The notes under the pieces were generated by a model that saw nothing but the letters and a program-made list of their open reading frames with translations, had not been told where the DNA came from and searched no databases. Shown here one piece after another: positions 1 through 64,000 of a stretch of 64,000 bases of DNA. The stretch's first letter is position 1. Each line of letters begins with the position of its first letter. The stretch comes from Polyangiales bacterium. Its GTDB lineage: Bacteria; Myxococcota_A; Polyangia; Polyangiales; Ga0077539. Both the position numbers and the translations under genes were made by a program. The stretch lies in NCBI GenBank assembly GCA_044229975.1, contig JBGARZ010000015.1:32001-96000 (forward strand), given 5' to 3'.

Positions 1-843
1 GTCCTGGGTGGGGTTCCCCGTCTGGGGCTGCGCGAACTGCATCAGGTAGTTGAGCGCGAGGCCCTCGTGGTTGCCGTGAACGGACACGAAGGGCATCACG
101 GACATGGTGCTGCGCGCGCCGTCGAACCACGCCTGCCAGAGGCTCTGGACGAAGCCCACCAGCACGGCGTCGCCGGTGAAGAGCTCGAAGTCCGGCGGGC
201 TCATTCCGCCGACGACGCGCTCCTGCACCTGGCGCCAGAGGTTGGCGTCGTCGCGTGAGTCACCCGTGACGACGAAGTTCACGTCGTAGTCGGTGCGGCC
301 CGGCGCGGGCGCCGTCTTGAAGTGTTGAACGGCGCTCCAGTGGCCTTCGCCGCCGACGCGGTAGTGGTACGTGGTGTCCGGGGAGAGACCGCAGACGTGA
401 ACCTCGTGGGCGGTCACCTTGCTGCCCACGGCGCCGCCGGTGTTGACGCTGCCGGTCGCGGTGCGATCGAGGGCGGCGGGGTTGGTTCCGTATTGGACGA
501 CGGTCGCGCGGGTGCCGACGTCGGTGACCCAGACGAAGGCCGCGACGGTGGCCGGGTCGGCGGGCCACGAGACGTGGACGCTGCGGGGCTCGGGCATCGC
601 GCCGAAGGTCGTGCGGTCGTCGCGGTAGTGGTCGGTGGTCGCGAGCGGCGCGGAGACCTGATGGGCGCACCCCTCGGGCGTGTACGTGAACGCCATCGCA
701 GGCACGTCGGCGCCGAGCGCCATGGACCCGGCGTCGACGGAGGCGTCGGTGGCGGGGCTCGTCGCGGGCGCGTCGTCGCAGGCGCCGAGGCAACCGAGCG
801 TCATCAACAGCGGAAGCGGAAACCGGACAAACGTCTGTGCCAT
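1..843 (-). CDS. Purple-acid-phosphatase-like metallophosphoesterase lipoprotein (runs off the window edge)
   Basis: Translated by hand from ATG 843: lipobox LGAC, FN3-like segment (VHVSW...HEVHVCGLSPDTTYHYRVG), motifs TGDS, FTGD and GNHE. Not in the ORF track because it has no stop inside the window. Confidence 0.8.
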   Translation of the reverse strand, partial: MAQTFVRFPLPLLMTLGCLGACDDAPATSPATDASVDAGSMALGADVPAMAFTYTPEGCAHQVSAPLATTDHYRDDRTTFGAMPEPRSVHVSWPADPATVAAFVWVTDVGTRATVVQYGTNPAALDRTATGSVNTGGAVGSKVTAHEVHVCGLSPDTTYHYRVGGEGHWSAVQHFKTAPAPGRTDYDVNFVVTGDSRDDANLWRQVQERVVGGMSPPDFELFTGDAVLVGFVQSLWQAWFDGARSTMSVMPFVSVHGNHEGLALNYLMQFAQPQTGNPTQD

Positions 844-971
844 TCGTGTGACGGACGTGTATCACGAGAGGCGGTTTGCGATGGGCGTGGCGCTCTTTCT
901 TCGGGCGACCTGCGATAGCATCGCGGCCCATGGGAACCGCACGCAGAAGGCCATCGGGCCGGACTGCCCTC

Positions 972-2552
972 ATGGCGCGCGCGCTCGTCGGCGTGTTGCT
1001 CGTGAGCGTGTCCGGCGAGGCGTATCACCTGGAGGACTCGCTCCGCGGAGGGACCACCGTCGGTCACCCGGTGGGCGGATCGTTCGCGGCCGATGGGTGG
1101 CACGTCACCGACCGCACCGATCGTGTGTGGTACGCGCTGCCGCGGCTCACGTCGGGGTCCGTGGAGTTCACGGTCAACAACCTGTCGAACGCGACGGTGG
1201 GCGACGGCGAGGCCGAGATGTTCGCGATGTACGAGGCGGGCTACGGCATCACCGAGCCGGTGCGCTACGCCCCCGAGTTTCGCGAGAACAACTACAAGTG
1301 CATGCTGCGCATCTACGGCGGATTGGAGGGCGACCGCGTCGGGCAGCAGAAGCTCATGTGGGGCATGTGCCCGGGCGGCGCGCCCGGCTACACGAGCTGC
1401 GCGTGCGGGACGTCGTTCTTCGAGGAGCCCTTTGGTGGCAGCGGTACGTGGAGCGGCGGGCCGGAGCGCATCCGCATCGAGTGGGGTTCGGGGCGCACGC
1501 GGTATCTCCGCAACGGCAGTGAGGTGCTCGCCATCGACTGGTCGCGCTCGGGGCTGACCTTCGGCCCGTCGGAGCTGCACATGTCCCTCGGCACCTCGCG
1601 ACCGAGCGCCGTCGACTACGCCGTGTTGCCTGTCGGCGTGGTCTTCTCCGACCTCGTCGTCGACGGCACCGAAGGGGCGCTCGCGGTGTGTCCGGGGTCG
1701 GTGGTCCCTGATGCGGGAGTGGCTCCGACGGACGCGGGCATGATCGTGTCGGGCTCGGTGGTGGAGGTTCACGCGGTGGAGGACGTCACCGTCGAACCGG
1801 GCAACCCGACGACGGTCTACAGCGACGTGCGCGACCTCGCGGTGGGCCACGCGGACGCGGAGTTCTATGTGAAGTTCAGGGTGGGCGAGCTGCCGGGGCG
1901 CATCGTGAGCGCGCAGCTCATCCTCAACAGCGCGACGGACCGATCGGCCGAAGGCACGGGCGCCAGCGTCTTCGCGGCGGGCCACAGCGCGTGGTCGGAG
2001 ACGACGCTCGTCTACCGCGACCGGCCGGGTTCGCGCGGCGCACGGCTCGCGCGCGTCGACGGGGTCTCGGCCAACGAGCGGTACACGTTCAACCTCCCGG
2101 CGGGCACGGTGCCGAGCCCGGGGGTCTATGCCTTCGCGGTGTTGCCCGAGACGACGGACTCCAACTCGGTGCACTTCGACGCTCGCGAGGTGTCGCCGAC
2201 GCGCGGGCCCGTGTTGCGGTTGACCATCGACCGCACGCTGCCGCCGTTGATGGACGCTGGCGTGGCACCGCCCGACGTCGTGACGGTGGTGGATGTCGCG
2301 AGCGCGAGCGACGCGGGTGTCGTGGCATCGGACCTCGGGACGCGTATCGACGTCGTGAGCGCGACGGATGCGGGTGTGCGGAGCGACGTGGTTACCGCGG
2401 TGGATGCGGGTGTGGCTCAGGACGACGGCCTCGTGGAGACGTCGGATCTCGATGGAGGCTGCGGGTGCCGCGCGTCGGGTCGTCGGGTGGGCGGCGGCTC
2501 GCTGGCGCTGCTGGCGCTGGTCGGGCTGCGACGCAGGCGACGGCGCGGCTAA
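972..2552 (+). CDS. Secreted protein with a DNRLRE/CBM96-like domain and a MYXO-CTERM-like anchor
   Basis: Signal peptide; 'YVKF..SAQLIL..WSETTLVY' segment; C-terminal GCGC + hydrophobic stretch + RRRRRR. Confidence 0.65.
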   Translation: MARALVGVLLVSVSGEAYHLEDSLRGGTTVGHPVGGSFAADGWHVTDRTDRVWYALPRLTSGSVEFTVNNLSNATVGDGEAEMFAMYEAGYGITEPVRYAPEFRENNYKCMLRIYGGLEGDRVGQQKLMWGMCPGGAPGYTSCACGTSFFEEPFGGSGTWSGGPERIRIEWGSGRTRYLRNGSEVLAIDWSRSGLTFGPSELHMSLGTSRPSAVDYAVLPVGVVFSDLVVDGTEGALAVCPGSVVPDAGVAPTDAGMIVSGSVVEVHAVEDVTVEPGNPTTVYSDVRDLAVGHADAEFYVKFRVGELPGRIVSAQLILNSATDRSAEGTGASVFAAGHSAWSETTLVYRDRPGSRGARLARVDGVSANERYTFNLPAGTVPSPGVYAFAVLPETTDSNSVHFDAREVSPTRGPVLRLTIDRTLPPLMDAGVAPPDVVTVVDVASASDAGVVASDLGTRIDVVSATDAGVRSDVVTAVDAGVAQDDGLVETSDLDGGCGCRASGRRVGGGSLALLALVGLRRRRRRG

Positions 2553-2565
2553 CCCGTAACCCCCT

Positions 2566-3177
2566 CTACCGCATCCGCCGCGATCGCTCCCGCTTCACCG
2601 CCGGGTCGCCTTCGTCCTCACGCTCCGTCCGGCGCCGCTCCGCTGTCGTCGTCCGCAACGCCCGCCGCCACGCCCACTGCCGCCACGCGACGTCCACCAC
2701 ACCCAGCGCCAGCACCGTCCCGCCCAGTCGCCACACGAAGCCCCACCCCGGCGCCGCGCCGTCCCACGCGCTCACGCCCACGGCCAACAGCACCGCTCCG
2801 TAGGCCACCGCCATCGTCGCCGTCGCCCACCCGCCCGGCTCTCCCGACGGGCCCTCTGCGTCCGCCGACCGCCACGCGCCGCGCGTCTGCGCCACCGTCA
2901 CCGCCGTCGCCGCCACCACCGCCGCGCCCAACGTCACCCCCAACGGAACCACCACCCGCGCCGCGACGCTCGACGCCGCTCGCCACGGTTCGACGTCCGC
3001 TCTCGCAGTCAGCGTGAGCATCTCGCGCATCGCGCTCCGCAGCGCGGCGCTCAGCGTCGGCAGCGTCGCGAGCACGGCCACCGCCGTCGCTCCGAACACC
3101 GCCACGCCCGACAGCGGCGATCGCCCCTCGCGGAGCGCGCGGTCGAGCTCGCGCGCGGTCGGTGGCTGCGTCGTCAC
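2566..3177 (-). CDS. Short FlhB/EscU-like membrane protein lacking the C-terminal NPTH domain
   Basis: N-terminus 'TQPPTARELDRALREG', hydrophobic core, and 'LRTTTAERRRTEREDEGDPAVK' resemble FlhB/YscU conserved segments. Confidence 0.55.
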   Translation of the reverse strand: MTTQPPTARELDRALREGRSPLSGVAVFGATAVAVLATLPTLSAALRSAMREMLTLTARADVEPWRAASSVAARVVVPLGVTLGAAVVAATAVTVAQTRGAWRSADAEGPSGEPGGWATATMAVAYGAVLLAVGVSAWDGAAPGWGFVWRLGGTVLALGVVDVAWRQWAWRRALRTTTAERRRTEREDEGDPAVKRERSRRMR

Positions 3178-3196
3178 GGCGAGCGATTATAGACGC

Positions 3197-3571
3197 TCAC
3201 TCCGCAGGAACGAGCGCGACCTCGAACATCACCGGCCAGAGCTTCCCCGTCAGGAGAAGGCGTCGCGTCGAGGGCTCGTAGGCGATGCCGTTGAGCACCG
3301 CTTCGGGCTCGGTGAGACCCAGCGAGACTCGTGAGAAGGGCAGCACGATCCAGGCGACGACGCGGCCCGTGGCCGGGTCGATTCGCGCGATGCGGTCGCT
3401 GTGCCAGACGTTGGCGAAGACCTCGCCCTCCACCATCTCCAGCTCGTTGAGCTGGTCGATGGGGTTGCCCCGCCAGGTCACCCGGACGCGTCGTCGCTTG
3501 ACGAAGGTGTCGGGGTCGAGGAAGCGCAGGGTGTCCGTCCCGTCGCTGTGGCGGCGTCGAGCACGCGCACC
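3197..3571 (-). pseudogene. Glutaminyl-peptide cyclotransferase 3' remnant
   Basis: Colinear with 17643-17993 (SDGT, LNELE, VLNGIAY, TGKLW); 202-bp internal deletion at 3547/3548; 5' end missing. Confidence 0.85.
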
Positions 3572-3966
3572 AACCAGCGGTCGCACCGACCTCGCGCTCT
3601 CGCCCGACCTCATCGTCCTGCCGTACAACCTCTTCGTCCCGATGATGCTGCACCGCCTGCTCCGGGGAGATCAGCGCCGTCGGCACAGAGGGCCCTTCGA
3701 TGAGGGCGGGCGCAGCTCCCGACGCACGTCGCCGACCACGCGCACTTCGCAACCGGAGCGTCTGGTCCACTCGAGCGGAGTCGGGCCCGCGAGGGTGCCC
3801 CGTTGAACCTCCTGTCGGCCTCGACATCGCCGGTCGCGATCGTCTCGGCGCGGGGATCGCCGCCATGGCGGCGGGGGTGGCGGCGGGGTGGCGGCGGGCC
3901 GGCGACGGGCCATGCAATCGGAGCGTGACGCCCTGGTTCCCCGGTGATTTTCGGCGGTGTGAGGGC

Positions 3967-3982
3967 TGGCATCGCGCTCGCT
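3967..3982 (+). promoter_or_regulatory. Sigma54-like -24/-12 motif upstream of the transposase
   Basis: TGGCATCGCGCTCGCT fits GG-N10-GC and ends 16 nt before ATG 3999. Confidence 0.35.
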
Positions 3983-3998
3983 CAGGGCCGCGGCGCTC

Positions 3999-5585
3999 AT
4001 GGCCACCGCCGCCACCAATTCGGGCGAGTACGTGCGCCACGACCCGACGCAGACCACGCTGCACGCGCTCGTCGCAAAGCACCTCAAGACCTTCCTCGCG
4101 TTCGCCGAGGAACGCTCGGGACGCGCGCTGCCGCGGTACGTCGTCGAGGAGTTCCACGGGTACCTCCGCTGCGGGGTGCTGGCCCACGGCTTCGGGAGGG
4201 CGCGATGCAGCGGGTGCGGCCACGACATCCTGGTGGCGTTCTCGTGCAAGCTGCGCGGCGTGTGCCCGTCGTGCGGCGGGAGGCGCATGTGCCAGACCGC
4301 GGCGACGGTGTGCGATCGGGTGCTGCCGAACGTGCCGCTGCGGCAGTGGGTGCTGAGCGTCCCGTACGAGCTGCGGAGGGTGCTTGCGGCCGACGCGGCG
4401 ATGCTGACGCGGACGTCGCGGGTGTTCTTCGAGGAGCTGCGCCGCTGGTACCGCGAGGCGAGCGGCCTCGCGCGGAGCGACGTGCTGAAGGTCGAGGCGG
4501 GGGCGATCACCTTCGTGCATCGGGGCGGCGGTTCGCTCAACGCTCATGTGCACCTTCATGTCATCGCTGCGGACGGCGTCTGGCGCTGTGCGACCGACGG
4601 CTCGACGCCGATCTTCGTCGCGACGCGGCCGCCGACGAAGGGCGACCTGGAGGGGGTTCTCGCGCGGGTGGCGGAGCGGGTGGCGAAGGCGATGGAGCGG
4701 GCGGGCGGCGGTGACGGTGACCGCGCGAGGAACGAAGCGCTCGAAGGGTGTCGGCGAGCGGCCAGTGCACGCGGCGAGTATGGCGTGGTGCGCGACGGAC
4801 GGGTGCCGGAGGCAGGCGAGGCCGCGGGCGAGGCGGTCGATGAGGCGCGCTTCGGACGACGGCCTCCGAAGGCGCAGGTGGGCGCGCTGGAGGGGTTCAA
4901 CCTGCACGCGAGCGTGGTGATCGGCGCGACGGACCACGAAGGGCGCGAGCGGCTGCTGCGCTACGTGGCAAGGCCCACGGTGGCGTCCGGGAGGGTGAGC
5001 GAGCTCGCGGATGGGCGCGTGGCGTGGCGGCTGAAGGTGTCCGGCGGGCGCGGGGAGACCCATCGGATCATGGAGCCGATGGAGTTCATGGCTCGCTTGA
5101 GCGCGCTGGTGCCTCCGCCGAGGTTTCCATTGGTGCGGTACCATGGTGTATTCGCACCGAATTCTCCCTGGCGCGTCGCGGTAGTTCCGCTGCGGTCGGC
5201 GTGCGCGGGGGTGAAGGTGAAAGCATGCGCGACTTCGGCGGCGCGTACACGCGAGGGGACGGACGCGACGGAGACGTCTACGACCGCGACCGCGACCGCG
5301 ACGACGGCCCGCGGCGAAGCGAAGGGCGACGACGGGTGGATGTGGACGCCGGACGGCGCCGCGCCGCCAGCGGCAGTACGCACCTCCGGGAGAATGGACT
5401 GGGCCACGCTGATGCACCGCGTGTGGGGCTGGGACGTGCTCGGGTGCCCGCGGTGTGAAGGGCGGTTGCAGTTCATCGCCGTCATCACGCAGCGCGCCGT
5501 GATCGAGCGGATCCTGACGCATGTCGGGCTCTCCGCCGCGCGGATCGTTGCGGCGCCGGCACGGCACTTCGACGACACGAGCTGA
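3999..5585 (+). CDS. IS91/ISCR-like rolling-circle HUH transposase (Zn-binding + Y2_Tnp domains)
   Basis: Zn domain (YLRCG, C..C, FSCKLRGVCPSC), RQWVLSVP, HUH motif NAHVHLHV, LLRYVARP, RYHGVFAPNS, C-terminal CPRC. Confidence 0.93.
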   Translation: MATAATNSGEYVRHDPTQTTLHALVAKHLKTFLAFAEERSGRALPRYVVEEFHGYLRCGVLAHGFGRARCSGCGHDILVAFSCKLRGVCPSCGGRRMCQTAATVCDRVLPNVPLRQWVLSVPYELRRVLAADAAMLTRTSRVFFEELRRWYREASGLARSDVLKVEAGAITFVHRGGGSLNAHVHLHVIAADGVWRCATDGSTPIFVATRPPTKGDLEGVLARVAERVAKAMERAGGGDGDRARNEALEGCRRAASARGEYGVVRDGRVPEAGEAAGEAVDEARFGRRPPKAQVGALEGFNLHASVVIGATDHEGRERLLRYVARPTVASGRVSELADGRVAWRLKVSGGRGETHRIMEPMEFMARLSALVPPPRFPLVRYHGVFAPNSPWRVAVVPLRSACAGVKVKACATSAARTREGTDATETSTTATATATTARGEAKGDDGWMWTPDGAAPPAAVRTSGRMDWATLMHRVWGWDVLGCPRCEGRLQFIAVITQRAVIERILTHVGLSAARIVAAPARHFDDTS

Positions 5586-5692
5586 CGCGAGGGTGGGCAC
5601 CACGGAAGACAACGGCGACAGCAGGCGAACGGCTGACGACGTGAGGCCGCGGCTTGTCTCGAGGGCACGGAGCGAGGGCCGTTGGATTCGCT

Positions 5693-5872
5693 CATCCAGC
5701 GTCCGATCCCTCCTCTCTGTGACCACAATAGCGTGCAGGTACAGTAGGTTACAGAATCAATATTACACGCAACAGTAAAATGTAGGCGCACGGTCTGCAC
5801 CGCGGCGACGTCTGGTTGGGCCGACCGACGGGGTGCTCCTCAAGCCCACGCGGCATTGGACGCCCTATCCAC
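5693..5872. repeat. 180-bp dispersed direct repeat, copy 1 (putative non-autonomous HUH/oriIS unit)
   Basis: CATCCAGCGTCC...GGACGCCCTATCCAC, identical to 9109-9288, with an AT-rich core. Confidence 0.95.
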
Positions 5873-6145
5873 AAAGATCGTCCAGCGCAGCTTCATGAAT
5901 GCTCCTCTCGAAACGTTTTCGCGGTTTGGGAGACGCTCCAGGTCCAGCTTAACAACAATCCTCTTCTGGCCCGGTGCCGCCCAGCAAGATGTCGAGACGA
6001 CCACTTCGTCCGTTTATTCACGCTCGTCTGCAGGCGGCGAAGGCGCTCGGCCCCACGCTCCCCGGCCACCCGGGTGTCCCCCGCGCGGGGCCGTCTCGGC
6101 GAGCTTCCAGCGCCCTCGGCCGAGGAGCATCAGAGAGGTCCATCC

Positions 6146-6871
6146 CTACCCGACCGTCCGCTCGAGGCGAATTTCGACCTCGCGCTCGACGAACGTCCAC
6201 TCCTCTCGCGAGCGCAACATGCCGACGAGGTCGTCGAAGGCGCCGCGATGCTCCGGGGCCATCTCGAACCACGTGAGAAAGTCGAACGGCTCCCCAAGGT
6301 CCCTTGAATGGTAAAGTCTTCGGGCAATGCGAGGCAGGTAGGCCATGCTGTCGGCGATGTGGTGGGAACGTGCCTCGAAGATGGCGCGACGCTCGTCCTG
6401 CGGGAGCGCCCACCAAGCAGGGGACTTGCGTATCGGAATGAGCACCGCGAGCGTTGCCTCCGGCCTCGCGAGGGGTGGACTCTGGGAGTCCAGGCGCGCC
6501 TTCTCGCTTCGCTCGACGTACCTGGCATGGCTCGTGACTCCGCGAAGAGCCCACGAGTCATTGCCCTGAGCCGGCGTCTCCGCGAGGCCAGCGAGCACAG
6601 CCACCCGGCTCACCGCGGACAGCGCATCCCCGCGAATCGCAGACATACCTGTCACGCGCCACGGCCCCTCCCTGCCTCCTGTGAAGGTCGCTTGGACTAC
6701 TCCTGGTCGGGTCATTCTCTTCGCCTCTTGAGCTCGGGGTGATGGTGGCGACTGGGGAGGTTCCGCCCCAGCTCCCTTGGCGTTCACGTGGCAGCCGGCC
6801 TCGAGGGCGGCGAGGGTGCAGCTCGCGCCCGCGAGCATGAACGTGCGTCTCGTTGTTCGATGTGCCTTCAT
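6146..6871 (-). CDS. cld: Chlorite dismutase family protein (short, clade-II-like)
   Basis: IPIRKSPAWW...ERRAIFE...HH...LP.IARRLYHSRDLGEPFDFLTWFE...EEW.FVERE. Confidence 0.85.
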   Translation of the reverse strand: MKAHRTTRRTFMLAGASCTLAALEAGCHVNAKGAGAEPPQSPPSPRAQEAKRMTRPGVVQATFTGGREGPWRVTGMSAIRGDALSAVSRVAVLAGLAETPAQGNDSWALRGVTSHARYVERSEKARLDSQSPPLARPEATLAVLIPIRKSPAWWALPQDERRAIFEARSHHIADSMAYLPRIARRLYHSRDLGEPFDFLTWFEMAPEHRGAFDDLVGMLRSREEWTFVEREVEIRLERTVG

Positions 6872-6884
6872 TTTCCGCGCCTCG

Positions 6885-7100
6885 TTAAGGCAACACGCAT
6901 TTTCCGCTGATACACTTCGCTCCCCTTGGGCAGGCCTTTCCGCATCCGCCGCAGTTTCCAGGGTCCGTCATTTTGTCGATGCACTTACCCCCGCTAGAAG
7001 CAAACGAACAGAAACTTTTCGGTGCATCACACGTCTGGCACCGATAGGCCCCGTCGGGTCGCTTGAAGCACTTTTGGGGCGACTCGCACGACATACCGCA
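6885..7100 (-). pseudogene. 3' fragment of a Cys-rich myxobacterial repeat protein
   Basis: SCGMSC...DPGNCGGCGKAC...C; the 5' end is cut at the 54-bp repeat. Confidence 0.7.
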
Positions 7101-7209
7101 AGAGCGTAAGTAAATCAAGGCACTTTTCAGGGGTGTCGGCTGGGCTCGCGGGGATGGCGTTTCGCGACCTTCCGGGGTCGCGGCGGGCGCGCCGAGGCGG
7201 TCTCGGCCC

Positions 7210-7224
7210 TGGCACGGAGGTTGC
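7210..7224 (+). promoter_or_regulatory. Sigma54-consensus motif inside the IS91-like end
   Basis: TGGCAC-GGAGG-TTGC. Confidence 0.4.
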
Positions 7225-7284
7225 CGAACCCCACCAAGCGCCATGCCGGCGCAGCGCGGCCTTCGGGCGCCCCTTGCGCACGTT

Positions 7285-8159
7285 CTACTCGGCTGCCTCG
7301 ACGCTACCGGCACCTCGACGGAGGACTCGACTTGCCCAGTACGGAGGCCCTCGAGCGGGCGTGCGCTTCGGCACGTCGGTGGGCTCGCCAATGCCCCGCA
7401 GGTACCGAGCGACGCTGGTCGGATCGGTGACGAGCGCGAGCAGCTTCATCCTTCCGCTGCAGCACGGGCAGGTCAAAACGTCGAACCCAAAGGTCCGTTT
7501 AAGAAGCTCCGCCCACGGACGATAGCCGCCTCGGCGCGGTCTCTCGGGCACGTCCACCGTGGGTATTGGAGCAACCGCCGGCTTCGGCGCCAGACGAGCC
7601 CGAACCTTACTCGCCGACGCGAGCACCCCCGCATACCGAACGGTGTGCAAGCGCGGCGCGGGTACCGACGCCGCGAGACGGCTGAGCAGCGAGAGTGGAT
7701 CCATGTCCACCGCCACCGTGCCGTCCGAAAAAGGCTTCTTCAGCGTGATCCGGACGAGGCCGTCAGGCCCTCGGGTCACGCGTTCCTGCGCGACCGCGGG
7801 GCGCAACACGTACTTCAGCAGTGCCTCCCGGCCAGCTTCGTCGTGCCCACCGGCCCGCGTCGCCGCGTGGAGGGTGAAACCATCGAGCGCGACACACAGC
7901 GGGCGCTCGAACACCATGGGTCGGCACTCGAAGAGCAGCGCGCCTCGGCGCCACTCCGGACCGGCAGGCGGCGTAGTGCCCGAGACCGCCGACGCCGCGA
8001 GCACGGCCCTCCCGTCGCCCTCATCCTCGGAATCGCTGTCCTCGACGAGAAGGCCCCGACGACGAAGCCACTTCACCATCCGGTCGCGCGTGCGCTCCAG
8101 CACCGCCCCCACGTCCCGCGTCGACAGGTGCCGAGCGGCACGGAAGTCGAGCTCGTCGC
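7285..8159 (-). pseudogene. C-terminal half of a second IS91-like transposase
   Basis: GFTLHA, LLKYVLRP, RYAGVLA, WAELLKRTFG.DVL.CPCC; the Zn domain and HUH motif are absent. Confidence 0.9.
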
Positions 8160-8213
8160 TCCCCGCGAGCCCAGCCGACACCCCTGAAAAGTGCCTTGAT
8201 TTACTTACGCTCT

Positions 8214-9111
8214 CGGACTGGGTAAGACCGAGGCAGTAGCCGTAGAGGGTCTCGAGCTCGGCGTCGTCGTTCTTCGGGGTCTGCTCGCGGAGCTCGCGGA
8301 GGAGCACGAGCGCGGAGGGGAGCTCGGCGCGACGGACGAGGCCGCGCGCTTTGAGCCGCGCGAGGACCGGATCGCGGGCCGCCTCGCCCTTGGTCGAAGG
8401 GGGCGGAGGCTCGGGCGTGCTCGCGGGCGCCTTCTGCGCGTTCATGATCCGCGGCTCGCTCATCGGCGGCTCTTTGCGCGGATCGTAGGGCTCCGCGCGC
8501 TTCTGCACACCGGAGATGGGGATCTCGACCGACGGAGGCCGGAGCGGGCTCGGGGCGCGGAACTGCATCGACGCGCGGCGGAGCGCCTCCGTCTCGGGGG
8601 TGACCGTGGCGACACGAGCGCGCCGGAGGAGCAGGAGGGCGTACACGATTCGCGCATCGACCGCCGACACGCGCGAGAGCTCGAACGCGCTGAGCGGCTT
8701 CGGCTCCGACAAGAGCTTCGCGACGCGCGCCTCGGCGTCGGAAAGCTCGAGGTCGGCGAGCTGCTCGAGGAGGCCGAAACCCGATGCACCTTGCACGTAT
8801 CCCGCGAGCACGATCGGCCGATCGCCGACGCGATCGAGGGCTTCTCGTGCGCGGGGGGGCAAGAACACCTCGCGGAGACCACGGAGCACGGCGCGCCCCA
8901 CCGACACCGGCACGTCGTCGCGCCCATAGGTGGGGATGAGGTCGAGGCGGTCGTAGAAGCCGAACCGGGTGCTGCCCGGAAGGTGGAAGAGAGACGCGAG
9001 CTTGCGCGTGAGCTGCTCGCCGACCGCGATCGCGACGAGGTCGGGGGACACCATGCCCCGCTCCTTCACGATGTCCCCGAAGAGCACCTTCGGCGTACGG
9101 GTGGAGGCCAT
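8214..9111 (-). pseudogene. Internal fragment of a myxobacterial DUF4388/DnaJ-type protein
   Basis: 'LFGDIVKERG..EQLTRKLASLFHLP..F.FY..DL..YG' followed by a Pro-rich linker and a TPR-like helix; cut at both ends by repeats. Confidence 0.55.
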
Positions 9112-9288
9112 CCAGCGTCCGATCCCTCCTCTCTGTGACCACAATAGCGTGCAGGTACAGTAGGTTACAGAATCAATATTACACGCAACAGTAAAATGTA
9201 GGCGCACGGTCTGCACCGCGGCGACGTCTGGTTGGGCCGACCGACGGGGTGCTCCTCAAGCCCACGCGGCATTGGACGCCCTATCCAC
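9109..9288. repeat. 180-bp dispersed direct repeat, copy 2
   Basis: Identical to 5693-5872. Confidence 0.95.
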
Positions 9289-9351
9289 CGGTCTCCTGGG
9301 GGTGCGCCTGCGCTGTCGACGCCTACGGGTCGCGGTTCTCCCCAGGCAGCG

Positions 9352-10362
9352 TCACTGCCGCATGCAGCGGAACCCGACGCCGGTCGAGTACGACACCTCG
9401 AGGCCCTCGCGGTACCAGGCGCGCACGTCGTTGGCGCTGGTGCTGCGCCAGTTGCCTCCACGGATGATCCGGATCGTGCTGCCCCCCGTGCTCACGGGGT
9501 CGTCCACGTACGTGGTCATATTGCCCGTATAGGTGAAATACCGGTCCGAGGTGAGCTCGGCGATGCCCCCGCCCATATCGAACAACCCACGAGCCCCTGC
9601 GGGGAACATGCGCACCGGGCAGGTGTTCGGCTGGATGGTGCCGCCGCCACTCCAGCACAGTTGAGCGCCGGGCGCCTCTGGCCCCCACGGGTACATCCGT
9701 CCGTCGACCCCGCGCGCCGCGTACTCCCACTGCGCTTCGGTGGGGAGGCTCGCGCCACCGCGCCACACGCAGTACGCGATCGCCTGCTCCGCCGTGACGC
9801 AGTTGATCGGGTGATCGTCGCGCCCGGAGACGCCCCAATTGCAGGCCGGGAGCGTCGCCGTCGGCGTGCACCCCATCGCGGTCGGACACTCGCGATAAGC
9901 GCGCACGGTCACCTCGGTGACGTCCAGGCAGAACGCCCTCAAGCGAACGCCATGCACCGGCAGGGCGAGCGGCTCCGTCCCCGTCGCATCCCCCATCAGG
10001 AACTGACCTGCGGGGATGAGCGCCATGCCCGCAGGACAGCCCGTCCCCGTGTCGGTTGTCCCGACGTCGGTTGTCCCGATGTCGGTTGTCCCGATGTCGG
10101 TTGTCCCGATGTCGGTTGTCCCGATGTCGGTTGAGCCGATGTCGGTTGAGCCGATGTCGGTTGTCCCGATGTCGGTTGAGCCGGAGTCCGCGGGAGGGGC
10201 GTCGATCGCCAGGGGGCGGTCGTCGGGGGCATCCGTCGCGACGTCCGATGGGCTGCCTGCGTCCGGCGAGCGCGAGTAGTACCTCCAATCGTCGCGGACA
10301 CAGGCGAGCGCGCCCACGACGGTCCAGAGCGCGACGAGTCGACCTACCCGGCGGAGAGGCAT
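9352..10362 (-). CDS. FGE-sulfatase/SUMF1 domain lipoprotein
   Basis: Lipobox LAC; FCLDVTEVT, HPINCV, LPTEAQWEYAARG, RGGNW, GFRC. Confidence 0.9.
   Translation of the reverse strand: MPLRRVGRLVALWTVVGALACVRDDWRYYSRSPDAGSPSDVATDAPDDRPLAIDAPPADSGSTDIGTTDIGSTDIGSTDIGTTDIGTTDIGTTDIGTTDVGTTDTGTGCPAGMALIPAGQFLMGDATGTEPLALPVHGVRLRAFCLDVTEVTVRAYRECPTAMGCTPTATLPACNWGVSGRDDHPINCVTAEQAIAYCVWRGGASLPTEAQWEYAARGVDGRMYPWGPEAPGAQLCWSGGGTIQPNTCPVRMFPAGARGLFDMGGGIAELTSDRYFTYTGNMTTYVDDPVSTGGSTIRIIRGGNWRSTSANDVRAWYREGLEVSYSTGVGFRCMRQ
10051..10185. repeat. Nine tandem 15-bp coding repeats (encoding TDIG[T/S])
   Basis: GTCGGTTG(TC/AG)CCGAT x9. Confidence 0.95.
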
Positions 10363-10453
10363 CGGCAGACCGTCCCCCGCAGCGGTCGGCGCTGTCAACG
10401 CCGATGGGCATGGCGGGCCGCTGCGCAGAGACCCCGCGGCGCCGCCCTGGACG

Positions 10454-10939
10454 TCAGTCGCGCGTCACCCCGGCATCGCACACCGCGCGGACGACGCAGC
10501 GCCATCGCAGACCAGCCTCCGCCGCGCCGCAGTAGCAGTCCCAGTCGAGGAGCCTCCGGTTGCCCGGGCTGCCGCAGTTCCACCAATTCTCGCAGTAGAC
10601 GCCTGGCGTGTCGCACTGGCCCTGGTCGCCCGACGGGTCGAACTGGAAGCAGGTGTGGAGGTCACCCTCGCAGTCGAAGAAGCGCATCAACTCGGCGCAC
10701 GAGCGCACGCGCCCACCGACCTCGCTCGCCATCACGGGACGATCGAAGCCGACATCCGGGGCGGGAACATCCGATGCGACCGTGGCATCCATCGCGTCGA
10801 TGTCGTTCACATCGGACACGTCGGACGCATCGATCACGGCTGCATCCGCGCTCGCGTCCGTCGGGCCGCGCGGGTCTTCGTCGCACCCCATGGCGAGCGC
10901 CGCGATCAGCGCTCCGAGTCCGTGAACACGCTCCACCAT
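10454..10939 (-). CDS. Small Cys-rich lipoprotein
   Basis: Lipobox AMGC, Asp/Ala linker, Cys-rich C-terminus. Confidence 0.6.
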   Translation of the reverse strand: MVERVHGLGALIAALAMGCDEDPRGPTDASADAAVIDASDVSDVNDIDAMDATVASDVPAPDVGFDRPVMASEVGGRVRSCAELMRFFDCEGDLHTCFQFDPSGDQGQCDTPGVYCENWWNCGSPGNRRLLDWDCYCGAAEAGLRWRCVVRAVCDAGVTRD

Positions 10940-11183
10940 CTGATCACGAGTGGTACATCCAAAGCGGCCGCCAGGCGCGCGACGGGGAGTCACCGGCGGT
11001 AGCGGTCGACGAGGTCGCCACGGCCATGGCGATCGCGGTCGCATCATACCGGAGCCGCTGTACGGTCAACCTGGCGGGCCGTGGTGGCCGGGGACCGACG
11101 AAGCGGTGGAGGCCTCGTTTTTACCGAGAAGTGTATGCACCGAAGGGTCCGTGTCCCCTTCGGAGTCCAGAGACCTCTCTGCG

Positions 11184-11397
11184 GTTCGACGCGATGGTCG
11201 GCAGTCCCGTGAGCCAGACCCGGAGCGCGAGCGACGGCCACTGCCGACGCGACGCCCGCGTTGCCAGATTGCTTTCCGGCACGTGGAGATCGCTCTTCGA
11301 AAGCGTCGTCGGAGTTCTCGACTGGCAACGCGAGCGTCGCGTCCCGTGGCTCGCGCTCCGGGTCTGGCTCAGGGGACTGCCGACCATCGCGTCGAAC
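11184..11397. repeat. 214-bp intergenic foldback (REP/MITE-like) element
   Basis: 49-bp arms 11184-11232 / 11349-11397 with one mismatch, plus a further inner stem. Confidence 0.85.
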
Positions 11398-11465
11398 TGG
11401 AGATGGCATCGCCGTCGACTGGCCCGACGTTGACCCATCCACGGTCGCTCGGCGAAGGTTCCGCC

Positions 11466-13319
11466 ATGAGCACCCGACCGACCGCCGCATCGTGGACCCT
11501 GCTCGTGGTCGCCCTCGCCGCGTCGGCCTGCTCGTCGGACAACCTGGTCGCGGGCGTCGACGGCGGCGGCTCCGTCGATGTCCCCATCATCACCAATGAC
11601 CTCGGCGCAACCATAGATGCGCCCGTCGATGTGTCCACGATCGACGCTCCTGCGGTCGACGTGCCCTTCCGATGCGCCTCCGAGGCCGACTGCTCGGGCA
11701 ACACCACGGGCTCCGTCTGCGATGTGGCCACTGGCCGCTGCGTTGCCTGCACCGCCGCGCGCGACGTGTGCCCGACCGGCCAGCGCTGCGACGACGCGAG
11801 CCACGCGTGCGTCGCCGGGTGCCGCGACGACTCCTCGTGCGCCACGACCACGGGAGCCGACAGCTCGGTCGGCGCTCGCCGCCGCTGCGACCTCAACTCG
11901 CGCGCCTGCGTCGACTGCCTCGTCAACGACGACTGTCCCGCCGGGACCCTCTGCGTCGGCAACCTCTGCGTCGCCGGCTGCGCCGGTGGGAGCCGCTGTC
12001 CCACGGGCCAGAGCTGCTGCGCCGGCGCGTGCGTCGACACGCTCGCCAACGTGGCGCACTGCGGCCGATGTGATGCGCGGTGCAGCGTTCCCAACGGGGG
12101 CGCCTCGTGCCTCAACGGCGCATGCTCGGTGGCCACCTGCGCGGCCCCGTACGGTGACTGCGACCGCGACGCCGCCAACGGGTGCGAGACCAACACGCTC
12201 ACCGCCGTCGCCCACTGCGGCGCGTGCGGCGCCGCCTGCCCCACGCGCGCCAACGCCAGCGCCACCTGCGCGGGCGCGACCTGCGGGTACACCTGCAACG
12301 CGGGCTTCGCCGACTGCGACGGCGACGCGACCAACGGCTGCGAGGTCGACACCCGCACCGACACCGCCCACTGCGGAACCTGCACGACGATGTGCTCGCT
12401 CCCGCGTGCAACAGCGGCGTGCGTGGCAGGCGGGTGCCAGGTCACGGCCTGCACCGCGGGCTACGCGGACTGCGACGGCGCAGCGTCCAACGGCTGCGAG
12501 AGCGACACGCGGGTCGACGTCTCCCATTGCGGCGGGTGCGGTCGGGCCTGCGCCGTCCGACCGAACGCGGCGCCCGCCTGCGTAGGCTCCGCCTGCGTGA
12601 CGACGTGCATCGCGGGGTACTCCGACTGCAACACCGTCGAGGCCGACGGGTGCGAGCGCAACCTGCGCAACGACCCGGCCAACTGCGGCGCGTGCGGGCG
12701 CGCGTGCGGAGCGGGCGGTGCGTGCTGCGAGGCGACCTGCGCGACGACCGCCAGCGACCCGGCCAACTGCGGCGCGTGCGGGCACGCATGCGCAGCGAAC
12801 GAGGCCTGCGAGTCGGGTCGCTGCCAGGCCGCGCTCGGGTGCGCGTCGGGGCCGAGGCGGGGGTTCACGGACGTCGCTGCGTTTCCGCGCATCGCGGCGT
12901 GTGGGGCGCGGGTGAGCTTCGCGGCGGCGACGACGACGGCGGCCACGGTGTGCGCGCCGGGCTGGCACTTCTGCAACCCCGCCGACCTCAACGCGACGAC
13001 GGGGACAGCGCCGGACTTCGTCCCGGCCGACGCGATGGGGTGGGTGCTCTACACCGACCCGACGACGACGGTGTGGGGCGACTACTCGGTCGCCGCGTGC
13101 GGCGGGGTGACGCCCGCGGTGGCGAACCTCGCGGGCACTGGTGCGTGCACGGCTTCGGGGGTCTACCCCGAGGGCTGGCGGCTCGCGACGTCGACGTCGT
13201 ACTGGCCGTGGTCGCACCGCAGCAGCAGCGGGTGCGTCGAGCACGCGGTGCACATGTGCATCACCGACGGCGGGACGATCCCGGCGACGACGGCGTACGT
13301 GCTCTGCTGCGCGCCCTGA
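11466..13319 (+). CDS. Cys-rich repeat lipoprotein
   Basis: Lipobox ASAC; many DC(D)G...NGCE and HCGxCGxAC repeats. Confidence 0.85.
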   Translation: MSTRPTAASWTLLVVALAASACSSDNLVAGVDGGGSVDVPIITNDLGATIDAPVDVSTIDAPAVDVPFRCASEADCSGNTTGSVCDVATGRCVACTAARDVCPTGQRCDDASHACVAGCRDDSSCATTTGADSSVGARRRCDLNSRACVDCLVNDDCPAGTLCVGNLCVAGCAGGSRCPTGQSCCAGACVDTLANVAHCGRCDARCSVPNGGASCLNGACSVATCAAPYGDCDRDAANGCETNTLTAVAHCGACGAACPTRANASATCAGATCGYTCNAGFADCDGDATNGCEVDTRTDTAHCGTCTTMCSLPRATAACVAGGCQVTACTAGYADCDGAASNGCESDTRVDVSHCGGCGRACAVRPNAAPACVGSACVTTCIAGYSDCNTVEADGCERNLRNDPANCGACGRACGAGGACCEATCATTASDPANCGACGHACAANEACESGRCQAALGCASGPRRGFTDVAAFPRIAACGARVSFAAATTTAATVCAPGWHFCNPADLNATTGTAPDFVPADAMGWVLYTDPTTTVWGDYSVAACGGVTPAVANLAGTGACTASGVYPEGWRLATSTSYWPWSHRSSSGCVEHAVHMCITDGGTIPATTAYVLCCAP

Positions 13320-13364
13320 TTCTCTCCCGACGGCTCCGCGCGGCAATGCAGCGTATCGAGACCT

Positions 13365-14276
13365 TCAGCGTGACGCTTCGTTCACGAGCCAATCGCGGAA
13401 GGCGACCAGCTTCGGAAGGGCGGCGCGCTCGGGCCGATAGACGATGTAATAGGCAAGCACCGAGGAGAACTCGACGTCGGGGAAGAGCCGCACCAGCCGG
13501 CCCGCCGCCAGGTCGTCCCGCGCCATGATGCTGCGGGCCAACGCCACGCCCAGCCCGTCGATCGCCGCCTGGAGCACCCCGGCGGAGTTGTTGATCCGTA
13601 GGCCTCGCTTCGTTTTGACGTCGCCCATCCCGGCCTTCTCCAACCACGCGTCCCACGTCGCGAAGCCGGAGTGCGCGTCGACCGACAGGTCGTGGATGAG
13701 GCTCGGTCCGGCAAGGTCCGCCGGCCTGCGAAATCGGCGGTTTCGCTGGAAGACGGCCGGAGAACAGACGGGATAGATCTCCTCGTCCATGAGCTTCTCG
13801 GCAGTCAGGCCCGGCCACGTCCCGGCGCCGTAGCGCACCCCGATGTCGATGCCGCGTGCGGCGAAGTCGAGCACCTCCATGGAGGCGTCGAGCCTCACGT
13901 CCGTGTCGGGCCACCGCGCTTGAAACCGCTCGATGCGTGGAAGTAGCCACTTGGCCGCGAAGGCCGGGCTGACGGTCACGGTCAACACGCCGTTGGCCGA
14001 CCCCTCCTTGAGTCGCGCAAAGCCGAGGCTCAACCGGTCGAACCCCGCGCGGATGTCAGGCAGGGCGCGCTGAGCCGCCTCGGTCGGCACAAGCCGCGTC
14101 CGGCCGCTCGTACTTCGATGAAACAGCGCCGTGCCGAGCGTCTCCTCCAGGCTTCGTACGAGCTGCCCGACGGCCGCGGGCGTCACGTGGAGCTCGGACG
14201 CGGCGGCCGAGAAGCTCTCGTGCCGAGCGCTCGCCTCGAAGGCGCGCAGCGCGTTCAGATGATCGGGCGCCCTCAA
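13365..14276 (-). CDS. LysR-family regulator, GcvA-like
   Basis: LNALRAFEASARHESFSAAASELHVTPAAVGQ HTH; WLLPRIERF; GLGVALAR. Confidence 0.92.
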   Translation of the reverse strand: MRAPDHLNALRAFEASARHESFSAAASELHVTPAAVGQLVRSLEETLGTALFHRSTSGRTRLVPTEAAQRALPDIRAGFDRLSLGFARLKEGSANGVLTVTVSPAFAAKWLLPRIERFQARWPDTDVRLDASMEVLDFAARGIDIGVRYGAGTWPGLTAEKLMDEEIYPVCSPAVFQRNRRFRRPADLAGPSLIHDLSVDAHSGFATWDAWLEKAGMGDVKTKRGLRINNSAGVLQAAIDGLGVALARSIMARDDLAAGRLVRLFPDVEFSSVLAYYIVYRPERAALPKLVAFRDWLVNEASR

Positions 14277-14489
14277 GGACGGCCAAGACTTTCTTTGCCA
14301 GCAACCAAGATCTTATGCTTTGCGATGTCCCGCCTTCGCATCGATATTGGAGTCTCACGGATCGAGGAAAACTCCCGACGTCGGCGCGACACGGCCCCTT
14401 GGGTCACACGAACCCAGGCCTGCCGTCAAGAGCGCTTGTCGGGACAGTTTTTCTTTCACACAACGCCTCGTGTCCCAAGGAGAACCCCA

Positions 14490-14771
14490 ATGGTCTATTT
14501 GCAAATCACCCTACAGATCGCCCCCGCCAACCGACCCGCGGCTGCGGATGTCTACCGGCGCTATCGGTCGCCCTTTCTCGACACGGTCGCCGGGGCGAAG
14601 TCGAAGGTCCTGCTCGTCCGCGAGGACGACGTCCAGGTGCTGCACGGCTTCGATACGGCAGAACAGGCGAACGCCTACCTGAAGAGCGCTCTCTTCACGG
14701 CCGACGTCGTCGGCGCGCTCAAGCCGCTGCTCGCCGCCGCGCCGGACGTCCGGGTCTATCAAGCGGCCTGA
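14490..14771 (+). CDS. Small conserved protein divergent from the LysR gene
   Basis: RBS AAGGAG; 93 aa MVYLQITL...EDDVQVLHGFD. Confidence 0.75.
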   Translation: MVYLQITLQIAPANRPAAADVYRRYRSPFLDTVAGAKSKVLLVREDDVQVLHGFDTAEQANAYLKSALFTADVVGALKPLLAAAPDVRVYQAA

Positions 14772-14802
14772 CGCCCTCCCGCGCAGGCGACTACGCCGAC
14801 GC

Positions 14803-15399
14803 TCACCCCAGCACGCGCACCCTGAACCCTCCGAGCAGGGTCACCACCTTCGTCAGCGGCAGCCCGATCACCGCCGTGAAGTCGTCTCCGCGTATCCCCT
14901 CGAAGAGCGCGATGCCCAGCGACTCCACCCGGTACGAGCCCGCGCAGTCCAGCGGCGCGTCCCTCGCCACGTAGTCCGCGATCTCCTCGTCCGTCAGCGC
15001 CCGCATCGTCAGCGTGTGCGTGTCGATCATCGTCTCGGTGCGACCGCTCGCCCGGTGATGCACCGCCACCGCCGTGTGCTGCCGGTGCTCACGGCCCGCC
15101 AGCCGCCTCAGCTGAGCCCTCGCCCGCTCCGCTGTATGCGGCTTGCCCAGCGCCTCGCCGTCGACCTCGCCCATCTGGTCGGCGCCGATGATCACCGCGT
15201 CTGGAAACGCCTCGCCCAGACCCACAGCCTTCCCGATGGCCAGCACTCGGGCTCGCTCGGGGATGGGCAGCGCGCCGAGTCCGTCCTTCGCGGCCTCCTC
15301 GTCGAAGGGCGTCGCCATACACTGCACGGTAATCCCGAGCCGCTCGATGAGCTCCCGGCGGTACCGCGACGTCGATGCGAGGATCACCGTCGTCGTCAT
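14803..15399 (-). CDS. maf: Maf family nucleoside triphosphate pyrophosphatase
   Basis: ILASTSRYRREL, FDE, IGADQ, LGKP, PLDCAGSY, IGLP. Confidence 0.92.
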   Translation of the reverse strand: MTTTVILASTSRYRRELIERLGITVQCMATPFDEEAAKDGLGALPIPERARVLAIGKAVGLGEAFPDAVIIGADQMGEVDGEALGKPHTAERARAQLRRLAGREHRQHTAVAVHHRASGRTETMIDTHTLTMRALTDEEIADYVARDAPLDCAGSYRVESLGIALFEGIRGDDFTAVIGLPLTKVVTLLGGFRVRVLG

Positions 15400-16002
15400 G
15401 CGAGTGGATCGTCCACTTCGACCTCCGCCGCCCGCTGCCGCCGCGCCGCCAGCCGAGACTGCGCGTACTTCACCAGCGGTTCGACGTACGCGTCGAACGG
15501 CGGACACTCCACCCCGCGCGCCATGAGCAGGCCGCGCGCCCCCGTGTCGGCGTAGCGCGCCCTCGTGGCGAGGCGATCGACGAAGGCCCGCGGGCTGCGG
15601 GTGAGCCGCTCCAACCCCGGCGTGTTGAGCAGCGCCCGTGTGAGGTTCACCGGAACCATCCCCCGCGGAACCCTCCGCCCCGCCACCTGCGCGATGCGCT
15701 CGAAGGCCGCACCCGTCGACGGTGGCGTCGGGTCGACCACATGGAAGGTTCGCCCCACCGCTTCGCGTGCCGCCCCGAGCGCAACCCCCGCCCGCGCCAC
15801 GTGATCGACCGGAACCACATGCAGCGGCAGGTCACCGCCCGCCGGCAATGGGAGCTGCATGTCCACCGGCGAGCTCAGCATCAACACGATGAAGAGGTAC
15901 GGCCCGTCGAAGAGGTCGATCTCGCCGGTCTGCGAGTCGCCCACGATCATCGACGCGCGCAGCACCGTCACCGGCAGCGTGGTCATCGCGCGTCGCAGCA
16001 GC
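15396..16002 (-). pseudogene. C-terminal fragment of an SDR/NAD-dependent epimerase
   Basis: LPVTVLRASMIVGDS, VVPVDHVA; the N-terminal Rossmann fold is missing, cut at repeat copy 3. Confidence 0.8.
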
Positions 16003-16175
16003 CATCCAGCGTCCGATCCCTCCTCTCTGTGACCACAATAGCGTGCAGGTACAGTAGGTTACAGAATCAATATTACACGCAATAGTAAAATGTAGGCGCA
16101 CGGTCTGCACCGCGGCGACGTCTGGTTGGGCCGACCGACGGGGTGCTCCTCAAGCCCACGCGGCATTGGACGCCC

Positions 16176-17187
16176 GGCTCATGTTCCCCTCGGGGTGATG
16201 GGCCTGAGCAACTGGGCGAGGAAGCCCAGGAAGTCGTGCCGGAAGTTGTGCATGCCTTGGTAGAAGGCCAGGTAGAGGTCGAGGTTCCACTTGCTCACGC
16301 CGCGGAAGGGTCGGAGGTAGTTCCGCAGGCCGAGCCAGAAGCCCTCGATGGTGTTGGAGTGCACCTCTCGGATGCCGTCCCCATCATCGTCGCGCGCCCA
16401 CTCCTTGCGCTTGTGGTTGACCGAGAAGCGCGTTCGACCTCGGTCGTCTAGGTCGTCGTAGGCATGCCACTCATCGGTGTGGACCTCGGTGCCGGGGTCC
16501 GTCACGCGCAGGACCACGGGCTCGATCGCCTTCACCGTGCTGCGATACGTCTGCCGCAGGAACACTTGACCGGACTCCCGGCCAATCACTCCGAGAATGG
16601 GCGGGCGATCGTTGTCGAAAGTGCCATGTCCATTGAAGTGATGGCCGCGCCGACGCGGTGGGTCATCGGGATCGGGATGGGGGCGGCCCTTCTCCCCGGC
16701 GTTCTGGTACATCTCGTCGGCTTCCACGAGACGATCGGGCAGGGCGCAGGGGGGAAAAGCGTTCAAGCGCCATGCCCTGAACGCGGTGTCGCAGTCGGAG
16801 CAGGTTGCGTCGACCGACACCAAGCTCCTGCGACAGATGCAGCGTAGTAACGCCCTGACAGAAGCCGCGCAGGATCATGACCAATCGCGGGGACGAGAAG
16901 CGCACTCCCTGAAGCGGCGTGCCGGTGAACACGTTGAAGACCTTGCCGCAGGCGCGACAGCGGTAGTCCACCACGGGCTCACGGTGACGATCATGGGGCG
17001 CTTGATCGTCGGGTAGCTCGTGTCCCTCGGGGCAGCGGAGGCCCTCCGGGTGGATCGCCTCCAGCAGCAGCCGGTAGCACGCGCCCTCGTCCAGCAGGTC
17101 GTCGATCGGGAACAGCATCGTGCCTGATCCGTACCTCCAACCGGAGCTCCCCGGAAGGGGGCGTTCACCCCGAGGGGAACATGAGCC
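16176..17187 (-). mobile_element. IS1595-family (ISXO2-like) insertion sequence, 1012 bp
   Basis: Perfect 23-bp TIRs GGCTCATGTTCCCCTCGGGGTGA; 8-bp TSD GGACGCCC (16168-16175 / 17188-17195). Confidence 0.93.
16179..17118 (-). CDS. IS1595 transposase split over two frames
   Basis: Zn-ribbon ORF from ATG 17118; DDE ORF with VEADEMY, HTDEW, VNH, HSNTIEGFW; frame change at TTTTCCCCCC near 16755. Confidence 0.85.
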
Positions 17188-17202
17188 GGACGCCCTATCC
17201 AC

Positions 17203-17623
17203 CACCGTCCCACGCGCTCACGCCCACGGCCAACATCACTGCCCCGTAGGCCAATGCCATCGCCGCCGTCGCCCACGGGCTCGGCTCCCCCGACGGACCC
17301 TCCGCGTCTGACGACCGCCACGCGCCGCGCGTCTGCGCCACCGTCACCGCCGTCGCCGCCACCACCGCCGCGCCCAGGGTCACCCCCAACGGAACCACCA
17401 CCCGCGCCGCGACGCTCGCCGTCGCCCGCCACGGGTCGACGTCCCCGCGCGCAGCCTGCGTGAGCATCTCGCGCATCGCGCTTCGTAGCGCCGCGCCCAA
17501 GGCCGGCAGCGTCGCGAGCACGGCCACCGTCGTCGCGCCGAACACCGCCACGCCCGACACGGGCGATCGCCCATCGCGGAGCGCGCGGTCGAGCTCACGC
17601 GCGGTCGGCGGCTGCGTCGTCAC
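17203..17623 (-). pseudogene. 3'-truncated paralog of the FlhB-like gene at 2566-3177
   Basis: Colinear with 2761-3177 and cut at the end of repeat copy 3. Confidence 0.85.
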
Positions 17624-17642
17624 GGCTCGCGATCATAGACGC

Positions 17643-18443
17643 TCACTCTGCCGGAACGAGCGCCACCTCGAACATCACCGGCCAGAGCTTGCCCGTCAGG
17701 AGAAGTCGCCGCGTCGAGGGCTCGTAGGCGATGCCGTTGAGCACCGCCTCGGGTTCGGTGAGGCCGAGCGAGAGGCGCGAGAAGGGCACCGTGATCCACG
17801 CGACGACGTGGCCGGTGGCCGGATCGATGCGCGCGATGCGGTCGCTGTGCCAGACGTTGGCGAAGACCTCGCCCTCCACCATCTCCAGCTCGTTGAGCTG
17901 GTCGATGGGGTTGCCCCGCCAGGTCACCCGAACGCGTCGTCGCTCGACGAAGGTGTCGGGGTCGAAGAAGCGCAGGGTGTCGGTTCCGTCGCTCATGATG
18001 AGGAGGTGGCCGTCGTGCGTGAGGCCCCAGCCTTCGCCCTCGTAGCCATGAGTGGTCACGGGCTCTAGCGTCGCGGCGTCGTACACGAAGCAGGTCTGCG
18101 TCTGGTAGGTGATCTGGAAGACGCGGTTGCCGAGGACGGTGAGCCCTTCGGCGAAGTGTTCGTCGGACACCTCGCGGCGTCGCGTGATGGCGCCGGTGGT
18201 GGCGTCGAGCACGCGCACCGACGACCGGCCGCGCAGGCCGGTGCTCTCGTAGAGGGCACCCGCGTGGAAGGTGAGCCCCTGGAGGAACGCCTCGCGATCG
18301 TGGGGAATGCGCGCGATGACGCGGGCCGTGTAGCGCGTCGGCGGCGTGGTCGGGGCGGTCGGAGCCGCGGGCGCGACGGGCGAGGGGAGGGCGGGGAAGC
18401 AGCCCGGGAGCATGACGAGGGCGACGACGGACAGGCGCACCAT
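17643..18443 (-). CDS. Glutaminyl-peptide cyclotransferase (type I) lipoprotein
   Basis: PHD..AFLQGL, LYESTG, FAEGL, GEGWGLT, SDGT, LNELE, VLNGIAY. Confidence 0.92.
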   Translation of the reverse strand: MVRLSVVALVMLPGCFPALPSPVAPAAPTAPTTPPTRYTARVIARIPHDREAFLQGLTFHAGALYESTGLRGRSSVRVLDATTGAITRRREVSDEHFAEGLTVLGNRVFQITYQTQTCFVYDAATLEPVTTHGYEGEGWGLTHDGHLLIMSDGTDTLRFFDPDTFVERRRVRVTWRGNPIDQLNELEMVEGEVFANVWHSDRIARIDPATGHVVAWITVPFSRLSLGLTEPEAVLNGIAYEPSTRRLLLTGKLWPVMFEVALVPAE

Positions 18444-18488
18444 TGCCCCGATAACACGTTGTCCGGAGGCGCGGTGTACGCTCGGCCG

Positions 18489-18857
18489 ATGAGCTCGCTG
18501 GCACCCTGCACCTCCTGCTCGCGCCACGTTCGCACCGACGAGAGCGCCTGCCCCTTCTGCCGCGCACCACGGGTCGCGCGCGCCGAGTCCGCGCCGTGGT
18601 TTCCGCGCGCTTCGCGGGCCGTGTTGTTCACCGCGGGCGCGTCGCTCGCGCTGGCCGCCGGGGCCGATGCGTTCATCTCGACGGCGCACGCCGACACGCA
18701 TGAGGCGGTGTCGATGGTTCCGCAGTACGGCGCGCCGTCGGACTACCTGCCGCCGCCGGAGCCGCCCTCGTCCCCGGTGACGCCGACGGACGCGGGGACT
18801 CCTCCACCGGTGGATGCCGGACGGGAGAGCCCGCGTCCGCCGCGCGGTCGGCACTAG
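18489..18857 (+). CDS. Small myxobacterial CxxC/CPFC protein with a YGAP motif
   Basis: PCTSCSRHVR..ESACPFC; PQYGAP. Confidence 0.65.
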   Translation: MSSLAPCTSCSRHVRTDESACPFCRAPRVARAESAPWFPRASRAVLFTAGASLALAAGADAFISTAHADTHEAVSMVPQYGAPSDYLPPPEPPSSPVTPTDAGTPPPVDAGRESPRPPRGRH

Positions 18858-18891
18858 TCAGCGCCCTGCGCGGCGTTGTTATGCTCGCGGA

Positions 18892-19473
18892 GTGATCACC
18901 GACGCGGCGCCGCGGGAGGCATCAGCAAAGAGGGAGTTCGAGGCGAGCGAGGCGCTCACGGCCTTCGCGCCGCCGCCACCTGCGGACGCGTTGCAGGCGG
19001 CGACGCTGGTGCTGTGCGCGGCGATCGAGGGTGGCGACTCGAAGGACGTGCGGCGTGCATGCGACGGGGTGCTGTCACCGCTGGCGGATTTTTTCGGGGT
19101 GACGGCGCCGCCGGTGCGGGTGCTCGGGGTGCGGCCGCATCGGGTGAACGAGGGCGTCACGACGTACCAGCTCTACGGCGACTACTCGCCCGACACGCAG
19201 AAGGTGAGGGTGTGGTTGCGGACGGCGGTGCGCGGGAAGGTGTCGTCGCCGCGATCGTTTCTGAGCACGCTGGTGCACGAGTTCTGTCACCACCTCGATT
19301 GCGTGAAGCTGGAGTGGCCGGGGAGCTTCCACACGCGCGGGTTCTATGGGCGGGTCGACCAGCTCTACCACCTGGCGCTGGCGACGCCGGACGCGCAGCG
19401 CCGCCCGCTCCACTGGGTGAAGATGGGCGGCGTGTGGCGCATCGACTGGACGCGCTCGCGCACGGCGCGGTGA
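18892..19473 (+). CDS. HEXXH zinc-metalloprotease-like protein
   Basis: TLVHEFCHHLD...FHTRGFY. Confidence 0.65.
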   Translation: MITDAAPREASAKREFEASEALTAFAPPPPADALQAATLVLCAAIEGGDSKDVRRACDGVLSPLADFFGVTAPPVRVLGVRPHRVNEGVTTYQLYGDYSPDTQKVRVWLRTAVRGKVSSPRSFLSTLVHEFCHHLDCVKLEWPGSFHTRGFYGRVDQLYHLALATPDAQRRPLHWVKMGGVWRIDWTRSRTAR

Positions 19474-19776
19474 GCGGGACGACGGTCGTTGTACCCGCTC
19501 GTGGCCGGGGTTGGTCGCGTCCCGCGCCTGCACCACCGGGCAAGCGAAAGCAGGCGCCCCTTCGGGGCTTTCGGAAGCAATCGGCCACCGCGATCGGGCT
19601 CAGTGTCCCGTCCCACGCCGCGGCGTCAGCGCGGCGCGCGAAGGCTACGTCAACAATCCCCCGTTGATTGGGGGGCTGACCGTTGCGCGCCGCGCTGACG
19701 CCGCGGCGTGGGCTCCAACTGGGAGCCCGACCTCACTGTTGAGCGCTTCTGGAAGCCCCGGAGGGGCGCCTGCTTT

Positions 19777-21701
19777 GTGCGCCCGGCATGGGCGTTGGCT
19801 TCGGGGTGCAAGTCCCCGGGAAAGTAGGTCATGACGATCCACGCGAGAGGCAAGGGCAGCGAGGCAACGGACTGTCTGAAGGAAGCCCGACGCGAAACGG
19901 CGAGCCGACGGACAGAAAGCCGATGTGAGGCCGTGCGGTCTGGGGCGAGCGGGCAAGGAGCCGCGAAGCTCCAATGACCAAGAGACCGTGCGGTAGATCG
20001 GGCGGTTGCGCCGTGAAAGCCAGCGTTTCTTACCCGGGGAGATCCTGCTTCACGCCTGAAAGGGCGACACACACCAACGTGCGGCGCAGGAAGTCAGCAG
20101 AGGTCGTAGTAGCGCGTCCGAAAACCTGGGCTCCCGCGCCGACGTCGCCAACGACGTCGGAGACACGACGGGGAACGCCACGACGAAGGGCCGACGGCCG
20201 CGCAAAGGACCAAACGGAAGGGAGGGTGCATCGACCATGAGTCTCAAAAGGGAACCGCCTCAGATGCCCGGGACACCACCGGGGCGAGGGAGGCGCGACG
20301 AGGGTGAAGCCCTCAACGCGCAGCCCCGCGAGGAAGACCCCACGGCGACGAAAGGAGACGAGCACTCGGGCACCAGCGCCTTGCTGGAGGCGGTCCTCGG
20401 AAGGGACAACCTCTTGCGGGCGCTCCAGCGGGTGCAGAGCAACCGGGGCAGCCCCGGAGTGGACGGGATGGAGACGAAGGATCTCGCGGCCCACCTGCGT
20501 GTGCACTGGCCGCGTCTGCGCGAGGACCTCCTCGCGGGGCGCTACCAACCGCAGCCGGTGAGATCGTGCGAGATCCCCAAGGCGTCGGGCGGCACGAGGA
20601 CTCTCGGCATCCCGACGGCCCTGGATCGTCTCCTCCAACAGGCGATCCTCCAGGTGCTTCAGCCTCGATTCGATCCGACCTTCTCACAGCACAGCTACGG
20701 GTTCCGCCCGGGGCGCAGCGCGCACGACGCGATTGTCGTCGCACAGCGCTACGTCCAGGAGGGGCGCGGGGTGGTGGTGGACGTGGACCTCGAAGCGTTC
20801 TTCGACCGCGTGAACCACGACGTGCTGATGGGCCGGTTGGCCAAACGCATCGAGGACAAGCGCCTGCTGAGGCTCATCCGTCGCTACCTGGAGGCCGGGA
20901 TGATGGCCGACGGGATCGCGACGGCGCGGACGGAGGGAACGCCGCAAGGCGGCCCGCTGTCACCACTGCTGGCGAACGTGCTTCTGGACGAAGTGGACAA
21001 GGAGTTGGAGCAGCGCGGTCACGCGTTCGTGCGCTACGCCGACGACCTCAACGTGTACGTGAGGTCGGAGCGGGCGGGCGAGCGAGTGATGGCATTCCTG
21101 CGGGAGCGCTTCGCGTCGCTGCACCTCCGGGTCAACGAGTCCAAGAGCGCGGTGGCGCCGGTCAAGGGACGGAAGTTCCTGGGCTTTCAGTTCTACGCGC
21201 ACGGCGGAGAAGTGAAGCGAGGGGTGTCGGCGAAGTCGCAAGAGGCGTTCAAGGCGCGTGTGCGGGAGCTCACGAGCCGGACGGCGGGTCGCAGTCTGGT
21301 GCAACTGATCGAGAGGCTGAATCGGTACCTGCGTGGGTGGTGGGCGTACTACCGCCTCACGCAGCAGACGAAGCTCTTCGAGGGGCTGGACGAGTGGATT
21401 CGCCGTCGCCTTCGGATGGTGCAACTGAAGCACTGGAAGCGAGGCATCACGATCTACCAGTCGCTGCGCGCCCTTGGACAAGGGGACGAAGCAAGCTGGA
21501 AGTCGGTGGCCTCGGCCGGTGGCTGGTGGCGCCGCGCGCTCCGCCTGGGCTTCACGCTCCGACCCAGTTGGTTCGACAGCCTCGGGTTGTGGAGGCTACG
21601 GAGGTGACCTCAACCGTCCGAACCGCCGGATGCGGACCCGCTTGTCCGGTGGTGTGGCAGGGGTCGGCTCCTCCTCACGGAGGGGCCGCCCCTATGCCGA
21701 T
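19777..21701 (+). mobile_element. Group II intron, class C (IIC), 1925 nt
   Basis: 5' GTGCGCCCGGCATGGG; short domain V GAACCGCCGGATGCGGACCCGCTTGTCCGGTGGTG; 3' end ...CTATGCCGAT; boundaries confirmed by the restored palindrome. Confidence 0.93.
20237..21607 (+). CDS. ltrA: Group II intron reverse transcriptase/maturase without an endonuclease domain
   Basis: PGVDG, LGIPT..DR..QQA, SYGFRPGRS, GTPQGGPLSPLLAN, RYADD, FLGF, GW..YY. Confidence 0.97.
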   Translation: MSLKREPPQMPGTPPGRGRRDEGEALNAQPREEDPTATKGDEHSGTSALLEAVLGRDNLLRALQRVQSNRGSPGVDGMETKDLAAHLRVHWPRLREDLLAGRYQPQPVRSCEIPKASGGTRTLGIPTALDRLLQQAILQVLQPRFDPTFSQHSYGFRPGRSAHDAIVVAQRYVQEGRGVVVDVDLEAFFDRVNHDVLMGRLAKRIEDKRLLRLIRRYLEAGMMADGIATARTEGTPQGGPLSPLLANVLLDEVDKELEQRGHAFVRYADDLNVYVRSERAGERVMAFLRERFASLHLRVNESKSAVAPVKGRKFLGFQFYAHGGEVKRGVSAKSQEAFKARVRELTSRTAGRSLVQLIERLNRYLRGWWAYYRLTQQTKLFEGLDEWIRRRLRMVQLKHWKRGITIYQSLRALGQGDEASWKSVASAGGWWRRALRLGFTLRPSWFDSLGLWRLRR

Positions 21702-21776
21702 CGCTTGCCCGGTGGTGCAGGCGCGGGACGCGACCACACCCGGTCCGAAGTGGTCGCACGATCACCCGATGACCTG

Positions 21777-23699
21777 TCAGTGCACCCCGAGCAGCCCCGC
21801 GACGCGCGACGCCACGAAGGCCATCACCCACGCGAGCGCGTAGGTGTACCCCGCGACGAAGAACACCCACCGCCACGACCGGGTCTCCCGCCTGATCGCC
21901 GCGAGCGTGCTCATGCACTGGCAGGCGAACACGAAGAACACCAGCAGCGACACCCCCGTCCGCGCGCTGTACCGCAGCCCGCCGCGCTCGTTGCGCGCCG
22001 TGCTCAGTCGCGTGGCCAGCGAGCGCGGGTGCTCGTCGGCGTCCTCGATGCCGGAGATCACACCCAGCGTCCCGACCATCAGCTCTCGCGCGCCAAACGA
22101 CCCGACGAGCCCGACGTTGATGCGCCAGTCGAAGCCCAAGGGTCGCGTCACCGGCTCCAGCGCACGCCCGAGCGACGCGCCCAGCGAGCGCTCCATCGTG
22201 GCCGCGGGTGTCGCCTCCGTCGCCGCGGGCGCTCCCGGCGTCGGGACGTGCAGCAGCACCCAGAGCACCGCGCCGCATGCGAGGATGGTGGTGCCCACGT
22301 CGCGCACGAAGCGCTTGCCCGCGAGCAGACACGCGCGGGCGATGGCGCGCGGGTCGGGCGATCGGTACGCGGGCATCTCCAGCACCATCGGGAGCCGACG
22401 CCCCCTGGTGGCGCTGCGACGCAGCACCAACGACACCACCACCGACGCCGCCACGCCCGTCGCGTAGAGCGCGACGAAGAGAACGGCCTGCAACACCGGC
22501 CGCCCCCCGAAGAAGGCCGCGAGCACGAGGCCGTAGGTGGGGATGCGCGCCGAGCAGGTGAGCAGCGGCAGCACGAGGATGAGCGTGAGGCGCTCGCGTG
22601 GGTCGCGCAGGATGCGCGTCGCAGCAATGGCAGGCACCGCGCACGCGTGGGCCGTGAGCATCGGAACGAACGACCGCCCGCCGAGCCCGAAGGGTCGCAG
22701 CACGCCGTCGATGAGGAAGGCGCCGCGGGCGAGGTAGCCGCTGGCGTCGAGCAGCTCCATCGCCGCCGTGAGCACGACGATCTGCGGGAGAAACGCGAGC
22801 ACGGTGCCGGCACCCCCGAGGAGGCCGTCGGTGACGAAGGACGCGAGTGCTCCTGGGCCGAGCGCGCGCACGACGAGCAGCCCGAGGCGCTGCACCCCCG
22901 CGTCGAGCGCCGTCGTCACCGGGTCGGCCACGGCGTACACCGCGGCGAAGAGCGCCACCATCAGCCCCAGAAACACCAACGGTCCCAGCACCGGGTGGAG
23001 GAGCAGGCGGTCGAAGTGCTCGGTGCGCTCGCGCCGCGCCTTCGCCTCGGCCGGAACCCTCGCCACGTCGCGAATCGCGCGGGCGGCGAGCTCATCGGCG
23101 CTCCAGGTTGGCGCGGCGCGCGGGGTCGGTTGCGCCTCGCTGGAGAGCAGCGCCGTCACCGCCTCGCGCAGGGTCTCTCGCGCGGCGGCCTCGCGCGCGT
23201 TGACGGCCACGACTGGGACGCCGAGCGCCTCGCTCAAAGGCTCCACGGAGAGCGAGCGGCCTTCGGCGGCGAGCACGTCGCGTTGCGTGAGCACGATGAG
23301 CAGCGGCAGCGGGCGCGCGAGGAGCTCGCGGGTGAAGGTCAGCCCCGCGGCGAGCTGTGAGGCGTCGAGCACCTGCACCAGCACGGCGCGCGACTGGTCG
23401 GCGATCACCCGGTCGATGAACACTCGCGCGACGCCCTCGTCGGTGCCCGGGTCGAGCGCCGCGTCGAGGCTGTACACGCCGGGGAGGTCGACGACGCGAA
23501 GCGTTCCGTGGGGGGCGCCGAGCGCGAGGTCGGTGCAGAGCACGTCGACGGTGATGCCGGGGAAATTTCCCACCTTGGCGTCGGCCCCGGTGAGGCGGTT
23601 GTAGACCGACGACTTGCCCGCGTTGGGGCGCCCGACGAGCAGCACCGAGGGCAGCGCGTCGTCGAGGAGGTGATGCGCCCCGTGGTGGTCGTGGCTCAC
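21777..23699 (-). CDS. feoB: Ferrous iron transporter B
   Basis: GRPNAGKS, NFPGITV, DLPG, LTCSARIP, AREL, QCMST. Confidence 0.95.
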   Translation of the reverse strand: MSHDHHGAHHLLDDALPSVLLVGRPNAGKSSVYNRLTGADAKVGNFPGITVDVLCTDLALGAPHGTLRVVDLPGVYSLDAALDPGTDEGVARVFIDRVIADQSRAVLVQVLDASQLAAGLTFTRELLARPLPLLIVLTQRDVLAAEGRSLSVEPLSEALGVPVVAVNAREAAARETLREAVTALLSSEAQPTPRAAPTWSADELAARAIRDVARVPAEAKARRERTEHFDRLLLHPVLGPLVFLGLMVALFAAVYAVADPVTTALDAGVQRLGLLVVRALGPGALASFVTDGLLGGAGTVLAFLPQIVVLTAAMELLDASGYLARGAFLIDGVLRPFGLGGRSFVPMLTAHACAVPAIAATRILRDPRERLTLILVLPLLTCSARIPTYGLVLAAFFGGRPVLQAVLFVALYATGVAASVVVSLVLRRSATRGRRLPMVLEMPAYRSPDPRAIARACLLAGKRFVRDVGTTILACGAVLWVLLHVPTPGAPAATEATPAATMERSLGASLGRALEPVTRPLGFDWRINVGLVGSFGARELMVGTLGVISGIEDADEHPRSLATRLSTARNERGGLRYSARTGVSLLVFFVFACQCMSTLAAIRRETRSWRWVFFVAGYTYALAWVMAFVASRVAGLLGVH

Positions 23700-23926
23700 G
23701 CGCAGGGCTCGACGTCGATGGAGGCCGCGACCAACGGGTCGATGGCGAAGGCCGTGCGCTCGCCGACGCGCACCTGCAACGGACCCCCCAGCGGGCCCGC
23801 GCGCAGCACCGACACCGTGGCGCCCTCGGAGAGCCCCAGCGCGCGAAGCCAGCGCGACTCTTCAACGTCGAGGTGCAGGGCCGTGATGCGGGCAGCGGTG
23901 CGGTGCGGGAGCTCTCGGAGGGTCAT
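23696..23926 (-). CDS. feoA: Ferrous iron transport protein A
   Basis: LRALGL..G..V.VLRAGPLGGPL; overlaps the feoB start. Confidence 0.9.
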   Translation of the reverse strand: MTLRELPHRTAARITALHLDVEESRWLRALGLSEGATVSVLRAGPLGGPLQVRVGERTAFAIDPLVAASIDVEPCA

Positions 23927-24048
23927 CGGTCCGGTGCCTGCGCGGAGGGGCTTATCACGGTTCGATCCGGTGGTGAGCCGGTCGCTTGTGGGGACGTTCG
24001 GGCCCGTGGCAGAGTCCGCCGCGAAGAGGGTCTTCCCGAGGAGCGTCC

Positions 24049-24507
24049 ATGAGCGAGATGAGCGACCGCATCGATGTGATCACCGACCTGCTGATGGGCG
24101 CCGCGCACGCCGACGGCGCCTCGGACGGCAGCGAAGAGGCGGCCGTCCGCAAGCTCCTGGGCGAGCTGCTCGGCGACGCGACGCTCCCCGCCGAGGTCGA
24201 CGAGCGCATCAAGAACTTCGACCCGAAGGGCTTCGACCTGAAGGCCGCGGCGGCGCACTTCACCGACGACAGCCTGTCGCGCAAGCGCCGGCTGCTGGAG
24301 CTGGTCGAGGCCGTGGGCGACGCCGACGAGGTCATCGACTCCCAGGAAGACGACTACCTCGTGGCGCTCGGCGAGGCCCTCGGGCTCAAGCGCGAGGAGT
24401 ACGCCGACCTCGCGCTGGAGATCGAGGAGCTGCGCGAGGCCCTCGACGACGTGCGCCGCCCGACCCCGCCGGTGATGCTCCTGTCACCGAAGCCGAAGAA
24501 GCTCTGA
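24049..24507 (+). CDS. TerB-family protein
   Basis: LMGAAHADG...SEE...ADEVIDSQEDDYL. Confidence 0.75.
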   Translation: MSEMSDRIDVITDLLMGAAHADGASDGSEEAAVRKLLGELLGDATLPAEVDERIKNFDPKGFDLKAAAAHFTDDSLSRKRRLLELVEAVGDADEVIDSQEDDYLVALGEALGLKREEYADLALEIEELREALDDVRRPTPPVMLLSPKPKKL

Positions 24508-24514
24508 CCCGCCC

Positions 24515-24856
24515 TCAGCGCAGCGACGCGGGGTACGCGGCGACGACGCTGCGGACGGGCCGCTCGATGCGCTCGACCACCGACGTGACGAGGTCGCGCT
24601 CGCCGCGGCGGAAGTACACCGAGTGACCCACGCCGGGTTGTTCGAGGGTGGGGAGGATGTTGCCGTGGACGTGCTTGAGTGCGCCCGCGAGGCGTCGGCC
24701 GACGGCGGGGTGGTCGTCGCGCCAGGTGTCGTCCGCGCGGTCGCGTACGGCCACGCAGACCTCCGCGCGCACGTGGTACTCGGTGTTGCGCGTCACGAAG
24801 ACCCGGTGCACCCGGCGCTCTGACCCTTGGTAGGACATGGACACTCTCCTCGCCAT
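24515..24856 (-). CDS. Conserved myxobacterial hypothetical protein
   Basis: ERRVHRVFVTRNTEYH..CVAVRDR. Confidence 0.7.
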   Translation of the reverse strand: MARRVSMSYQGSERRVHRVFVTRNTEYHVRAEVCVAVRDRADDTWRDDHPAVGRRLAGALKHVHGNILPTLEQPGVGHSVYFRRGERDLVTSVVERIERPVRSVVAAYPASLR

Positions 24857-24891
24857 GACCCGTACGCCCGGGTCGGTCGGAGCGTCCAGAT

Positions 24892-25746
24892 TCAGGGGGT
24901 CTCTTCGGGCGCCGCCTCGCTGGTGTCCTCGGGAACGACAGCTCCTTCGGGCAGGAGCACCCCCTGCGCCCAGCGCTCGGTGCGCGCGCTCTCGTGCTGC
25001 TGCATGAGCGAGCGCGCCGCCACGCCGAGCAGCGCCCGGTCGGCGGCCGCAAACTCCGCCGCGAGGCTCGCGGGCGCGCCGTTGGACACCGCGTTGCGCT
25101 GCGCGCGCAGCTCCGTCGCCACCTGCGACGTGCGTTGAAACATCATCCCCTGCGCCGCCGATCGTCGCAGCAGCACCGCGAGCTGGTTGAGCACCACGGG
25201 CGCCGGGAGACCCTGCGTCCCCGGCTCGCCGTGCGGATCACACCGCGGCTGCTCGGCCTCTGGCGGCGTCGGCGTGATGGTGAGCGGCGTCGCTGTCTCG
25301 CCCGCCACGCGCTCGACCACCAGCGCCTGCTCGACCTCCAGCAAGGCTGCCCACCCCGCGCGATCGTCGATGCCCGCCGAGAGGGCCGTCACCCAACGTT
25401 GCAACACCTCCTCCGCGGCGGCCGTGCGACGGAGGCGCGTGGGCGCGCGCTCGATGTTCCCCTGGGCGAGGCGGGCCTGGGCCGCGGCGGCCACCCGGTC
25501 GAGCGGCGCGTCGGCCCCGAAGCACAGCATCGAGCGCAGCGCACCCAGCGCCTCCAGGCGGCGCGTGTCGGCCGTCGCGAGCTCACGCTGGAGCGAGTAC
25601 AGGGTCGCAAACCACCCGACGCGGGCGGGCTCGTCGGCGGTCACGCGCAGCTCGCGGTCGACCTGGGTGGCGCGCACCGGAGGACCCGACGCGCACCCGA
25701 GGAGGGCGGCGACGAGGAGCGCGCGAACAGAGGAAGGGGGCCTCAT
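24892..25746 (-). CDS. Hypothetical lipoprotein
   Basis: Lipobox LLGC. Confidence 0.6.
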   Translation of the reverse strand: MRPPSSVRALLVAALLGCASGPPVRATQVDRELRVTADEPARVGWFATLYSLQRELATADTRRLEALGALRSMLCFGADAPLDRVAAAAQARLAQGNIERAPTRLRRTAAAEEVLQRWVTALSAGIDDRAGWAALLEVEQALVVERVAGETATPLTITPTPPEAEQPRCDPHGEPGTQGLPAPVVLNQLAVLLRRSAAQGMMFQRTSQVATELRAQRNAVSNGAPASLAAEFAAADRALLGVAARSLMQQHESARTERWAQGVLLPEGAVVPEDTSEAAPEETP

Positions 25747-25898
25747 CGCGGGACAGTCGGGGACAACAAAATACAAGTCGGCGACAACTTCACGGGGGTC
25801 AAAACGCTATCACCACCGCGGTTTCTGCGAGGTGCCGAAAACGTGAGGCATCCCGCACCCGAGCGGTACACACCGCGAGGTCTCAGCCCGGAGCGTTC

Positions 25899-27440
<1,542 letters not shown>

Positions 27441-27539
27441 TTCGACCGTTCCCTCAGGTCGGGCGACCGTCCGACCTTCGTCATCTCTCCCCTCCGCTTC
27501 GTCTGGTATACGGTCCGCCGCCCCTCCCCGGGGTGACCC

Positions 27540-29048
27540 ATGGACGTTCGCAGACTCATCCGAAACATCTCGTCGCAGTGGATCTCGCTGGGAGCTCAGC
27601 TCCTCATCAGCGTGCTGATGACGCCCTTCATGGTGCGCCGGCTGGGCGACGTCGGGTACGGCATCGTCGTCCTCATCTCCGGTCTCGTCGGGTACTCCGG
27701 GATCCTCTACTTCGGCCTCGGGGCGGCGGTGGTGAAGTTCGTGGCCGAGCACCACGCCCGCGAGGACATGGACGAGCTCAACGCCACGTGCTCGACCATC
27801 CTCGGCGTGTACCTGGGCTTCGGGGTGCTGTGCCTCGCGCTGGCGCTCTGCCTCGTCGCGCCGCTGCCGCACCTCATGCACGTCCCCGCGGCGTACGCGG
27901 GCGACTCGCGGATCATGTTGCTGATGATGGGCGTCGGGCTGCTCGCGCAGTTTCCGGGCAGCGTCTACAGCGGCGTCCTGATGGGCCTCCAGCGCTTCGA
28001 CGTGATGAACAAGTACAACTTCGTGCTGCTCATCGTGCGGAGCGCGGCGGTGTTCACGGTGCTCGTCCGCCACCCGTCGGTGGTGCTGGTGAGCGCGGTC
28101 ACGATGGCCTCGCTCATCGCCGAGCAGGTGCTCGCGTGGCGCTACGCCCACCTGACGCTGCCGGGCCTCTCGCTCTCCCCGGCGCGCTTCGAGCGCTCGC
28201 GGCTGTCCAAGCTGTTCACCTTCTCGGCGCAGTCGTTCTTGTTCACGCTGTCCGAGAAGCTCATCAACTACACCGACGAGTTCGTCATCACGCAGGCCCG
28301 CGGGCCCGGCGCGGTGACGCTGTACGCGATCCCGCTGCGGCTGGTCGACTACGCGCGCGACGCGCTCGACAAGGCCACGCTGGTGCTGATGCCCGGCGTG
28401 TCCGAGCACGCCGCGAAGGGCGACCTCGAGGCGCTCAAGTCGATCTGGCGCTTCGGCAACAAGGCCATCATGTGCCTCGTGGCGCCGGTGGCGCTGGTGT
28501 TCCTGATGTGGGGCGGGCACGTGCTGACGCTGTGGCTCGACGCGGGCCACGGCACGCGCGGCATGCCCATCATGGTCTGGCTGGCCCTCGCCTTCGTCGC
28601 GCAGGTGGCGGGGCGCGGCATCGCGCGGCCGATCTTCGAGGGCCTGGGGGAGCTGTCGACGCCCGCCCGCATCACGATCATCGAGGGCGTGGTCAACCTG
28701 ATCCTCTCGGTGGTGCTGGTGCGCGTCTGGGGCCTGCCCGGCGTGGCGTTTGCGACGTTTGCGCCCGCGGCGGTGACGGGCCTCGTGGTGATGCCGTGGT
28801 TCGTCTGCAAGCGCCTCGGGACGTCGTACCTGAAGCACATGGGCAACACGTTCTTGCGCACGCTGCCGCCGCTGATTCCGTGCGTCGGGGTGCTGAAGCT
28901 GGCCGAGCGCTACGGGCTGCACCACGGGCTGCTGACCACGGCCGCGACGTGCATCACGGTGCTGGTGGTCTACGTGTTCTTCGCGTGGTGGATCACCTTC
29001 AAGGCCGAAGACCGACGCATCATCAAGGTGCGCCTCGGTCGGGGGTAG
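27540..29048 (+). CDS. Polysaccharide flippase (Wzx/MOP family)
   Basis: Multi-TM protein; TPFMVRRLG..GYG; adjacent to the GT2 gene. Confidence 0.85.
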   Translation: MDVRRLIRNISSQWISLGAQLLISVLMTPFMVRRLGDVGYGIVVLISGLVGYSGILYFGLGAAVVKFVAEHHAREDMDELNATCSTILGVYLGFGVLCLALALCLVAPLPHLMHVPAAYAGDSRIMLLMMGVGLLAQFPGSVYSGVLMGLQRFDVMNKYNFVLLIVRSAAVFTVLVRHPSVVLVSAVTMASLIAEQVLAWRYAHLTLPGLSLSPARFERSRLSKLFTFSAQSFLFTLSEKLINYTDEFVITQARGPGAVTLYAIPLRLVDYARDALDKATLVLMPGVSEHAAKGDLEALKSIWRFGNKAIMCLVAPVALVFLMWGGHVLTLWLDAGHGTRGMPIMVWLALAFVAQVAGRGIARPIFEGLGELSTPARITIIEGVVNLILSVVLVRVWGLPGVAFATFAPAAVTGLVVMPWFVCKRLGTSYLKHMGNTFLRTLPPLIPCVGVLKLAERYGLHHGLLTTAATCITVLVVYVFFAWWITFKAEDRRIIKVRLGRG

Positions 29049-29054
29049 CGCCCC

Positions 29055-30251
29055 TCACCGCAGCTCGAACACCTCACCCGTGCGCGTCGAGGCCGCCCAG
29101 AGGCTCCCGCGGTGCGCCACCAGCGGTGCGCTCACCAGCGACGACGGCGTGTGCGTGAGCGACGGGTGCACGCCGACGTGCTCGGTGAAGTTCGCGCCGT
29201 CGCGGGTGCTGTGGAGCGCGCCGCGAGCCAGCACGTAGAGCACGTCGCCCGCCACGGCGAAGCTCTGCGGGGCGTCGAGGTACGCCGCGACCACGAAGCG
29301 CCGTCCGCCGTCGTCCGAGCGCAGCAGCGTCGTGCCCGAGTAGCGCTGCGCCACCGCGAACACCGACGTCCGCCAGAGCGCCCAGCGCAGCACATAGCCT
29401 TCGATGCCCTCCGCCTCGTGCACCGTCGGCGACGTGCCCGGTGACTCGATGCGGACGGCGCCAGGGCCGCGCGGTGACTCGGTGGCCGCGAGCACCGCGC
29501 CGTCGGGGAGCGTCAGCAGGTAGGTGAAGCGGAACACGCCGCGCGCGTCGGGGGAGGGGTGTTCGAGGACGCGCCGCCACGGGCGACCGGGACCGTCGTC
29601 GCGGAAGAGCGCCGCCGGAGCGACGTGGCCGATGTACGGGATGTCGCTCGGTGCATAGGCGCCGGTCGACGCGACGAGGCGACCGTCGGCGAGCCGGGCG
29701 GTGTCGAACACATGGTAGACGGCGGGGAGAACCTCGCGCTGGTGGCGGGCGAGGGTTCCGTCGGGGGAGGAGATGAAGACGTAGCCGTCGACGTCGAGGT
29801 CGAAGGCGAAGGGCAGCGCGTGGAAGGGCGCGTCGGCGTCGGGGACGACGAGCGTGTCGCCCCAGGCGTGGACGCGCGTGAAGCCCTGGCCGTCCCAGCG
29901 CAGGAGCTCGCGCGCAGAAGGTCCGTCGTCCCAGCGGTAGAGGGCGGCGCCGTCGACGCCGAGCGCGTCGATGGAGGCGGCCACGACGAGGCCGCGCGGG
30001 GTCGAAGCGAGGTCGCAGACCTGCGTGAACGGCGCGGGCAACGTGAAGCGACGCACCCACTGGACGCGCTCGCTGAAGGCCACGGCGGTGTCGGCGGACT
30101 CAGGGCGGGCGCGGACGGTGGCGCGCCAGCGGTCGTCGGTGCGGAGCGGGGTGCAGCCGCTCTGGAAGAGGGCGGCGAGGCGCAGGGCGAGGACGGTGGC
30201 GGTGACGGCGGAGGCTGCGATGCGCCACCGTGGGGTGCGTGGGGCTGGCAC
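29055..30251 (-). CDS. Hypothetical protein, beta-propeller-like (Asp-box RSDDGG)
   Basis: N-terminal hydrophobic segment; SDDGG and STRDG motifs. Confidence 0.55.
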   Translation of the reverse strand: MPAPRTPRWRIAASAVTATVLALRLAALFQSGCTPLRTDDRWRATVRARPESADTAVAFSERVQWVRRFTLPAPFTQVCDLASTPRGLVVAASIDALGVDGAALYRWDDGPSARELLRWDGQGFTRVHAWGDTLVVPDADAPFHALPFAFDLDVDGYVFISSPDGTLARHQREVLPAVYHVFDTARLADGRLVASTGAYAPSDIPYIGHVAPAALFRDDGPGRPWRRVLEHPSPDARGVFRFTYLLTLPDGAVLAATESPRGPGAVRIESPGTSPTVHEAEGIEGYVLRWALWRTSVFAVAQRYSGTTLLRSDDGGRRFVVAAYLDAPQSFAVAGDVLYVLARGALHSTRDGANFTEHVGVHPSLTHTPSSLVSAPLVAHRGSLWAASTRTGEVFELR

Positions 30252-30275
30252 CGCGCGGGTGTAGCATCGGTCGCG

Positions 30276-32150
30276 ATGCCGTACCGCGCGAGCGAGCTCA
30301 AGGCGCCGAAGGGGCCGCGGCGGAAGGTGCCGATGTGGCCGCTGTGGGGCCTCGCGGTGCTGCCCATCGGGGTCGCGGGGTTCGTCGTGGATACGCTGAC
30401 GGTGCCGCGGGGGCCGCGAGCCGTCGCGTTGCGGATGCCATATCCGGCGGTGGCCTGCGATCGGGTGGACGTGCTGGCCGAGCGTGCCGACGGGTCGCGC
30501 GACGTGATGTGTGGGTCGGTGCGGGAGACGCTGCCCGCGGAGGGCGCGGCGACGGTGGCGGCGGAGCGCTTCGATGGACGCGTGGTGTCGGCGACGCCGG
30601 TCGCGCGCGGTTGGGTCTTCGTGACGGAGGACGGGACCGTCACCCGCAGCGACCGCTTCACGGGGCCGTTGCGGCTGCTCGGGAGGGTTCCGTGCGTCGC
30701 GGTGAGAAGCCACTCGGTGGGTCGCGCGGTGGTGCTCGATGGACACGGCGACGTGTGGACCACCGACGGCGGTCCGCTGATGAAGTGGGAGCTGCCGCGG
30801 CGGGTGCGCTCGATCGCGTTCGATAGTGCGACCCACGGCGCGGTGGTGTTCGACCGCGGCGAGCTTCTGGTGACAGGCAACGCCGGTGGTGAGTGGACGC
30901 GCTTCGACCTCCAGGGCGCCGTCGCGGCACGGGTGACGGTCGACTACCGGGGCGTGCTTCAGGCGAGCACCACGGACGGGACACAGGCGATCGTCGGGCT
31001 CGGGGTGTCGGGCGCGGGTCGGTGCTTTGGGGACCAAGGGGTCGACTCGCCGGGCAGGTTCGGCCTGGGGACCGACGCGCGAGCGTCCGAGGCCAGCGCA
31101 CGGGCGCAGGAGATCTTCCGGGTGGGTACCTCCGACGATCGCTGCGAGCAGGTGGACGCGGCGCGGGGCCGGGCATCGAGCCTGGACTCTCATCGGTATC
31201 ACTGCGCCTTCAGCGGCACGCGACGAACGCCCGCTGGCGCACAGCGCGTAGCGCCGGATCCGTTGCGGTGGGTCCTCATGGAGACGGCGACCGAGCATGT
31301 AGAAGCAGAGGTCACGTCGGGCGCAGACAGCGCGCGGATCGTGCGCTTGATGTGGCGGGGGCGCGACGCGCGCGGCGCCTACACGGGGCAGTCGGGGCCG
31401 GCGCTCGTGGGGATGGCGAGCCCCCTGCCGGGACGAGGACTCTGGGTGGAAGCCGTGTCCCGCGATGGGCTGCTGCTGGATTCACCGAGCCACGACGTGT
31501 TGCTGTGGGCCCGGCGGGGAGGGCCGATCGGGTTACTCGCTGAGGTCCCCGACTGCCTGGAGACATTGACGGTGCTGGCCGTGGAGCGACCGGGCGGCGG
31601 CGTGGCCTGGGCGCGCTGGAATCAGCTCGGAGACGAGGCGATCGTCACGGCGCTGGAAGTGGGGCCCGATGGTGTGCTGCGACGGCGACGCAGCCTCGCG
31701 ATCCCACGGACCGAGACCGTCGGACTCGGGCGTTGGGACGGCGTCATGGGCGTGGTGGCGTGGTCTTCGCGGGAGTTCGCGGCGACGACCTTCTACCCGC
31801 TGGATGCTTCGCCCACGCGCGCTCTGCCTGCGTTGCCGCTGACGCCGCCGCGCGCGTGCGAGGCGCCCGCGGTCCCAGGCGGGTCGGCCATCACGCTCTG
31901 GCGCGCCGGCGTGCGCCACGCCTACGACATCCCGATGGAGGGTGCTGGCACCACCCAACACGGGCTCGTCGGCACCCGCTACGAGCTCGAAGTGACCGAC
32001 GGCCAGACCTGCGTGCGCTCGCTGGGGATGAGCGATGGCGACATCGCCGGGCCGACGACCCTCCATGCGCAGCCCGGTGATCGCTTCGAGGGCGATGAGG
32101 GCGACGGCGTTCGGTTGACCTGCGTGGGCGTGGCGGTCGACGAGCGCTGA
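30276..32150 (+). CDS. Hypothetical membrane-anchored protein
   Basis: Long ORF with N-terminal TM segment. Confidence 0.55.
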   Translation: MPYRASELKAPKGPRRKVPMWPLWGLAVLPIGVAGFVVDTLTVPRGPRAVALRMPYPAVACDRVDVLAERADGSRDVMCGSVRETLPAEGAATVAAERFDGRVVSATPVARGWVFVTEDGTVTRSDRFTGPLRLLGRVPCVAVRSHSVGRAVVLDGHGDVWTTDGGPLMKWELPRRVRSIAFDSATHGAVVFDRGELLVTGNAGGEWTRFDLQGAVAARVTVDYRGVLQASTTDGTQAIVGLGVSGAGRCFGDQGVDSPGRFGLGTDARASEASARAQEIFRVGTSDDRCEQVDAARGRASSLDSHRYHCAFSGTRRTPAGAQRVAPDPLRWVLMETATEHVEAEVTSGADSARIVRLMWRGRDARGAYTGQSGPALVGMASPLPGRGLWVEAVSRDGLLLDSPSHDVLLWARRGGPIGLLAEVPDCLETLTVLAVERPGGGVAWARWNQLGDEAIVTALEVGPDGVLRRRRSLAIPRTETVGLGRWDGVMGVVAWSSREFAATTFYPLDASPTRALPALPLTPPRACEAPAVPGGSAITLWRAGVRHAYDIPMEGAGTTQHGLVGTRYELEVTDGQTCVRSLGMSDGDIAGPTTLHAQPGDRFEGDEGDGVRLTCVGVAVDER

Positions 32151-32245
32151 TCAGATCGCGCGCAGTCGCTGCACGATTTCCGGACGCCCGCATGCGTTGA
32201 CCCACCTCGCCGCGCTCGCTACCGCTCATCAACAGGGAGTCGTTG

Positions 32246-34339
32246 ATGCGAAATGCGCTGCTCACCGCGGTGATGCTTGGCTGGTTGGGCTGTACGCCCC
32301 TCGAACGTGGACTCCCCGACGCGAGCGCTGACGCCGCCCGGAGCGACGCGCTCGACGTGTCATCGGCTGACACTCCCGACGCCGTCGTGGTGGTCGACGT
32401 CCCGGTCGCCAACGATCGGGTCGACGTCGTCCCGAGTGATCAGCCCGACGCCGGCGCGAGGGACGCGGCGACCGACACACCCGTCGACGTCCCGCTCGCG
32501 ATGGATGTCCCCGACGTCCCAATCATCCCCGATGTCCCGCTCGCGATGGACGTGCGCGATGTCCCCGATGTGCCATCGCCCATCGACGTCCCCGTCGTCA
32601 TCGACGTCGTGACGCGCGATGTCCCCGATGTCCCCGATGTCCCCGACGTGCCCACCGCCATCGACGTCCCCGATGTCCCTGACGTCGTCGATGTCCCCGA
32701 CGTGCCCGATGTCCGTGATGTTCCCGATGTGCCCGATGTGCCGGTCATCACCGATCTCGGCATGTGCAGTCCCGCCGGGGTCGCGCGCCTGATCGGCCCC
32801 ATCTCCGGCTCGCAGGTCACCACGCGTCGCCCGCTGCTGCGCTGGACGCTCCCGCCCGCCGCGACCGGCGCCACCGTCGACTTCTGCCGCGACCGCGCCT
32901 GCTCCACCATCGTCGGCTCCGAGTCCGCCACCGGAACCTCCCTCCGCGTCACCCGCCCCGAGTTCCTGGCCAGCTCGGTGGTGTGGTGGCGCGTTCGTCC
33001 TCTGCAAAACACTGCGCCCTGCGGCCTCGCGAGCGCCACCTGGGAGCTGTGGCCCGCGCGCCAGACCACCGGCGACGGCTACGCCTACCGCCCCATCACG
33101 GACATCAACGCCGACGGCCGCGCCGACCTCGCCATCAGCGGTCACAACTCCTTCGCGGGCAACGGTCGCGCGTACGTCTATCAGGGCCAGTCCGACGGCC
33201 TCCCCGCGACGCCCACCCAGAGCATCGCGTCGCCCGTCGGTAGCAGCGACCAGTTCGGCATGCCCTCGTCGGGCGACTTCAACGGCGACGGGCTCACCGA
33301 CCTCCTCGTCGCCGAACTGCGCCCGCGATCGGGCTACCGCGGTCGCGTGTGGGTCTACCTCTCGGACGGATCACGCCTCCAGACGCCACCCGTGGAGCTC
33401 GTTCAGCCGGCGGGCGGATACGCGTACTTCGGGCTGCGCACGCACGTCGGCGACTACAACGGCGACGGGTACGCCGACGTCCTCGTGATCTCTGGCGTCA
33501 ACGACGCGCCCGACCCGATGGGCGGTCGTGTCTACGTCTACTACGGCAGCGCGACCGGCCCCGCCTCCGACCCCGCGACCACCATCGAAGGAACCGGCAC
33601 CATGGGCGCCAACTTCGCCGCCGACGGCGCCATCATCGACCTCGATGCTGATGGCTGCGACGACTTCCTGGCGACGCAGTTCGCCAACGACAGCCGCGTG
33701 CTGGTGGTGCTGCGCGGCGGGTCGAGCGGCCTGCGTCGTGACGGCGTGGTGGTGTCGACCATCGCAGGGCAGCGCTTCCCCAACGGCTCACCCGCCAACC
33801 TCGGCGACGTCAACGGCGACGGTCGCGTGGACTTCGGCGTCACCGAGTCGAGCACCGGATCGATCCGAGTGCTGATCGCTCTCGGCGCTGCGACAGGCAC
33901 GCCGGGTGCGACGGGTCTCATCCTCACGCTGGCTGACAGCCCGACCGCCGGGTCGCGCATCCACGGCATCGACATCGACGCCGATGGCCGCGCCGACGTG
34001 GTCGTCTCGCAGGTCGTGGGCGGCGTCGGGAAGATCTACATCTATCCGTACCGGGGGTCGGCCTTCGCGGCGCCGACGGTGCTCACCGCCGCCGCGGGGT
34101 TGCCCGACTACTCGCTCTCCTCCATCGCGGGCGACTACAACGGCGACGGCTGGGTGGACATCGTGTCGCAGCAGTACACCTGGATGTCGTCGCGCGGCGC
34201 GTACTCGCTGCTGCTGGGCGCCGTCGGCGGGGGCATCTCGTCGGGCGGACAGCGCGGCGTGCTCGGCCCCGAGACCGACTCGGCCCTCGGCTTTCGACTG
34301 GCGACCGTGACCTCCGGGCGCGTTCGGGGAGGGCTCTGA
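32246..34339 (+). CDS. FG-GAP/VCBS repeat lipoprotein with a (DVP)n linker
   Basis: Lipobox WLGC; repeated D(F/Y/I/V)N(G/A)DG..D. Confidence 0.88.
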   Translation: MRNALLTAVMLGWLGCTPLERGLPDASADAARSDALDVSSADTPDAVVVVDVPVANDRVDVVPSDQPDAGARDAATDTPVDVPLAMDVPDVPIIPDVPLAMDVRDVPDVPSPIDVPVVIDVVTRDVPDVPDVPDVPTAIDVPDVPDVVDVPDVPDVRDVPDVPDVPVITDLGMCSPAGVARLIGPISGSQVTTRRPLLRWTLPPAATGATVDFCRDRACSTIVGSESATGTSLRVTRPEFLASSVVWWRVRPLQNTAPCGLASATWELWPARQTTGDGYAYRPITDINADGRADLAISGHNSFAGNGRAYVYQGQSDGLPATPTQSIASPVGSSDQFGMPSSGDFNGDGLTDLLVAELRPRSGYRGRVWVYLSDGSRLQTPPVELVQPAGGYAYFGLRTHVGDYNGDGYADVLVISGVNDAPDPMGGRVYVYYGSATGPASDPATTIEGTGTMGANFAADGAIIDLDADGCDDFLATQFANDSRVLVVLRGGSSGLRRDGVVVSTIAGQRFPNGSPANLGDVNGDGRVDFGVTESSTGSIRVLIALGAATGTPGATGLILTLADSPTAGSRIHGIDIDADGRADVVVSQVVGGVGKIYIYPYRGSAFAAPTVLTAAAGLPDYSLSSIAGDYNGDGWVDIVSQQYTWMSSRGAYSLLLGAVGGGISSGGQRGVLGPETDSALGFRLATVTSGRVRGGL

Positions 34340-34342
34340 CCG

Positions 34343-35377
34343 ATGCGCCACACACGCCTTCACTCACTGGCGTTTGCCATCGTCGTCGCGGCGTCGCCGG
34401 GTCTCGCGCTCGCGCAGACCGCCGACGTCGAGGCGGAGCACCTGCGCGGGATGCAGCTCCGCGCGCACGGCCACGACGCCGAGGCGGCCGTGGTGTTTCG
34501 CACGCTGTTCGAGCGCAACGGTGAGCCCCGCGCGCTCGCCCGCCTCGGCCTCGCCGAAGGGGCCCTCCTGCGCTGGGCCGACGCCGAGGAGCACCTCCAG
34601 AGTGCCCTCGCGCGCACCACCGATCCGTGGATCGTCGCCAACCGCCCCGGCCTCGAAGGCGTGTTGCGCTCGGTGCAGCAGCACCTCGGAACGCTCACCG
34701 TCATCTGCCCCACCCCTGGCGCGACGGTTCAATGGACGGGGCAGTCGCCGCTCGCGCTGCCGCTCGCGCGCCCGCTGCGGGTGACGACGGGCTTCCTCGA
34801 CGTGGTGGTTCACGCGCCGGGTCACTCGCTGGTGACGCGTCGGGTGGCCGTTCCTGCGGGCACCGACCCGGTGGCCATCGACGTCACGCTGACGCGCGAA
34901 GCGGGCGCCGAACCTGCGACGCCCGCGAGCGCACCGACGCCGGTCGCGACGGTTGCGGTGACGGCTGCGCCGGTGGTGGTGAGGGCGCCTGCGCCTGTCG
35001 ATGCGCCCGCGCCGCCGCGACGCATGTGGCTGCGCCCGCTGGGCATCGGGCTCGTGGTCGGGGCGGGCGTGTCGGTGGGCGTCGGGGTGCTGGGCGTGGT
35101 GCTGCGCGAGGGCGCGGCGGGTCGCTTCAACGACGCGCGCTGTCGGCTGTATCCCGATCGGGACGAGGTGTCCTCGGGCGGCCCGGCGTGCGCCGATGAG
35201 CTCGCGAGCACGCAGACGGGACAGACGGTGGCGATCGCGGGCTTCGTGGCGGCTGGTGTGCTGGGCGTCGCGGGCGTGACGGCGCTGGTGCTGGCGCCGC
35301 GCGCGCCGGTGCGGGTGGACGTCGGGCCCACCGCCAACGGACAGGGATGGGCGGGGAGCGTGACGCTGCGGTTTTGA
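34343..35377 (+). CDS. TPR/PEGA-like membrane protein
   Basis: Signal peptide, TPR-like helices, V.APG PEGA-like segment, C-terminal TM hairpin. Confidence 0.75.
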   Translation: MRHTRLHSLAFAIVVAASPGLALAQTADVEAEHLRGMQLRAHGHDAEAAVVFRTLFERNGEPRALARLGLAEGALLRWADAEEHLQSALARTTDPWIVANRPGLEGVLRSVQQHLGTLTVICPTPGATVQWTGQSPLALPLARPLRVTTGFLDVVVHAPGHSLVTRRVAVPAGTDPVAIDVTLTREAGAEPATPASAPTPVATVAVTAAPVVVRAPAPVDAPAPPRRMWLRPLGIGLVVGAGVSVGVGVLGVVLREGAAGRFNDARCRLYPDRDEVSSGGPACADELASTQTGQTVAIAGFVAAGVLGVAGVTALVLAPRAPVRVDVGPTANGQGWAGSVTLRF

Positions 35378-35759
35378 GGGCACTCGGGCCTTCGGTCGTG
35401 TTCTTCCTCTCAGGGGGGCCGAGCGTCGGGGCAGGCCGCGAGTGAGGAGCCTCGGTGCGCGCATACCTGAGCAGGTATGAAGCCGCGTGACGAGGCGCTC
35501 GGGTCGCGCTGGCGGTCGTTCAAACGCGAACGCGTGACGACGCAGTGACGTGCCCAACTCGTCCGTTCGCTCTCGGGAATTTGACGCACTTGCACGATCT
35601 CCTTCTCGCAAATCACATGCACTCCGACCGCCTGTCCGAACTGCGGACACGCGTCTGAGACGTGAGCGCCGCGGGCCTTGACGACGTCTGATGCGTGGGC
35701 GCCAAAAGGTAGACGGTCGAAATTTGTTCGGCGGGTGGTCGTGCGTGACGGAGGCAGTG

Positions 35760-37247
35760 ATGGGGCGTTTGCGTGGACTGTGGCTCTGGGTGTTGGTGGT
35801 GCTCGTCGTGGCCTGTGGCGGCGATGGCGATCACATCCGTCGCGCGGCGTTTGGCATCGGGGGCGTGGGGCCGGCGTGGTCCGGCGGGACCCTGACCCTG
35901 GTCCGTGCGACGCCCACGCGGCTCACCATCGCGTGGCCGGTTCCCGTCGCAGGAACGGGCGCCGCACTGGAGGTGGTCGAGGTGGGCAAGCGGCGCGTCA
36001 GGTTGCGCTTCGATGGGGCGACCGACGACTACGACGAGTTCAGTCACTACTTCGGGTTCGCAACGCCGCCGCCCTTCGACGTCGTATCTGGCTCCAGCCT
36101 CGGCGATCAGATCTACACAACCCGCTACCCCCTCGACCCTGGCACCTCGTACACGCTGGGGGTGTTCGCGCAGGACGACGAAGGGCACACGTCGTCCACG
36201 CTCACGACAGCGGTCACGACCCTCGCCGCCTCGACGCCCGCTGTCTGGCCGACCGGGACGACCGCCGCTACCTCGTTCACGTTCCCCAGCACGGGCCGTG
36301 TCTTCTGGAGCACGACGCCCATCGATGCGGTCGCCTATACGGTCCGTCGCAGCGTCGACGGTGGTCCCTTCGTCGACTGGTGGGACAGCCACGAGTACGG
36401 GGGTGACCTCTCGAACTTGATGGCCGCAGCAGGAGACGACTTCGCCCTCGGCTCCACCTACGACTTCCAGGTCTTCTTCCGGGACGACACGGGCGCGGTC
36501 ACGGCCACGCCGCTCACCGCTCATCTCGGCATCCCGGCGCCACCGATCCCGACGGCGCCGCCCCTCGAACCGTCCCGGATCACGCCGCTGGTGGAGCGTT
36601 CGAGCTGGCTCTACACCGGCTCCGATCCCGTGCAGCGCGACATGACACCCGGGGTCATCGTCCCCGCGCGCGTCGGAGTCCTTCACGGTCGCGTCCGATC
36701 GCGGGACGACAACTCGCTCCTCGGCGGCGCACGTGTGTCGGTGCACGGCCACCCGGAGTACGGCTACACGTTCTCACGCATCGACGGCCGCTGGGACCTC
36801 GTCATCAACGGCGGTGGCGTCTTCCGCGTCGACTTCGAGCGGCCGGGCATGCTGCCAGTGCAGCGCAGCGTGAACGTCCCGTGGGACCGCGATCGTTGGG
36901 TGGATGAGGTGGCCCTCACGGTCGCCGACGACGCCGTCACGGAGATCGATCCCGATGGAGGTGCCGGCACCGTCGGCTGGACGAGGGCAGAGGGGGCGAC
37001 CCACACCGACGCGGACGGCACGCGACACGCGACGGTCTTCGTCCCAGAAGGGACCCAGCTCACGGCGCACATGGGCGAGGAGTCCGGCGCCATCGATGAG
37101 CCTGCTCACCTCCGCATCACCGAGTACACCGTTGGACCGCGCGGGCCTCGCGCGATGCCGGGACCCGTCGTCGCGCCGGTGAGCAGGACATCACCCTCGC
37201 GGAGCGTCTCCAACTTCGCGCAGCCCATCCGATCAGCGAAGGGGTGA
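35760..37247 (+). pseudogene. Teneurin-like YD-repeat toxin, N-terminal part (FN3 + carboxypeptidase-regulatory-like domain)
   Basis: HPEYG.T.SR.DG..DLVINGGG; ITEYTVG..GP.AMPG; frame breaks near 37170. Confidence 0.7.
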
Positions 37248-39000
37248 TGGAGTTCTGGCGCGTGCGCGTTCAGCACTTCACTCCATGGGACATCAACTGG
37301 GGCGAAGGGCCGCCCGATGGCGCGCAGAACTGCTTCAGTCAGCGCGGCAACATGAGCACCGACGCGACCTGTCCGGGTGGTGATGGCTGCCTGGGCCAGG
37401 CCGCACAGACAAGCGCCGGAGAGGGGCCGGGGCTGTCGCAGTCCTCGATGTCGCAGGATGGGCGCGATCGGACGGTCACGCTGACGCTCGGATGTACATC
37501 CCAGCCGCCCAGTGGGGACTGGGCCGAGGACATGAGCCGCTACCAGGTCGAGGTGGAGGTCGGTGGTCAGCTCATCGAACAGAACGTTCCCGCTTCCAGC
37601 GAAGGTGTGAGCATCGAGTGGGACGGCAACGACGACCAGGGCCGTCCGTTGGAGGGACCGCAGCCGGTCACGGTGAGGGTCGGGCAGGCGTATCCGATGG
37701 AGGTCGGCGCGGGCCAGCGCTTCGGAGAGGTTCCAACGATGCGCATCACGGGGACGCCCCGTGGTGAGGCGGTCATCTGGGCGGAGCAGGAGGGAGTCAT
37801 CGGACATCACCGCTCCTCCGGGGACGGGCTCGGGAGCTGGCAGCTCCCCAACCAGCACCGCTACGACCCCACGACCCGCACCATCATGCTCGGCACCGGC
37901 AGCAACCTGCCGCCAGAGATCGGGCCCGGCATCGTCGAGGACGTTCTCGTCGGGACCGCCGTCGCAGACATGGCGTTCGGCCCCGATGGCACGCTGTACT
38001 TCACGGTCCCGTCGTCGCACGAGGTGCGTCGGCTGCGAAACATCGGGACTGGTTCGCCCACGGTCGATGTCATCGCCGGGACTGGGACGTCGGGCTGTGG
38101 TGCCGACGGGGCCGCGACGTCCGTTGCGCTGACCGAACCTCATGGCATCGCCGTCCGAAGCGACGGCTCGGTGTACTTCACCGATGCGGGGTGCCACCGC
38201 GTGCGCCGCATCACACCGGACGGCACGGCGATCGTGACCGTAGCGGGCACCGGCTGGGCCGGCTTCTCGGGCGACGGCGGACCCGCGACGGCCGCGCAGG
38301 TCTACGCGCCGCGCGACGTCGAGGTGGCATTCGACGGGGCGGTGCTCATCGCTGACACGCTCAATCATCGGGTGCGCCGGGTCGGCAACGACGGCCGCAT
38401 CACGACCATCGTTGGCGGTGGCAGCTACGCGATGTTCATCCCGGGAGCGTGGTGGCCTCTCACGAGAGTGGCGACGTCGGTCATCCTCGACCATCCGTGG
38501 GCGTTGTCGGTTCTGCCCAACGGCGAAGTCTATGTGGTCGATCGCTACGGGCATCAGGTCTACCGCTACTCGCTCGATGGAGTGCTTCACCGACACTCCG
38601 GTTGCAATAGCTGCTCGGGAGGTGCCGCCGAGTGGGAGACTCCCGATGGCGGTGCCCGCGCGCTCGGGGCGCACCACTCGCCGGAAGACGTCTTGGCCTT
38701 TCCCGATGGGGAGGTCTGGGTCGCCGACCGGGACAACCACCGCATCTCGCAGGTTCGCAACGATCAGGTGCGGGGCATCATCGGCCGCTACGATCGCAAC
38801 ACGCCTTTCGTCAGTGGGAGCACCGCGGTCTCGGCCTCCCTCCCATGGCCTACGAGTCTCGCCGCGAGCCCGGATGGCTCGGTGTACATCGCGCTGCGGG
38901 CCTGTCCGTCCGATGCCTGCCCGTCCGAGTCGCGGGTTCCGCGCATCGTGCGCACCCGCTCGGCGCGCGGTGGCATGACGACGACGGGCAGCACGATGAC
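37244..39000 (+). pseudogene. Teneurin-like toxin, plug + NHL-repeat part
   Basis: HFTPWDINW; WDG.D..GR; NHL repeats (FSGDGGPA, IADTLNHRVR); frameshift near 39000. Confidence 0.75.
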
Positions 39001-42000
39001 CCAGCCCAGATGGCTCGGCGCTGTGGGAGTTCAACCTCTCCGGTGGCTGCCTGAATCGGACCCTCGATGCGTTGACCGGCGTGGTGCGCGAGCGTTTCGA
39101 GTACGCGGACGGAACCTGCCGCCCGAATCGCGTCGTGTTCGGCGCGGACAGCGAGAGCAACGCCCTCACCATCGAGCGGTCGTCGGGGCACTTCACGATC
39201 ACGGATCCAGCGGGCCGACAGACGACGTACACGTTGGACTCTCGTCAACATGTCCAACGCATCACCCGCGGCGGCCCGGAAGACGTGAGCGCGGCGATGC
39301 CCGGATGGGAGTACGTGATCAACGCCGGTGGTCTGGTGACGGATACCTACGACCCCGAGCGGCGCCACTCCCACAACCAGTACGACGACTTCGGGCGCCT
39401 GGCCTGGTCGACGGACCCGCTGTCGGGGCGACACGAGAGCGCGCCAGCGAGCCGGGTGATTCCGGGGTCGAGCGCCGGGCTGTCCCAGTCGAGGGTCAGC
39501 GTTCGACAACGAGCGGGGTCGGAGACAGATCCCGGCTCGTGGTGGCGTCGTGAGGGCTTCAACAGTGACCTCGGGTCGTGGATCACCCAGGAGAGCGCAG
39601 GCGGCGACGACACCGTCACGCTGGTGCAGCGACAGTCGGTGCAACGTGGCAACCGCGATCCGGTGTCGACGCTGTACAGCCACCCCAGCGTCACGCTCGC
39701 GGGGGGGGACGAGACCACGGGGCGGGTCGAGCTGGCGCGTCGTAGCGTCACAACGGTCCCCGAGCCCCGGCTCGGGTCGATGGTACAGGTCCCGAAAGAT
39801 ATCGTCTCCACGGTCGGCTCGCGGACCGCGACGACGACCTGGAGCTACGGCACGCCGACGACGGTGTCCGGCACGATGCTGTTGGCGACGCAGACGGTCC
39901 GAGAGACACGGCCGAATAGCCGGTGGATCGATCGCTCTTTCGAGCGCCTGTCCTCGGGGCACATGGTGCTCACCACCGAGACGCGTGGCGGAAGGACGAG
40001 CGAGCGCGAGCTCGACTCGCAGGGCCGCCTCATCGAAGAGCGCTGGCCGGGGGTGACCCCGACCGTGCACCCCGTGCAGTACAGCTACGACGCGCGCGGT
40101 CGCCTGGAGCAGATCACCCAGGGCACGCGTCGCTGGCGCGGTCAGTTCGACGACGGGCACCACGGCGTGCTCTCGCAGGAGTCGTGGGGCCACGCCTCCG
40201 GGGAGACGGGCGTGACCTCCGCGGAGACGCACTTCCACTTCTACGACGACGGCGTCCCGCAGCTCGATGTGCTGCCGCTGGCGAGGGAGATCGAGTACGT
40301 CTTCGACAAGTCGCGGCAGTTGACGGAGCTGATTCCGCCGGGGCGTCCGGCGCATCGCTTCGACGAAGACCTCGCGACGCGAACCTTCTCCTCGGTGCAG
40401 CCGACCGCCGTGGCGATGCTCCCGCCGGAGGACGGGCCCGTCACGTCGACGACGCTGACGGAGCTCGGTCTGCCCTCCGATGAGGTGCGGCCTGACGGCG
40501 TGCACCTGCACTCGACGTACGACCCACGCTCGCGGCGGCTGCTGAGCATCGAGCGCACGTCCGGCACGCCTGCCACGCTGCTGACGATGGCGTACGTCGC
40601 GCAGACCGGGGCGCTCTCAACCGTCACCGCGGGCGACGGTGCAGTGCTGCGCTACGGGTACAGCGAGTTCTTGCCCGTGAGCGAGGCGTGGGAGGGGAGC
40701 GCGGTCACCGGGACCGTCACGCAGTCCATCGACGACACCTTCGAGCCGGTGGGGCTCACGGTGGCGGGTGCTCCGCGGCTCGCTCCGCGGCGCGTTGACC
40801 TCGACGGCCTGCCGACGGAGGTGGGCGAGCAGCGCCCGGCGTCGACCGACCCGGTCGCGGGAACCACGGTGCTGGCCGACGGCCTCGGGTTGACCTGGGA
40901 AGGTTCCTCGGGACGCCTCACGGCGACGAGCGTGGGCGTGGCCAACAGCGCGCGGACCTTCACCGCGTACGGTGAGGTGGCGAGCGACGAACACCGCGAG
41001 GGGACGAACGTGCAGCTCCGCTTCGCGCGCAGCTACGACGACCGCGGGCGGCTGACGCGCGTGGTGGAGACCGACGGGATCTCGGGCAGTAGCCCAGTAG
41101 TCTTCACCACCGGCTACGAGTACGACGCGGCAGGTCGGCTCACGGGTGTCAGAGAGATGGGCGGCGACGTGAGCGCGGCCACCCTGCTCACTTCGGGCAC
41201 GTTGCGTGAGCAGTACACCTACGAGGACGACGCCGACCACAACGGCCTCAACGGACACCGCACGGCGTGGACGGTGGAGGGCGTCTCATGGACGGCGACC
41301 TACGACCGGCAGGACCGCATCACGTCCAGCACGCAGACGACGAGCGGCGCGGGCGTCGGGACGACGACGTACACCCATCGGGTGACGGGCGAGCGGGAGA
41401 CCGAGACGCGGCCCGACACGACGGTGTCGACGTACACCTGGGATGTGCGCGGGGCGCTCGCGAAGGTGGAGCGCACGAGCGCGACGGACATCGGGTACGT
41501 GCTCGACCCGACGGGGCGCTGGATCGGTCGGCGCGTGGGTACGGGGTTGGACCGCGGGTGGCTGTACGCGGGGATTCACCCGGTGGCGGAGGTCGACACG
41601 GACGGGCACACCGTGAGGCGGGTGTTCGTGTATGGGACGTCGGGGCACGTGCCGGACCTGGTGCTGGTGCGCCCCAGCGGAGCGACGTCGACGACGGCAG
41701 GCGAGGTAGCGTGGGAGCGCTACCGGGTGGTGACTGATCAGGTGGGGAGCGTGCGCGCGGTGGTGCGGGCGAGCGACGGCGTGGTGGTGCAGCGGATGCG
41801 CTACACGGCCTTCGGGGTGGTGCGCGAGGACTGGATCGCGAGCGGATGGGAGGCGATTCCGTTCGGGTACGCGGGCGGGTTGTACGACCGGGCGACGGGG
41901 CTGGTGCGCTACGGCGCGCGGGTGTACGACCCGAGCGTCGGACGATGGCTGAGCAGGGATCCCATCGGGTTCAGAGGCGGGGACACCAACGTCTACGCGT

Positions 42001-42605
42001 ATTGCGCGAACGATCCGGTCAATCGGATCGACCCGAGTGGGCTCGTCGAGGTGAGCGATCTGAACGCGGCGGACCTGGAGACACTGTCGAACTTCGTGGG
42101 TGGGTTCGGGGACGAGGCGTCGATGGGGCTCACGCGGCTCGTCCGGGACGCGCTGGGGATTGGGGGAGAGGTCAACCAGTGCTCCGGCGCATACACTGCG
42201 GGGACGGTCGCAGGAATGGTGGCTGGAGCGATCGCCAGTGGCGGGGAAACGGCAGTTGCGAGAAGGGCTGGAGTTGCTTCGAGAATTGCGAACGACGGAT
42301 CCGTCGGCGCGATGATGACGCCTTATCTCAGGGCAGCAAGAGGAGGGAGACACAACGGGCACTATAAGCAGGTTCAAAATTATACTCGGGGTGGATTGGA
42401 AAGGTCGATTCGAAACATGAGGGCAAATATCGAGAGACACTTGGAGTATCTGGGAAATCCGACTGGTCCGCATTCCCCAAATTTCAACAGTAACAGAGCT
42501 TCTCAAAGGATGGACGATGTCGAGCACTGGCTGGATGAGATTGATGACTGGTCTGATCAAATCGAGATCTCGGTCGAGACCCGCTTTAGGAGATTTGGTG
42601 AATGA
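39001..42605 (+). CDS. Teneurin-like toxin, YD/Rhs shell plus C-terminal toxin domain
   Basis: YD repeats; Rhs core PFGYAGGLYD..GARVYDP..GRWLSRDPIG..N.YAY..NDPVNRIDPSG; low-GC tip. Confidence 0.9.
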
Positions 42606-42856
42606 GCGACAATGAGACTACAGTCAACTTCGTTCGTGATCTCGTGTGGTCCCTGCGCGAGCGAGCGGACGAGGCCGCGCGCCGTGCCACCAACGAGAGG
42701 TCTGAGTTCGACGCTGGACGGGAGTTGGCACTCCGTCAATCACTTTTGCGCATCAAGAACCAAGCGGAGTCCTTTGGGATTCGGCACGCGGATGTCCTGC
42801 TCGATGGACTCAATCCCCTTGTCGATCCACTCGGACTGCCAGATGATGGATGGTAG
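42602..42856 (+). CDS. Putative immunity protein 1
   Basis: Overlaps the toxin stop (ATGA); 84 aa; low GC. Confidence 0.7.
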   Translation: MSDNETTVNFVRDLVWSLRERADEAARRATNERSEFDAGRELALRQSLLRIKNQAESFGIRHADVLLDGLNPLVDPLGLPDDGW

Positions 42857-42876
42857 CTTCTCAGGTTTGGTGTCCG

Positions 42877-43110
42877 ATGAGTGATCAGATTGAGGTCAAC
42901 TTCTTGCGCGATCTCGTGTCATATCTTCGCGAGCAGGCGGTCCAAGCGGCGCGGCGCTCCGCTGAGACAGGCTCTGAGTTCGATTCCGGATCCGAGTTCG
43001 GGTTTCGGCAGGCGCTCGCGCGGATTCGGAATCAGGCGGAGGGCTTTAACATCTGTCTGGAAGACATCGGGTTGGACGAGTCTGATCCGATGCACGGCCC
43101 ACTTGAGTAG
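42877..43110 (+). CDS. Putative immunity protein 2 (paralog of 1)
   Basis: VNF.RDLV..LRE.A..AARR....SEFD.G.E...RQ.L.RI.NQAE.F.I shared with 42602-42856. Confidence 0.7.
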   Translation: MSDQIEVNFLRDLVSYLREQAVQAARRSAETGSEFDSGSEFGFRQALARIRNQAEGFNICLEDIGLDESDPMHGPLE

Positions 43111-43251
43111 ACTGTTTTCTGCCTAAATTTGTGAATGCTGGCAAAAGGGGCATTTGAGGACGGAAGAGCCGTTGGTATCGGTATCGTGTGATCTCGCGAG
43201 TGATTCTCCTCGCACTCTGTCGTCTAGCATTCATGCGAACGAACATCGTCG

Positions 43252-45510
43252 ATGACCCAACCTCGTCCTTTGCCGGTCCTGCTTTTCCTCCTGGCCCTCT
43301 GCTTGGCCCTCTGCCTAGCCCCGTCGCGCTCGCACGCCTTCCCTGTCACGGTCGACGGTCGCACCGACGAGTGGTCCAGCCGCCAAGCCAATGGCGACAA
43401 CCTCGGCCTCATCGCCCGCGACCAATTCGACCGCGGCCTCTACTCCTGGCGCGACCCCGCGGCCGACACCCGCATCGACATCGCCTCTACCGAGACCATC
43501 GCCGACTTCTACCGCTGTGCCATCACCGCCGACCCCATCGGTGTGTCGTTCCTCTTCCAGATCACTGGGGGCAACGCCACCACGGCCCCCAACCCCGTGC
43601 AGGTGCAGGTCGCCATCGACCTCGACCGCGTCGCGGGCTCCGGTCAGACCGCCATGGCCGGCTTCGCCGACACCAACGTCGCCCCGTCAGGCGCCTGGGA
43701 GTACCTCGTCCAGACCCAGCTCACCGCCGGCCAGCAGGGCGTCGTCTACGATCGCAGCTTCGGCGTGCAGGGCGCGCCCATCCCCGTCGGCGCCTTTGGC
43801 ATCTCCGCCTCCCTCGTGGAGTTCACGGTCCCCTGGTCGCGCCTTGGGCTGAGCGGCCCGCCGCCAACCGCCCTGCGCTTCACCGTCGCGACCTTCCGCG
43901 AGCAGCCCGGTGGCTTCACCGTCGACGTCGGCGGGCCCACCGTCTCCAACGCCCTCGACGTCCTCAGCGACTACGGCGCGCCCCGCACCGAGGGCCCGCA
44001 CCCCAACACTTCCGCCGAGTTCACGGCGCCCGGCGATCAGACCATCGACTACAACTTCGACGTGTGGTTCGGGCCCACGGGGGAGCCCTACGCGCCGGTC
44101 CTCATCGTCCGCTTCGTCACCCAGAGCGAGCGCAGCCGGTGGGTCGCGCTGCGCAACATGACCCCCGCGCCGCTCCCCCTCGATGGCTTCCGCTTCACCG
44201 AATCGCCCACCGCGCCCGAGGCACTTTATGGCAGCGCCGTGCTCCCTCCCGCCGCGGTGCTCGGCGTGGGCGGCGTCTTCATGCTTGCCGAGAACCGCAC
44301 GACCTACGCGGCGCGCTACGGCGAAGCCCCCGACGGTCAATGGCGTAACGCCTCGGAGCCCGCCCCGGACCTCGCGACCTACCCGACCTGGGCGTCGGGG
44401 TACTTCCGCCTCGGCTTCAGCGGGGCGTTGTTGGTAATCGACCGATCGCACACCGTCGTGGATGCCACCAGCTATGGCGATCCCGAAGGGGGCTACGCCG
44501 GTCAGGGTTTGTCGCCAACACCCGGCTACGAGCGGGCGGCGTCGCGGTCGCTGTCCACCTTCCGCGACACCGACGGCCGCATGAGCGGGGAGTTCACCGT
44601 CGTGGGCCCGCTCTGCGCCAACGACGCCGAGTGCGGCGGTTGCGGCACCTGCGTGCTCAACGTCTGCGAGCCCTTCGCGGTCGGGACCCTCTGCCGCGAC
44701 AGCGCTGGTCCGTGTGACCTCGCCGAGCGCTGCGACGGCACCTCGTCGGCGTGTCCGGCCGACCGCTTCCAGCCCGCCACCGTGGTCTGTCGCGCGGTCA
44801 GTGACAGCGGCTGTGACCTCGTCGAGACCTGCACGGGTTCGAGTGTCACCTGCCCGGCCGACGCCTTCGTCGCGGAGGGGACACTCTGCGCCGACGGGCT
44901 CCGTTGCAACGGCGACGAGCGCTGCGACGGGGCGGGCACGTGCCGTGTCGGTGCGCCCGTGGTCTGCGCGCCGGCGGGCGCCGTATGTCAGGAGAACCGT
45001 TGCAGCGAGGCCACCGGGAGCTGCGCGCTCACGAGCGTTGCAGTGGGGACGCCGTGCAGCGACGGTGACGCCTGCAACGGCGACGAAGCGTGCAACGCCT
45101 CGGGCGTGTGCGTGACGGTGACGCCGCTCGACGGGGGAACGCTCTGCCGCGACGCGAGCGCGGACGTGGCCGACGTCGCCGATGTCATCGACGCGGCCGA
45201 TGTGGTGTCGATGGACGTCCCGGGCGTCGACGCGATGGCGACGGATGTGATGGTGGTTGCCGACGGTGGGGGCATCGACGTCACCGCGGTCGACGTCGTG
45301 GACGTGATGACCACCGCTCGCGACGTCGCGCCGAGCACGACCGACGATGCGTCGCCGGGGCCGATGATCACGACGCCCGGAGGCTGTGGCTGCCGCGTCG
45401 GGGAGCGCGCCCCGTCACCCGATCGCGGCGCCGTGGTGCTGCTGGTGTCGCTTGGTGCGGTGGTGACGGAGCGTCGTCGCCGACGTCGCCCTCGCGCGCT
45501 CAGAAGTTAG
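43252..45510 (+). CDS. Secreted protein with lamin-tail-like and disintegrin-like Cys repeats and a MYXO-CTERM-like tail
   Basis: Signal peptide; CR...CDLAERCDGTSSACPAD repeats; GCGC + TM + RRRRR. Confidence 0.75.
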   Translation: MTQPRPLPVLLFLLALCLALCLAPSRSHAFPVTVDGRTDEWSSRQANGDNLGLIARDQFDRGLYSWRDPAADTRIDIASTETIADFYRCAITADPIGVSFLFQITGGNATTAPNPVQVQVAIDLDRVAGSGQTAMAGFADTNVAPSGAWEYLVQTQLTAGQQGVVYDRSFGVQGAPIPVGAFGISASLVEFTVPWSRLGLSGPPPTALRFTVATFREQPGGFTVDVGGPTVSNALDVLSDYGAPRTEGPHPNTSAEFTAPGDQTIDYNFDVWFGPTGEPYAPVLIVRFVTQSERSRWVALRNMTPAPLPLDGFRFTESPTAPEALYGSAVLPPAAVLGVGGVFMLAENRTTYAARYGEAPDGQWRNASEPAPDLATYPTWASGYFRLGFSGALLVIDRSHTVVDATSYGDPEGGYAGQGLSPTPGYERAASRSLSTFRDTDGRMSGEFTVVGPLCANDAECGGCGTCVLNVCEPFAVGTLCRDSAGPCDLAERCDGTSSACPADRFQPATVVCRAVSDSGCDLVETCTGSSVTCPADAFVAEGTLCADGLRCNGDERCDGAGTCRVGAPVVCAPAGAVCQENRCSEATGSCALTSVAVGTPCSDGDACNGDEACNASGVCVTVTPLDGGTLCRDASADVADVADVIDAADVVSMDVPGVDAMATDVMVVADGGGIDVTAVDVVDVMTTARDVAPSTTDDASPGPMITTPGGCGCRVGERAPSPDRGAVVLLVSLGAVVTERRRRRRPRALRS

Positions 45511-46891
45511 GAATCGTCTCCCCACCACCCGACGGCGCAGGCTCGTCGCCGTGGTTGTGCCCGTGCCCATGGTGCCGACGGTGCCTCCGCGTCGGCGTCG
45601 CCTCCGCGTTGCTCTCCTCCACCACCGGGCTCGCAGCCGCCACCACTGGCGCCGCCACGACCACCGGCGCCGCCGCCATCACCGGCGCCACCGCCATCAC
45701 TGGCGTCGCTGCATCAACCCGCTCAACAACCACCGGCGCTCGCGTCGCCGCTCTCACGCGCACCGCCGTCACGGGCACTGGCGTCGCGGTCGGCGTCCGC
45801 AGCGCGAGGCCACCAACGCCCAGCAGTCCCACGGCCACGGCGATGGCGCCCACGAGGCCCACGCGCTGCCACGTCGACCGCCCGGTGGGGTGCCTCGACG
45901 AGCGCGTCGCCGGCGCGAGCGTCTCCTCGCGCGGCGCCGTCGGGCCTTGCGGCAGCGTGCTCCGACGGGCCACGTCCGACAGGCTGACCGCCGGCCCGCT
46001 GAAGAACACCGACCACTGCGCCCGCCCCGCGTCCGACGCGAAGGGCAGCAGCGCCTCGGCGAAGGCCGCCACCGAGGGGAAGCGCTGCTCGGGCTTCGGG
46101 GCCATCGCGCGAAGGAGCACCGCCTCCAGCGCCGCCGAGTGGTCGGAAACCTTGTCGCGCAGCCGCGGCGTCGGGCCCGTGGTGATGGCGACGAGAAGTT
46201 CGAGGAGGTTGGTCGCCTGGAAGGGGCACGCGCCCGCGAGGCACTCGAAGAGGATCACCGCCAGCGACCACTGATCGCTCTGCCCGTCGATGTGCTTGGA
46301 CTCGCGCGCCTGCTCCGGGGACATGTAGCTGGGCGTTCCCATGATGGCGTTGGTCACGGTGAGGGCCTGGGCGGCGCCTCGCACCTTCGCGATGCCGAAG
46401 TCGAGGAGCTTCGGAACCGTCGCGCCCGTGCTGGTGCGCGCCAGGAAGATGTTGTCGGGCTTCAGGTCGCGATGAACGATGCCGCGCTCGTGCACCACCG
46501 CCATCGCGGACAGCACCGGCAGCATCAGGTCGACGGCCACCGACGGGCGCATCGGACCGCCGCGCTTCACGGCGTCGGCCAGGCTCTCGCCGTCGAGCAG
46601 CTCCATGGCGATGTACGGCAGCCCGTCGTGCACGCCCACGTCGAACACCGTCACCACGTGCGGGTGCTCCAGCTGCGCGACGATCTCCGCCTCGCGCAGG
46701 AAGCGGTCGAGCAGGTCGGGCTCGTGCGTGTGCTCGCGGTGCAGCACCTTCAGCGCGGTGCGCTTGCGGAGCGGGAGCTTCGTGGCCTCGTACACCGCGC
46801 CGAAACCCCCGGCGCCGATGCGTCGGACGATCTCGTACCCGCCGAACGAGTCTCCCGCGCGAAGCCCCGGCTCTCTTGAAGGACTGCTCAT
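45500..46891 (-). CDS. Ser/Thr protein kinase
   Basis: IGAGGFGAVY, ALK, HRDLKPDN, DFG, GTPSYMSPEQ. Confidence 0.95.
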   Translation of the reverse strand: MSSPSREPGLRAGDSFGGYEIVRRIGAGGFGAVYEATKLPLRKRTALKVLHREHTHEPDLLDRFLREAEIVAQLEHPHVVTVFDVGVHDGLPYIAMELLDGESLADAVKRGGPMRPSVAVDLMLPVLSAMAVVHERGIVHRDLKPDNIFLARTSTGATVPKLLDFGIAKVRGAAQALTVTNAIMGTPSYMSPEQARESKHIDGQSDQWSLAVILFECLAGACPFQATNLLELLVAITTGPTPRLRDKVSDHSAALEAVLLRAMAPKPEQRFPSVAAFAEALLPFASDAGRAQWSVFFSGPAVSLSDVARRSTLPQGPTAPREETLAPATRSSRHPTGRSTWQRVGLVGAIAVAVGLLGVGGLALRTPTATPVPVTAVRVRAATRAPVVVERVDAATPVMAVAPVMAAAPVVVAAPVVAAASPVVEESNAEATPTRRHRRHHGHGHNHGDEPAPSGGGETIPNF

Positions 46892-47032
46892 CGACGTCTC
46901 CCGGTTGCCCACCGCAAGGGAAGCCCGGTTGCGCCCGCCAACGCAACGCATCGGCCGCCCCGTAGGTGGTGCATCGGGTGTCCGCAATTGGCCACCGCCG
47001 CGCCGCGCGCCGCGGGTGTAGAGCATTGAGGC

Positions 47033-47917
47033 ATGGACCTTGAGGAGCTGCGGGCCTTCCTCGCCGTCATCGAAACCGGGTCGTTTCTTGGGGCCGAGCG
47101 CAGCCTCAACATGCCGCGCGCCACCGTGCGTCGACGCGTCGACGCGCTCGAAGCGCGGGCGGGCGTTCCGCTGCTCAACAAGAGCCGCGAGGGCATCGTC
47201 GCCACCGAGGCGGGCGCGGTGCTGGTCACCCGCGGGCGCTTGATGATCCAGGAGGCCACGGCCCTCGTCGCCTCCATCCGCGAGATCGGCCAGGAGCCCT
47301 CCGGGGTGCTGCGCGTGCTGCTCCCGGTGGGCCTGCCGCCGCACATCCTGGTGCCGCTCTTCGCGGCGATGCGCGACACCTACCCCCGCCTCTCGCTGCA
47401 CCTGCGCTTCAGCGACGATCCCATCGGCGGACTGCTCGACGACGTCGACCTCGCGGTGCACTTCGGCACGCGCTCGCCGCCGGGGCCGTGGGTGTCCTAC
47501 GAGATCCTCCGCATCCACGAGTGGGTGGTGGGCAGCGCCGACTACTTCGCGCGCCACGGCACGCCGACCACCATCGAGTCGCTCGCCGCGCACACGGTCT
47601 TCTCCTGGGACTCGCCGGGCGACAACCCGCGCGTCTGGCCGCTGTGCTCGGGCGGAGCGTTCACCGTCGAGCCCGTGCTCGTGGCCTCGGACATCCACCT
47701 GCTGCGCCAGTGCGTCCTCGGCGGTCTCGGCCTCGCGCTCCTGCCCGACGCGCTGCTGCCCGAGGCAGAACCCGGCGGGGCCGCGGTGGTGCCGGTGCTC
47801 ACCGAGCTCGTGGGTCGCGAGCGCCCGCTGCGCCTCGTGGTGCCGTCGGTGCTCTCCGACCTCCCCAAGATCAAGGCCGTCCTCAAGCACGTCCGCGCCT
47901 TCACCGAGAGCCTCTGA
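47033..47917 (+). CDS. LysR-family regulator
   Basis: N-terminal HTH; GLGLALLP. Confidence 0.9.
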   Translation: MDLEELRAFLAVIETGSFLGAERSLNMPRATVRRRVDALEARAGVPLLNKSREGIVATEAGAVLVTRGRLMIQEATALVASIREIGQEPSGVLRVLLPVGLPPHILVPLFAAMRDTYPRLSLHLRFSDDPIGGLLDDVDLAVHFGTRSPPGPWVSYEILRIHEWVVGSADYFARHGTPTTIESLAAHTVFSWDSPGDNPRVWPLCSGGAFTVEPVLVASDIHLLRQCVLGGLGLALLPDALLPEAEPGGAAVVPVLTELVGRERPLRLVVPSVLSDLPKIKAVLKHVRAFTESL

Positions 47918-47937
47918 GCTCCCCCGGAGTGACACCC

Positions 47938-49275
47938 ATGAGCGCACCCACGACGAGCCCGCGCACCTACCTCCGCGGCACGGCCGGCTACGAGCCCGCG
48001 CGCCGCGACACCATGTGGAACGCCCGCCTCCCCGACCGCTTCCCCGACGTCATCGTGCAGGCGCGCGACGTGTACGACGTCGTGGCCGCGGTGAAGCGCG
48101 CGAAGCGCGAGGGCCTGCGCATCGGCGTGCGCTCCGGCGGCCATAGCTGGGCGGGCAACCACGTGCGCGACGGCGGCATGCTGCTCGACGTGTCGCGCCT
48201 CGACGCGGTCACCATCGACGCAAAGGCGATGCGTGCGACGACGGGCCCCGGCCGCGCGGGTCACGAGCTCGCGGCGGCCCTCGGGCGCGAGGGCCTGTCC
48301 TTCCCGACGGGGCACTGCGAGGGCGTGTGTGTGGGTGGCTACCTGTTGCAGGGCGGCTTCGGCTGGAACGGCCGCGCCCTCGGCCTCGCCTGCATGAGCG
48401 TCGAAGGCGTCGACGTGGTCACGGCCGACGGTGACCTCGTGCACGCGAGTGCCTCGGAAAACGCCGACCTCTACTGGGCCGCGCGTGGATCGGGCCCCGG
48501 CTTCTTCGGCGTGGTGACGCGCTTCCATCTGCGGGTGCACCGGCGGCCGTCGGTGGTGGGCTTCGCGCTCCAGAGCTATCCCCTCTCGATGTTGGAGGAG
48601 GTGTTTCGCTGGGCGCGGCGCATCGGCCCCGAGGTGCCGTCGTCCGTGGAGCTGCAGATCTTGATGACCACGCGCGCCCTCGGCGTCGGAGGCCCTGGCA
48701 TCGAGGTGTTTGCGCCGGTGTTCGCCGACTCGGTGCGCGGCGCCCTCAACGACGTGTCCTTCATGAACGTCGCGCCCCACCGCAAGCGGGCGGCGGTGCG
48801 GGTTCCCTTCGTCCCGTCGACGCTGGGGCTGATGTACCGCGCGGTGATGTCCCACTACCCCGACAACCACCGCTACGCCGTGGACAACCTCTGGACGCAC
48901 GCCTCCATCGACGAGCTCCTCCCCGGTCTGCATCGCATCGCCGCGACGATGCCGCCGCGACCGTCGCACATGCTGTGGCTCAACTGGACGCCGCCGCCCG
49001 AGCGCCCCGACATGGCCTTCTCCGTCGAGGACGACATCTACCTCGCGCTCTACGGCGCCTGGGAACACGCCAACGACGACAGCCGCCACGCCGCATGGGC
49101 CGTCGATCGCGTGCGCGAGATGGAGCACCTCGCCACCGGCTGCCAGCTCGCCGACGAGAACCTCGGCCAACGCCCCGCGCGCTTCGTCTCCGACGCCAAC
49201 ATGGCGCGCCTCGACGCGGTGCGCGCAGCGTACGACCCCGACGGTCGCTTCCACCCGTGGATGGGCCGGCTGTGA
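47938..49275 (+). CDS. FAD-linked oxidase (VAO/BBE family)
   Basis: RSGGHS, GGY.L.GGFG, DLYWAARG.GPG.FGVVT, YDPDGRF. Confidence 0.92.
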   Translation: MSAPTTSPRTYLRGTAGYEPARRDTMWNARLPDRFPDVIVQARDVYDVVAAVKRAKREGLRIGVRSGGHSWAGNHVRDGGMLLDVSRLDAVTIDAKAMRATTGPGRAGHELAAALGREGLSFPTGHCEGVCVGGYLLQGGFGWNGRALGLACMSVEGVDVVTADGDLVHASASENADLYWAARGSGPGFFGVVTRFHLRVHRRPSVVGFALQSYPLSMLEEVFRWARRIGPEVPSSVELQILMTTRALGVGGPGIEVFAPVFADSVRGALNDVSFMNVAPHRKRAAVRVPFVPSTLGLMYRAVMSHYPDNHRYAVDNLWTHASIDELLPGLHRIAATMPPRPSHMLWLNWTPPPERPDMAFSVEDDIYLALYGAWEHANDDSRHAAWAVDRVREMEHLATGCQLADENLGQRPARFVSDANMARLDAVRAAYDPDGRFHPWMGRL

Positions 49276-50111
49276 AGCACCCCGACCCCGATCGATCGCT
49301 CCACCTCGGCATGCGCCCCGGCGAGCTCGACGACGCGCCCTTCGCGGAGTTCTGGAACCCCCGCATGGCGCCGCTCCCCGCGCACGCCCGCGACGCGCTG
49401 CTGCACGGCCCCGTGGCCAGCGCGCTGCTCCCGACGCTCGCCGACGCGCCGCGCTTGTTGGACGCGGGGGATGGTGTGCTCGAAGACGGCTACGGCCTCG
49501 CGGACGACGGCTCGATGCACGTCGCGGTGCGAACAGCGATGCCCGGCGTGTCGCCCGCGATGGTCGACTGGTGGTTCGGCTGGCACGGCTCGGAGGCGCG
49601 CCGGTACAAGCTCTGGCACCCGCGGGCTCATGTTCATGCGCGGTGGGACGTCGACCCTCCGAGCGGGAGCCGTGGGCGCGAGCGCTACGTCGGTCGAACG
49701 TCCTTCGTCGACGAGTACATCGGCAGCCCGCTCCAGCACGCGACCATCCGCTTCGTGCGCCCGGGTGAGCTGGGCTTCGACGAGGCGGCGCTCGCCGACG
49801 CTGAGCAGGCGACGGTGATCGCGGCGCGCATCGGGCTGGTGTCGCCGTCCATCGAAGCGGGGCACCTGGTGCATCACGTGAGGCGCGTGGAGGGCGGCGC
49901 GGAGATGCGCTCGCGCTTCTGGCTGGGCGGCGCGTATGCAGCGCCGCGGAGTGGGGGGTGGGTCGAGACGGCGGTGGTGAGCGCCGCGCGGCGGGTGATG
50001 AAGCCCACCGCGGCGCAGGGGTACGAGCTGCTGGTGCACTGCTCGCAGGAGATGTCGCACCTCGCGGGCTTCCTCCCGGCGCTCTACGCGCGGTGCCGCG
50101 ACACGGACTGA
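49272..50111 (+). CDS. DAPG hydrolase PhlG-like protein
   Basis: MPGVSPAMVDWWFGWH..RYKLWHP.AH..DEYIG..EMRSRFWLG..HC.QEM.HLA.FLP. Confidence 0.85.
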   Translation: MKHPDPDRSLHLGMRPGELDDAPFAEFWNPRMAPLPAHARDALLHGPVASALLPTLADAPRLLDAGDGVLEDGYGLADDGSMHVAVRTAMPGVSPAMVDWWFGWHGSEARRYKLWHPRAHVHARWDVDPPSGSRGRERYVGRTSFVDEYIGSPLQHATIRFVRPGELGFDEAALADAEQATVIAARIGLVSPSIEAGHLVHHVRRVEGGAEMRSRFWLGGAYAAPRSGGWVETAVVSAARRVMKPTAAQGYELLVHCSQEMSHLAGFLPALYARCRDTD

Positions 50112-50112
50112 C

Positions 50113-51786
50113 TCAGCGCACGAACAGCAGCCGCTGGACGAGGTCGGTGGTGAGCAGCGTGTCGGTGAGGTTGGTGTCGAGGTCGGCGTTGCTGGACCCG
50201 GTCGAGGCCCCGAAGCCCGACTGCGTCGCGGTGCAGGCCGACGTGCTGGTCATCGAGGTGATGAAGCTGTTGTCGTCCGTCGAGACGAGGAAGCCGTTGG
50301 ACGTGGTGGTCGTGGTCTCGTCGCGGCAGCGGAAGCGGAGCCCGGCGCTGTGGCAGGCCGCGGACGCGGAGGGGAACGGCGTCCCCTGCGTGATGGTGGT
50401 GCAGCTCAGGGCGCAGGTCGCCGAGTACACCGAGTTCTGGGACATCACCGAGAGCAGCGTGCGGTTTTGCAGGCAGCCGGTGGTGGTCTGCACCTCGGTG
50501 CCCCCCGTCGCGCCGCCACGCAGGATCATCACCTCGTCGGCGGCCAGGGTGTTGTACGCCGCGCTCTTCGCGTCGGCGTTGATGAGCGGGTTGGTGGGCA
50601 TCCCGAAGGTCGTGGTGTTGACCCACGACGCCGACCGGGGACCCCAGTTGATCGTGTCGTTGTTGGTGATGACCGCCACGAGCGTCCAGCCTCCGCCGGA
50701 CGACTCCATGTCGCAGTAGACGTCGAAGCCCGCCGCCCCACCGGCGCCGTCGGGGTCGATGCGAAACACCCCGCTCGCCGCCGTCGGTCGCGCCGCGCGG
50801 ATCGCCCGACACGACGCCGCGTCCCCGCCGCCGCCGCCCATGCACACGCCCGCGACGCAGGTCTGCCCCGCGGCGCAGGCGAGGCCGCAGCCGCCGCAGT
50901 GGGAGGGGTTGGTGAGCCCGTTGGTCTCGCAGCCCGTGGCGAGGTTGCCGTCGCAGTCGCCGAAGCCCGGGGTGCACGTGAGGCGACACGCGCCCCCCAC
51001 ACACTGGCCCATCGAGTTGGGGCGCCCGCTGCACGCGTTGCCGCAGGCCCCGCAGTGCGTGCTGCTCGACGCCGGGTCGACGCACGCCCCCGAGCAGAGG
51101 AGGCCCGTGCAGGTGCTCGCGCAGGATCCGCCGCTACACATCGTCCCCGACGGGCAGGCGTTGCCGCAGGTGCCGCAGTTGGAGGACGACTCGCGGACGT
51201 TGACCTCGCAGCCGTCGGAGGAGGCGCCGTTGCAGTCGCGGAAGCCCTCGTTACAGGACAGCACGCAGCTCACCGTGTCGCCGCAGCGGCTGACCCCGTT
51301 GGGCGCCGTCGGGCACGGCAACGGCGAGTACGTCGTCCCGTCGTCGCTGCACCGCTGGCGCGCGCCCTCGACGCACTGGAGGGTGCCCGGCGCGCACACC
51401 CGCGACGTACAGCGCCCGCCCTCGCAGCGCCCGCCCGTGGCGGCGCAGGCCACCGAGACGGTGGTGCGCCCGTCCTCGCCGCAGACCCGCGCGGTCTGCG
51501 CGTCGAGGCACACCGAGGTGCCCGGGGTGCACGTCATCTCCTGCACGTCGACCGACGGCACATCGACGGGAAGGCCGGCGTCGACGGGAGATCCATCGTC
51601 GACCGGCGGCGCGGTCACGTCGGTGGTGACGCCGTTGTCGGAGGTCGAGGCGTCGCCGCCGCCGATGATGATGTTGCCGCCGCCGGCGCGCGCCGAGCAG
51701 GCGGCCGAGAGGAGCAGCACGGAGAGGATCGAGCGTCGCAGCGGGTTCACGCCGCCGTGTCTGCCCGAGTGGCGTGTGCGGCGCAA
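50113..51786 (-). CDS. Cys-rich lipoprotein with a C-terminal fibrinogen-like domain
   Basis: Lipobox SAAC; SC..I...SGVF.IDPDG...VYCDM...GGGWTLV. Confidence 0.85.
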   Translation of the reverse strand: MRRTRHSGRHGGVNPLRRSILSVLLLSAACSARAGGGNIIIGGGDASTSDNGVTTDVTAPPVDDGSPVDAGLPVDVPSVDVQEMTCTPGTSVCLDAQTARVCGEDGRTTVSVACAATGGRCEGGRCTSRVCAPGTLQCVEGARQRCSDDGTTYSPLPCPTAPNGVSRCGDTVSCVLSCNEGFRDCNGASSDGCEVNVRESSSNCGTCGNACPSGTMCSGGSCASTCTGLLCSGACVDPASSSTHCGACGNACSGRPNSMGQCVGGACRLTCTPGFGDCDGNLATGCETNGLTNPSHCGGCGLACAAGQTCVAGVCMGGGGGDAASCRAIRAARPTAASGVFRIDPDGAGGAAGFDVYCDMESSGGGWTLVAVITNNDTINWGPRSASWVNTTTFGMPTNPLINADAKSAAYNTLAADEVMILRGGATGGTEVQTTTGCLQNRTLLSVMSQNSVYSATCALSCTTITQGTPFPSASAACHSAGLRFRCRDETTTTTSNGFLVSTDDNSFITSMTSTSACTATQSGFGASTGSSNADLDTNLTDTLLTTDLVQRLLFVR

Positions 51787-51948
51787 GTCACCGGGGCAGC
51801 GTGGCCATGGCCTCGCGCAGGGCCCGGTAGCGCTCGTGCATCCACGGAGGGGTCGCCGCGGGCGGCCAGCACGACGAGGTCTTCGGCGGCCTCGCGACGC
51901 CTGCGCGCCGGAGGTCGCCCGCGAGCCGCGCCCGCCCGGCTGTACTAG

Positions 51949-52182
51949 TACCTCGTCGCAGGAGTTCTGACGGGTTGAAGAAGCCGCAAGGGCGCAAGGG
52001 TCGCAAGGGAGGACGACTCAGGCGACTCACCCTCATCTCATCTTGTCCTTGCGACCCTTGCGCCCTTGCGCAAGGGTCGCAAGGGAGGACGACTCAGGCG
52101 ACTCACCCTCATCTCATCTTGTCCTTGCGACCCTTGCGCCCTTGCGGCTTCTTCAACCCGTCAGAACTCCTGCGACGAGGTA
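51949..52182. mobile_element. MITE with 60-bp perfect TIRs, flanked by CTAG on both sides
   Basis: TACCTCGTCGCAGGAGTTCTGACGGG... and its reverse complement; internal 76-bp tandem duplication. Confidence 0.85.
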
Positions 52183-52424
52183 CTAGGCGCGCAGCACCAT
52201 CACCGTCGGCACCGCGGCCGCGAGCAACCCAAGCGTGAACCTGGCAGTGTGCGGAGCCCCCGCCCCTGCGCCCTGAGCGCGGGGGTCAGGGCGCGCGGCA
52301 GCGGGGAAGGGGGCCCAGACCGCCGACACACGGCAGAGAAGCCGCACGCCGCGGGTCCGTGGGGGCTCTTGACGGCGTCGGCGTCGCGCGCGAAACGAGG
52401 ATAGTCTGGGAGGGGAAGTCGGGG

Positions 52425-53972
52425 ATGGCGCGCTACCGGTTGATGCTTCTGGAGGGGGTCGCCGCGGATCATCGCGGGGCGGCGGACGTGATCGCGTTGC
52501 CGCCCGAGGGAGTGGACGCGCAGGCGTTGCGCCGCGCCCTGAGCGGGCCCATCGCGCAACCCGTGATGCTCGCCGCCAGCGACGACGCCGAGGCGCTGCA
52601 ACGGGTCCACGCGCGCCTCCAGGGAGCGGGCCTGGAGGTGTGCATCTTCGACGACAGCACGGCGCTGATCCGGCTCGCCGAGACCGTGCGCACGGCGCTG
52701 GGCTTCACCCGGGTGAAGGCGGTGGGCGCTCCCATGGAGGGCGCGGTTCCGCCGCGTCTCACGGGACCGACGACGCCCGAGCAGGGCCCCGCGCTCATCG
52801 ACCCGAATGATGGTCGCTGGCGTCGCATGGCGCTGCTCGCGGCGGGCCTCGCGTTGCCGATGATCGTGACGCTCTTCCTCTCCGGGGCCTTCGACGGAGC
52901 GCTGAGCGACGAGCCGCCCACCGCCGCACCGTCGGGTGCGGAGGCGTCGGGCGGAGAGCGTTCGCGACGGCTGTCGGCGCGGGCGGGCGCGGGGCAGGGC
53001 GACGCACCCGGTCCCGGTGAAGCGGGCGCGCGCAACGGCAGTGGCGGAGCAGCGTCGAGCGCGGCGGGTGGCGGCGGCGGTGACTCCGTCGAGCTCACGC
53101 AGGAGGGCGCCGACCCGACGTCGACGCCGGCGGCGACCGCGCCCCCGAAGCGAACGGCGCGCAAGGCCATCGCGGCCGTGCTGGCGTTGCTGCTGGGTCT
53201 CGCCTCCGCAGCGGTGTTGGGCGAGGCGGTGGAGCGCTCGACGCGCACCCGCAGCGCGGCGACCCGTCGTCGCATCCGGCGCGGCGTGGCGCTGGCGGCG
53301 GGCCTCGGGCTCGCGGTCGCGCCCGTGGTGGTGTGGCAGGCGTGGGCGGCGTCGCAGGTGCCGGTCGCGCTGGCGCCGGTGCGTTTGCCGCCGACGCACC
53401 GCCCGACGCCTCGCCCCGCGGAGGACGCCCGCTGTCCGGGCGGACCGTTTTCGCGCTTCGTCTGTCGCTCCGGTCGCGGCGCACGCCGGTCGGAGGCGCG
53501 GCCCTTCGCGTCGCTGCTCACCCGCTTCCGACGACAGTCGCAGCACCCCGCCGACGCCGGAACCGTCGCCGCCCTCGACGCCGCCGTCGCACCGCGCGAG
53601 CGCCACGCCTCGCGTCATCACCACCACCGGCGCCACCACGAGCCCGCACCGACCGTCGCCACGTCGGATGCGTCCGTGAGCGACGCCGTCGTCGAGCAGA
53701 CCGCACCCGTCGCACCCGTCGCACCTGTCGCGCCCGTCGATGCGTCGGTGCCGACGACGACCGAGACACCGCCCGAGGCGATGGTGGTCGCTGCGCCGCC
53801 GACGACCGAGGCCGTCGAACCCACCGTGACCGAAGCGCCCGAAGCGCCGCCTCCGCCCGCACCTCCGAGGCCGAGGAGCTTGCCGCGAGGGTGGTTCGCC
53901 GGGTGGTTTCTCGCGGGGCTGGTGGTGGGGCTGTGGGCGATGCCGGGATGGCGTCGGCTGGGGAGGTCGTGA
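52425..53972 (+). CDS. Hypothetical membrane protein
   Basis: Long ORF with several hydrophobic segments and Pro/Ala linkers. Confidence 0.55.
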   Translation: MARYRLMLLEGVAADHRGAADVIALPPEGVDAQALRRALSGPIAQPVMLAASDDAEALQRVHARLQGAGLEVCIFDDSTALIRLAETVRTALGFTRVKAVGAPMEGAVPPRLTGPTTPEQGPALIDPNDGRWRRMALLAAGLALPMIVTLFLSGAFDGALSDEPPTAAPSGAEASGGERSRRLSARAGAGQGDAPGPGEAGARNGSGGAASSAAGGGGGDSVELTQEGADPTSTPAATAPPKRTARKAIAAVLALLLGLASAAVLGEAVERSTRTRSAATRRRIRRGVALAAGLGLAVAPVVVWQAWAASQVPVALAPVRLPPTHRPTPRPAEDARCPGGPFSRFVCRSGRGARRSEARPFASLLTRFRRQSQHPADAGTVAALDAAVAPRERHASRHHHHRRHHEPAPTVATSDASVSDAVVEQTAPVAPVAPVAPVDASVPTTTETPPEAMVVAAPPTTEAVEPTVTEAPEAPPPPAPPRPRSLPRGWFAGWFLAGLVVGLWAMPGWRRLGRS

Positions 53973-54712
53973 TGCGCTGGCGATGGATGATCGCGGTCGT
54001 GGTGCTGACGAGCGTGGCGTCGGGGCAGGAGGTTCCGGACCCGGACGAGGCGTCGGTGGTGGCGCCCGCGGCGAGCGCTGCATTGGGACGGGCCGTGGCC
54101 GATCGCTTCGTCGCATGTGCGGGGGCGGAGGGCGAGGCGCTGACGGAGGCCGATCGGTCGACGGTGGCGGACGGCGTCGCGCCGATGGCATCGGCCGTGG
54201 CGCGCGGTCTCGGCGCGGAGGAGTGCACCACCGACCCGGCGGCCGAGGCGCGCTGCATCGAGCTGGTGCGCGCCGCGGACTGCGACGCGCTCGCGCGCGG
54301 ACTGCAAAGCGCCCCGACGGCGAGGTCGACGGAGCCGACGCCCGCGTGGGCCGACGGTCACGCGCGCACGCTCACCGCGCGGGTGTCGGCCTGCCTCGCG
54401 GCCGAGCACGACGGCGGAACCTCCGATGAAGAGCTCGCCGCCCTCAACGCGCTGCGAAGCTCCCTGGGCGCGACGCTCGGATTGCTGGTCGCGACGGGTC
54501 GCTGCCGCGTCGACGAAAACGCCCTGCCGACGTGTGCACTGAGCGTCGGGTCGCTGTCGTGCGAGGCGCTCTCCCACCACCTGGAGGAAGACCCCGGCCG
54601 ACTCGCGAGCGGGGTGACGCCGGAGTGCGCGCGCTTCCTCCAATGCGGCGACGGCGACGCGGGCGCCGACGAGGCCGACGCGAGTCTGGAAGAGCCAATC
54701 GAGAACCGTTGA
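53972..54712 (+). CDS. Hypothetical secreted Cys-containing two-repeat protein
   Basis: Signal peptide; duplicated C..C..C pattern. Confidence 0.55.
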   Translation: MRWRWMIAVVVLTSVASGQEVPDPDEASVVAPAASAALGRAVADRFVACAGAEGEALTEADRSTVADGVAPMASAVARGLGAEECTTDPAAEARCIELVRAADCDALARGLQSAPTARSTEPTPAWADGHARTLTARVSACLAAEHDGGTSDEELAALNALRSSLGATLGLLVATGRCRVDENALPTCALSVGSLSCEALSHHLEEDPGRLASGVTPECARFLQCGDGDAGADEADASLEEPIENR

Positions 54713-54851
54713 GGGTGACCTTCTCAAGGTCGTTGCGTCCGGCCGCAGCCGACTTCGAGAGGGATGTCATTGAGCACTCGTGGCTCAGGTTGAGCCAACC
54801 GTTGCTCGATCCGTCACGGTGTCTTGTGACGTCATCGTCGGCGCTTCTGCG

Positions 54852-56350
54852 ATGGCACGCCGCGTGGAAACGCTCGGCTCTCTCGTGAGACACCGCCGCT
54901 TCCTTGGTCCTTCCTTCCTGCTGCATGCGCTGCTCTCTTCGGCGTGCGGCGCCCCTCCGGCCGCCGTCGCCGACCCCGATGGCGGAGCGACCGGCGACGC
55001 ACCCGTCATCGTCGATGTCCCTCCATCCGACGCACCGCCGCCAACGTCGCGCGACCTTCGCTTCCCCGACCGCGCGGTGGTCGCGTGGATGGGCGTGACC
55101 TCCGCTGGTCCCTGGTGGGTCGAGGAGCGCATCGCCCCGCAGCCCATGGTCGTCGGCGACCGCGACCTCGGCCCGCGCTCCGTCGTTCGCGCCGCGCCCC
55201 ATCGTGAGGTCGTCTGGACGCCGCCCGACAGCGACCGCCTCACCAGCGCCGCGTTGCACCCATCGGGCGAGTGGTCGGCCGTCGGCGTCGAGTCCGATGG
55301 GCGCATCTTCCTCGCCCATGGTGACGCCCACGGCCTGCACGACCGCCGCGTGCTCGACGACCCCGCCCTCGCTACTGACAACCGCGCGTGGCTCTCGACG
55401 CCGCGCGATGTCCCGCGCATCAACGCGCTCTCCGAGGCGAGCGTCGCGCTCGTCGCCGACGGCGAAGACGTCGTGGTGTCGCTGATGAGCCAGGACCTCG
55501 CCGTGCTGGTCTACCGCTGGCGTCGCGAGGGCGGAGCCTTCGTCCGCGGTCCGCGCACGGTGGCGAGCCCGGCGACGCCGACGACGCCCTTCCTGCCCAT
55601 CGGTGGCAGCTACGACGACTTCGACGCGGTGGTGTCGCCGTACCTCACGCGTCTCGGCGTCGATCGGCAGGGCCGCGCCTACGTTGCGGTGTTCACCGAC
55701 CGCTCGCGCCTCACGCGCCACAACACCGTCTTCGACACCCGGCTCGAAATCGTTCGCGAGCACCTCGGCCCGCGCGAGAACTCCTCCGATGCGCTCGTGG
55801 TGCGTGTCGACCGCGACGGCACCGTCGGCTTCGCCCGCGTGGTGGGGACGGCCGATGTCGAAGACGAGGTGTCGGCATCGCGGTGGGCGACGAGCGCGTC
55901 GCCGTCCTGGGTCGCAGCCGGCGCGAGCTGGGTCGCGACAACACGGAGATCCACGTGATGGTCTCCGAGCTCGGCCTCGACGGCACTCCGCTCGGAACCA
56001 CCACCTTCGACGCGCGTGACTCCGGCCTCGCGCAGACCGCCGTCTACGTCGGCCCCGACCTCTTCGTCGGCGGAACCGACGCCTGGGTCCAGAACCCTTC
56101 CGGCCGCAGCCTCTTCCAGCCGGGGCACCCGATGCTGCTCCGACTGCGCGGCACGCCCACCCGGCAGGTCGAGCGCCTCGACGCGATGCTCCCCACCACC
56201 GCGGGTCACGCCGAGCTCCGCGCGCTGACCGTGTCGGGCGGCGCCCTCTTCCTCGGCGGCCACGAGCGCGGCCCGCTCACGCACACCGGCGACACCGACC
56301 GCAGCCTCATCCGCTCCGACGCCTGGTGGAACGTCCGCCCGCTTCCCTGA
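54852..56350 (+). pseudogene. Lipoprotein gene with a frameshift near 55870
   Basis: Lipobox SSAC; the coding frame switches after 'DVEDEV' to 'GIAVGDERVAV'. Confidence 0.6.
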
Positions 56351-56373
56351 GCCCGTCGTAGCCTGCGACGCCC

Positions 56374-58071
56374 ATGCGCGCCCGCCTCGTCCTCGTCGCG
56401 TCCCTCCTCGCAGCCTGCGCCGCCCATCACCCGCATCGCGCTCGCTCCCACTCTCCCGCCGCGGGCCGCATCACGCTCTCCCTCGTCGGAACCAGCGATC
56501 TCCACGGCCGCCTCGCGATGCTCCCGTGGCTCGCCGGTCACGTCGCCAACCTGCGCCGCGCGCGTGAGCACGACGGCGCCGTGCTGCTTGCCGACGCGGG
56601 CGACCTCTTCCAGGGAACGCTCGAGTCCAACCTCAACGAGGGCGCCGCGGTGCTGCGCGCCTACAACGCGATGGGCTACGCGGCGGTGGCCGTGGGCAAC
56701 CACGAGTTCGACTACGGCCCCGAAGGCGAGGCCGTCTTCGCCCGCGCCCCGACGGACGACCCGCGCGGCGCGCTCCGGGCGAGGGTGGGCGAGGCGCGCT
56801 TCCCGTGGCTCATGGCCAACATCGTCGACGCCGACACCGGCGCGCTCCCCGCATGGAACAACCTCCATGCCACCGCCCTCGTCGAGGCGGGTGGTGTTCG
56901 GGTCGGCTTCATCGGGGTGAGCACCGAGGCCACTCCCCACACCACGCTCGCGGTGAACTTCCGCGGCCTCGCGATGCGCCCGCTGGCCGAGTCCATCCGC
57001 GCGCGAGCCGCGGCGCTGCGGGCGGAAGGCGCGTCCGTGGTGGTGGTGCTCGCCCACGCCGGCGGCGGCTGCCGTCGCTTCGAGGACCCCGACGACCTGA
57101 GCTCCTGCGACGCCGACGAGGAGATCTTCCAGGTGGCTCGCGCGCTGCCCGAAGGGTCCGTCGACGCCATCGTCGCGGGTCACACCCACCAGGGGGTGGC
57201 GCACGTCGTTCATGGCATCCCGGTGATCGAGTCCTTCGCCAACGGGCGTGCCTTTGGGCGCGTCGACCTCGTCGTCGACCGCGCGTCGCGTCGTGTCGTG
57301 AGCCACACGGTGCACCGTCCGCACGGCGTCTGCGGCAGCCCGCATCGCGCCGACCCCGACCCCGATGCCTGCGCTGCATTGCCCTACGAGGGAGCGCCGG
57401 TGGTCGCCGACGAGGCCGTCGCCGCGGTCATCGCTCCGACACTCGCCGCCGCCCGCACGGTGCGCGAGCGCCCCGTCGGCGTGACCGTCACATCGACCCT
57501 GCGCAACGCATGGAGGGACGAATCGGCGCTCAACAACCTCGTCGCGGACCTCATGCGAGCGACCACGCACGCCGACGTCGCGCTGATGAACGCGGGCGGC
57601 GTTCGCGCCGACCTCGCGGCGGGCGCGCTGGACTACGGTCGGTTGTACGCGGTGCTGCCCTTCGACAACCGGCTGGTGACGGTTCGGGTGCGCGGCGCGG
57701 CGTTGCGGCGGGTGCTCGTCGACAACGCCCGCGGCGACGGCGGAACGCTCGCCGTCTCCGGCATGCGCGTGGTGGCGACCTGCGAGGGGAGCTCGCTGCG
57801 GGCGCAGGTGATGCGCGACGACGGCCGGGCGGTGGGCGACGACGAGGTGCTCACCGTGGCGACCAACGACTACCTGGCGGGCTCGGCGCTGGAGCGGGCG
57901 TTGGAGGAGCCGCTGACGGGCGACGCGATCGTGGCCTCGCCGTTGTTGCGCGACGCGGTGGCCGCGCGATTGGGGGCGATGGGGACGCTGCGGGGGGATG
58001 ACCCGCGGTGGCTCGATCGGCAGCACCCGCGGATGGTGTGGCCAGGCGAGCGGCCGGTGCGGTGCCGGTAG
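56374..58071 (+). CDS. 5'-nucleotidase / bifunctional metallophosphatase lipoprotein
   Basis: SDLHG, DAGD, GNHEFDYG, AGHTH, NAGGVR, LPFDN. Confidence 0.93.
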   Translation: MRARLVLVASLLAACAAHHPHRARSHSPAAGRITLSLVGTSDLHGRLAMLPWLAGHVANLRRAREHDGAVLLADAGDLFQGTLESNLNEGAAVLRAYNAMGYAAVAVGNHEFDYGPEGEAVFARAPTDDPRGALRARVGEARFPWLMANIVDADTGALPAWNNLHATALVEAGGVRVGFIGVSTEATPHTTLAVNFRGLAMRPLAESIRARAAALRAEGASVVVVLAHAGGGCRRFEDPDDLSSCDADEEIFQVARALPEGSVDAIVAGHTHQGVAHVVHGIPVIESFANGRAFGRVDLVVDRASRRVVSHTVHRPHGVCGSPHRADPDPDACAALPYEGAPVVADEAVAAVIAPTLAAARTVRERPVGVTVTSTLRNAWRDESALNNLVADLMRATTHADVALMNAGGVRADLAAGALDYGRLYAVLPFDNRLVTVRVRGAALRRVLVDNARGDGGTLAVSGMRVVATCEGSSLRAQVMRDDGRAVGDDEVLTVATNDYLAGSALERALEEPLTGDAIVASPLLRDAVAARLGAMGTLRGDDPRWLDRQHPRMVWPGERPVRCR

Positions 58072-58130
58072 CGCCGCCGTAGTCTCCGCTTCCCGCGCGG
58101 TATGCCCGTGGCGTAGCGTCGAGGGAAGGC

Positions 58131-61100
58131 ATGTCGACGTCGAACCCGCAGCGCCTGGGTCGGTACATCGTCACGCGGCGGCTCGGGGTGGGCGGCATGG
58201 CGGAGGTCTTCCTCGCCCGCTCGCGCGGCGCGGAGGGCGTCGACAAGTCCCTCGTCGTCAAGCGCATCCTCCCCGACTACGCGGAGAACCCGCACTTCCG
58301 CACGATGTTCGTCGACGAGGCCCGCGTCGCGCTGCGCCTCAACCACCCCAACCTCGTGCAGGTGTACGGCTTCGAGTCCGACGGGCCGACGCTGCTCCTC
58401 ATCATGGAGCACGTCGACGGCCCCGACCTCGGGCTGCTCCTCGCCACCGCCCACCGCGCCGGAGAGCGCGTCCCCTACGCCGTCGCCGCCCATGTCCTGC
58501 GCGAGCTCGCCCGCGCCCTGCACTACGCCCACGAGCGCCTCGACGACCAGGGCCGACCCCTCGACATCGTCCACCGCGACGTCTCGCCCGCCAACGTCCT
58601 GCTCTCCTACGAAGGCGCCGTGAAGCTCGGCGACTTCGGCATCGCCCACGCCCGCTCGGCGTCGTTCCTGGAGACCGGGCTCGTGCAGGGCAAGTACGGC
58701 TACATGGCGCCCGAGCAGGCCCGCGGCGAGACCGTCGATCGCCGCGCCGACGTCTTCGCCCTCGGCGTCGTGCTCCTCGAAATGCTCATCGGGCGCCCGT
58801 GGTTCGCGGACGTTCCCGACGCGCAGACGCTGCTCGCGCAGGTGCGAGAGGGCGTGCTCCCCGACGTCGATCTGCTGGTGCCCGATGCCCCGGAGGCGCT
58901 GCGGTCGGTCGTCCGTCGCGCCATGCGCCCCGATCGCGAGGAGCGCTTCGCCACCGCCCGCGAGGTGTCCCTCGCCCTCAACCCCTTCCTCAACGCCGTC
59001 GAGCAGCAGGCCGAGGCCGTCGCGCTCGAACCCTTCCTCGAACGCGTCATGCCCCGGCGCCGCACGTCGCAGACGCTGCCCGCCCTCTCTTCGTCGCCGC
59101 CGCCGCCCATGGAGTCCATCCCCACGGTGGGCCCCGGCTCGCTTAGCCCGTCGGGCGGCGTCGGCCGCACCATGTCGGCGCTCGACCCCTACGCCAGCGT
59201 CACGCTCCCCGAGCTCATGCTCATGTCCGACGCGAGCGCCCCGGTGCGCCCGCGCGGCGATGCCGTCGCCGCCGTCCGCGAGCGCGTCAACGTCGCCGTC
59301 ATCGTCGGCAAGCTCTCCCGACCCGCGCAGTCCCCCGAGACCCGCGCCCTCGTCTCCCTCGTCGACGCCCTCGCCTTCAAGGCCGCCGCCACCCTCGAAT
59401 GGACCGGCGACGACCGCTTCACCCTCCTCGTCGGTGTTCTTCGCCCGCAGGTCGACGACCCGCTGCGCGCGGCCCGCCTCGCGCTCGACCTCCTCGACGC
59501 CGCCCGCACCCTCGCGGCCGACCTCGAGAGCGTCGACGAAGCCCTCGTCGAGCTCGCCCCCACCCTCGGCCTCGGCCTCGCGCGTGGGCTCGTGGCGTGT
59601 GCGTTCGATCCCGATGGGGTTCCGCTGCGCTTCGAGCCGGTCGACGACACCCTGCCCATCGCCAACGGGCTCGCCTCCGCGGCCCGACCCGGCGAGGCCC
59701 TCCTCGGCGCCGCCCTCGCGCGCTTCGTGCGTCGCGCCTTCGTGCTGCGCGAGGCCACCGCGCGCTCCACCACCGGCGGTCGGGTGTGGGCCCTCGAACG
59801 CCTCCGCGGCCGCTCCGAACGCGACGCGTCGGCGGAGGTCCAGGGCTACGCGCTGCTCGGCCGCGAGGGTCCCATCGGGGCGCTGCGCGACGCGTACGCC
59901 GCCGTGATCTTCACCGAGGCGGGAGCAGCGCGCCGGGTCGTCGGCGAGCTCGGCATCGGGAAGTCCACCGTGCTCGGCGCCTTCGCGGAGGGCCTCCTCG
60001 GCGGCGACACGGCCACGCGAGTACTGCGGGTAGAAGCCTCGCTCGGAACGAGCCGCGTGCCCTTCGCGCTCATCGCCCAGCTCCTCCAGCAGGTGCTCGT
60101 GCTCCAGCGCGACGGCAACCCCCTGCTGCCGTCCGACCTCGCCGACCGCGCCGTGCTCGGTCGCTCGCTCGACCGCGCCGTCGACCGCTGGGGCGCCGGA
60201 ACACTCGGCCGTCGCGCCGCGGTGCGCGCCCTCCGCGCTGCGCTGGGCCTCGACATCCACGACGAGTCGATGGAGTCGTCCATCACCCGCGAGCTGGCGC
60301 TGGTGCTGCGCCCGATGCTCTCCGAGACCGCCAAGGACGGCCCGCTGGTGCTGCTCCTCGATGGCCTGGAGCTCGCCGACGCACCGAGCCGCGCGCTCGC
60401 CGCCGACCTCGCGCGACGCCCGCCGGGGTCGCCCGTGCTCGTGGTGCTCGCGCTGCGCGACGACGACGCGTTGCAGGCCGAGCTCGGGGGCGTTCCGGAG
60501 ATCGACGTGGGGCCGCTGGACGTCGAGGCGCGGCGGCGGCTCATCGCGCACTCGCTGGGCGCCGACCACGCGAGCGACGCGCTGGTGCAGGAGGTGAGCG
60601 CCGTGGTGGGCGGCAACCCCCTGGCGATGCTGGAGGTGGTCGAGGCCCTGAGCGAGCGCGACCGGGTGCGCGCGCGGGCGCAGCTCGATGGCACCGGTGA
60701 GGTCATCGCCGACCTCGTGACCGACGAGCGCGGCGAGGCGCTCCTCCCTGGAACGCTCGATGAAGTGCTCGCCGCCCGCATCGACGCGCTGCCGCCGCCG
60801 AGCCGCTTGCTCCTGCGATGGTGCGCGCTCTGCGAGGCCGAGCTGCACCGCCCGCTGGTGGACGCCCTCGGCGGCGCCGACGGGGCGCGGGTGCGCGCGC
60901 GATTGGTCAACGACGGCATCCTGGTGGAGTCACCGGGGATCGCGGGAGAGCCGGTGCTGACCTTCGCGCACGCGGCGCTGCGGCGGCTCTTGCGGGCGGC
61001 GGTCGATCCGACGGCGCTGCCGGCGATGCACGCGCGGCTGGCCGAGGTGCTGGAGCGGCAGGAGGTGGCGACGGCGGCGACGGCGCGTCACCGCACGGCG

Positions 61101-62537
61101 CTCGCGGTGCATCGCGAGGCGGCGGGCGCGACCCGTCCGGCGGCGCGCGCGTGGACCGAGGTGGCGCTCGCGGTGGCGGGCACCGGGGCGCGGGGCCAGC
61201 GCGACGCGGCGGTGGCCTTTCGCCGGGCGCTGACGCTGAGCGCGGGGGCGCGCGACGCCGAGGGGCTGCGGTTGCAGGCGACGGCGCACGAGGGCCTGGA
61301 AGAAGCCGCGCGCGGCGGCGGGCAGAACCGCGAGCGACGCCGCGAGCTTCTGGCGCTGCGGGAGGTCGCGGTGGCCTCGCAGGACGTCGGGGTGATCGCG
61401 CGGGCGCTGACGCGGCAGGCGCGCTTCAAGATCGAGGTGACGCCGGGCCTCGACACGGCGCGCGACGTGGTGGCGGCGGTGAAGGCGGCGCGGCGGGCGG
61501 GCGACGCGCGCACCGAGGCCGAGGCGCGCTGGGCGTGGGCGGTGCACCTCGCGCATCGCGGCGAGCTGGGGTCGGCCATCGAGCAGGCCGACGCGTCACT
61601 CGTCGCGCTGCGGCGCGAGGCGGAGGTTCCGCGCGCGCTGGAGGTGGAGGTGCTGGTGACGCGCTCCAACATGCGGCGCTGGGTGGGCGAGCACGGCGCG
61701 GCGTTGGAGGTGGGGGCCGAGGCGCTGGCGACGGCGACGCGCTACGGGCCGCGGTGGATGCTGGGCGTGGCCTACGACGCGGTGGGCATGGCGTGCATGG
61801 CGTCGGGGTCGCCCGCGGAGGCGATGCGGTTCTTCCGCGCGGGCATCGCGCTGGAGCGGGAGGCCGGGGCGCGCGATCGGCTGGCGCGCACGGTGCTGCA
61901 CGCGGGCAAGGCGTGGGGCGCGCTGGGGCGTTCGGCGAAGGCGTTGCAGTTCATCCAGCGGGCGGTGTCGCTCTCGGCGGCCGTGCGCCACGGCTTCGGC
62001 GGAACGCTCGCCGAATCCCTGGTGACCCTGGCCGAGCAGCTCGTGGAGCGTGGTGATGTGGACGACGCGGCGGCGGCCATCGAGCGGGCGCGCGCGGTGC
62101 TCGGGACGACGGGCGGGCGCTACGCGTACGTGCGGCTGTGTCTGGGCGATGGTCGCGTGCTGATGGCGCGTCGGCAGTACCGGATGGCGCGCGTGGCGAC
62201 GGAGAGCGCGGAGTCGGCGGCGCTGGAGGCGGGCATCCCGATGGAGGTGCTCCGCGCGCGGGCCGACATCGCGCTGGCGGCGGCGTACATGGGCGATCGT
62301 TCGGCGGCGCTCGCGTGGATCGACAAGGTCTTCGACGACCCGCGCATGGCGCGCCCCGGGGAGATGCACCGCGGGTCGCGCGTGCTGCGGGCGTGCGCCG
62401 AGGCGCTGCGGGTGCTGGGCGACGGGCGGGTGGGTGACCTGCGGAGCGCGGAGGCGCTAGCGACGCAGGCGGGGGCGTTGGAGCGGGCGGTGATGGCGAC
62501 GTGGCGCGTGACGCCGCGGGAGGGCGCGAAGACGTGA
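58131..62537 (+). CDS. Ser/Thr kinase fused to a cyclase-like region, AAA/STAND ATPase and TPR repeats
   Basis: HRDVSPAN, DFG, YMAPEQ; Walker A GELGIGKST; LLLDG; GGNPL; helical repeats. Confidence 0.9.
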   Translation: MSTSNPQRLGRYIVTRRLGVGGMAEVFLARSRGAEGVDKSLVVKRILPDYAENPHFRTMFVDEARVALRLNHPNLVQVYGFESDGPTLLLIMEHVDGPDLGLLLATAHRAGERVPYAVAAHVLRELARALHYAHERLDDQGRPLDIVHRDVSPANVLLSYEGAVKLGDFGIAHARSASFLETGLVQGKYGYMAPEQARGETVDRRADVFALGVVLLEMLIGRPWFADVPDAQTLLAQVREGVLPDVDLLVPDAPEALRSVVRRAMRPDREERFATAREVSLALNPFLNAVEQQAEAVALEPFLERVMPRRRTSQTLPALSSSPPPPMESIPTVGPGSLSPSGGVGRTMSALDPYASVTLPELMLMSDASAPVRPRGDAVAAVRERVNVAVIVGKLSRPAQSPETRALVSLVDALAFKAAATLEWTGDDRFTLLVGVLRPQVDDPLRAARLALDLLDAARTLAADLESVDEALVELAPTLGLGLARGLVACAFDPDGVPLRFEPVDDTLPIANGLASAARPGEALLGAALARFVRRAFVLREATARSTTGGRVWALERLRGRSERDASAEVQGYALLGREGPIGALRDAYAAVIFTEAGAARRVVGELGIGKSTVLGAFAEGLLGGDTATRVLRVEASLGTSRVPFALIAQLLQQVLVLQRDGNPLLPSDLADRAVLGRSLDRAVDRWGAGTLGRRAAVRALRAALGLDIHDESMESSITRELALVLRPMLSETAKDGPLVLLLDGLELADAPSRALAADLARRPPGSPVLVVLALRDDDALQAELGGVPEIDVGPLDVEARRRLIAHSLGADHASDALVQEVSAVVGGNPLAMLEVVEALSERDRVRARAQLDGTGEVIADLVTDERGEALLPGTLDEVLAARIDALPPPSRLLLRWCALCEAELHRPLVDALGGADGARVRARLVNDGILVESPGIAGEPVLTFAHAALRRLLRAAVDPTALPAMHARLAEVLERQEVATAATARHRTALAVHREAAGATRPAARAWTEVALAVAGTGARGQRDAAVAFRRALTLSAGARDAEGLRLQATAHEGLEEAARGGGQNRERRRELLALREVAVASQDVGVIARALTRQARFKIEVTPGLDTARDVVAAVKAARRAGDARTEAEARWAWAVHLAHRGELGSAIEQADASLVALRREAEVPRALEVEVLVTRSNMRRWVGEHGAALEVGAEALATATRYGPRWMLGVAYDAVGMACMASGSPAEAMRFFRAGIALEREAGARDRLARTVLHAGKAWGALGRSAKALQFIQRAVSLSAAVRHGFGGTLAESLVTLAEQLVERGDVDDAAAAIERARAVLGTTGGRYAYVRLCLGDGRVLMARRQYRMARVATESAESAALEAGIPMEVLRARADIALAAAYMGDRSAALAWIDKVFDDPRMARPGEMHRGSRVLRACAEALRVLGDGRVGDLRSAEALATQAGALERAVMATWRVTPREGAKT

Positions 62538-63745
62538 TGAGCGATCGACTGAGCAAGCCGGTGATCCCGCGGTCGGTGGCGCTGGTGCTCTCCGGGGGCG
62601 GGGCGCGCGGGGCCTACGAGGTGGGGGTGCTCTCGTACCTCTACGGCGAGCTGACGCGGCTGCGCGGGGGCGTGGTTCCGCGGGTCAACGTGATCTGCGG
62701 GACGAGCGTGGGGGCCATCAACGGGTGCTACCTCGCGGCGCACATGGCCGACCCGGTGGCGGGCATGAAGCGCCTCGTCGACCTGTGGACGTCCATCGCC
62801 TTCGAGCAGGTGCTGCGCTTCGACCTGAAGCAACTGGTGCGGCTGCCGCGGGTGCTGAGCGGCGGGAGCGAGGCCACCGGGCTCTTCGACGTGCAGCCGA
62901 TGATCGACCTCGTGACGCGCGAGATCTCCTGGAAGATGGTGGCGCGCTCGCTGAAGAAGGGTCTCTTGCGCGGGCTCTCGGTGAGCGCGACGGAGATCGC
63001 GACGGGGCGCACGACGCTGTTCATGGACACGGCGCCGGATGTTCCGTTGCCGGTGGGCCTCGGGGCGCGGGTGGTGGTGCAGCGCGAGACCGTCGGGCCG
63101 CAGCACGCGCTGGCGAGCGCGGCGATTCCGTTGGTGTTCCCGCCGGTGCGCATCGGGTCGACGCTCTACTGCGACGGTGGACTGCGACAGAACACCCCCA
63201 TCGCGCCCGCGATTCGTCTGGGGGCCGAGCGCATCCTGGTGATCGGGTTGTCGCGCGAGGTTCGCGGGGCGGTGGTCAACGAGTCGCCGACGGGTCGCAA
63301 CGACCACGCGCCGGGGGCGTTGTTCTTGTTGGGCAAGGTGCTCAACGCCTTCCTGCTCGACCACGTGCAGGCCGACGTCGAGCTGCTGGGGCGCATCAAC
63401 CAGATCCTCGATGACGGCGAGAGGGTGGCGGGGCCGGACTTCGCGGGGAAGCTCAGCGCGCAGGCGATGGCGCGCGGCGGAGAGCCGTACCGCAAGGTGG
63501 AGACGATGCTGGTGCGGCCGAGCCAGGACATCGGGCGGCTCGCGGCGCAGCACGTGCGGAAGGGCAAGCTGTCGGGGTCGATCGTGGCGCGGCAGCTCCT
63601 CACGCTGCTCGACAACGGGATGAACGACGAGAGCGACCTGGCGAGCTACCTGCTCTTCGATGGGGCCTTCGCGCGCAAGCTCATCGACCTCGGTCGGGCC
63701 GACGCCGAGGCGCAGCGCGACCGGCTGATGGCGTTTCTGGAGTAG
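62537..63745 (+). CDS. Patatin-like phospholipase
   Basis: SGGGARG, GTSVG, DGG; start overlaps the kinase stop (TGATG). Confidence 0.92.
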   Translation: MSDRLSKPVIPRSVALVLSGGGARGAYEVGVLSYLYGELTRLRGGVVPRVNVICGTSVGAINGCYLAAHMADPVAGMKRLVDLWTSIAFEQVLRFDLKQLVRLPRVLSGGSEATGLFDVQPMIDLVTREISWKMVARSLKKGLLRGLSVSATEIATGRTTLFMDTAPDVPLPVGLGARVVVQRETVGPQHALASAAIPLVFPPVRIGSTLYCDGGLRQNTPIAPAIRLGAERILVIGLSREVRGAVVNESPTGRNDHAPGALFLLGKVLNAFLLDHVQADVELLGRINQILDDGERVAGPDFAGKLSAQAMARGGEPYRKVETMLVRPSQDIGRLAAQHVRKGKLSGSIVARQLLTLLDNGMNDESDLASYLLFDGAFARKLIDLGRADAEAQRDRLMAFLE

Positions 63746-63748
63746 CGC

Positions 63749-64000
63749 CTATCCGCAGCGCATGTTCCGCAGGACCCACGCCTCGGGGACTCCCGCGAAC
63801 TCGGGGAGTTCACGTCGCTGCGCCAACCACTTCGCGAGGAAGGTGCTCTTCACCGCGGGCGTCCAGGTGCTTGGGTGGTGCGCCTTCCGTAGGAGCGTCT
63901 GAAAAGTACGAAACTGAACGTCGCGAAGTATGGGCAGGTCGCCGCCGTTGAGATGGAGCGTCTCGAGGTCGGCCTTGAGGGTTGGGTTGTCGGTCTCGAG
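63749..64000 (-). CDS. 3' end of a lower-GC gene, possibly a TIGR02646/PtuB-like HNH nuclease
   Basis: Open frame from the window edge: ...DLETLHLNGGDLPILR...LPEFAGVPEAWVLRNMRCG*. Confidence 0.3.
   Translation of the reverse strand, partial: LETDNPTLKADLETLHLNGGDLPILRDVQFRTFQTLLRKAHHPSTWTPAVKSTFLAKWLAQRRELPEFAGVPEAWVLRNMRCG

Follow-up and report, generated by a model that had tools for sequence, protein, structure and literature searches.

The window, the 64,000-nucleotide stretch of Polyangiales bacterium DNA analysed here, contains an open frame of 528 aa (3999..5585, plus strand) that encodes an IS91/ISCR-like HUH transposase. The protein combines the two domains by which this class is recognized, the zinc-binding domain (Pfam Zn_Tnp_IS91, PF14319, E 4e-16) and the Y2_Tnp (HUH) domain (PF04986, E 4e-25), and the residues H185/H187 and Y322 are invariant across 18 homologs. 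The best NCBIfam match is ISCR clade Ia (NF052416; 275.5 bits, below the cut-off of 925), and the score against NF033538 is 90.9 bits (cut-off 125); because the cut-offs of the curated IS91/ISCR families are not reached, the enzyme apparently represents a separate subgroup. A Pfam search of this protein for a helicase domain returned only the two IS91 domains, and a search against solved structures yielded no significant match. Upstream of the transposase genes, where terIS was sought, there are GC-rich repeats common to upstream regions and no sharp end; the stop-like site that we did find (site A) lies downstream of the gene. RNA runs X13-X18 contain less than one-fifth of the words.

The transposase gene is followed by three co-oriented, plus-strand 180-bp units separated by blocks of cut genes of 3236 and 6714 bp, which confirms the layout outlined in the initial annotation. 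Unit 1 (5693..5872) and unit 2 (9109..9288) are identical across the 180 bp; unit 3 (16003..17202) matches them over 173 bp from 16003 with one SNP, is then interrupted within its right-end sequence, site B, by an IS1595-family element (16176..17187, minus strand, with an 8-bp target duplication; a 99.8% copy is present on contig C36), and resumes after this element up to 17202. A search of the whole genome with the unit, as proposed initially, returned these three copies, all in the window, and no genome-wide scatter. CAT on the left and CCAC on the right, previously read as flanks of a 173-nt unit, are both unit sequence, so that the unit comprises 180 nt. The accompanying proposal of a GTGG/CCAC target word nicked at TGG^AT had to be abandoned: in most relatives the units end with CCGC and not CCAC, no CAT is present at the junction in the host's paralog of the truncated SDR gene, and the intact copy of the cut flhB-like gene lacks CCAC there. 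A diverged unit of a second family (F2; 3686..3819, plus strand; nhmmer E 3.7e-22) lies to the left of the transposase; the F2 transposase is located elsewhere on contig C14, and both transposase loci on this contig are flanked by host segments duplicated at 91%.

The left edge of unit 1 (5692^5693) falls within a conserved motif, site A (5679..5700, plus strand), located 110 bp behind the transposase, and every unit starts at one constant position within site A and extends to the right end of the element (site B). Site A is present behind 25 of the 27 related transposases and was detected behind none of the 38 distant ones (32-44% identity); its upstream half is retained only in the first, transposase-adjacent units. 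Of the 25 ends that have site A, 14 also contain the site B pattern, 109-191 bp further on, the remaining ends being truncated, interrupted or missed by the pattern. As in IS91/ISCR elements, a conserved origin end is found downstream of the transposase gene, and we predict site B to be oriIS from its position and its likeness to known ends. Because the same position and the same edge recur behind related transposases, sequence comparison supports the identification of the 180-bp unit as the transposase-free, origin-side end of the adjacent element, a link that had been suspected from the start; site A, a predicted internal stop site, would account for the fixed left edge. A conserved hairpin at site A received no support (z -2.7 to +1.4), and the unit contains no match to a sigma-70-type promoter directed outward.

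Block 1 is a mosaic that contains a second ISCR-type fragment. Its first part (5873..7101), with a chlorite-dismutase-like gene (ORF 6146-6871, minus strand), is followed by a nested remnant of another ISCR-type element, comprising its 3' half and origin end (7102..8159, minus strand; Y2_Tnp 90-180; ISCR_clade_Ia, E 8e-30), an inverted 54-bp copy of the end of that element (8160..8213, plus strand), and the PatA_N/DUF4388-like gene fragment that this copy faces (8214..9108, minus strand), which is cut at both ends. The first Atlas hits of the fragment (0.91) point to PF14332; Pfam and NCBIfam gave no match, and the lack of any longer homolog at E 1e-10 is weak evidence. The cut of this gene at the unit edge, originally placed at 9111, is real and lies at 9108.

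Block 2 (9289..16002) encompasses genes for an FGE-sulfatase-like protein, a Stig1-like repeat protein, a LysR regulator and Maf, together with an SDR gene of which the C-terminal half is present; segment 14806-16003 is 87% identical to contig C23, and segment 12752-13319 is 89% identical to contig C1. The SDR gene is cut at 16002, as judged from the host copy on C23 (~365 aa), which extends beyond the junction. Past unit 3, an flhB-like gene devoid of its 3' part (17203..17623, minus strand) precedes a glutamine cyclotransferase gene that is intact and lies within ORF 17643-18854; the truncation of the flhB-like gene at 17203 is evident from an intact 91% copy (2566..3177, minus strand; Pfam Bac_export_2; 2759-3547 versus 17205-17993, 91.4% identity), and both cuts are where they were first mapped. 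A glutamine cyclotransferase remnant with an internal deletion (3197..3602, minus strand; Pfam Glu_cyclase_2 137-249 only) yields two separate matches to the right-hand copy; a gene fragment that ends at the F2 unit (3578..3684, plus strand) shares 90% identity with a core gene of contig C10. Since several of the cargo pieces match host genes at 87-91% identity, the source is likely to be related bacteria. No pairing of the three left with the three right flanks restores the SDR or the flhB-like gene, and the missing gene halves, which the initial annotation suggested looking for next to other unit copies, did not turn up in the genome, blastn with the flanks returning only paralogs. The possibility that the block 2 cargo is a circle opened at one point was rejected, the start of the block being a mismatch to the SDR continuation. 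The only Rfam match is a group II intron domain (19858-20028).

Arrays are present also in congeners, including one with seven units, and in other Polyangiales; three of the eight congeners, with genomes 64-92% complete, gave no match to the 180-bp unit. The left edge is identical in four unit families, the transposases of which are 48-100% identical. When these families are pooled, with partial HMM matches lacking a clear edge removed beforehand, the left flank is C in 75 of 84 units (background 0.36) and GC in 52 of 84 (background 0.14), and the right flank is a pyrimidine in 74 of 85 (background 0.50), these being counts of distinct sequences whose independence is incomplete, the genomes being related; for F2, the right edge was set from the model end and is possibly one base off. 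To the right of site B, only position +1 is biased, and positions +2 to +6 show no consensus. Neighbouring units share orientation in 51 of 66 pairs and are opposed in 15; in the F2 family by itself, 8 of 13 neighbour pairs are co-oriented, and 18 of 27 matches have a neighbour inside 10 kb versus 1.3 expected. Near-identical copies of the first unit were found in arrays L073 (three at 100%), L069 (two at 100%) and L067 (three at 96-98%). The units of the seven-unit array are 10-42 differences apart, with 28-38 differences between unit 1 and all others and no gradient with distance from the transposase; polar ageing of the units is not seen in this array. Among distant transposases, 2 of the 14 ends with at least 2 kb of downstream sequence had repeats, neither apparently a co-oriented origin-end copy, within the limits imposed by short contigs.

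The conjecture that the units are not simple insertions is borne out in that none of the 13 testable units is a bare one. Furthermore, a block consisting of 1.9 kb of cargo and a unit occupies an intergenic site that is empty in relatives, one direct example in support of the earlier view that cargo plus unit makes up the block. In homologs of 75-99% identity, which are stand-ins rather than the true donors, the base after the left-edge junction is a pyrimidine in 6 of 8 cases, but GC stands before the right-edge junction in just 2 of 7. The cargo ends are thus unlike each other, which is what two separate reactions would produce. Inspection by eye revealed no duplicated flanks around units, with no bare insertion available and the lone empty site too diverged to define the exact edge.

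On balance, with a slight lean, we favour a scheme in which the transposase builds the array by moving the origin end together with whatever DNA adjoins it on the left. The transposase would nick the bottom strand at site B, and leftward rolling-circle displacement would halt at intact site A, releasing a mini-unit that would be joined to a target at GC^Y, probably in the DNA of a related bacterium. Without the upstream half of site A, the mini-unit could not halt displacement there, and the next round would read through into kilobases of adjoining DNA, to a loosely chosen end site. The resulting strand of cargo plus unit would land at a resident site B, presumably because the enzyme binds there and the cut pattern matches, or occasionally at an ordinary chromosomal site; repeated rounds would yield co-oriented rows. 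This scheme is supported by the identical left edge in four families and the occurrence of site A behind 25 of the 27 related transposases, by the flank rule, the co-orientation, the lack of bare insertions and the lone block of cargo plus unit, and by the differing cargo ends and a contig of run X1 that stops exactly at the unit edge. For IS91, bottom-strand single-stranded circles and one-ended transposition have been shown (PMC13181058), and origin-end mini-elements are demonstrated for IS801 (PMC3189936). Against the scheme count the lack of support for a hairpin at site A, the 15 opposed pairs of 66, the seven-unit array without a gradient, and the attribution, in PMC3189936, of most genomic IS801 fragments to recombination. 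Also, joining of the mini-unit to a target predicts bare simple insertions in the donor, yet there are none among the 13, so the scheme needs a target that is transient or insertions that are purged.

Alternatively, although we consider this unlikely, incoming foreign single-stranded DNA could be captured in one step: the transposase would open site B of the transposase-adjacent unit, replication would copy the unit up to site A, and the foreign strand would be joined between the old and the new unit copy, with no free hop, the array growing beside the transposase as a CRISPR array does at its leader. Such capture would fit the lack of bare insertions, the restriction of whole site A to first units, the near-identical first-unit copies in the recent arrays L073, L069 and L067, and the divergence within the window, where the units are 0-1 SNP apart while the cargo is 9-13% off the host copies; it is at odds with the solitary block of cargo plus unit at a chromosomal site that is otherwise empty and with the non-polar seven-unit array, and the reaction is not described in the available portions of the IS91 and ISCR literature. 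A doubtful extension of this idea would make site A a dedicated attachment site and the transposase, site A and the unit jointly a machine for acquisition of single-stranded DNA from related bacteria, with one-step cut-and-join, duplication of the unit, and excision or exchange of older blocks between origin ends.

Quite improbable, in our assessment, is passive build-up from single mini-unit insertions like those of mini-IS801, with no special capture step, the non-matching flanks being produced when copies recombine by homology, neighbouring sequence is deleted and entire islands are transferred horizontally. Many simple insertions should then survive, contrary to the 0 of 13, and if two of them recombined, both ends of the cargo should show GC^Y, whereas GC stands before the right-edge junction in only 2 of 7 homologs; still, recombination is favoured for the IS801 fragments in passages of PMC3189936, the units of the long array have a mosaic look, their right halves being alike and their left halves not, and the 91% duplicated host segments around both C14 transposase loci suggest that homologous recombination took part. 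An artefact, in which identical 180-bp repeats joined unrelated contigs of this metagenome-assembled draft genome (93% complete, 3% contamination), is very improbable: there are only three copies, no permutation of the six flanks restores the SDR or flhB-like gene, other assemblies contain arrays whose units differ at 10-42 bases, and a false join would not yield the flank rule. Among the contigs of the runs examined, none crosses a unit-cargo junction of the window by at least 31 bases on both sides; a run X5 contig crosses the transposase-side junction of unit 1, and four X1 contigs cover most of 5873-7130 (gap 5944-5996) with zero differences, the match of the one over 5873-5943 ending exactly at the unit edge. 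The nested element at 7102-8159 is covered in all five runs, with X1, X4 and X5 running past 8159 into other sequence.

The array is likely to represent a known route of gene capture in a new form, with mini-IS801 and ISCR two-oriIS capture as the closest known cases. According to PMC3189936 and PMC13181058, mini-IS801 and one-ended transposition of IS91, IS801 and IS1294 involve the same HUH transposase family as the array and, as proposed here, carry adjoining DNA by read-through; they leave no target duplication, and none was visible by eye around the present units. The non-autonomous IS801 fragments (229, 360 and 679 nt; PMC3189936) likewise retain the origin end and share a constant left edge. 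However, in PMC3189936, tetranucleotides are the sole conserved signal at which the IS801 fragments end, and these fragments were recovered by trapping as single insertions, whereas here the edge lies within a motif conserved downstream of the transposase gene, no bare insertion was found and the units form rows between cut foreign genes. IS91 sensu stricto (IS91, IS801, IS1294) has a tetranucleotide target beside oriIS (PMC13181058); here, the flanks follow (G)C^Y instead. In the ISCR two-oriIS sandwich (ISCR28, PMC12772301; overview in PMC13393415), DNA between successive origin ends is also captured, but a remnant element surrounds a resistance gene, whereas in our case, a defined 120-190-bp unit is repeated up to seven times and the cargo consists of arbitrary, often broken genes of close relatives. 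With integrons, the array shares an enzyme gene, a unique enzyme-adjacent site and co-oriented repeats between cargo; 'integron-like' fits the layout only, given that the 20 ORFs scanned within 1-24 kb encode no tyrosine recombinase (IntI), the cargo comes as 1.4-6.7 kb pieces cut mid-gene instead of whole single-gene cassettes, an attC-like structure was not noted and no sigma-70-type promoter matches in the unit. Helitrons employ rolling-circle HUH chemistry and capture gene fragments by read-through, as proposed here; the present system, in contrast, is bacterial, lacks a Rep-helicase fusion and marks off captured DNA by repeated origin ends. Unlike MITEs, with their terminal inverted repeats, target duplications and scattered simple insertions, the units are clustered and mostly co-oriented, with none of the 13 a simple insertion.

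How ISCR elements pick up adjoining genes is a long-standing question that has been argued mostly from clinical mosaics. The system described here offers testable rules: a 180-bp unit, a conserved candidate stop site that loses its upstream half, a two-base rule for targets, and recent captures arranged in rows. If one-step acquisition is true, this would be a third chemistry, after those of integron integrases and Cas1-Cas2, by which foreign DNA is assembled into ordered arrays, one that takes kilobase pieces with almost no sequence requirement. If, under the favoured scheme, the loss of half of site A does force read-through, capture would be built into the element rather than being a rare termination error. 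Large-genome Myxococcota may also be sampling the DNA of their relatives in this way.

The transposase at 3999-5585 contains both IS91 domains, and its HUH and tyrosine residues are invariant across the 18 homologs compared; its top NCBIfam matches are ISCR clade Ia and IS91, both scoring below the cut-off. As the initial annotation had stated, the 180-bp transposase-free unit behind this gene recurs in the window: the copies at 5693-5872 and 9109-9288 are identical, and the third (16003-17202), split by an IS1595 element with an 8-bp duplication, carries one SNP. The search of the whole 10-Mb genome that the annotation had called for yielded these three copies and no others. Comparison with intact host copies confirmed that unit edges cut the SDR and flhB-like genes, neither of which is restored by any pairing of the window unit flanks.

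The words CAT (left) and CCAC (right), initially taken to flank the units, turned out to be unit sequence, given that most units of relatives start with CAT regardless of the flank and end with CCGC where the window has CCAC, and that, at the junction position, the host SDR copy lacks CAT and the intact flhB-like copy lacks CCAC. The flanks themselves follow a rule: to the left of non-first units, with four families pooled, we found C in 75 of 84 cases (background 0.36) and GC in 52 of 84 (0.14), and to the right, a pyrimidine in 74 of 85 (0.50), in counts that exclude partial matches without a clear edge and come from related genomes, so that they are not independent. Transposase-adjacent units are preceded, in place of this rule, by a fixed motif, site A (5679-5700), within which the left edge of the unit falls. 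Site A lies 88-168 bp behind the transposase in 25 of 27 ends (at least 45% identity); in a second set of 40 ends, it is present in 2, those at 62 and 70% identity, and in none of the 38 at 32-44% identity. A hairpin at site A is visible in the window and has no significance over the whole set of ends. The right end of the unit, site B, is presumably oriIS, judging from its position and its likeness to known IS91/ISCR ends.

IS1595-type ends occupy an identical position inside site B in five units of three types; such ends at or near site B were found at window 16176-17187, at loci L038, L105 and L063, and in the host genome at C24:12468 and C36:290289-291300, the last copy adjoining a B-like sequence. 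IS1595-type elements appear to be a second element that targets the origin end of the array system. Within the array, 7102-8213 is a separate ISCR-type element. Its transposase is cut, and 54 bp from its end, copied in inverted orientation, cap the element; a 1058-bp part of it is near-identical across the five sequencing runs compared, at a depth above that of its surroundings. Block 2 contains intergenic inverted arms (11178-11403; 60 bp, 93%).

The claim that the units are not simple insertions held up: among the 13 units with a homolog reaching at least one junction (window unit 3; five from the long array, a seven-unit row in a congener; L024, L027, L029, L033 and L039; and two on host contig C10 from F2, a second unit family), none had a homolog continuing into the opposite flank. 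The proposed block order, cargo followed by unit, is supported by an F2 unit that, together with 1.9 kb of cargo to its left, occupies an otherwise empty intergenic site, the two sides of which are adjacent in six relatives, that is, all those matching both sides (gap of 25-54 bp in four; the alignment could not place the gap in two). Unit neighbors within 30 kb share orientation in 51 of 66 pairs. F2 has 27 matches in the host genome, one at window 3686-3819, and 18 of these have a neighbor within 10 kb (1.3 expected). The two cargo ends are unequal: homologs go on with a pyrimidine past the left-edge junction in 6 of 8 cases, but only 2 of 7 have GC ahead of the right-edge junction.

The window unit was matched, with both edges the same, in five of eight congeners, and weakly in 5 of 52 genomes outside them. 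A profile search gave 44 matches in 24 loci plus the window, some representing one copy counted twice; among these is the seven-unit row, which follows a transposase remnant and whose cargo measures 1.4-6.7 kb. Polyangiales transposases with 60-66% identity have their own 119-139-bp ends repeated downstream: one such end had 41 matches in one genome, and another, searched for in five genomes, had 28 matches in one of them and 4 in a second. At L073:12918-13120, units of two families lie directly against each other, one of them truncated and in the opposite orientation, so that islands are shared between families. A multicopy segment of about 680 bp (for example, L024:11924-12600 and host C15:183367-184046), 75-98% conserved across congeners, lies near units in several genomes. 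An exact repeat of at least 98 bp (L272:9139-9236 and 14182-14279) begins about 350 bp downstream of a distant transposase and has two further copies beyond; it differs from the window system in its edge.

The window cargo pieces are 87-91% identical to host genes, and the Maf-SDR piece is 75-85% identical to those of eight congeners; because the units are near-identical, a close relative that has not been sampled is the likely source of the cargo. The feoB-like gene (start at 21777 in the window) is the immediate neighbor of flhB in five relatives, so the intervening region is a variable insert. The window also holds a group II intron (19483-21743; reverse transcriptase 20237-21607), with several near-identical genomic copies, and a short REP-like palindromic repeat (19659-19732; spacing of about 53 bp) that forms many clusters genome-wide (contigs C26, C27, C28, C32, C33 and others). 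Elsewhere, 64-bp perfect inverted arms enclose two identical 76-bp direct copies (51945-52186). Host segments with 91% identity are duplicated around the transposase locus (2759-3547 and 17205-17993) and around the other intact transposase locus of the same contig, C14 (204243-204711 and 206663-207127); in both cases the right copy begins at or near site B. This arrangement may be the outcome of one-ended joining of related DNA and subsequent homologous recombination. Among contigs assembled from the runs compared, a 638-nt X1 contig matches 5873-5943 exactly, the match ending at the unit edge, an X5 contig crosses site A (5614-5848, three differences), an X4 contig covers the unit alone, and none spans a unit-cargo junction.

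Fixed edges, site A at first units only, the flank rule, non-matching flanks and one block in an empty site are established features, and the transposase probably builds the array actively. By analogy with IS91, as described in PMC13181058, the bottom strand would be nicked at site B; displacement would stop at site A, and the released unit would hop to a GC^Y target. Having lost the upstream half of site A, it would be forced into read-through, and the mobilized DNA would land at a resident site B. We lean slightly toward this route, a hop and then read-through, the main weakness of which is the absence of bare insertions. One-step capture of incoming DNA seems rather unlikely, as both the lone block of cargo and unit and the non-polar long array count against it.

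According to PMC3189936, origin-end fragments of IS801 transpose and end at tetranucleotides with no further signal, recombination being held responsible for most genomic fragments. For IS91, 1-14% one-ended transposition, tetranucleotide targets and bottom-strand circles are given in PMC13181058; ISCR28 work cited in PMC12772301 has two successive oriIS capturing the DNA between them, and ISCR anatomy is covered in PMC13393415. A literature search of mostly open papers, largely at the level of abstracts and with older ISCR work outside its scope, turned up neither an account of fixed-edge origin units arranged in rows nor one of an internal stop motif. The array is not a Helitron; it resembles an integron in layout but is not one, and it works like ISCR capture. 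These arrays are real, recurrent and rule-bound.

Follow-up and report, generated by a model that had tools for sequence, protein, structure and literature searches.

In a 64,000-nt stretch of DNA from a Polyangiales bacterium (here called the window), a 180-nt repeat is probably the end module of an ISCR-like rolling-circle transposon. The module would begin at a fixed inner site, contain a dif-like site, and finish in an origin-type end, and it separates unrelated fragments in a one-directional array. The adjoining transposase likely releases the unit and closes it around a fragment of DNA, with the host XerC/XerD recombinases inserting the resulting circle. We are also inclined, somewhat less firmly, to the wider proposition that this is a distinct bacterial platform for DNA acquisition, in which an HUH transposase packs arbitrary kilobase fragments, from the host or its relatives, into circles with an end module that mimics dif, and host XerCD stacks and reshuffles the arrays. 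A first-pass annotation of this DNA had described a mobile unit with a junction hairpin; neither the dif-like core nor the arrayed, unrelated cargo was recognized there.

RESULTS

Organization of the array

The features of the window are as follows.

2759..3547, no strand assigned: left copy of a 789-bp duplication, 91% identical to 17205-17993; the pair brackets the whole structure
3686..3818, plus strand: diverged 133-nt-type unit belonging to a second, related system in the genome; lies immediately before the transposase gene
3859..3900, plus strand: tandem GGTGGCG boxes with a palindrome, found upstream of most related transposases
3999..5585, plus strand: IS91/ISCR-like HUH transposase, 528 aa, with zinc-binding and Y2_Tnp domains (Pfam)
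5677..5692, plus strand: transposase-side half of the inner site (GTTGGA box), a diverged copy of the origin box
5693..5872, plus strand: unit copy 1, adjacent to the transposase, 180 nt, ends set from homologous empty sites
5746..5773, minus strand: dif-like site, with XerC-type arm 5773-5763, centre 5762-5757, and XerD-type arm 5756-5746
5852..5872, plus strand: oriIS-type end, including the terminal CCAC, of the same form as the ISCR1/ISCR2 ends
5873..9108, no strand assigned: cargo A, 3236 bp, between copies 1 and 2; an ORF within it, without assigned function, ends at copy 2
6146-6871, minus strand: chlorite-dismutase-like gene in cargo A
7101-8213: inverted-repeat element in cargo A, 1113 bp
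9109..9288, plus strand: unit copy 2, identical to copy 1, dif-like site at 9162-9189
9289..16002, no strand assigned: cargo B, 6714 bp, between copies 2 and 3; genes for an FGE-sulfatase, a STIG1-repeat protein, LysR, Maf, and NAD_binding_4, the last cut in mid-domain at copy 3
16003..17202, plus strand: unit copy 3, one substitution, in pieces 16003-16175 and 17196-17202
16176-17187: IS1595-family element interrupting copy 3, with an 8-bp duplication (16168-16175/17188-17195)
17205..17993, no strand assigned: right copy of the 789-bp duplication, joined to the origin end of copy 3 at 17202

The three copies of the unit set apart 3.2- and 6.7-kb stretches of unrelated DNA. They are the only three in the 10-Mb assembly (BLAST), and all follow the transposase in the same orientation. 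A collapsed 180-bp repeat could have been mis-assembled into such an array, as copies 1 and 2 are identical and the region is spanned by no contig of the four sequencing runs compared. However, the same layout occurs with non-identical copies in many independent assemblies, some of 1 to 6 contigs, and we find this explanation hardly credible.

The cargo A ORF to the left of copy 2 has no homologue in 30 other genomes of the family (E ≤ 1e-15). An Rfam search of 3500-9600 gave no match at E ≤ 5, and the linear unit folded no better than shuffles (z, +1.33 and −0.63); a reading of the unit as a structured RNA was rejected on these two results. No sigma-70 promoter was found in 5550-5950.

Several smaller elements were noted in and around the array. 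The element at 7101-8213 has perfect 54-bp terminal inverted repeats with a Y2_Tnp (IS91-type) fragment inside, and near-identical copies are present in contigs of 4 of 4 wastewater/sludge-type runs compared. Cargo B holds a 226-bp element (11178-11403) with 60-bp inverted arms at 93%. Ahead of the 133-nt-type unit, 3548-3684 is a patchwork of short gene pieces: 22 nt of a glutamine cyclotransferase gene after a deletion of ~200 bp, then ~107 nt that are 90% like C10:164502. Elements starting with GGCTC(A/G)TG break unit origin ends at nearly one place in several genomes (window 16176-17187; L015; L154; G000:C24:12468), which suggests that these elements, IS1595-like in the window, have a target preference at unit origin ends.

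The transposase

The transposase scores over the cutoffs for PF04986 and PF14319 and thus has the domains of the IS91/ISCR family. Its HxH motif lies at residues 185-187, with H185 and H187 invariant, and R321-Y322 is invariant in 12 relatives. Tyr322 is the single tyrosine of the motif ERLLRYVARP; ISCR1 and ISCR2 likewise have one (RY..RP motif), whereas IS91 uses a catalytic pair, Y249 and Y253, spaced four residues apart (PMC5714925). Identity to ISCR1/ISCR2 is 33%, and the protein falls below the cutoffs of both NF033538 (IS91; 90.9 bits versus 125) and NF052416 (ISCR clade Ia; 275.5 bits versus 925). In a quick tree of 39 rows, which excluded three loci with no intact ORF and several of the tested loci, one branch (SH-aLRT 99), apart from that of ISCR1/ISCR2, took in 9 of 12 array-heading proteins; the remaining 3 fell outside it with weak support.

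The GGTGGCG boxes are conserved 100 to 140 nt upstream of related transposases, with no sharp boundary, and are a candidate terIS or regulatory region. A second transposase in the genome, 50% identical, has its own 133-nt unit (G000:C14:204918-206630, with C15, C32, C19, C10, C1, C23, and C24); this unit type gave 28 profile matches in the source genome, some in arrays and one just upstream of the window transposase. Transposases L049, L050, and L066 (G026, G024) begin ~300 nt from a tRNA-like 3' end, as judged by eye, hinting at a larger integrative element.

Boundaries of the unit

Two sites are conserved downstream of the transposase gene in family homologues at 46 to 86% identity: an inner site (GTTGGA..TCG.T/CA) ~100 nt past the stop codon and an outer site (GTTGGA...CCTAT plus 4 nt) 110 to 190 nt beyond the inner one. 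The first-pass annotation had proposed aligning these downstream ends and had noticed that the sequence just after the transposase resembles the right end of the repeat; the alignment bears this out, with the former a diverged second copy conserved across the family. Every left junction coincides with the inner-site point equivalent to 5692/5693, where we infer that the unit is released. All 32 defined left ends begin with CA; 27 right ends fitted the pattern, with 12 non-fitting ones left out. A DNA search matched the unit in 5 of 8 congeners, and its profile gave 43 matches in the 25 sequences searched.

In ISCR1, the distance from the stop codon to the end of CCTATACCC is 232 nt, the same length as PMC6218425 gives for its oriIS region, and the four bases after CCTAT are therefore part of the element. 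The end in the window, like the oriIS of ISCR elements, lies downstream of the gene and consists of CCTAT plus 4 nt. Judged by its sequence, 5872 is an ISCR-type origin end, in agreement with the earlier identification of an IS91/ISCR origin.

The first-pass annotation had placed a mobile unit at 5696-5868. This interval is 173 nt long as stated, the motifs quoted for it are all in place (ATCCA at 5694-5698 and 5867-5871, arms at 5699-5710 and 5852-5863, and the look-alike at 5677-5699), and the unit does move as a module; its register, however, is wrong. On the left flank of copy 3, CATCC is absent from 9 of 9 homologous empty sites, and on the right flank CCAC is absent from 6 of 6, one of them projected over 100 nt. 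Donors in G191 at 100% and 95% identity are likewise without the terminal 4 nt. More generally, homologues matched the first three bases of the unit in 9, 4, and 3 cases at 13 left joints and its last four bases in 4, 2, 2, and 3 cases at 9 right joints (112 matches). Within arrays the terminal 4 nt are inherited: CCAC three times in the window, TCGC in G002:C148, and CCTC in 6 of 6 copies in genus g9. Absent from empty sites and inherited in arrays, the 4 nt after CCTAT do not behave as an IS91-type target tetranucleotide. Finally, one natural joint of a cargo-less head-to-tail pair of units was found, with both ends whole and in full register. The empty sites lacking CAT and CCAC, the donors, and this whole-ended joint together define the unit as the full 180 nt, 5693-5872.

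These boundaries largely refute the model that accompanied the 173-nt interval, which we now consider very improbable. It supposed a minicircle whose junction hairpin is nicked at TGG^AT and which inserts, in the manner of a MITE, at targets of the CAT^CCAC type. A circle of the bottom strand is indeed the active intermediate of IS91 (PMC13181058), and the predicted 10-pair stem can form; across 27 close copies its eight inner pairs keep their plus-strand complementarity almost without exception. However, folding both strands, a check suggested at the time, gave a weak signal: the joined ends of 5696-5868 form 10 pairs at −7.9 kcal/mol on the minus strand (P = 0.086; 300 dinucleotide shuffles), with P = 0.023 on the plus strand. 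Stem pairing was 85% in the close copies, with covariation not beyond shuffles, and none of 15 transposase-adjacent units across lineages had a hairpin at P < 0.05. As a conserved signal the hairpin was rejected; it may yet have a local role in the window's own lineage. Nicking at TGG^AT also conflicts with the natural tandem joint, which keeps both ends whole. The joint predicted by the model was absent from the genome and the compared loci. A search of sequencing runs returned assembled contigs, with shares up to 0.39, and no joint at the unit was among 15 of 177 joints listed (four of 18 runs). Two weak hints came from run contigs: one of 176 nt covers the unit alone, and another matches 5873-5943 and then apparently, in the orientation as read, continues into unlike DNA at 5873.

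A dif-like core and the host Xer system

Positions 5746-5773 are AT rich and have an 11-6-11 layout on the minus strand. A matrix from the arms of 27 units found one strong site outside units in 10 Mb, at C38:71448 (37.7; next, 18.6). Allowing ≤1 mismatch, 15 of 31 genomes of the family have this site, 14 of them in a single copy; among congeners, 7 of 8 have it once. Its distance from the cumulative GC-skew maximum of its own contig is 45 kb, and a rough switch in an E. coli polarity motif lies near it. Single-copy, skew, and polarity-type criteria are those used for dif in PMC2731167. G000:C38:71448-71475 is likely the chromosomal dif of the source genome. Its XerD arm reads TTCTGT, versus TTATGT in table rows of PMC2731167.

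The window unit shares 16 of 22 arm bases with this likely dif and 10 of 11 in the XerD arm; like dif and pdif sites, it is thus an 11-6-11 site resembling the host dif with the XerD arm best kept. A dif match at P < 0.05 was present in 16 of 21 transposase-adjacent units and absent from 5, and the ISCR1 and ISCR2 origin regions gave no significant dif match. Host-specific XerC-arm variants are common to the unit sites (CGCAGAA in G038, CCGATAA in G179, and CGCATAA in G191), while the orientation of the site within the unit varies between lineages. A host xerD gene is present, scoring over the family cutoff. The core of the unit is a putative XerC/XerD site resembling each host's likely dif. 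Neither a transposase nor a full unit was found within 1.5 kb of eight likely dif sites, and there was no unit match on contig C38, which bears the likely host dif.

Several units are mosaic at or near this site. In hand-picked triplets, 5 of 7 (four units) switch parent at columns 64-76, the edge between XerD arm and centre. An unselected scan of the first unit type found 10 mosaics in 351 pairs, 6 breaking inside the site and 4 about 13 columns beyond, and the second unit type gave 4 in 276, all inside the site and three at the centre edge; these pairs are not independent of one another. The scan in genus g5 reflects conservation rather than crossover and is uninformative.

A ~2.5-kb element (L305:2254-4760 and other copies on G191:C3) occupies a fixed point in many units, one base past the XerC-type arm. 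Its ORFs, judged by eye, are tyrosine-recombinase-like and two-tyrosine IS91-type. The dif-like site is a hotspot for this second element.

Arrays, cargo, and joints

The array layout also recurs in three other families and, within the family, in no fewer than three further genera; arrays behind the transposase occur in genera g1, g5, g9, and g4 and in families f17, f9, and f53. G002:C11 has seven units in one orientation over 21 kb, and G191 has 11 full forward copies within 31 kb, among 21 matches in 60 kb. Four units were found in G019, three in G027, three in G030, and four in G026, with further arrays in G011, G038, G179, and G221. In a listing of 51 transposase loci (six of them duplicates), 12 of 17 distinct loci at ≥45% identity have a same-strand repeat of the region after the stop codon, one of these repeats including the gene end. 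Below 45% identity, 9 of 28 have some repeat and 5 of 28 have clear unit arrays. Across systems, the unit ranges from 80 to 190 nt.

The joints lie inside genes, with no bias of strand or frame (n = 106). All units end in NTG on the minus strand, and a role in start-codon fusion was considered and rejected because the frame and strand of the cargo are unbiased (21/15/16 versus 20/18/16 of 106). GC stands at the cargo end of 50 of 66 left joints (background, 0.137) and C or T at the cargo start of 54 of 69 right joints. On the minus strand, the captured fragment thus usually starts with GC and ends in a purine. The last 1.2 kb of cargo B shares 87% identity with the Maf locus of the host itself and 75 to 85% with the orthologues in 8 of 8 congeners, indicating that it came from a relative. 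In G191, some cargo pieces are 95 to 100% identical to the bearer's own genome; most apparent donors are homologues at 75 to 95% and not the true source.

The flanks of a unit never fitted together (0 of 13 contiguity tests, 11 of them informative, on 10 units), so the units are not simple insertions. Simple MITE insertion, with solitary units and contiguous flanks, was rejected on the 11 informative tests. It is also possible that the arrays are an IS91 by-product formed in two steps, the unit first transposing as a miniature element to a purine-GC site and a later round of replication reading through the flank and stopping loosely, with the circle then rejoining the array through recombination by RecA, transposase, or Xer. 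Both miniature origin-end fragments and read-through have been documented, for IS801 in PMC3189936 and for IS91 in PMC13181058. At 12 of 13 left joints the GC is followed by C or T in homologues, which is expected of a target site, and the 789-bp bracketing duplication fits integration of a circle by homology. However, this explanation predicts solitary units with contiguous flanks, observed in 0 of 11 cases, and GC before the origin joints of first-step insertions, which was seen in 1 of 9 and in 0 of 2 near-identical donors. We regard it as unlikely.

In nine arrays, copy 2 was identical to copy 1 in four, 95 to 97% identical in three, and 73 to 83% identical in two; in G191 the two copies are identical in 2 of 3 arrays. 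This pattern may be explained by capture in place, with a fragment pasted into copy 1 while the unit is replicated, growth only beside the transposase, and the dif-like site serving later shuffling or resolution. The identity of copies 1 and 2 in 4 of 9 arrays, the tendency of identity to drop with distance, and the whole inner site in copy 1 only would all suit this explanation. However, mosaicism at or near the dif-like site extends to transposase-adjacent copies as well (G002:C11 copy 1), and separate arrays, as in G191, contain identical cassettes, and we therefore consider growth by capture in place quite improbable. Polarity within arrays is loose, with a distal G191 copy still at 100%. 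Inverted and half units are present too, indicating that origin ends also insert outside tidy arrays.

Two other arrangements were observed. In G191, a 340-bp piece (L274:1890-2229), 100% identical to the genome's second contig, has origin ends joined on both sides. The cargo at G000:C15:189470-183360 has one 231-bp sequence (99%) at both its start and its end, as though a circle had been copied with overshoot.

Proposed mechanism

The preferred reading, release of the unit followed by closure around a fragment and Xer insertion, starts from what can be read in the DNA itself (the boundaries, arrays, unrelated flanks, joint preferences, and dif-like core); its reactions are put forward conditionally, by analogy with IS91 biology and with IMEX arrays, which grow by successive XerCD integrations (PMC9226527). 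For IS91, bottom-strand circles are described as the active intermediate and read-through is documented (PMC13181058); for IS801, miniature origin-end fragments and read-through are documented (PMC3189936). In a first step, the transposase would nick the minus strand at the origin end, 5872, and end at the inner site, 5692/5693, releasing the unit as a single strand. As only the transposase-adjacent copy has a whole inner site, that copy would be the template. In a second step, of which the joints are seen, the two ends of the unit would be joined to the two ends of a fragment. In a third, Xer recombination between dif-like sites would insert the circle into an existing unit, which is thereby doubled; cassettes would be excised and reshuffled by this reaction too. 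This scheme explains the doubled units, the tandem pair without cargo, the mosaics, and the cassettes found in more than one array. The tandem pair and the identical cassettes in different arrays would fit integration of a circle.

DISCUSSION

The first making of gene cassettes and of dif modules is an open question, and here both seams of a cassette are visible at single-base resolution. The origin and spread of extra dif sites are described as little studied in PMC6449649, and PMC6218425 states that, as of 2018, no experimental transposition had been reported for ISCR-like transposases. The array gives such transposases an active-looking natural substrate, and a transposon end module offers a source for dif-like sites and new cargo, as compared with pdif modules. 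As a candidate enzyme adjoins the array and the module is only 80 to 190 nt, cassette creation can be tested in a plasmid assay. Arbitrary DNA is likely collected here, in an integron-like manner, by a strand-nicking enzyme together with the host's own recombinases. If our reading is true, the system would be an equivalent of the integron, making cassettes of its own and spreading dif-like sites across the genome. It points to a way in which Myxococcota of sludge, soil, and freshwater could store horizontally acquired DNA and may provide a compact tool for the capture of DNA fragments.

The array in the window is likely an undescribed type of DNA-capture array, a statement conditional on the coverage of the open-access literature, in which we found no paper describing arrays of an IS91/ISCR end module that contains a dif-like site. 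The nearest published hint is the ISCR28 "sandwich" as presented in PMC12772301, in which two origins surround one gene.

The closest relatives are ISCR1 and ISCR2/ISVsa3. Their transposases are 33% identical to that of the window and likewise have a single motif tyrosine, and they share an origin end of CCTAT plus 4 nt lying 230 to 290 nt past the stop codon and variable DNA beyond the origin; bracketing duplications of flanking genes are also a feature of ISCR elements. However, the window system stands on a separate branch of the quick tree and below the NCBIfam clade Ia cutoff, and its end, unlike that of ISCR elements, forms a discrete module that has a fixed inner boundary, holds a dif-like core, and recurs between unrelated fragments. 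IS91, IS801, and IS1294 share the HUH transposase family and have origin-end fragments that are mobile without a transposase gene of their own. IS91 differs in its two catalytic tyrosines and its tetranucleotide target, where the window system has one tyrosine and no target tetranucleotide, and the miniature right-end fragments of IS801 (229, 360, and 679 nt) are solitary, whereas the units described here form arrays with unrelated flanks.

Among Xer-dependent systems, the IMEX arrays at dif (CTX, TLC) similarly combine an HUH rolling-circle enzyme with a dif-like site in arrays built by XerCD (PMC9226527). IMEX are phages that integrate at the chromosomal dif, whereas arrays of the window type lie elsewhere, at their own repeated site, and contain arbitrary fragments of chromosome. 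The pdif or dif modules of Acinetobacter also hold accessory DNA between 11-6-11 dif-like sites and are thought to be shuffled by host XerCD. The example module in PMC6449649 has XerC/D and XerD/C sites and whole genes; in the window, by contrast, the sites lie within a transposon end module and form direct repeats. Integrons resemble these arrays in having one enzyme gene at the head of a one-directional row of repeat-separated, exchangeable cargo. Here, however, the head gene encodes an HUH transposase in place of an integrase, and the cargo is cut regardless of gene ends, strand, or frame.
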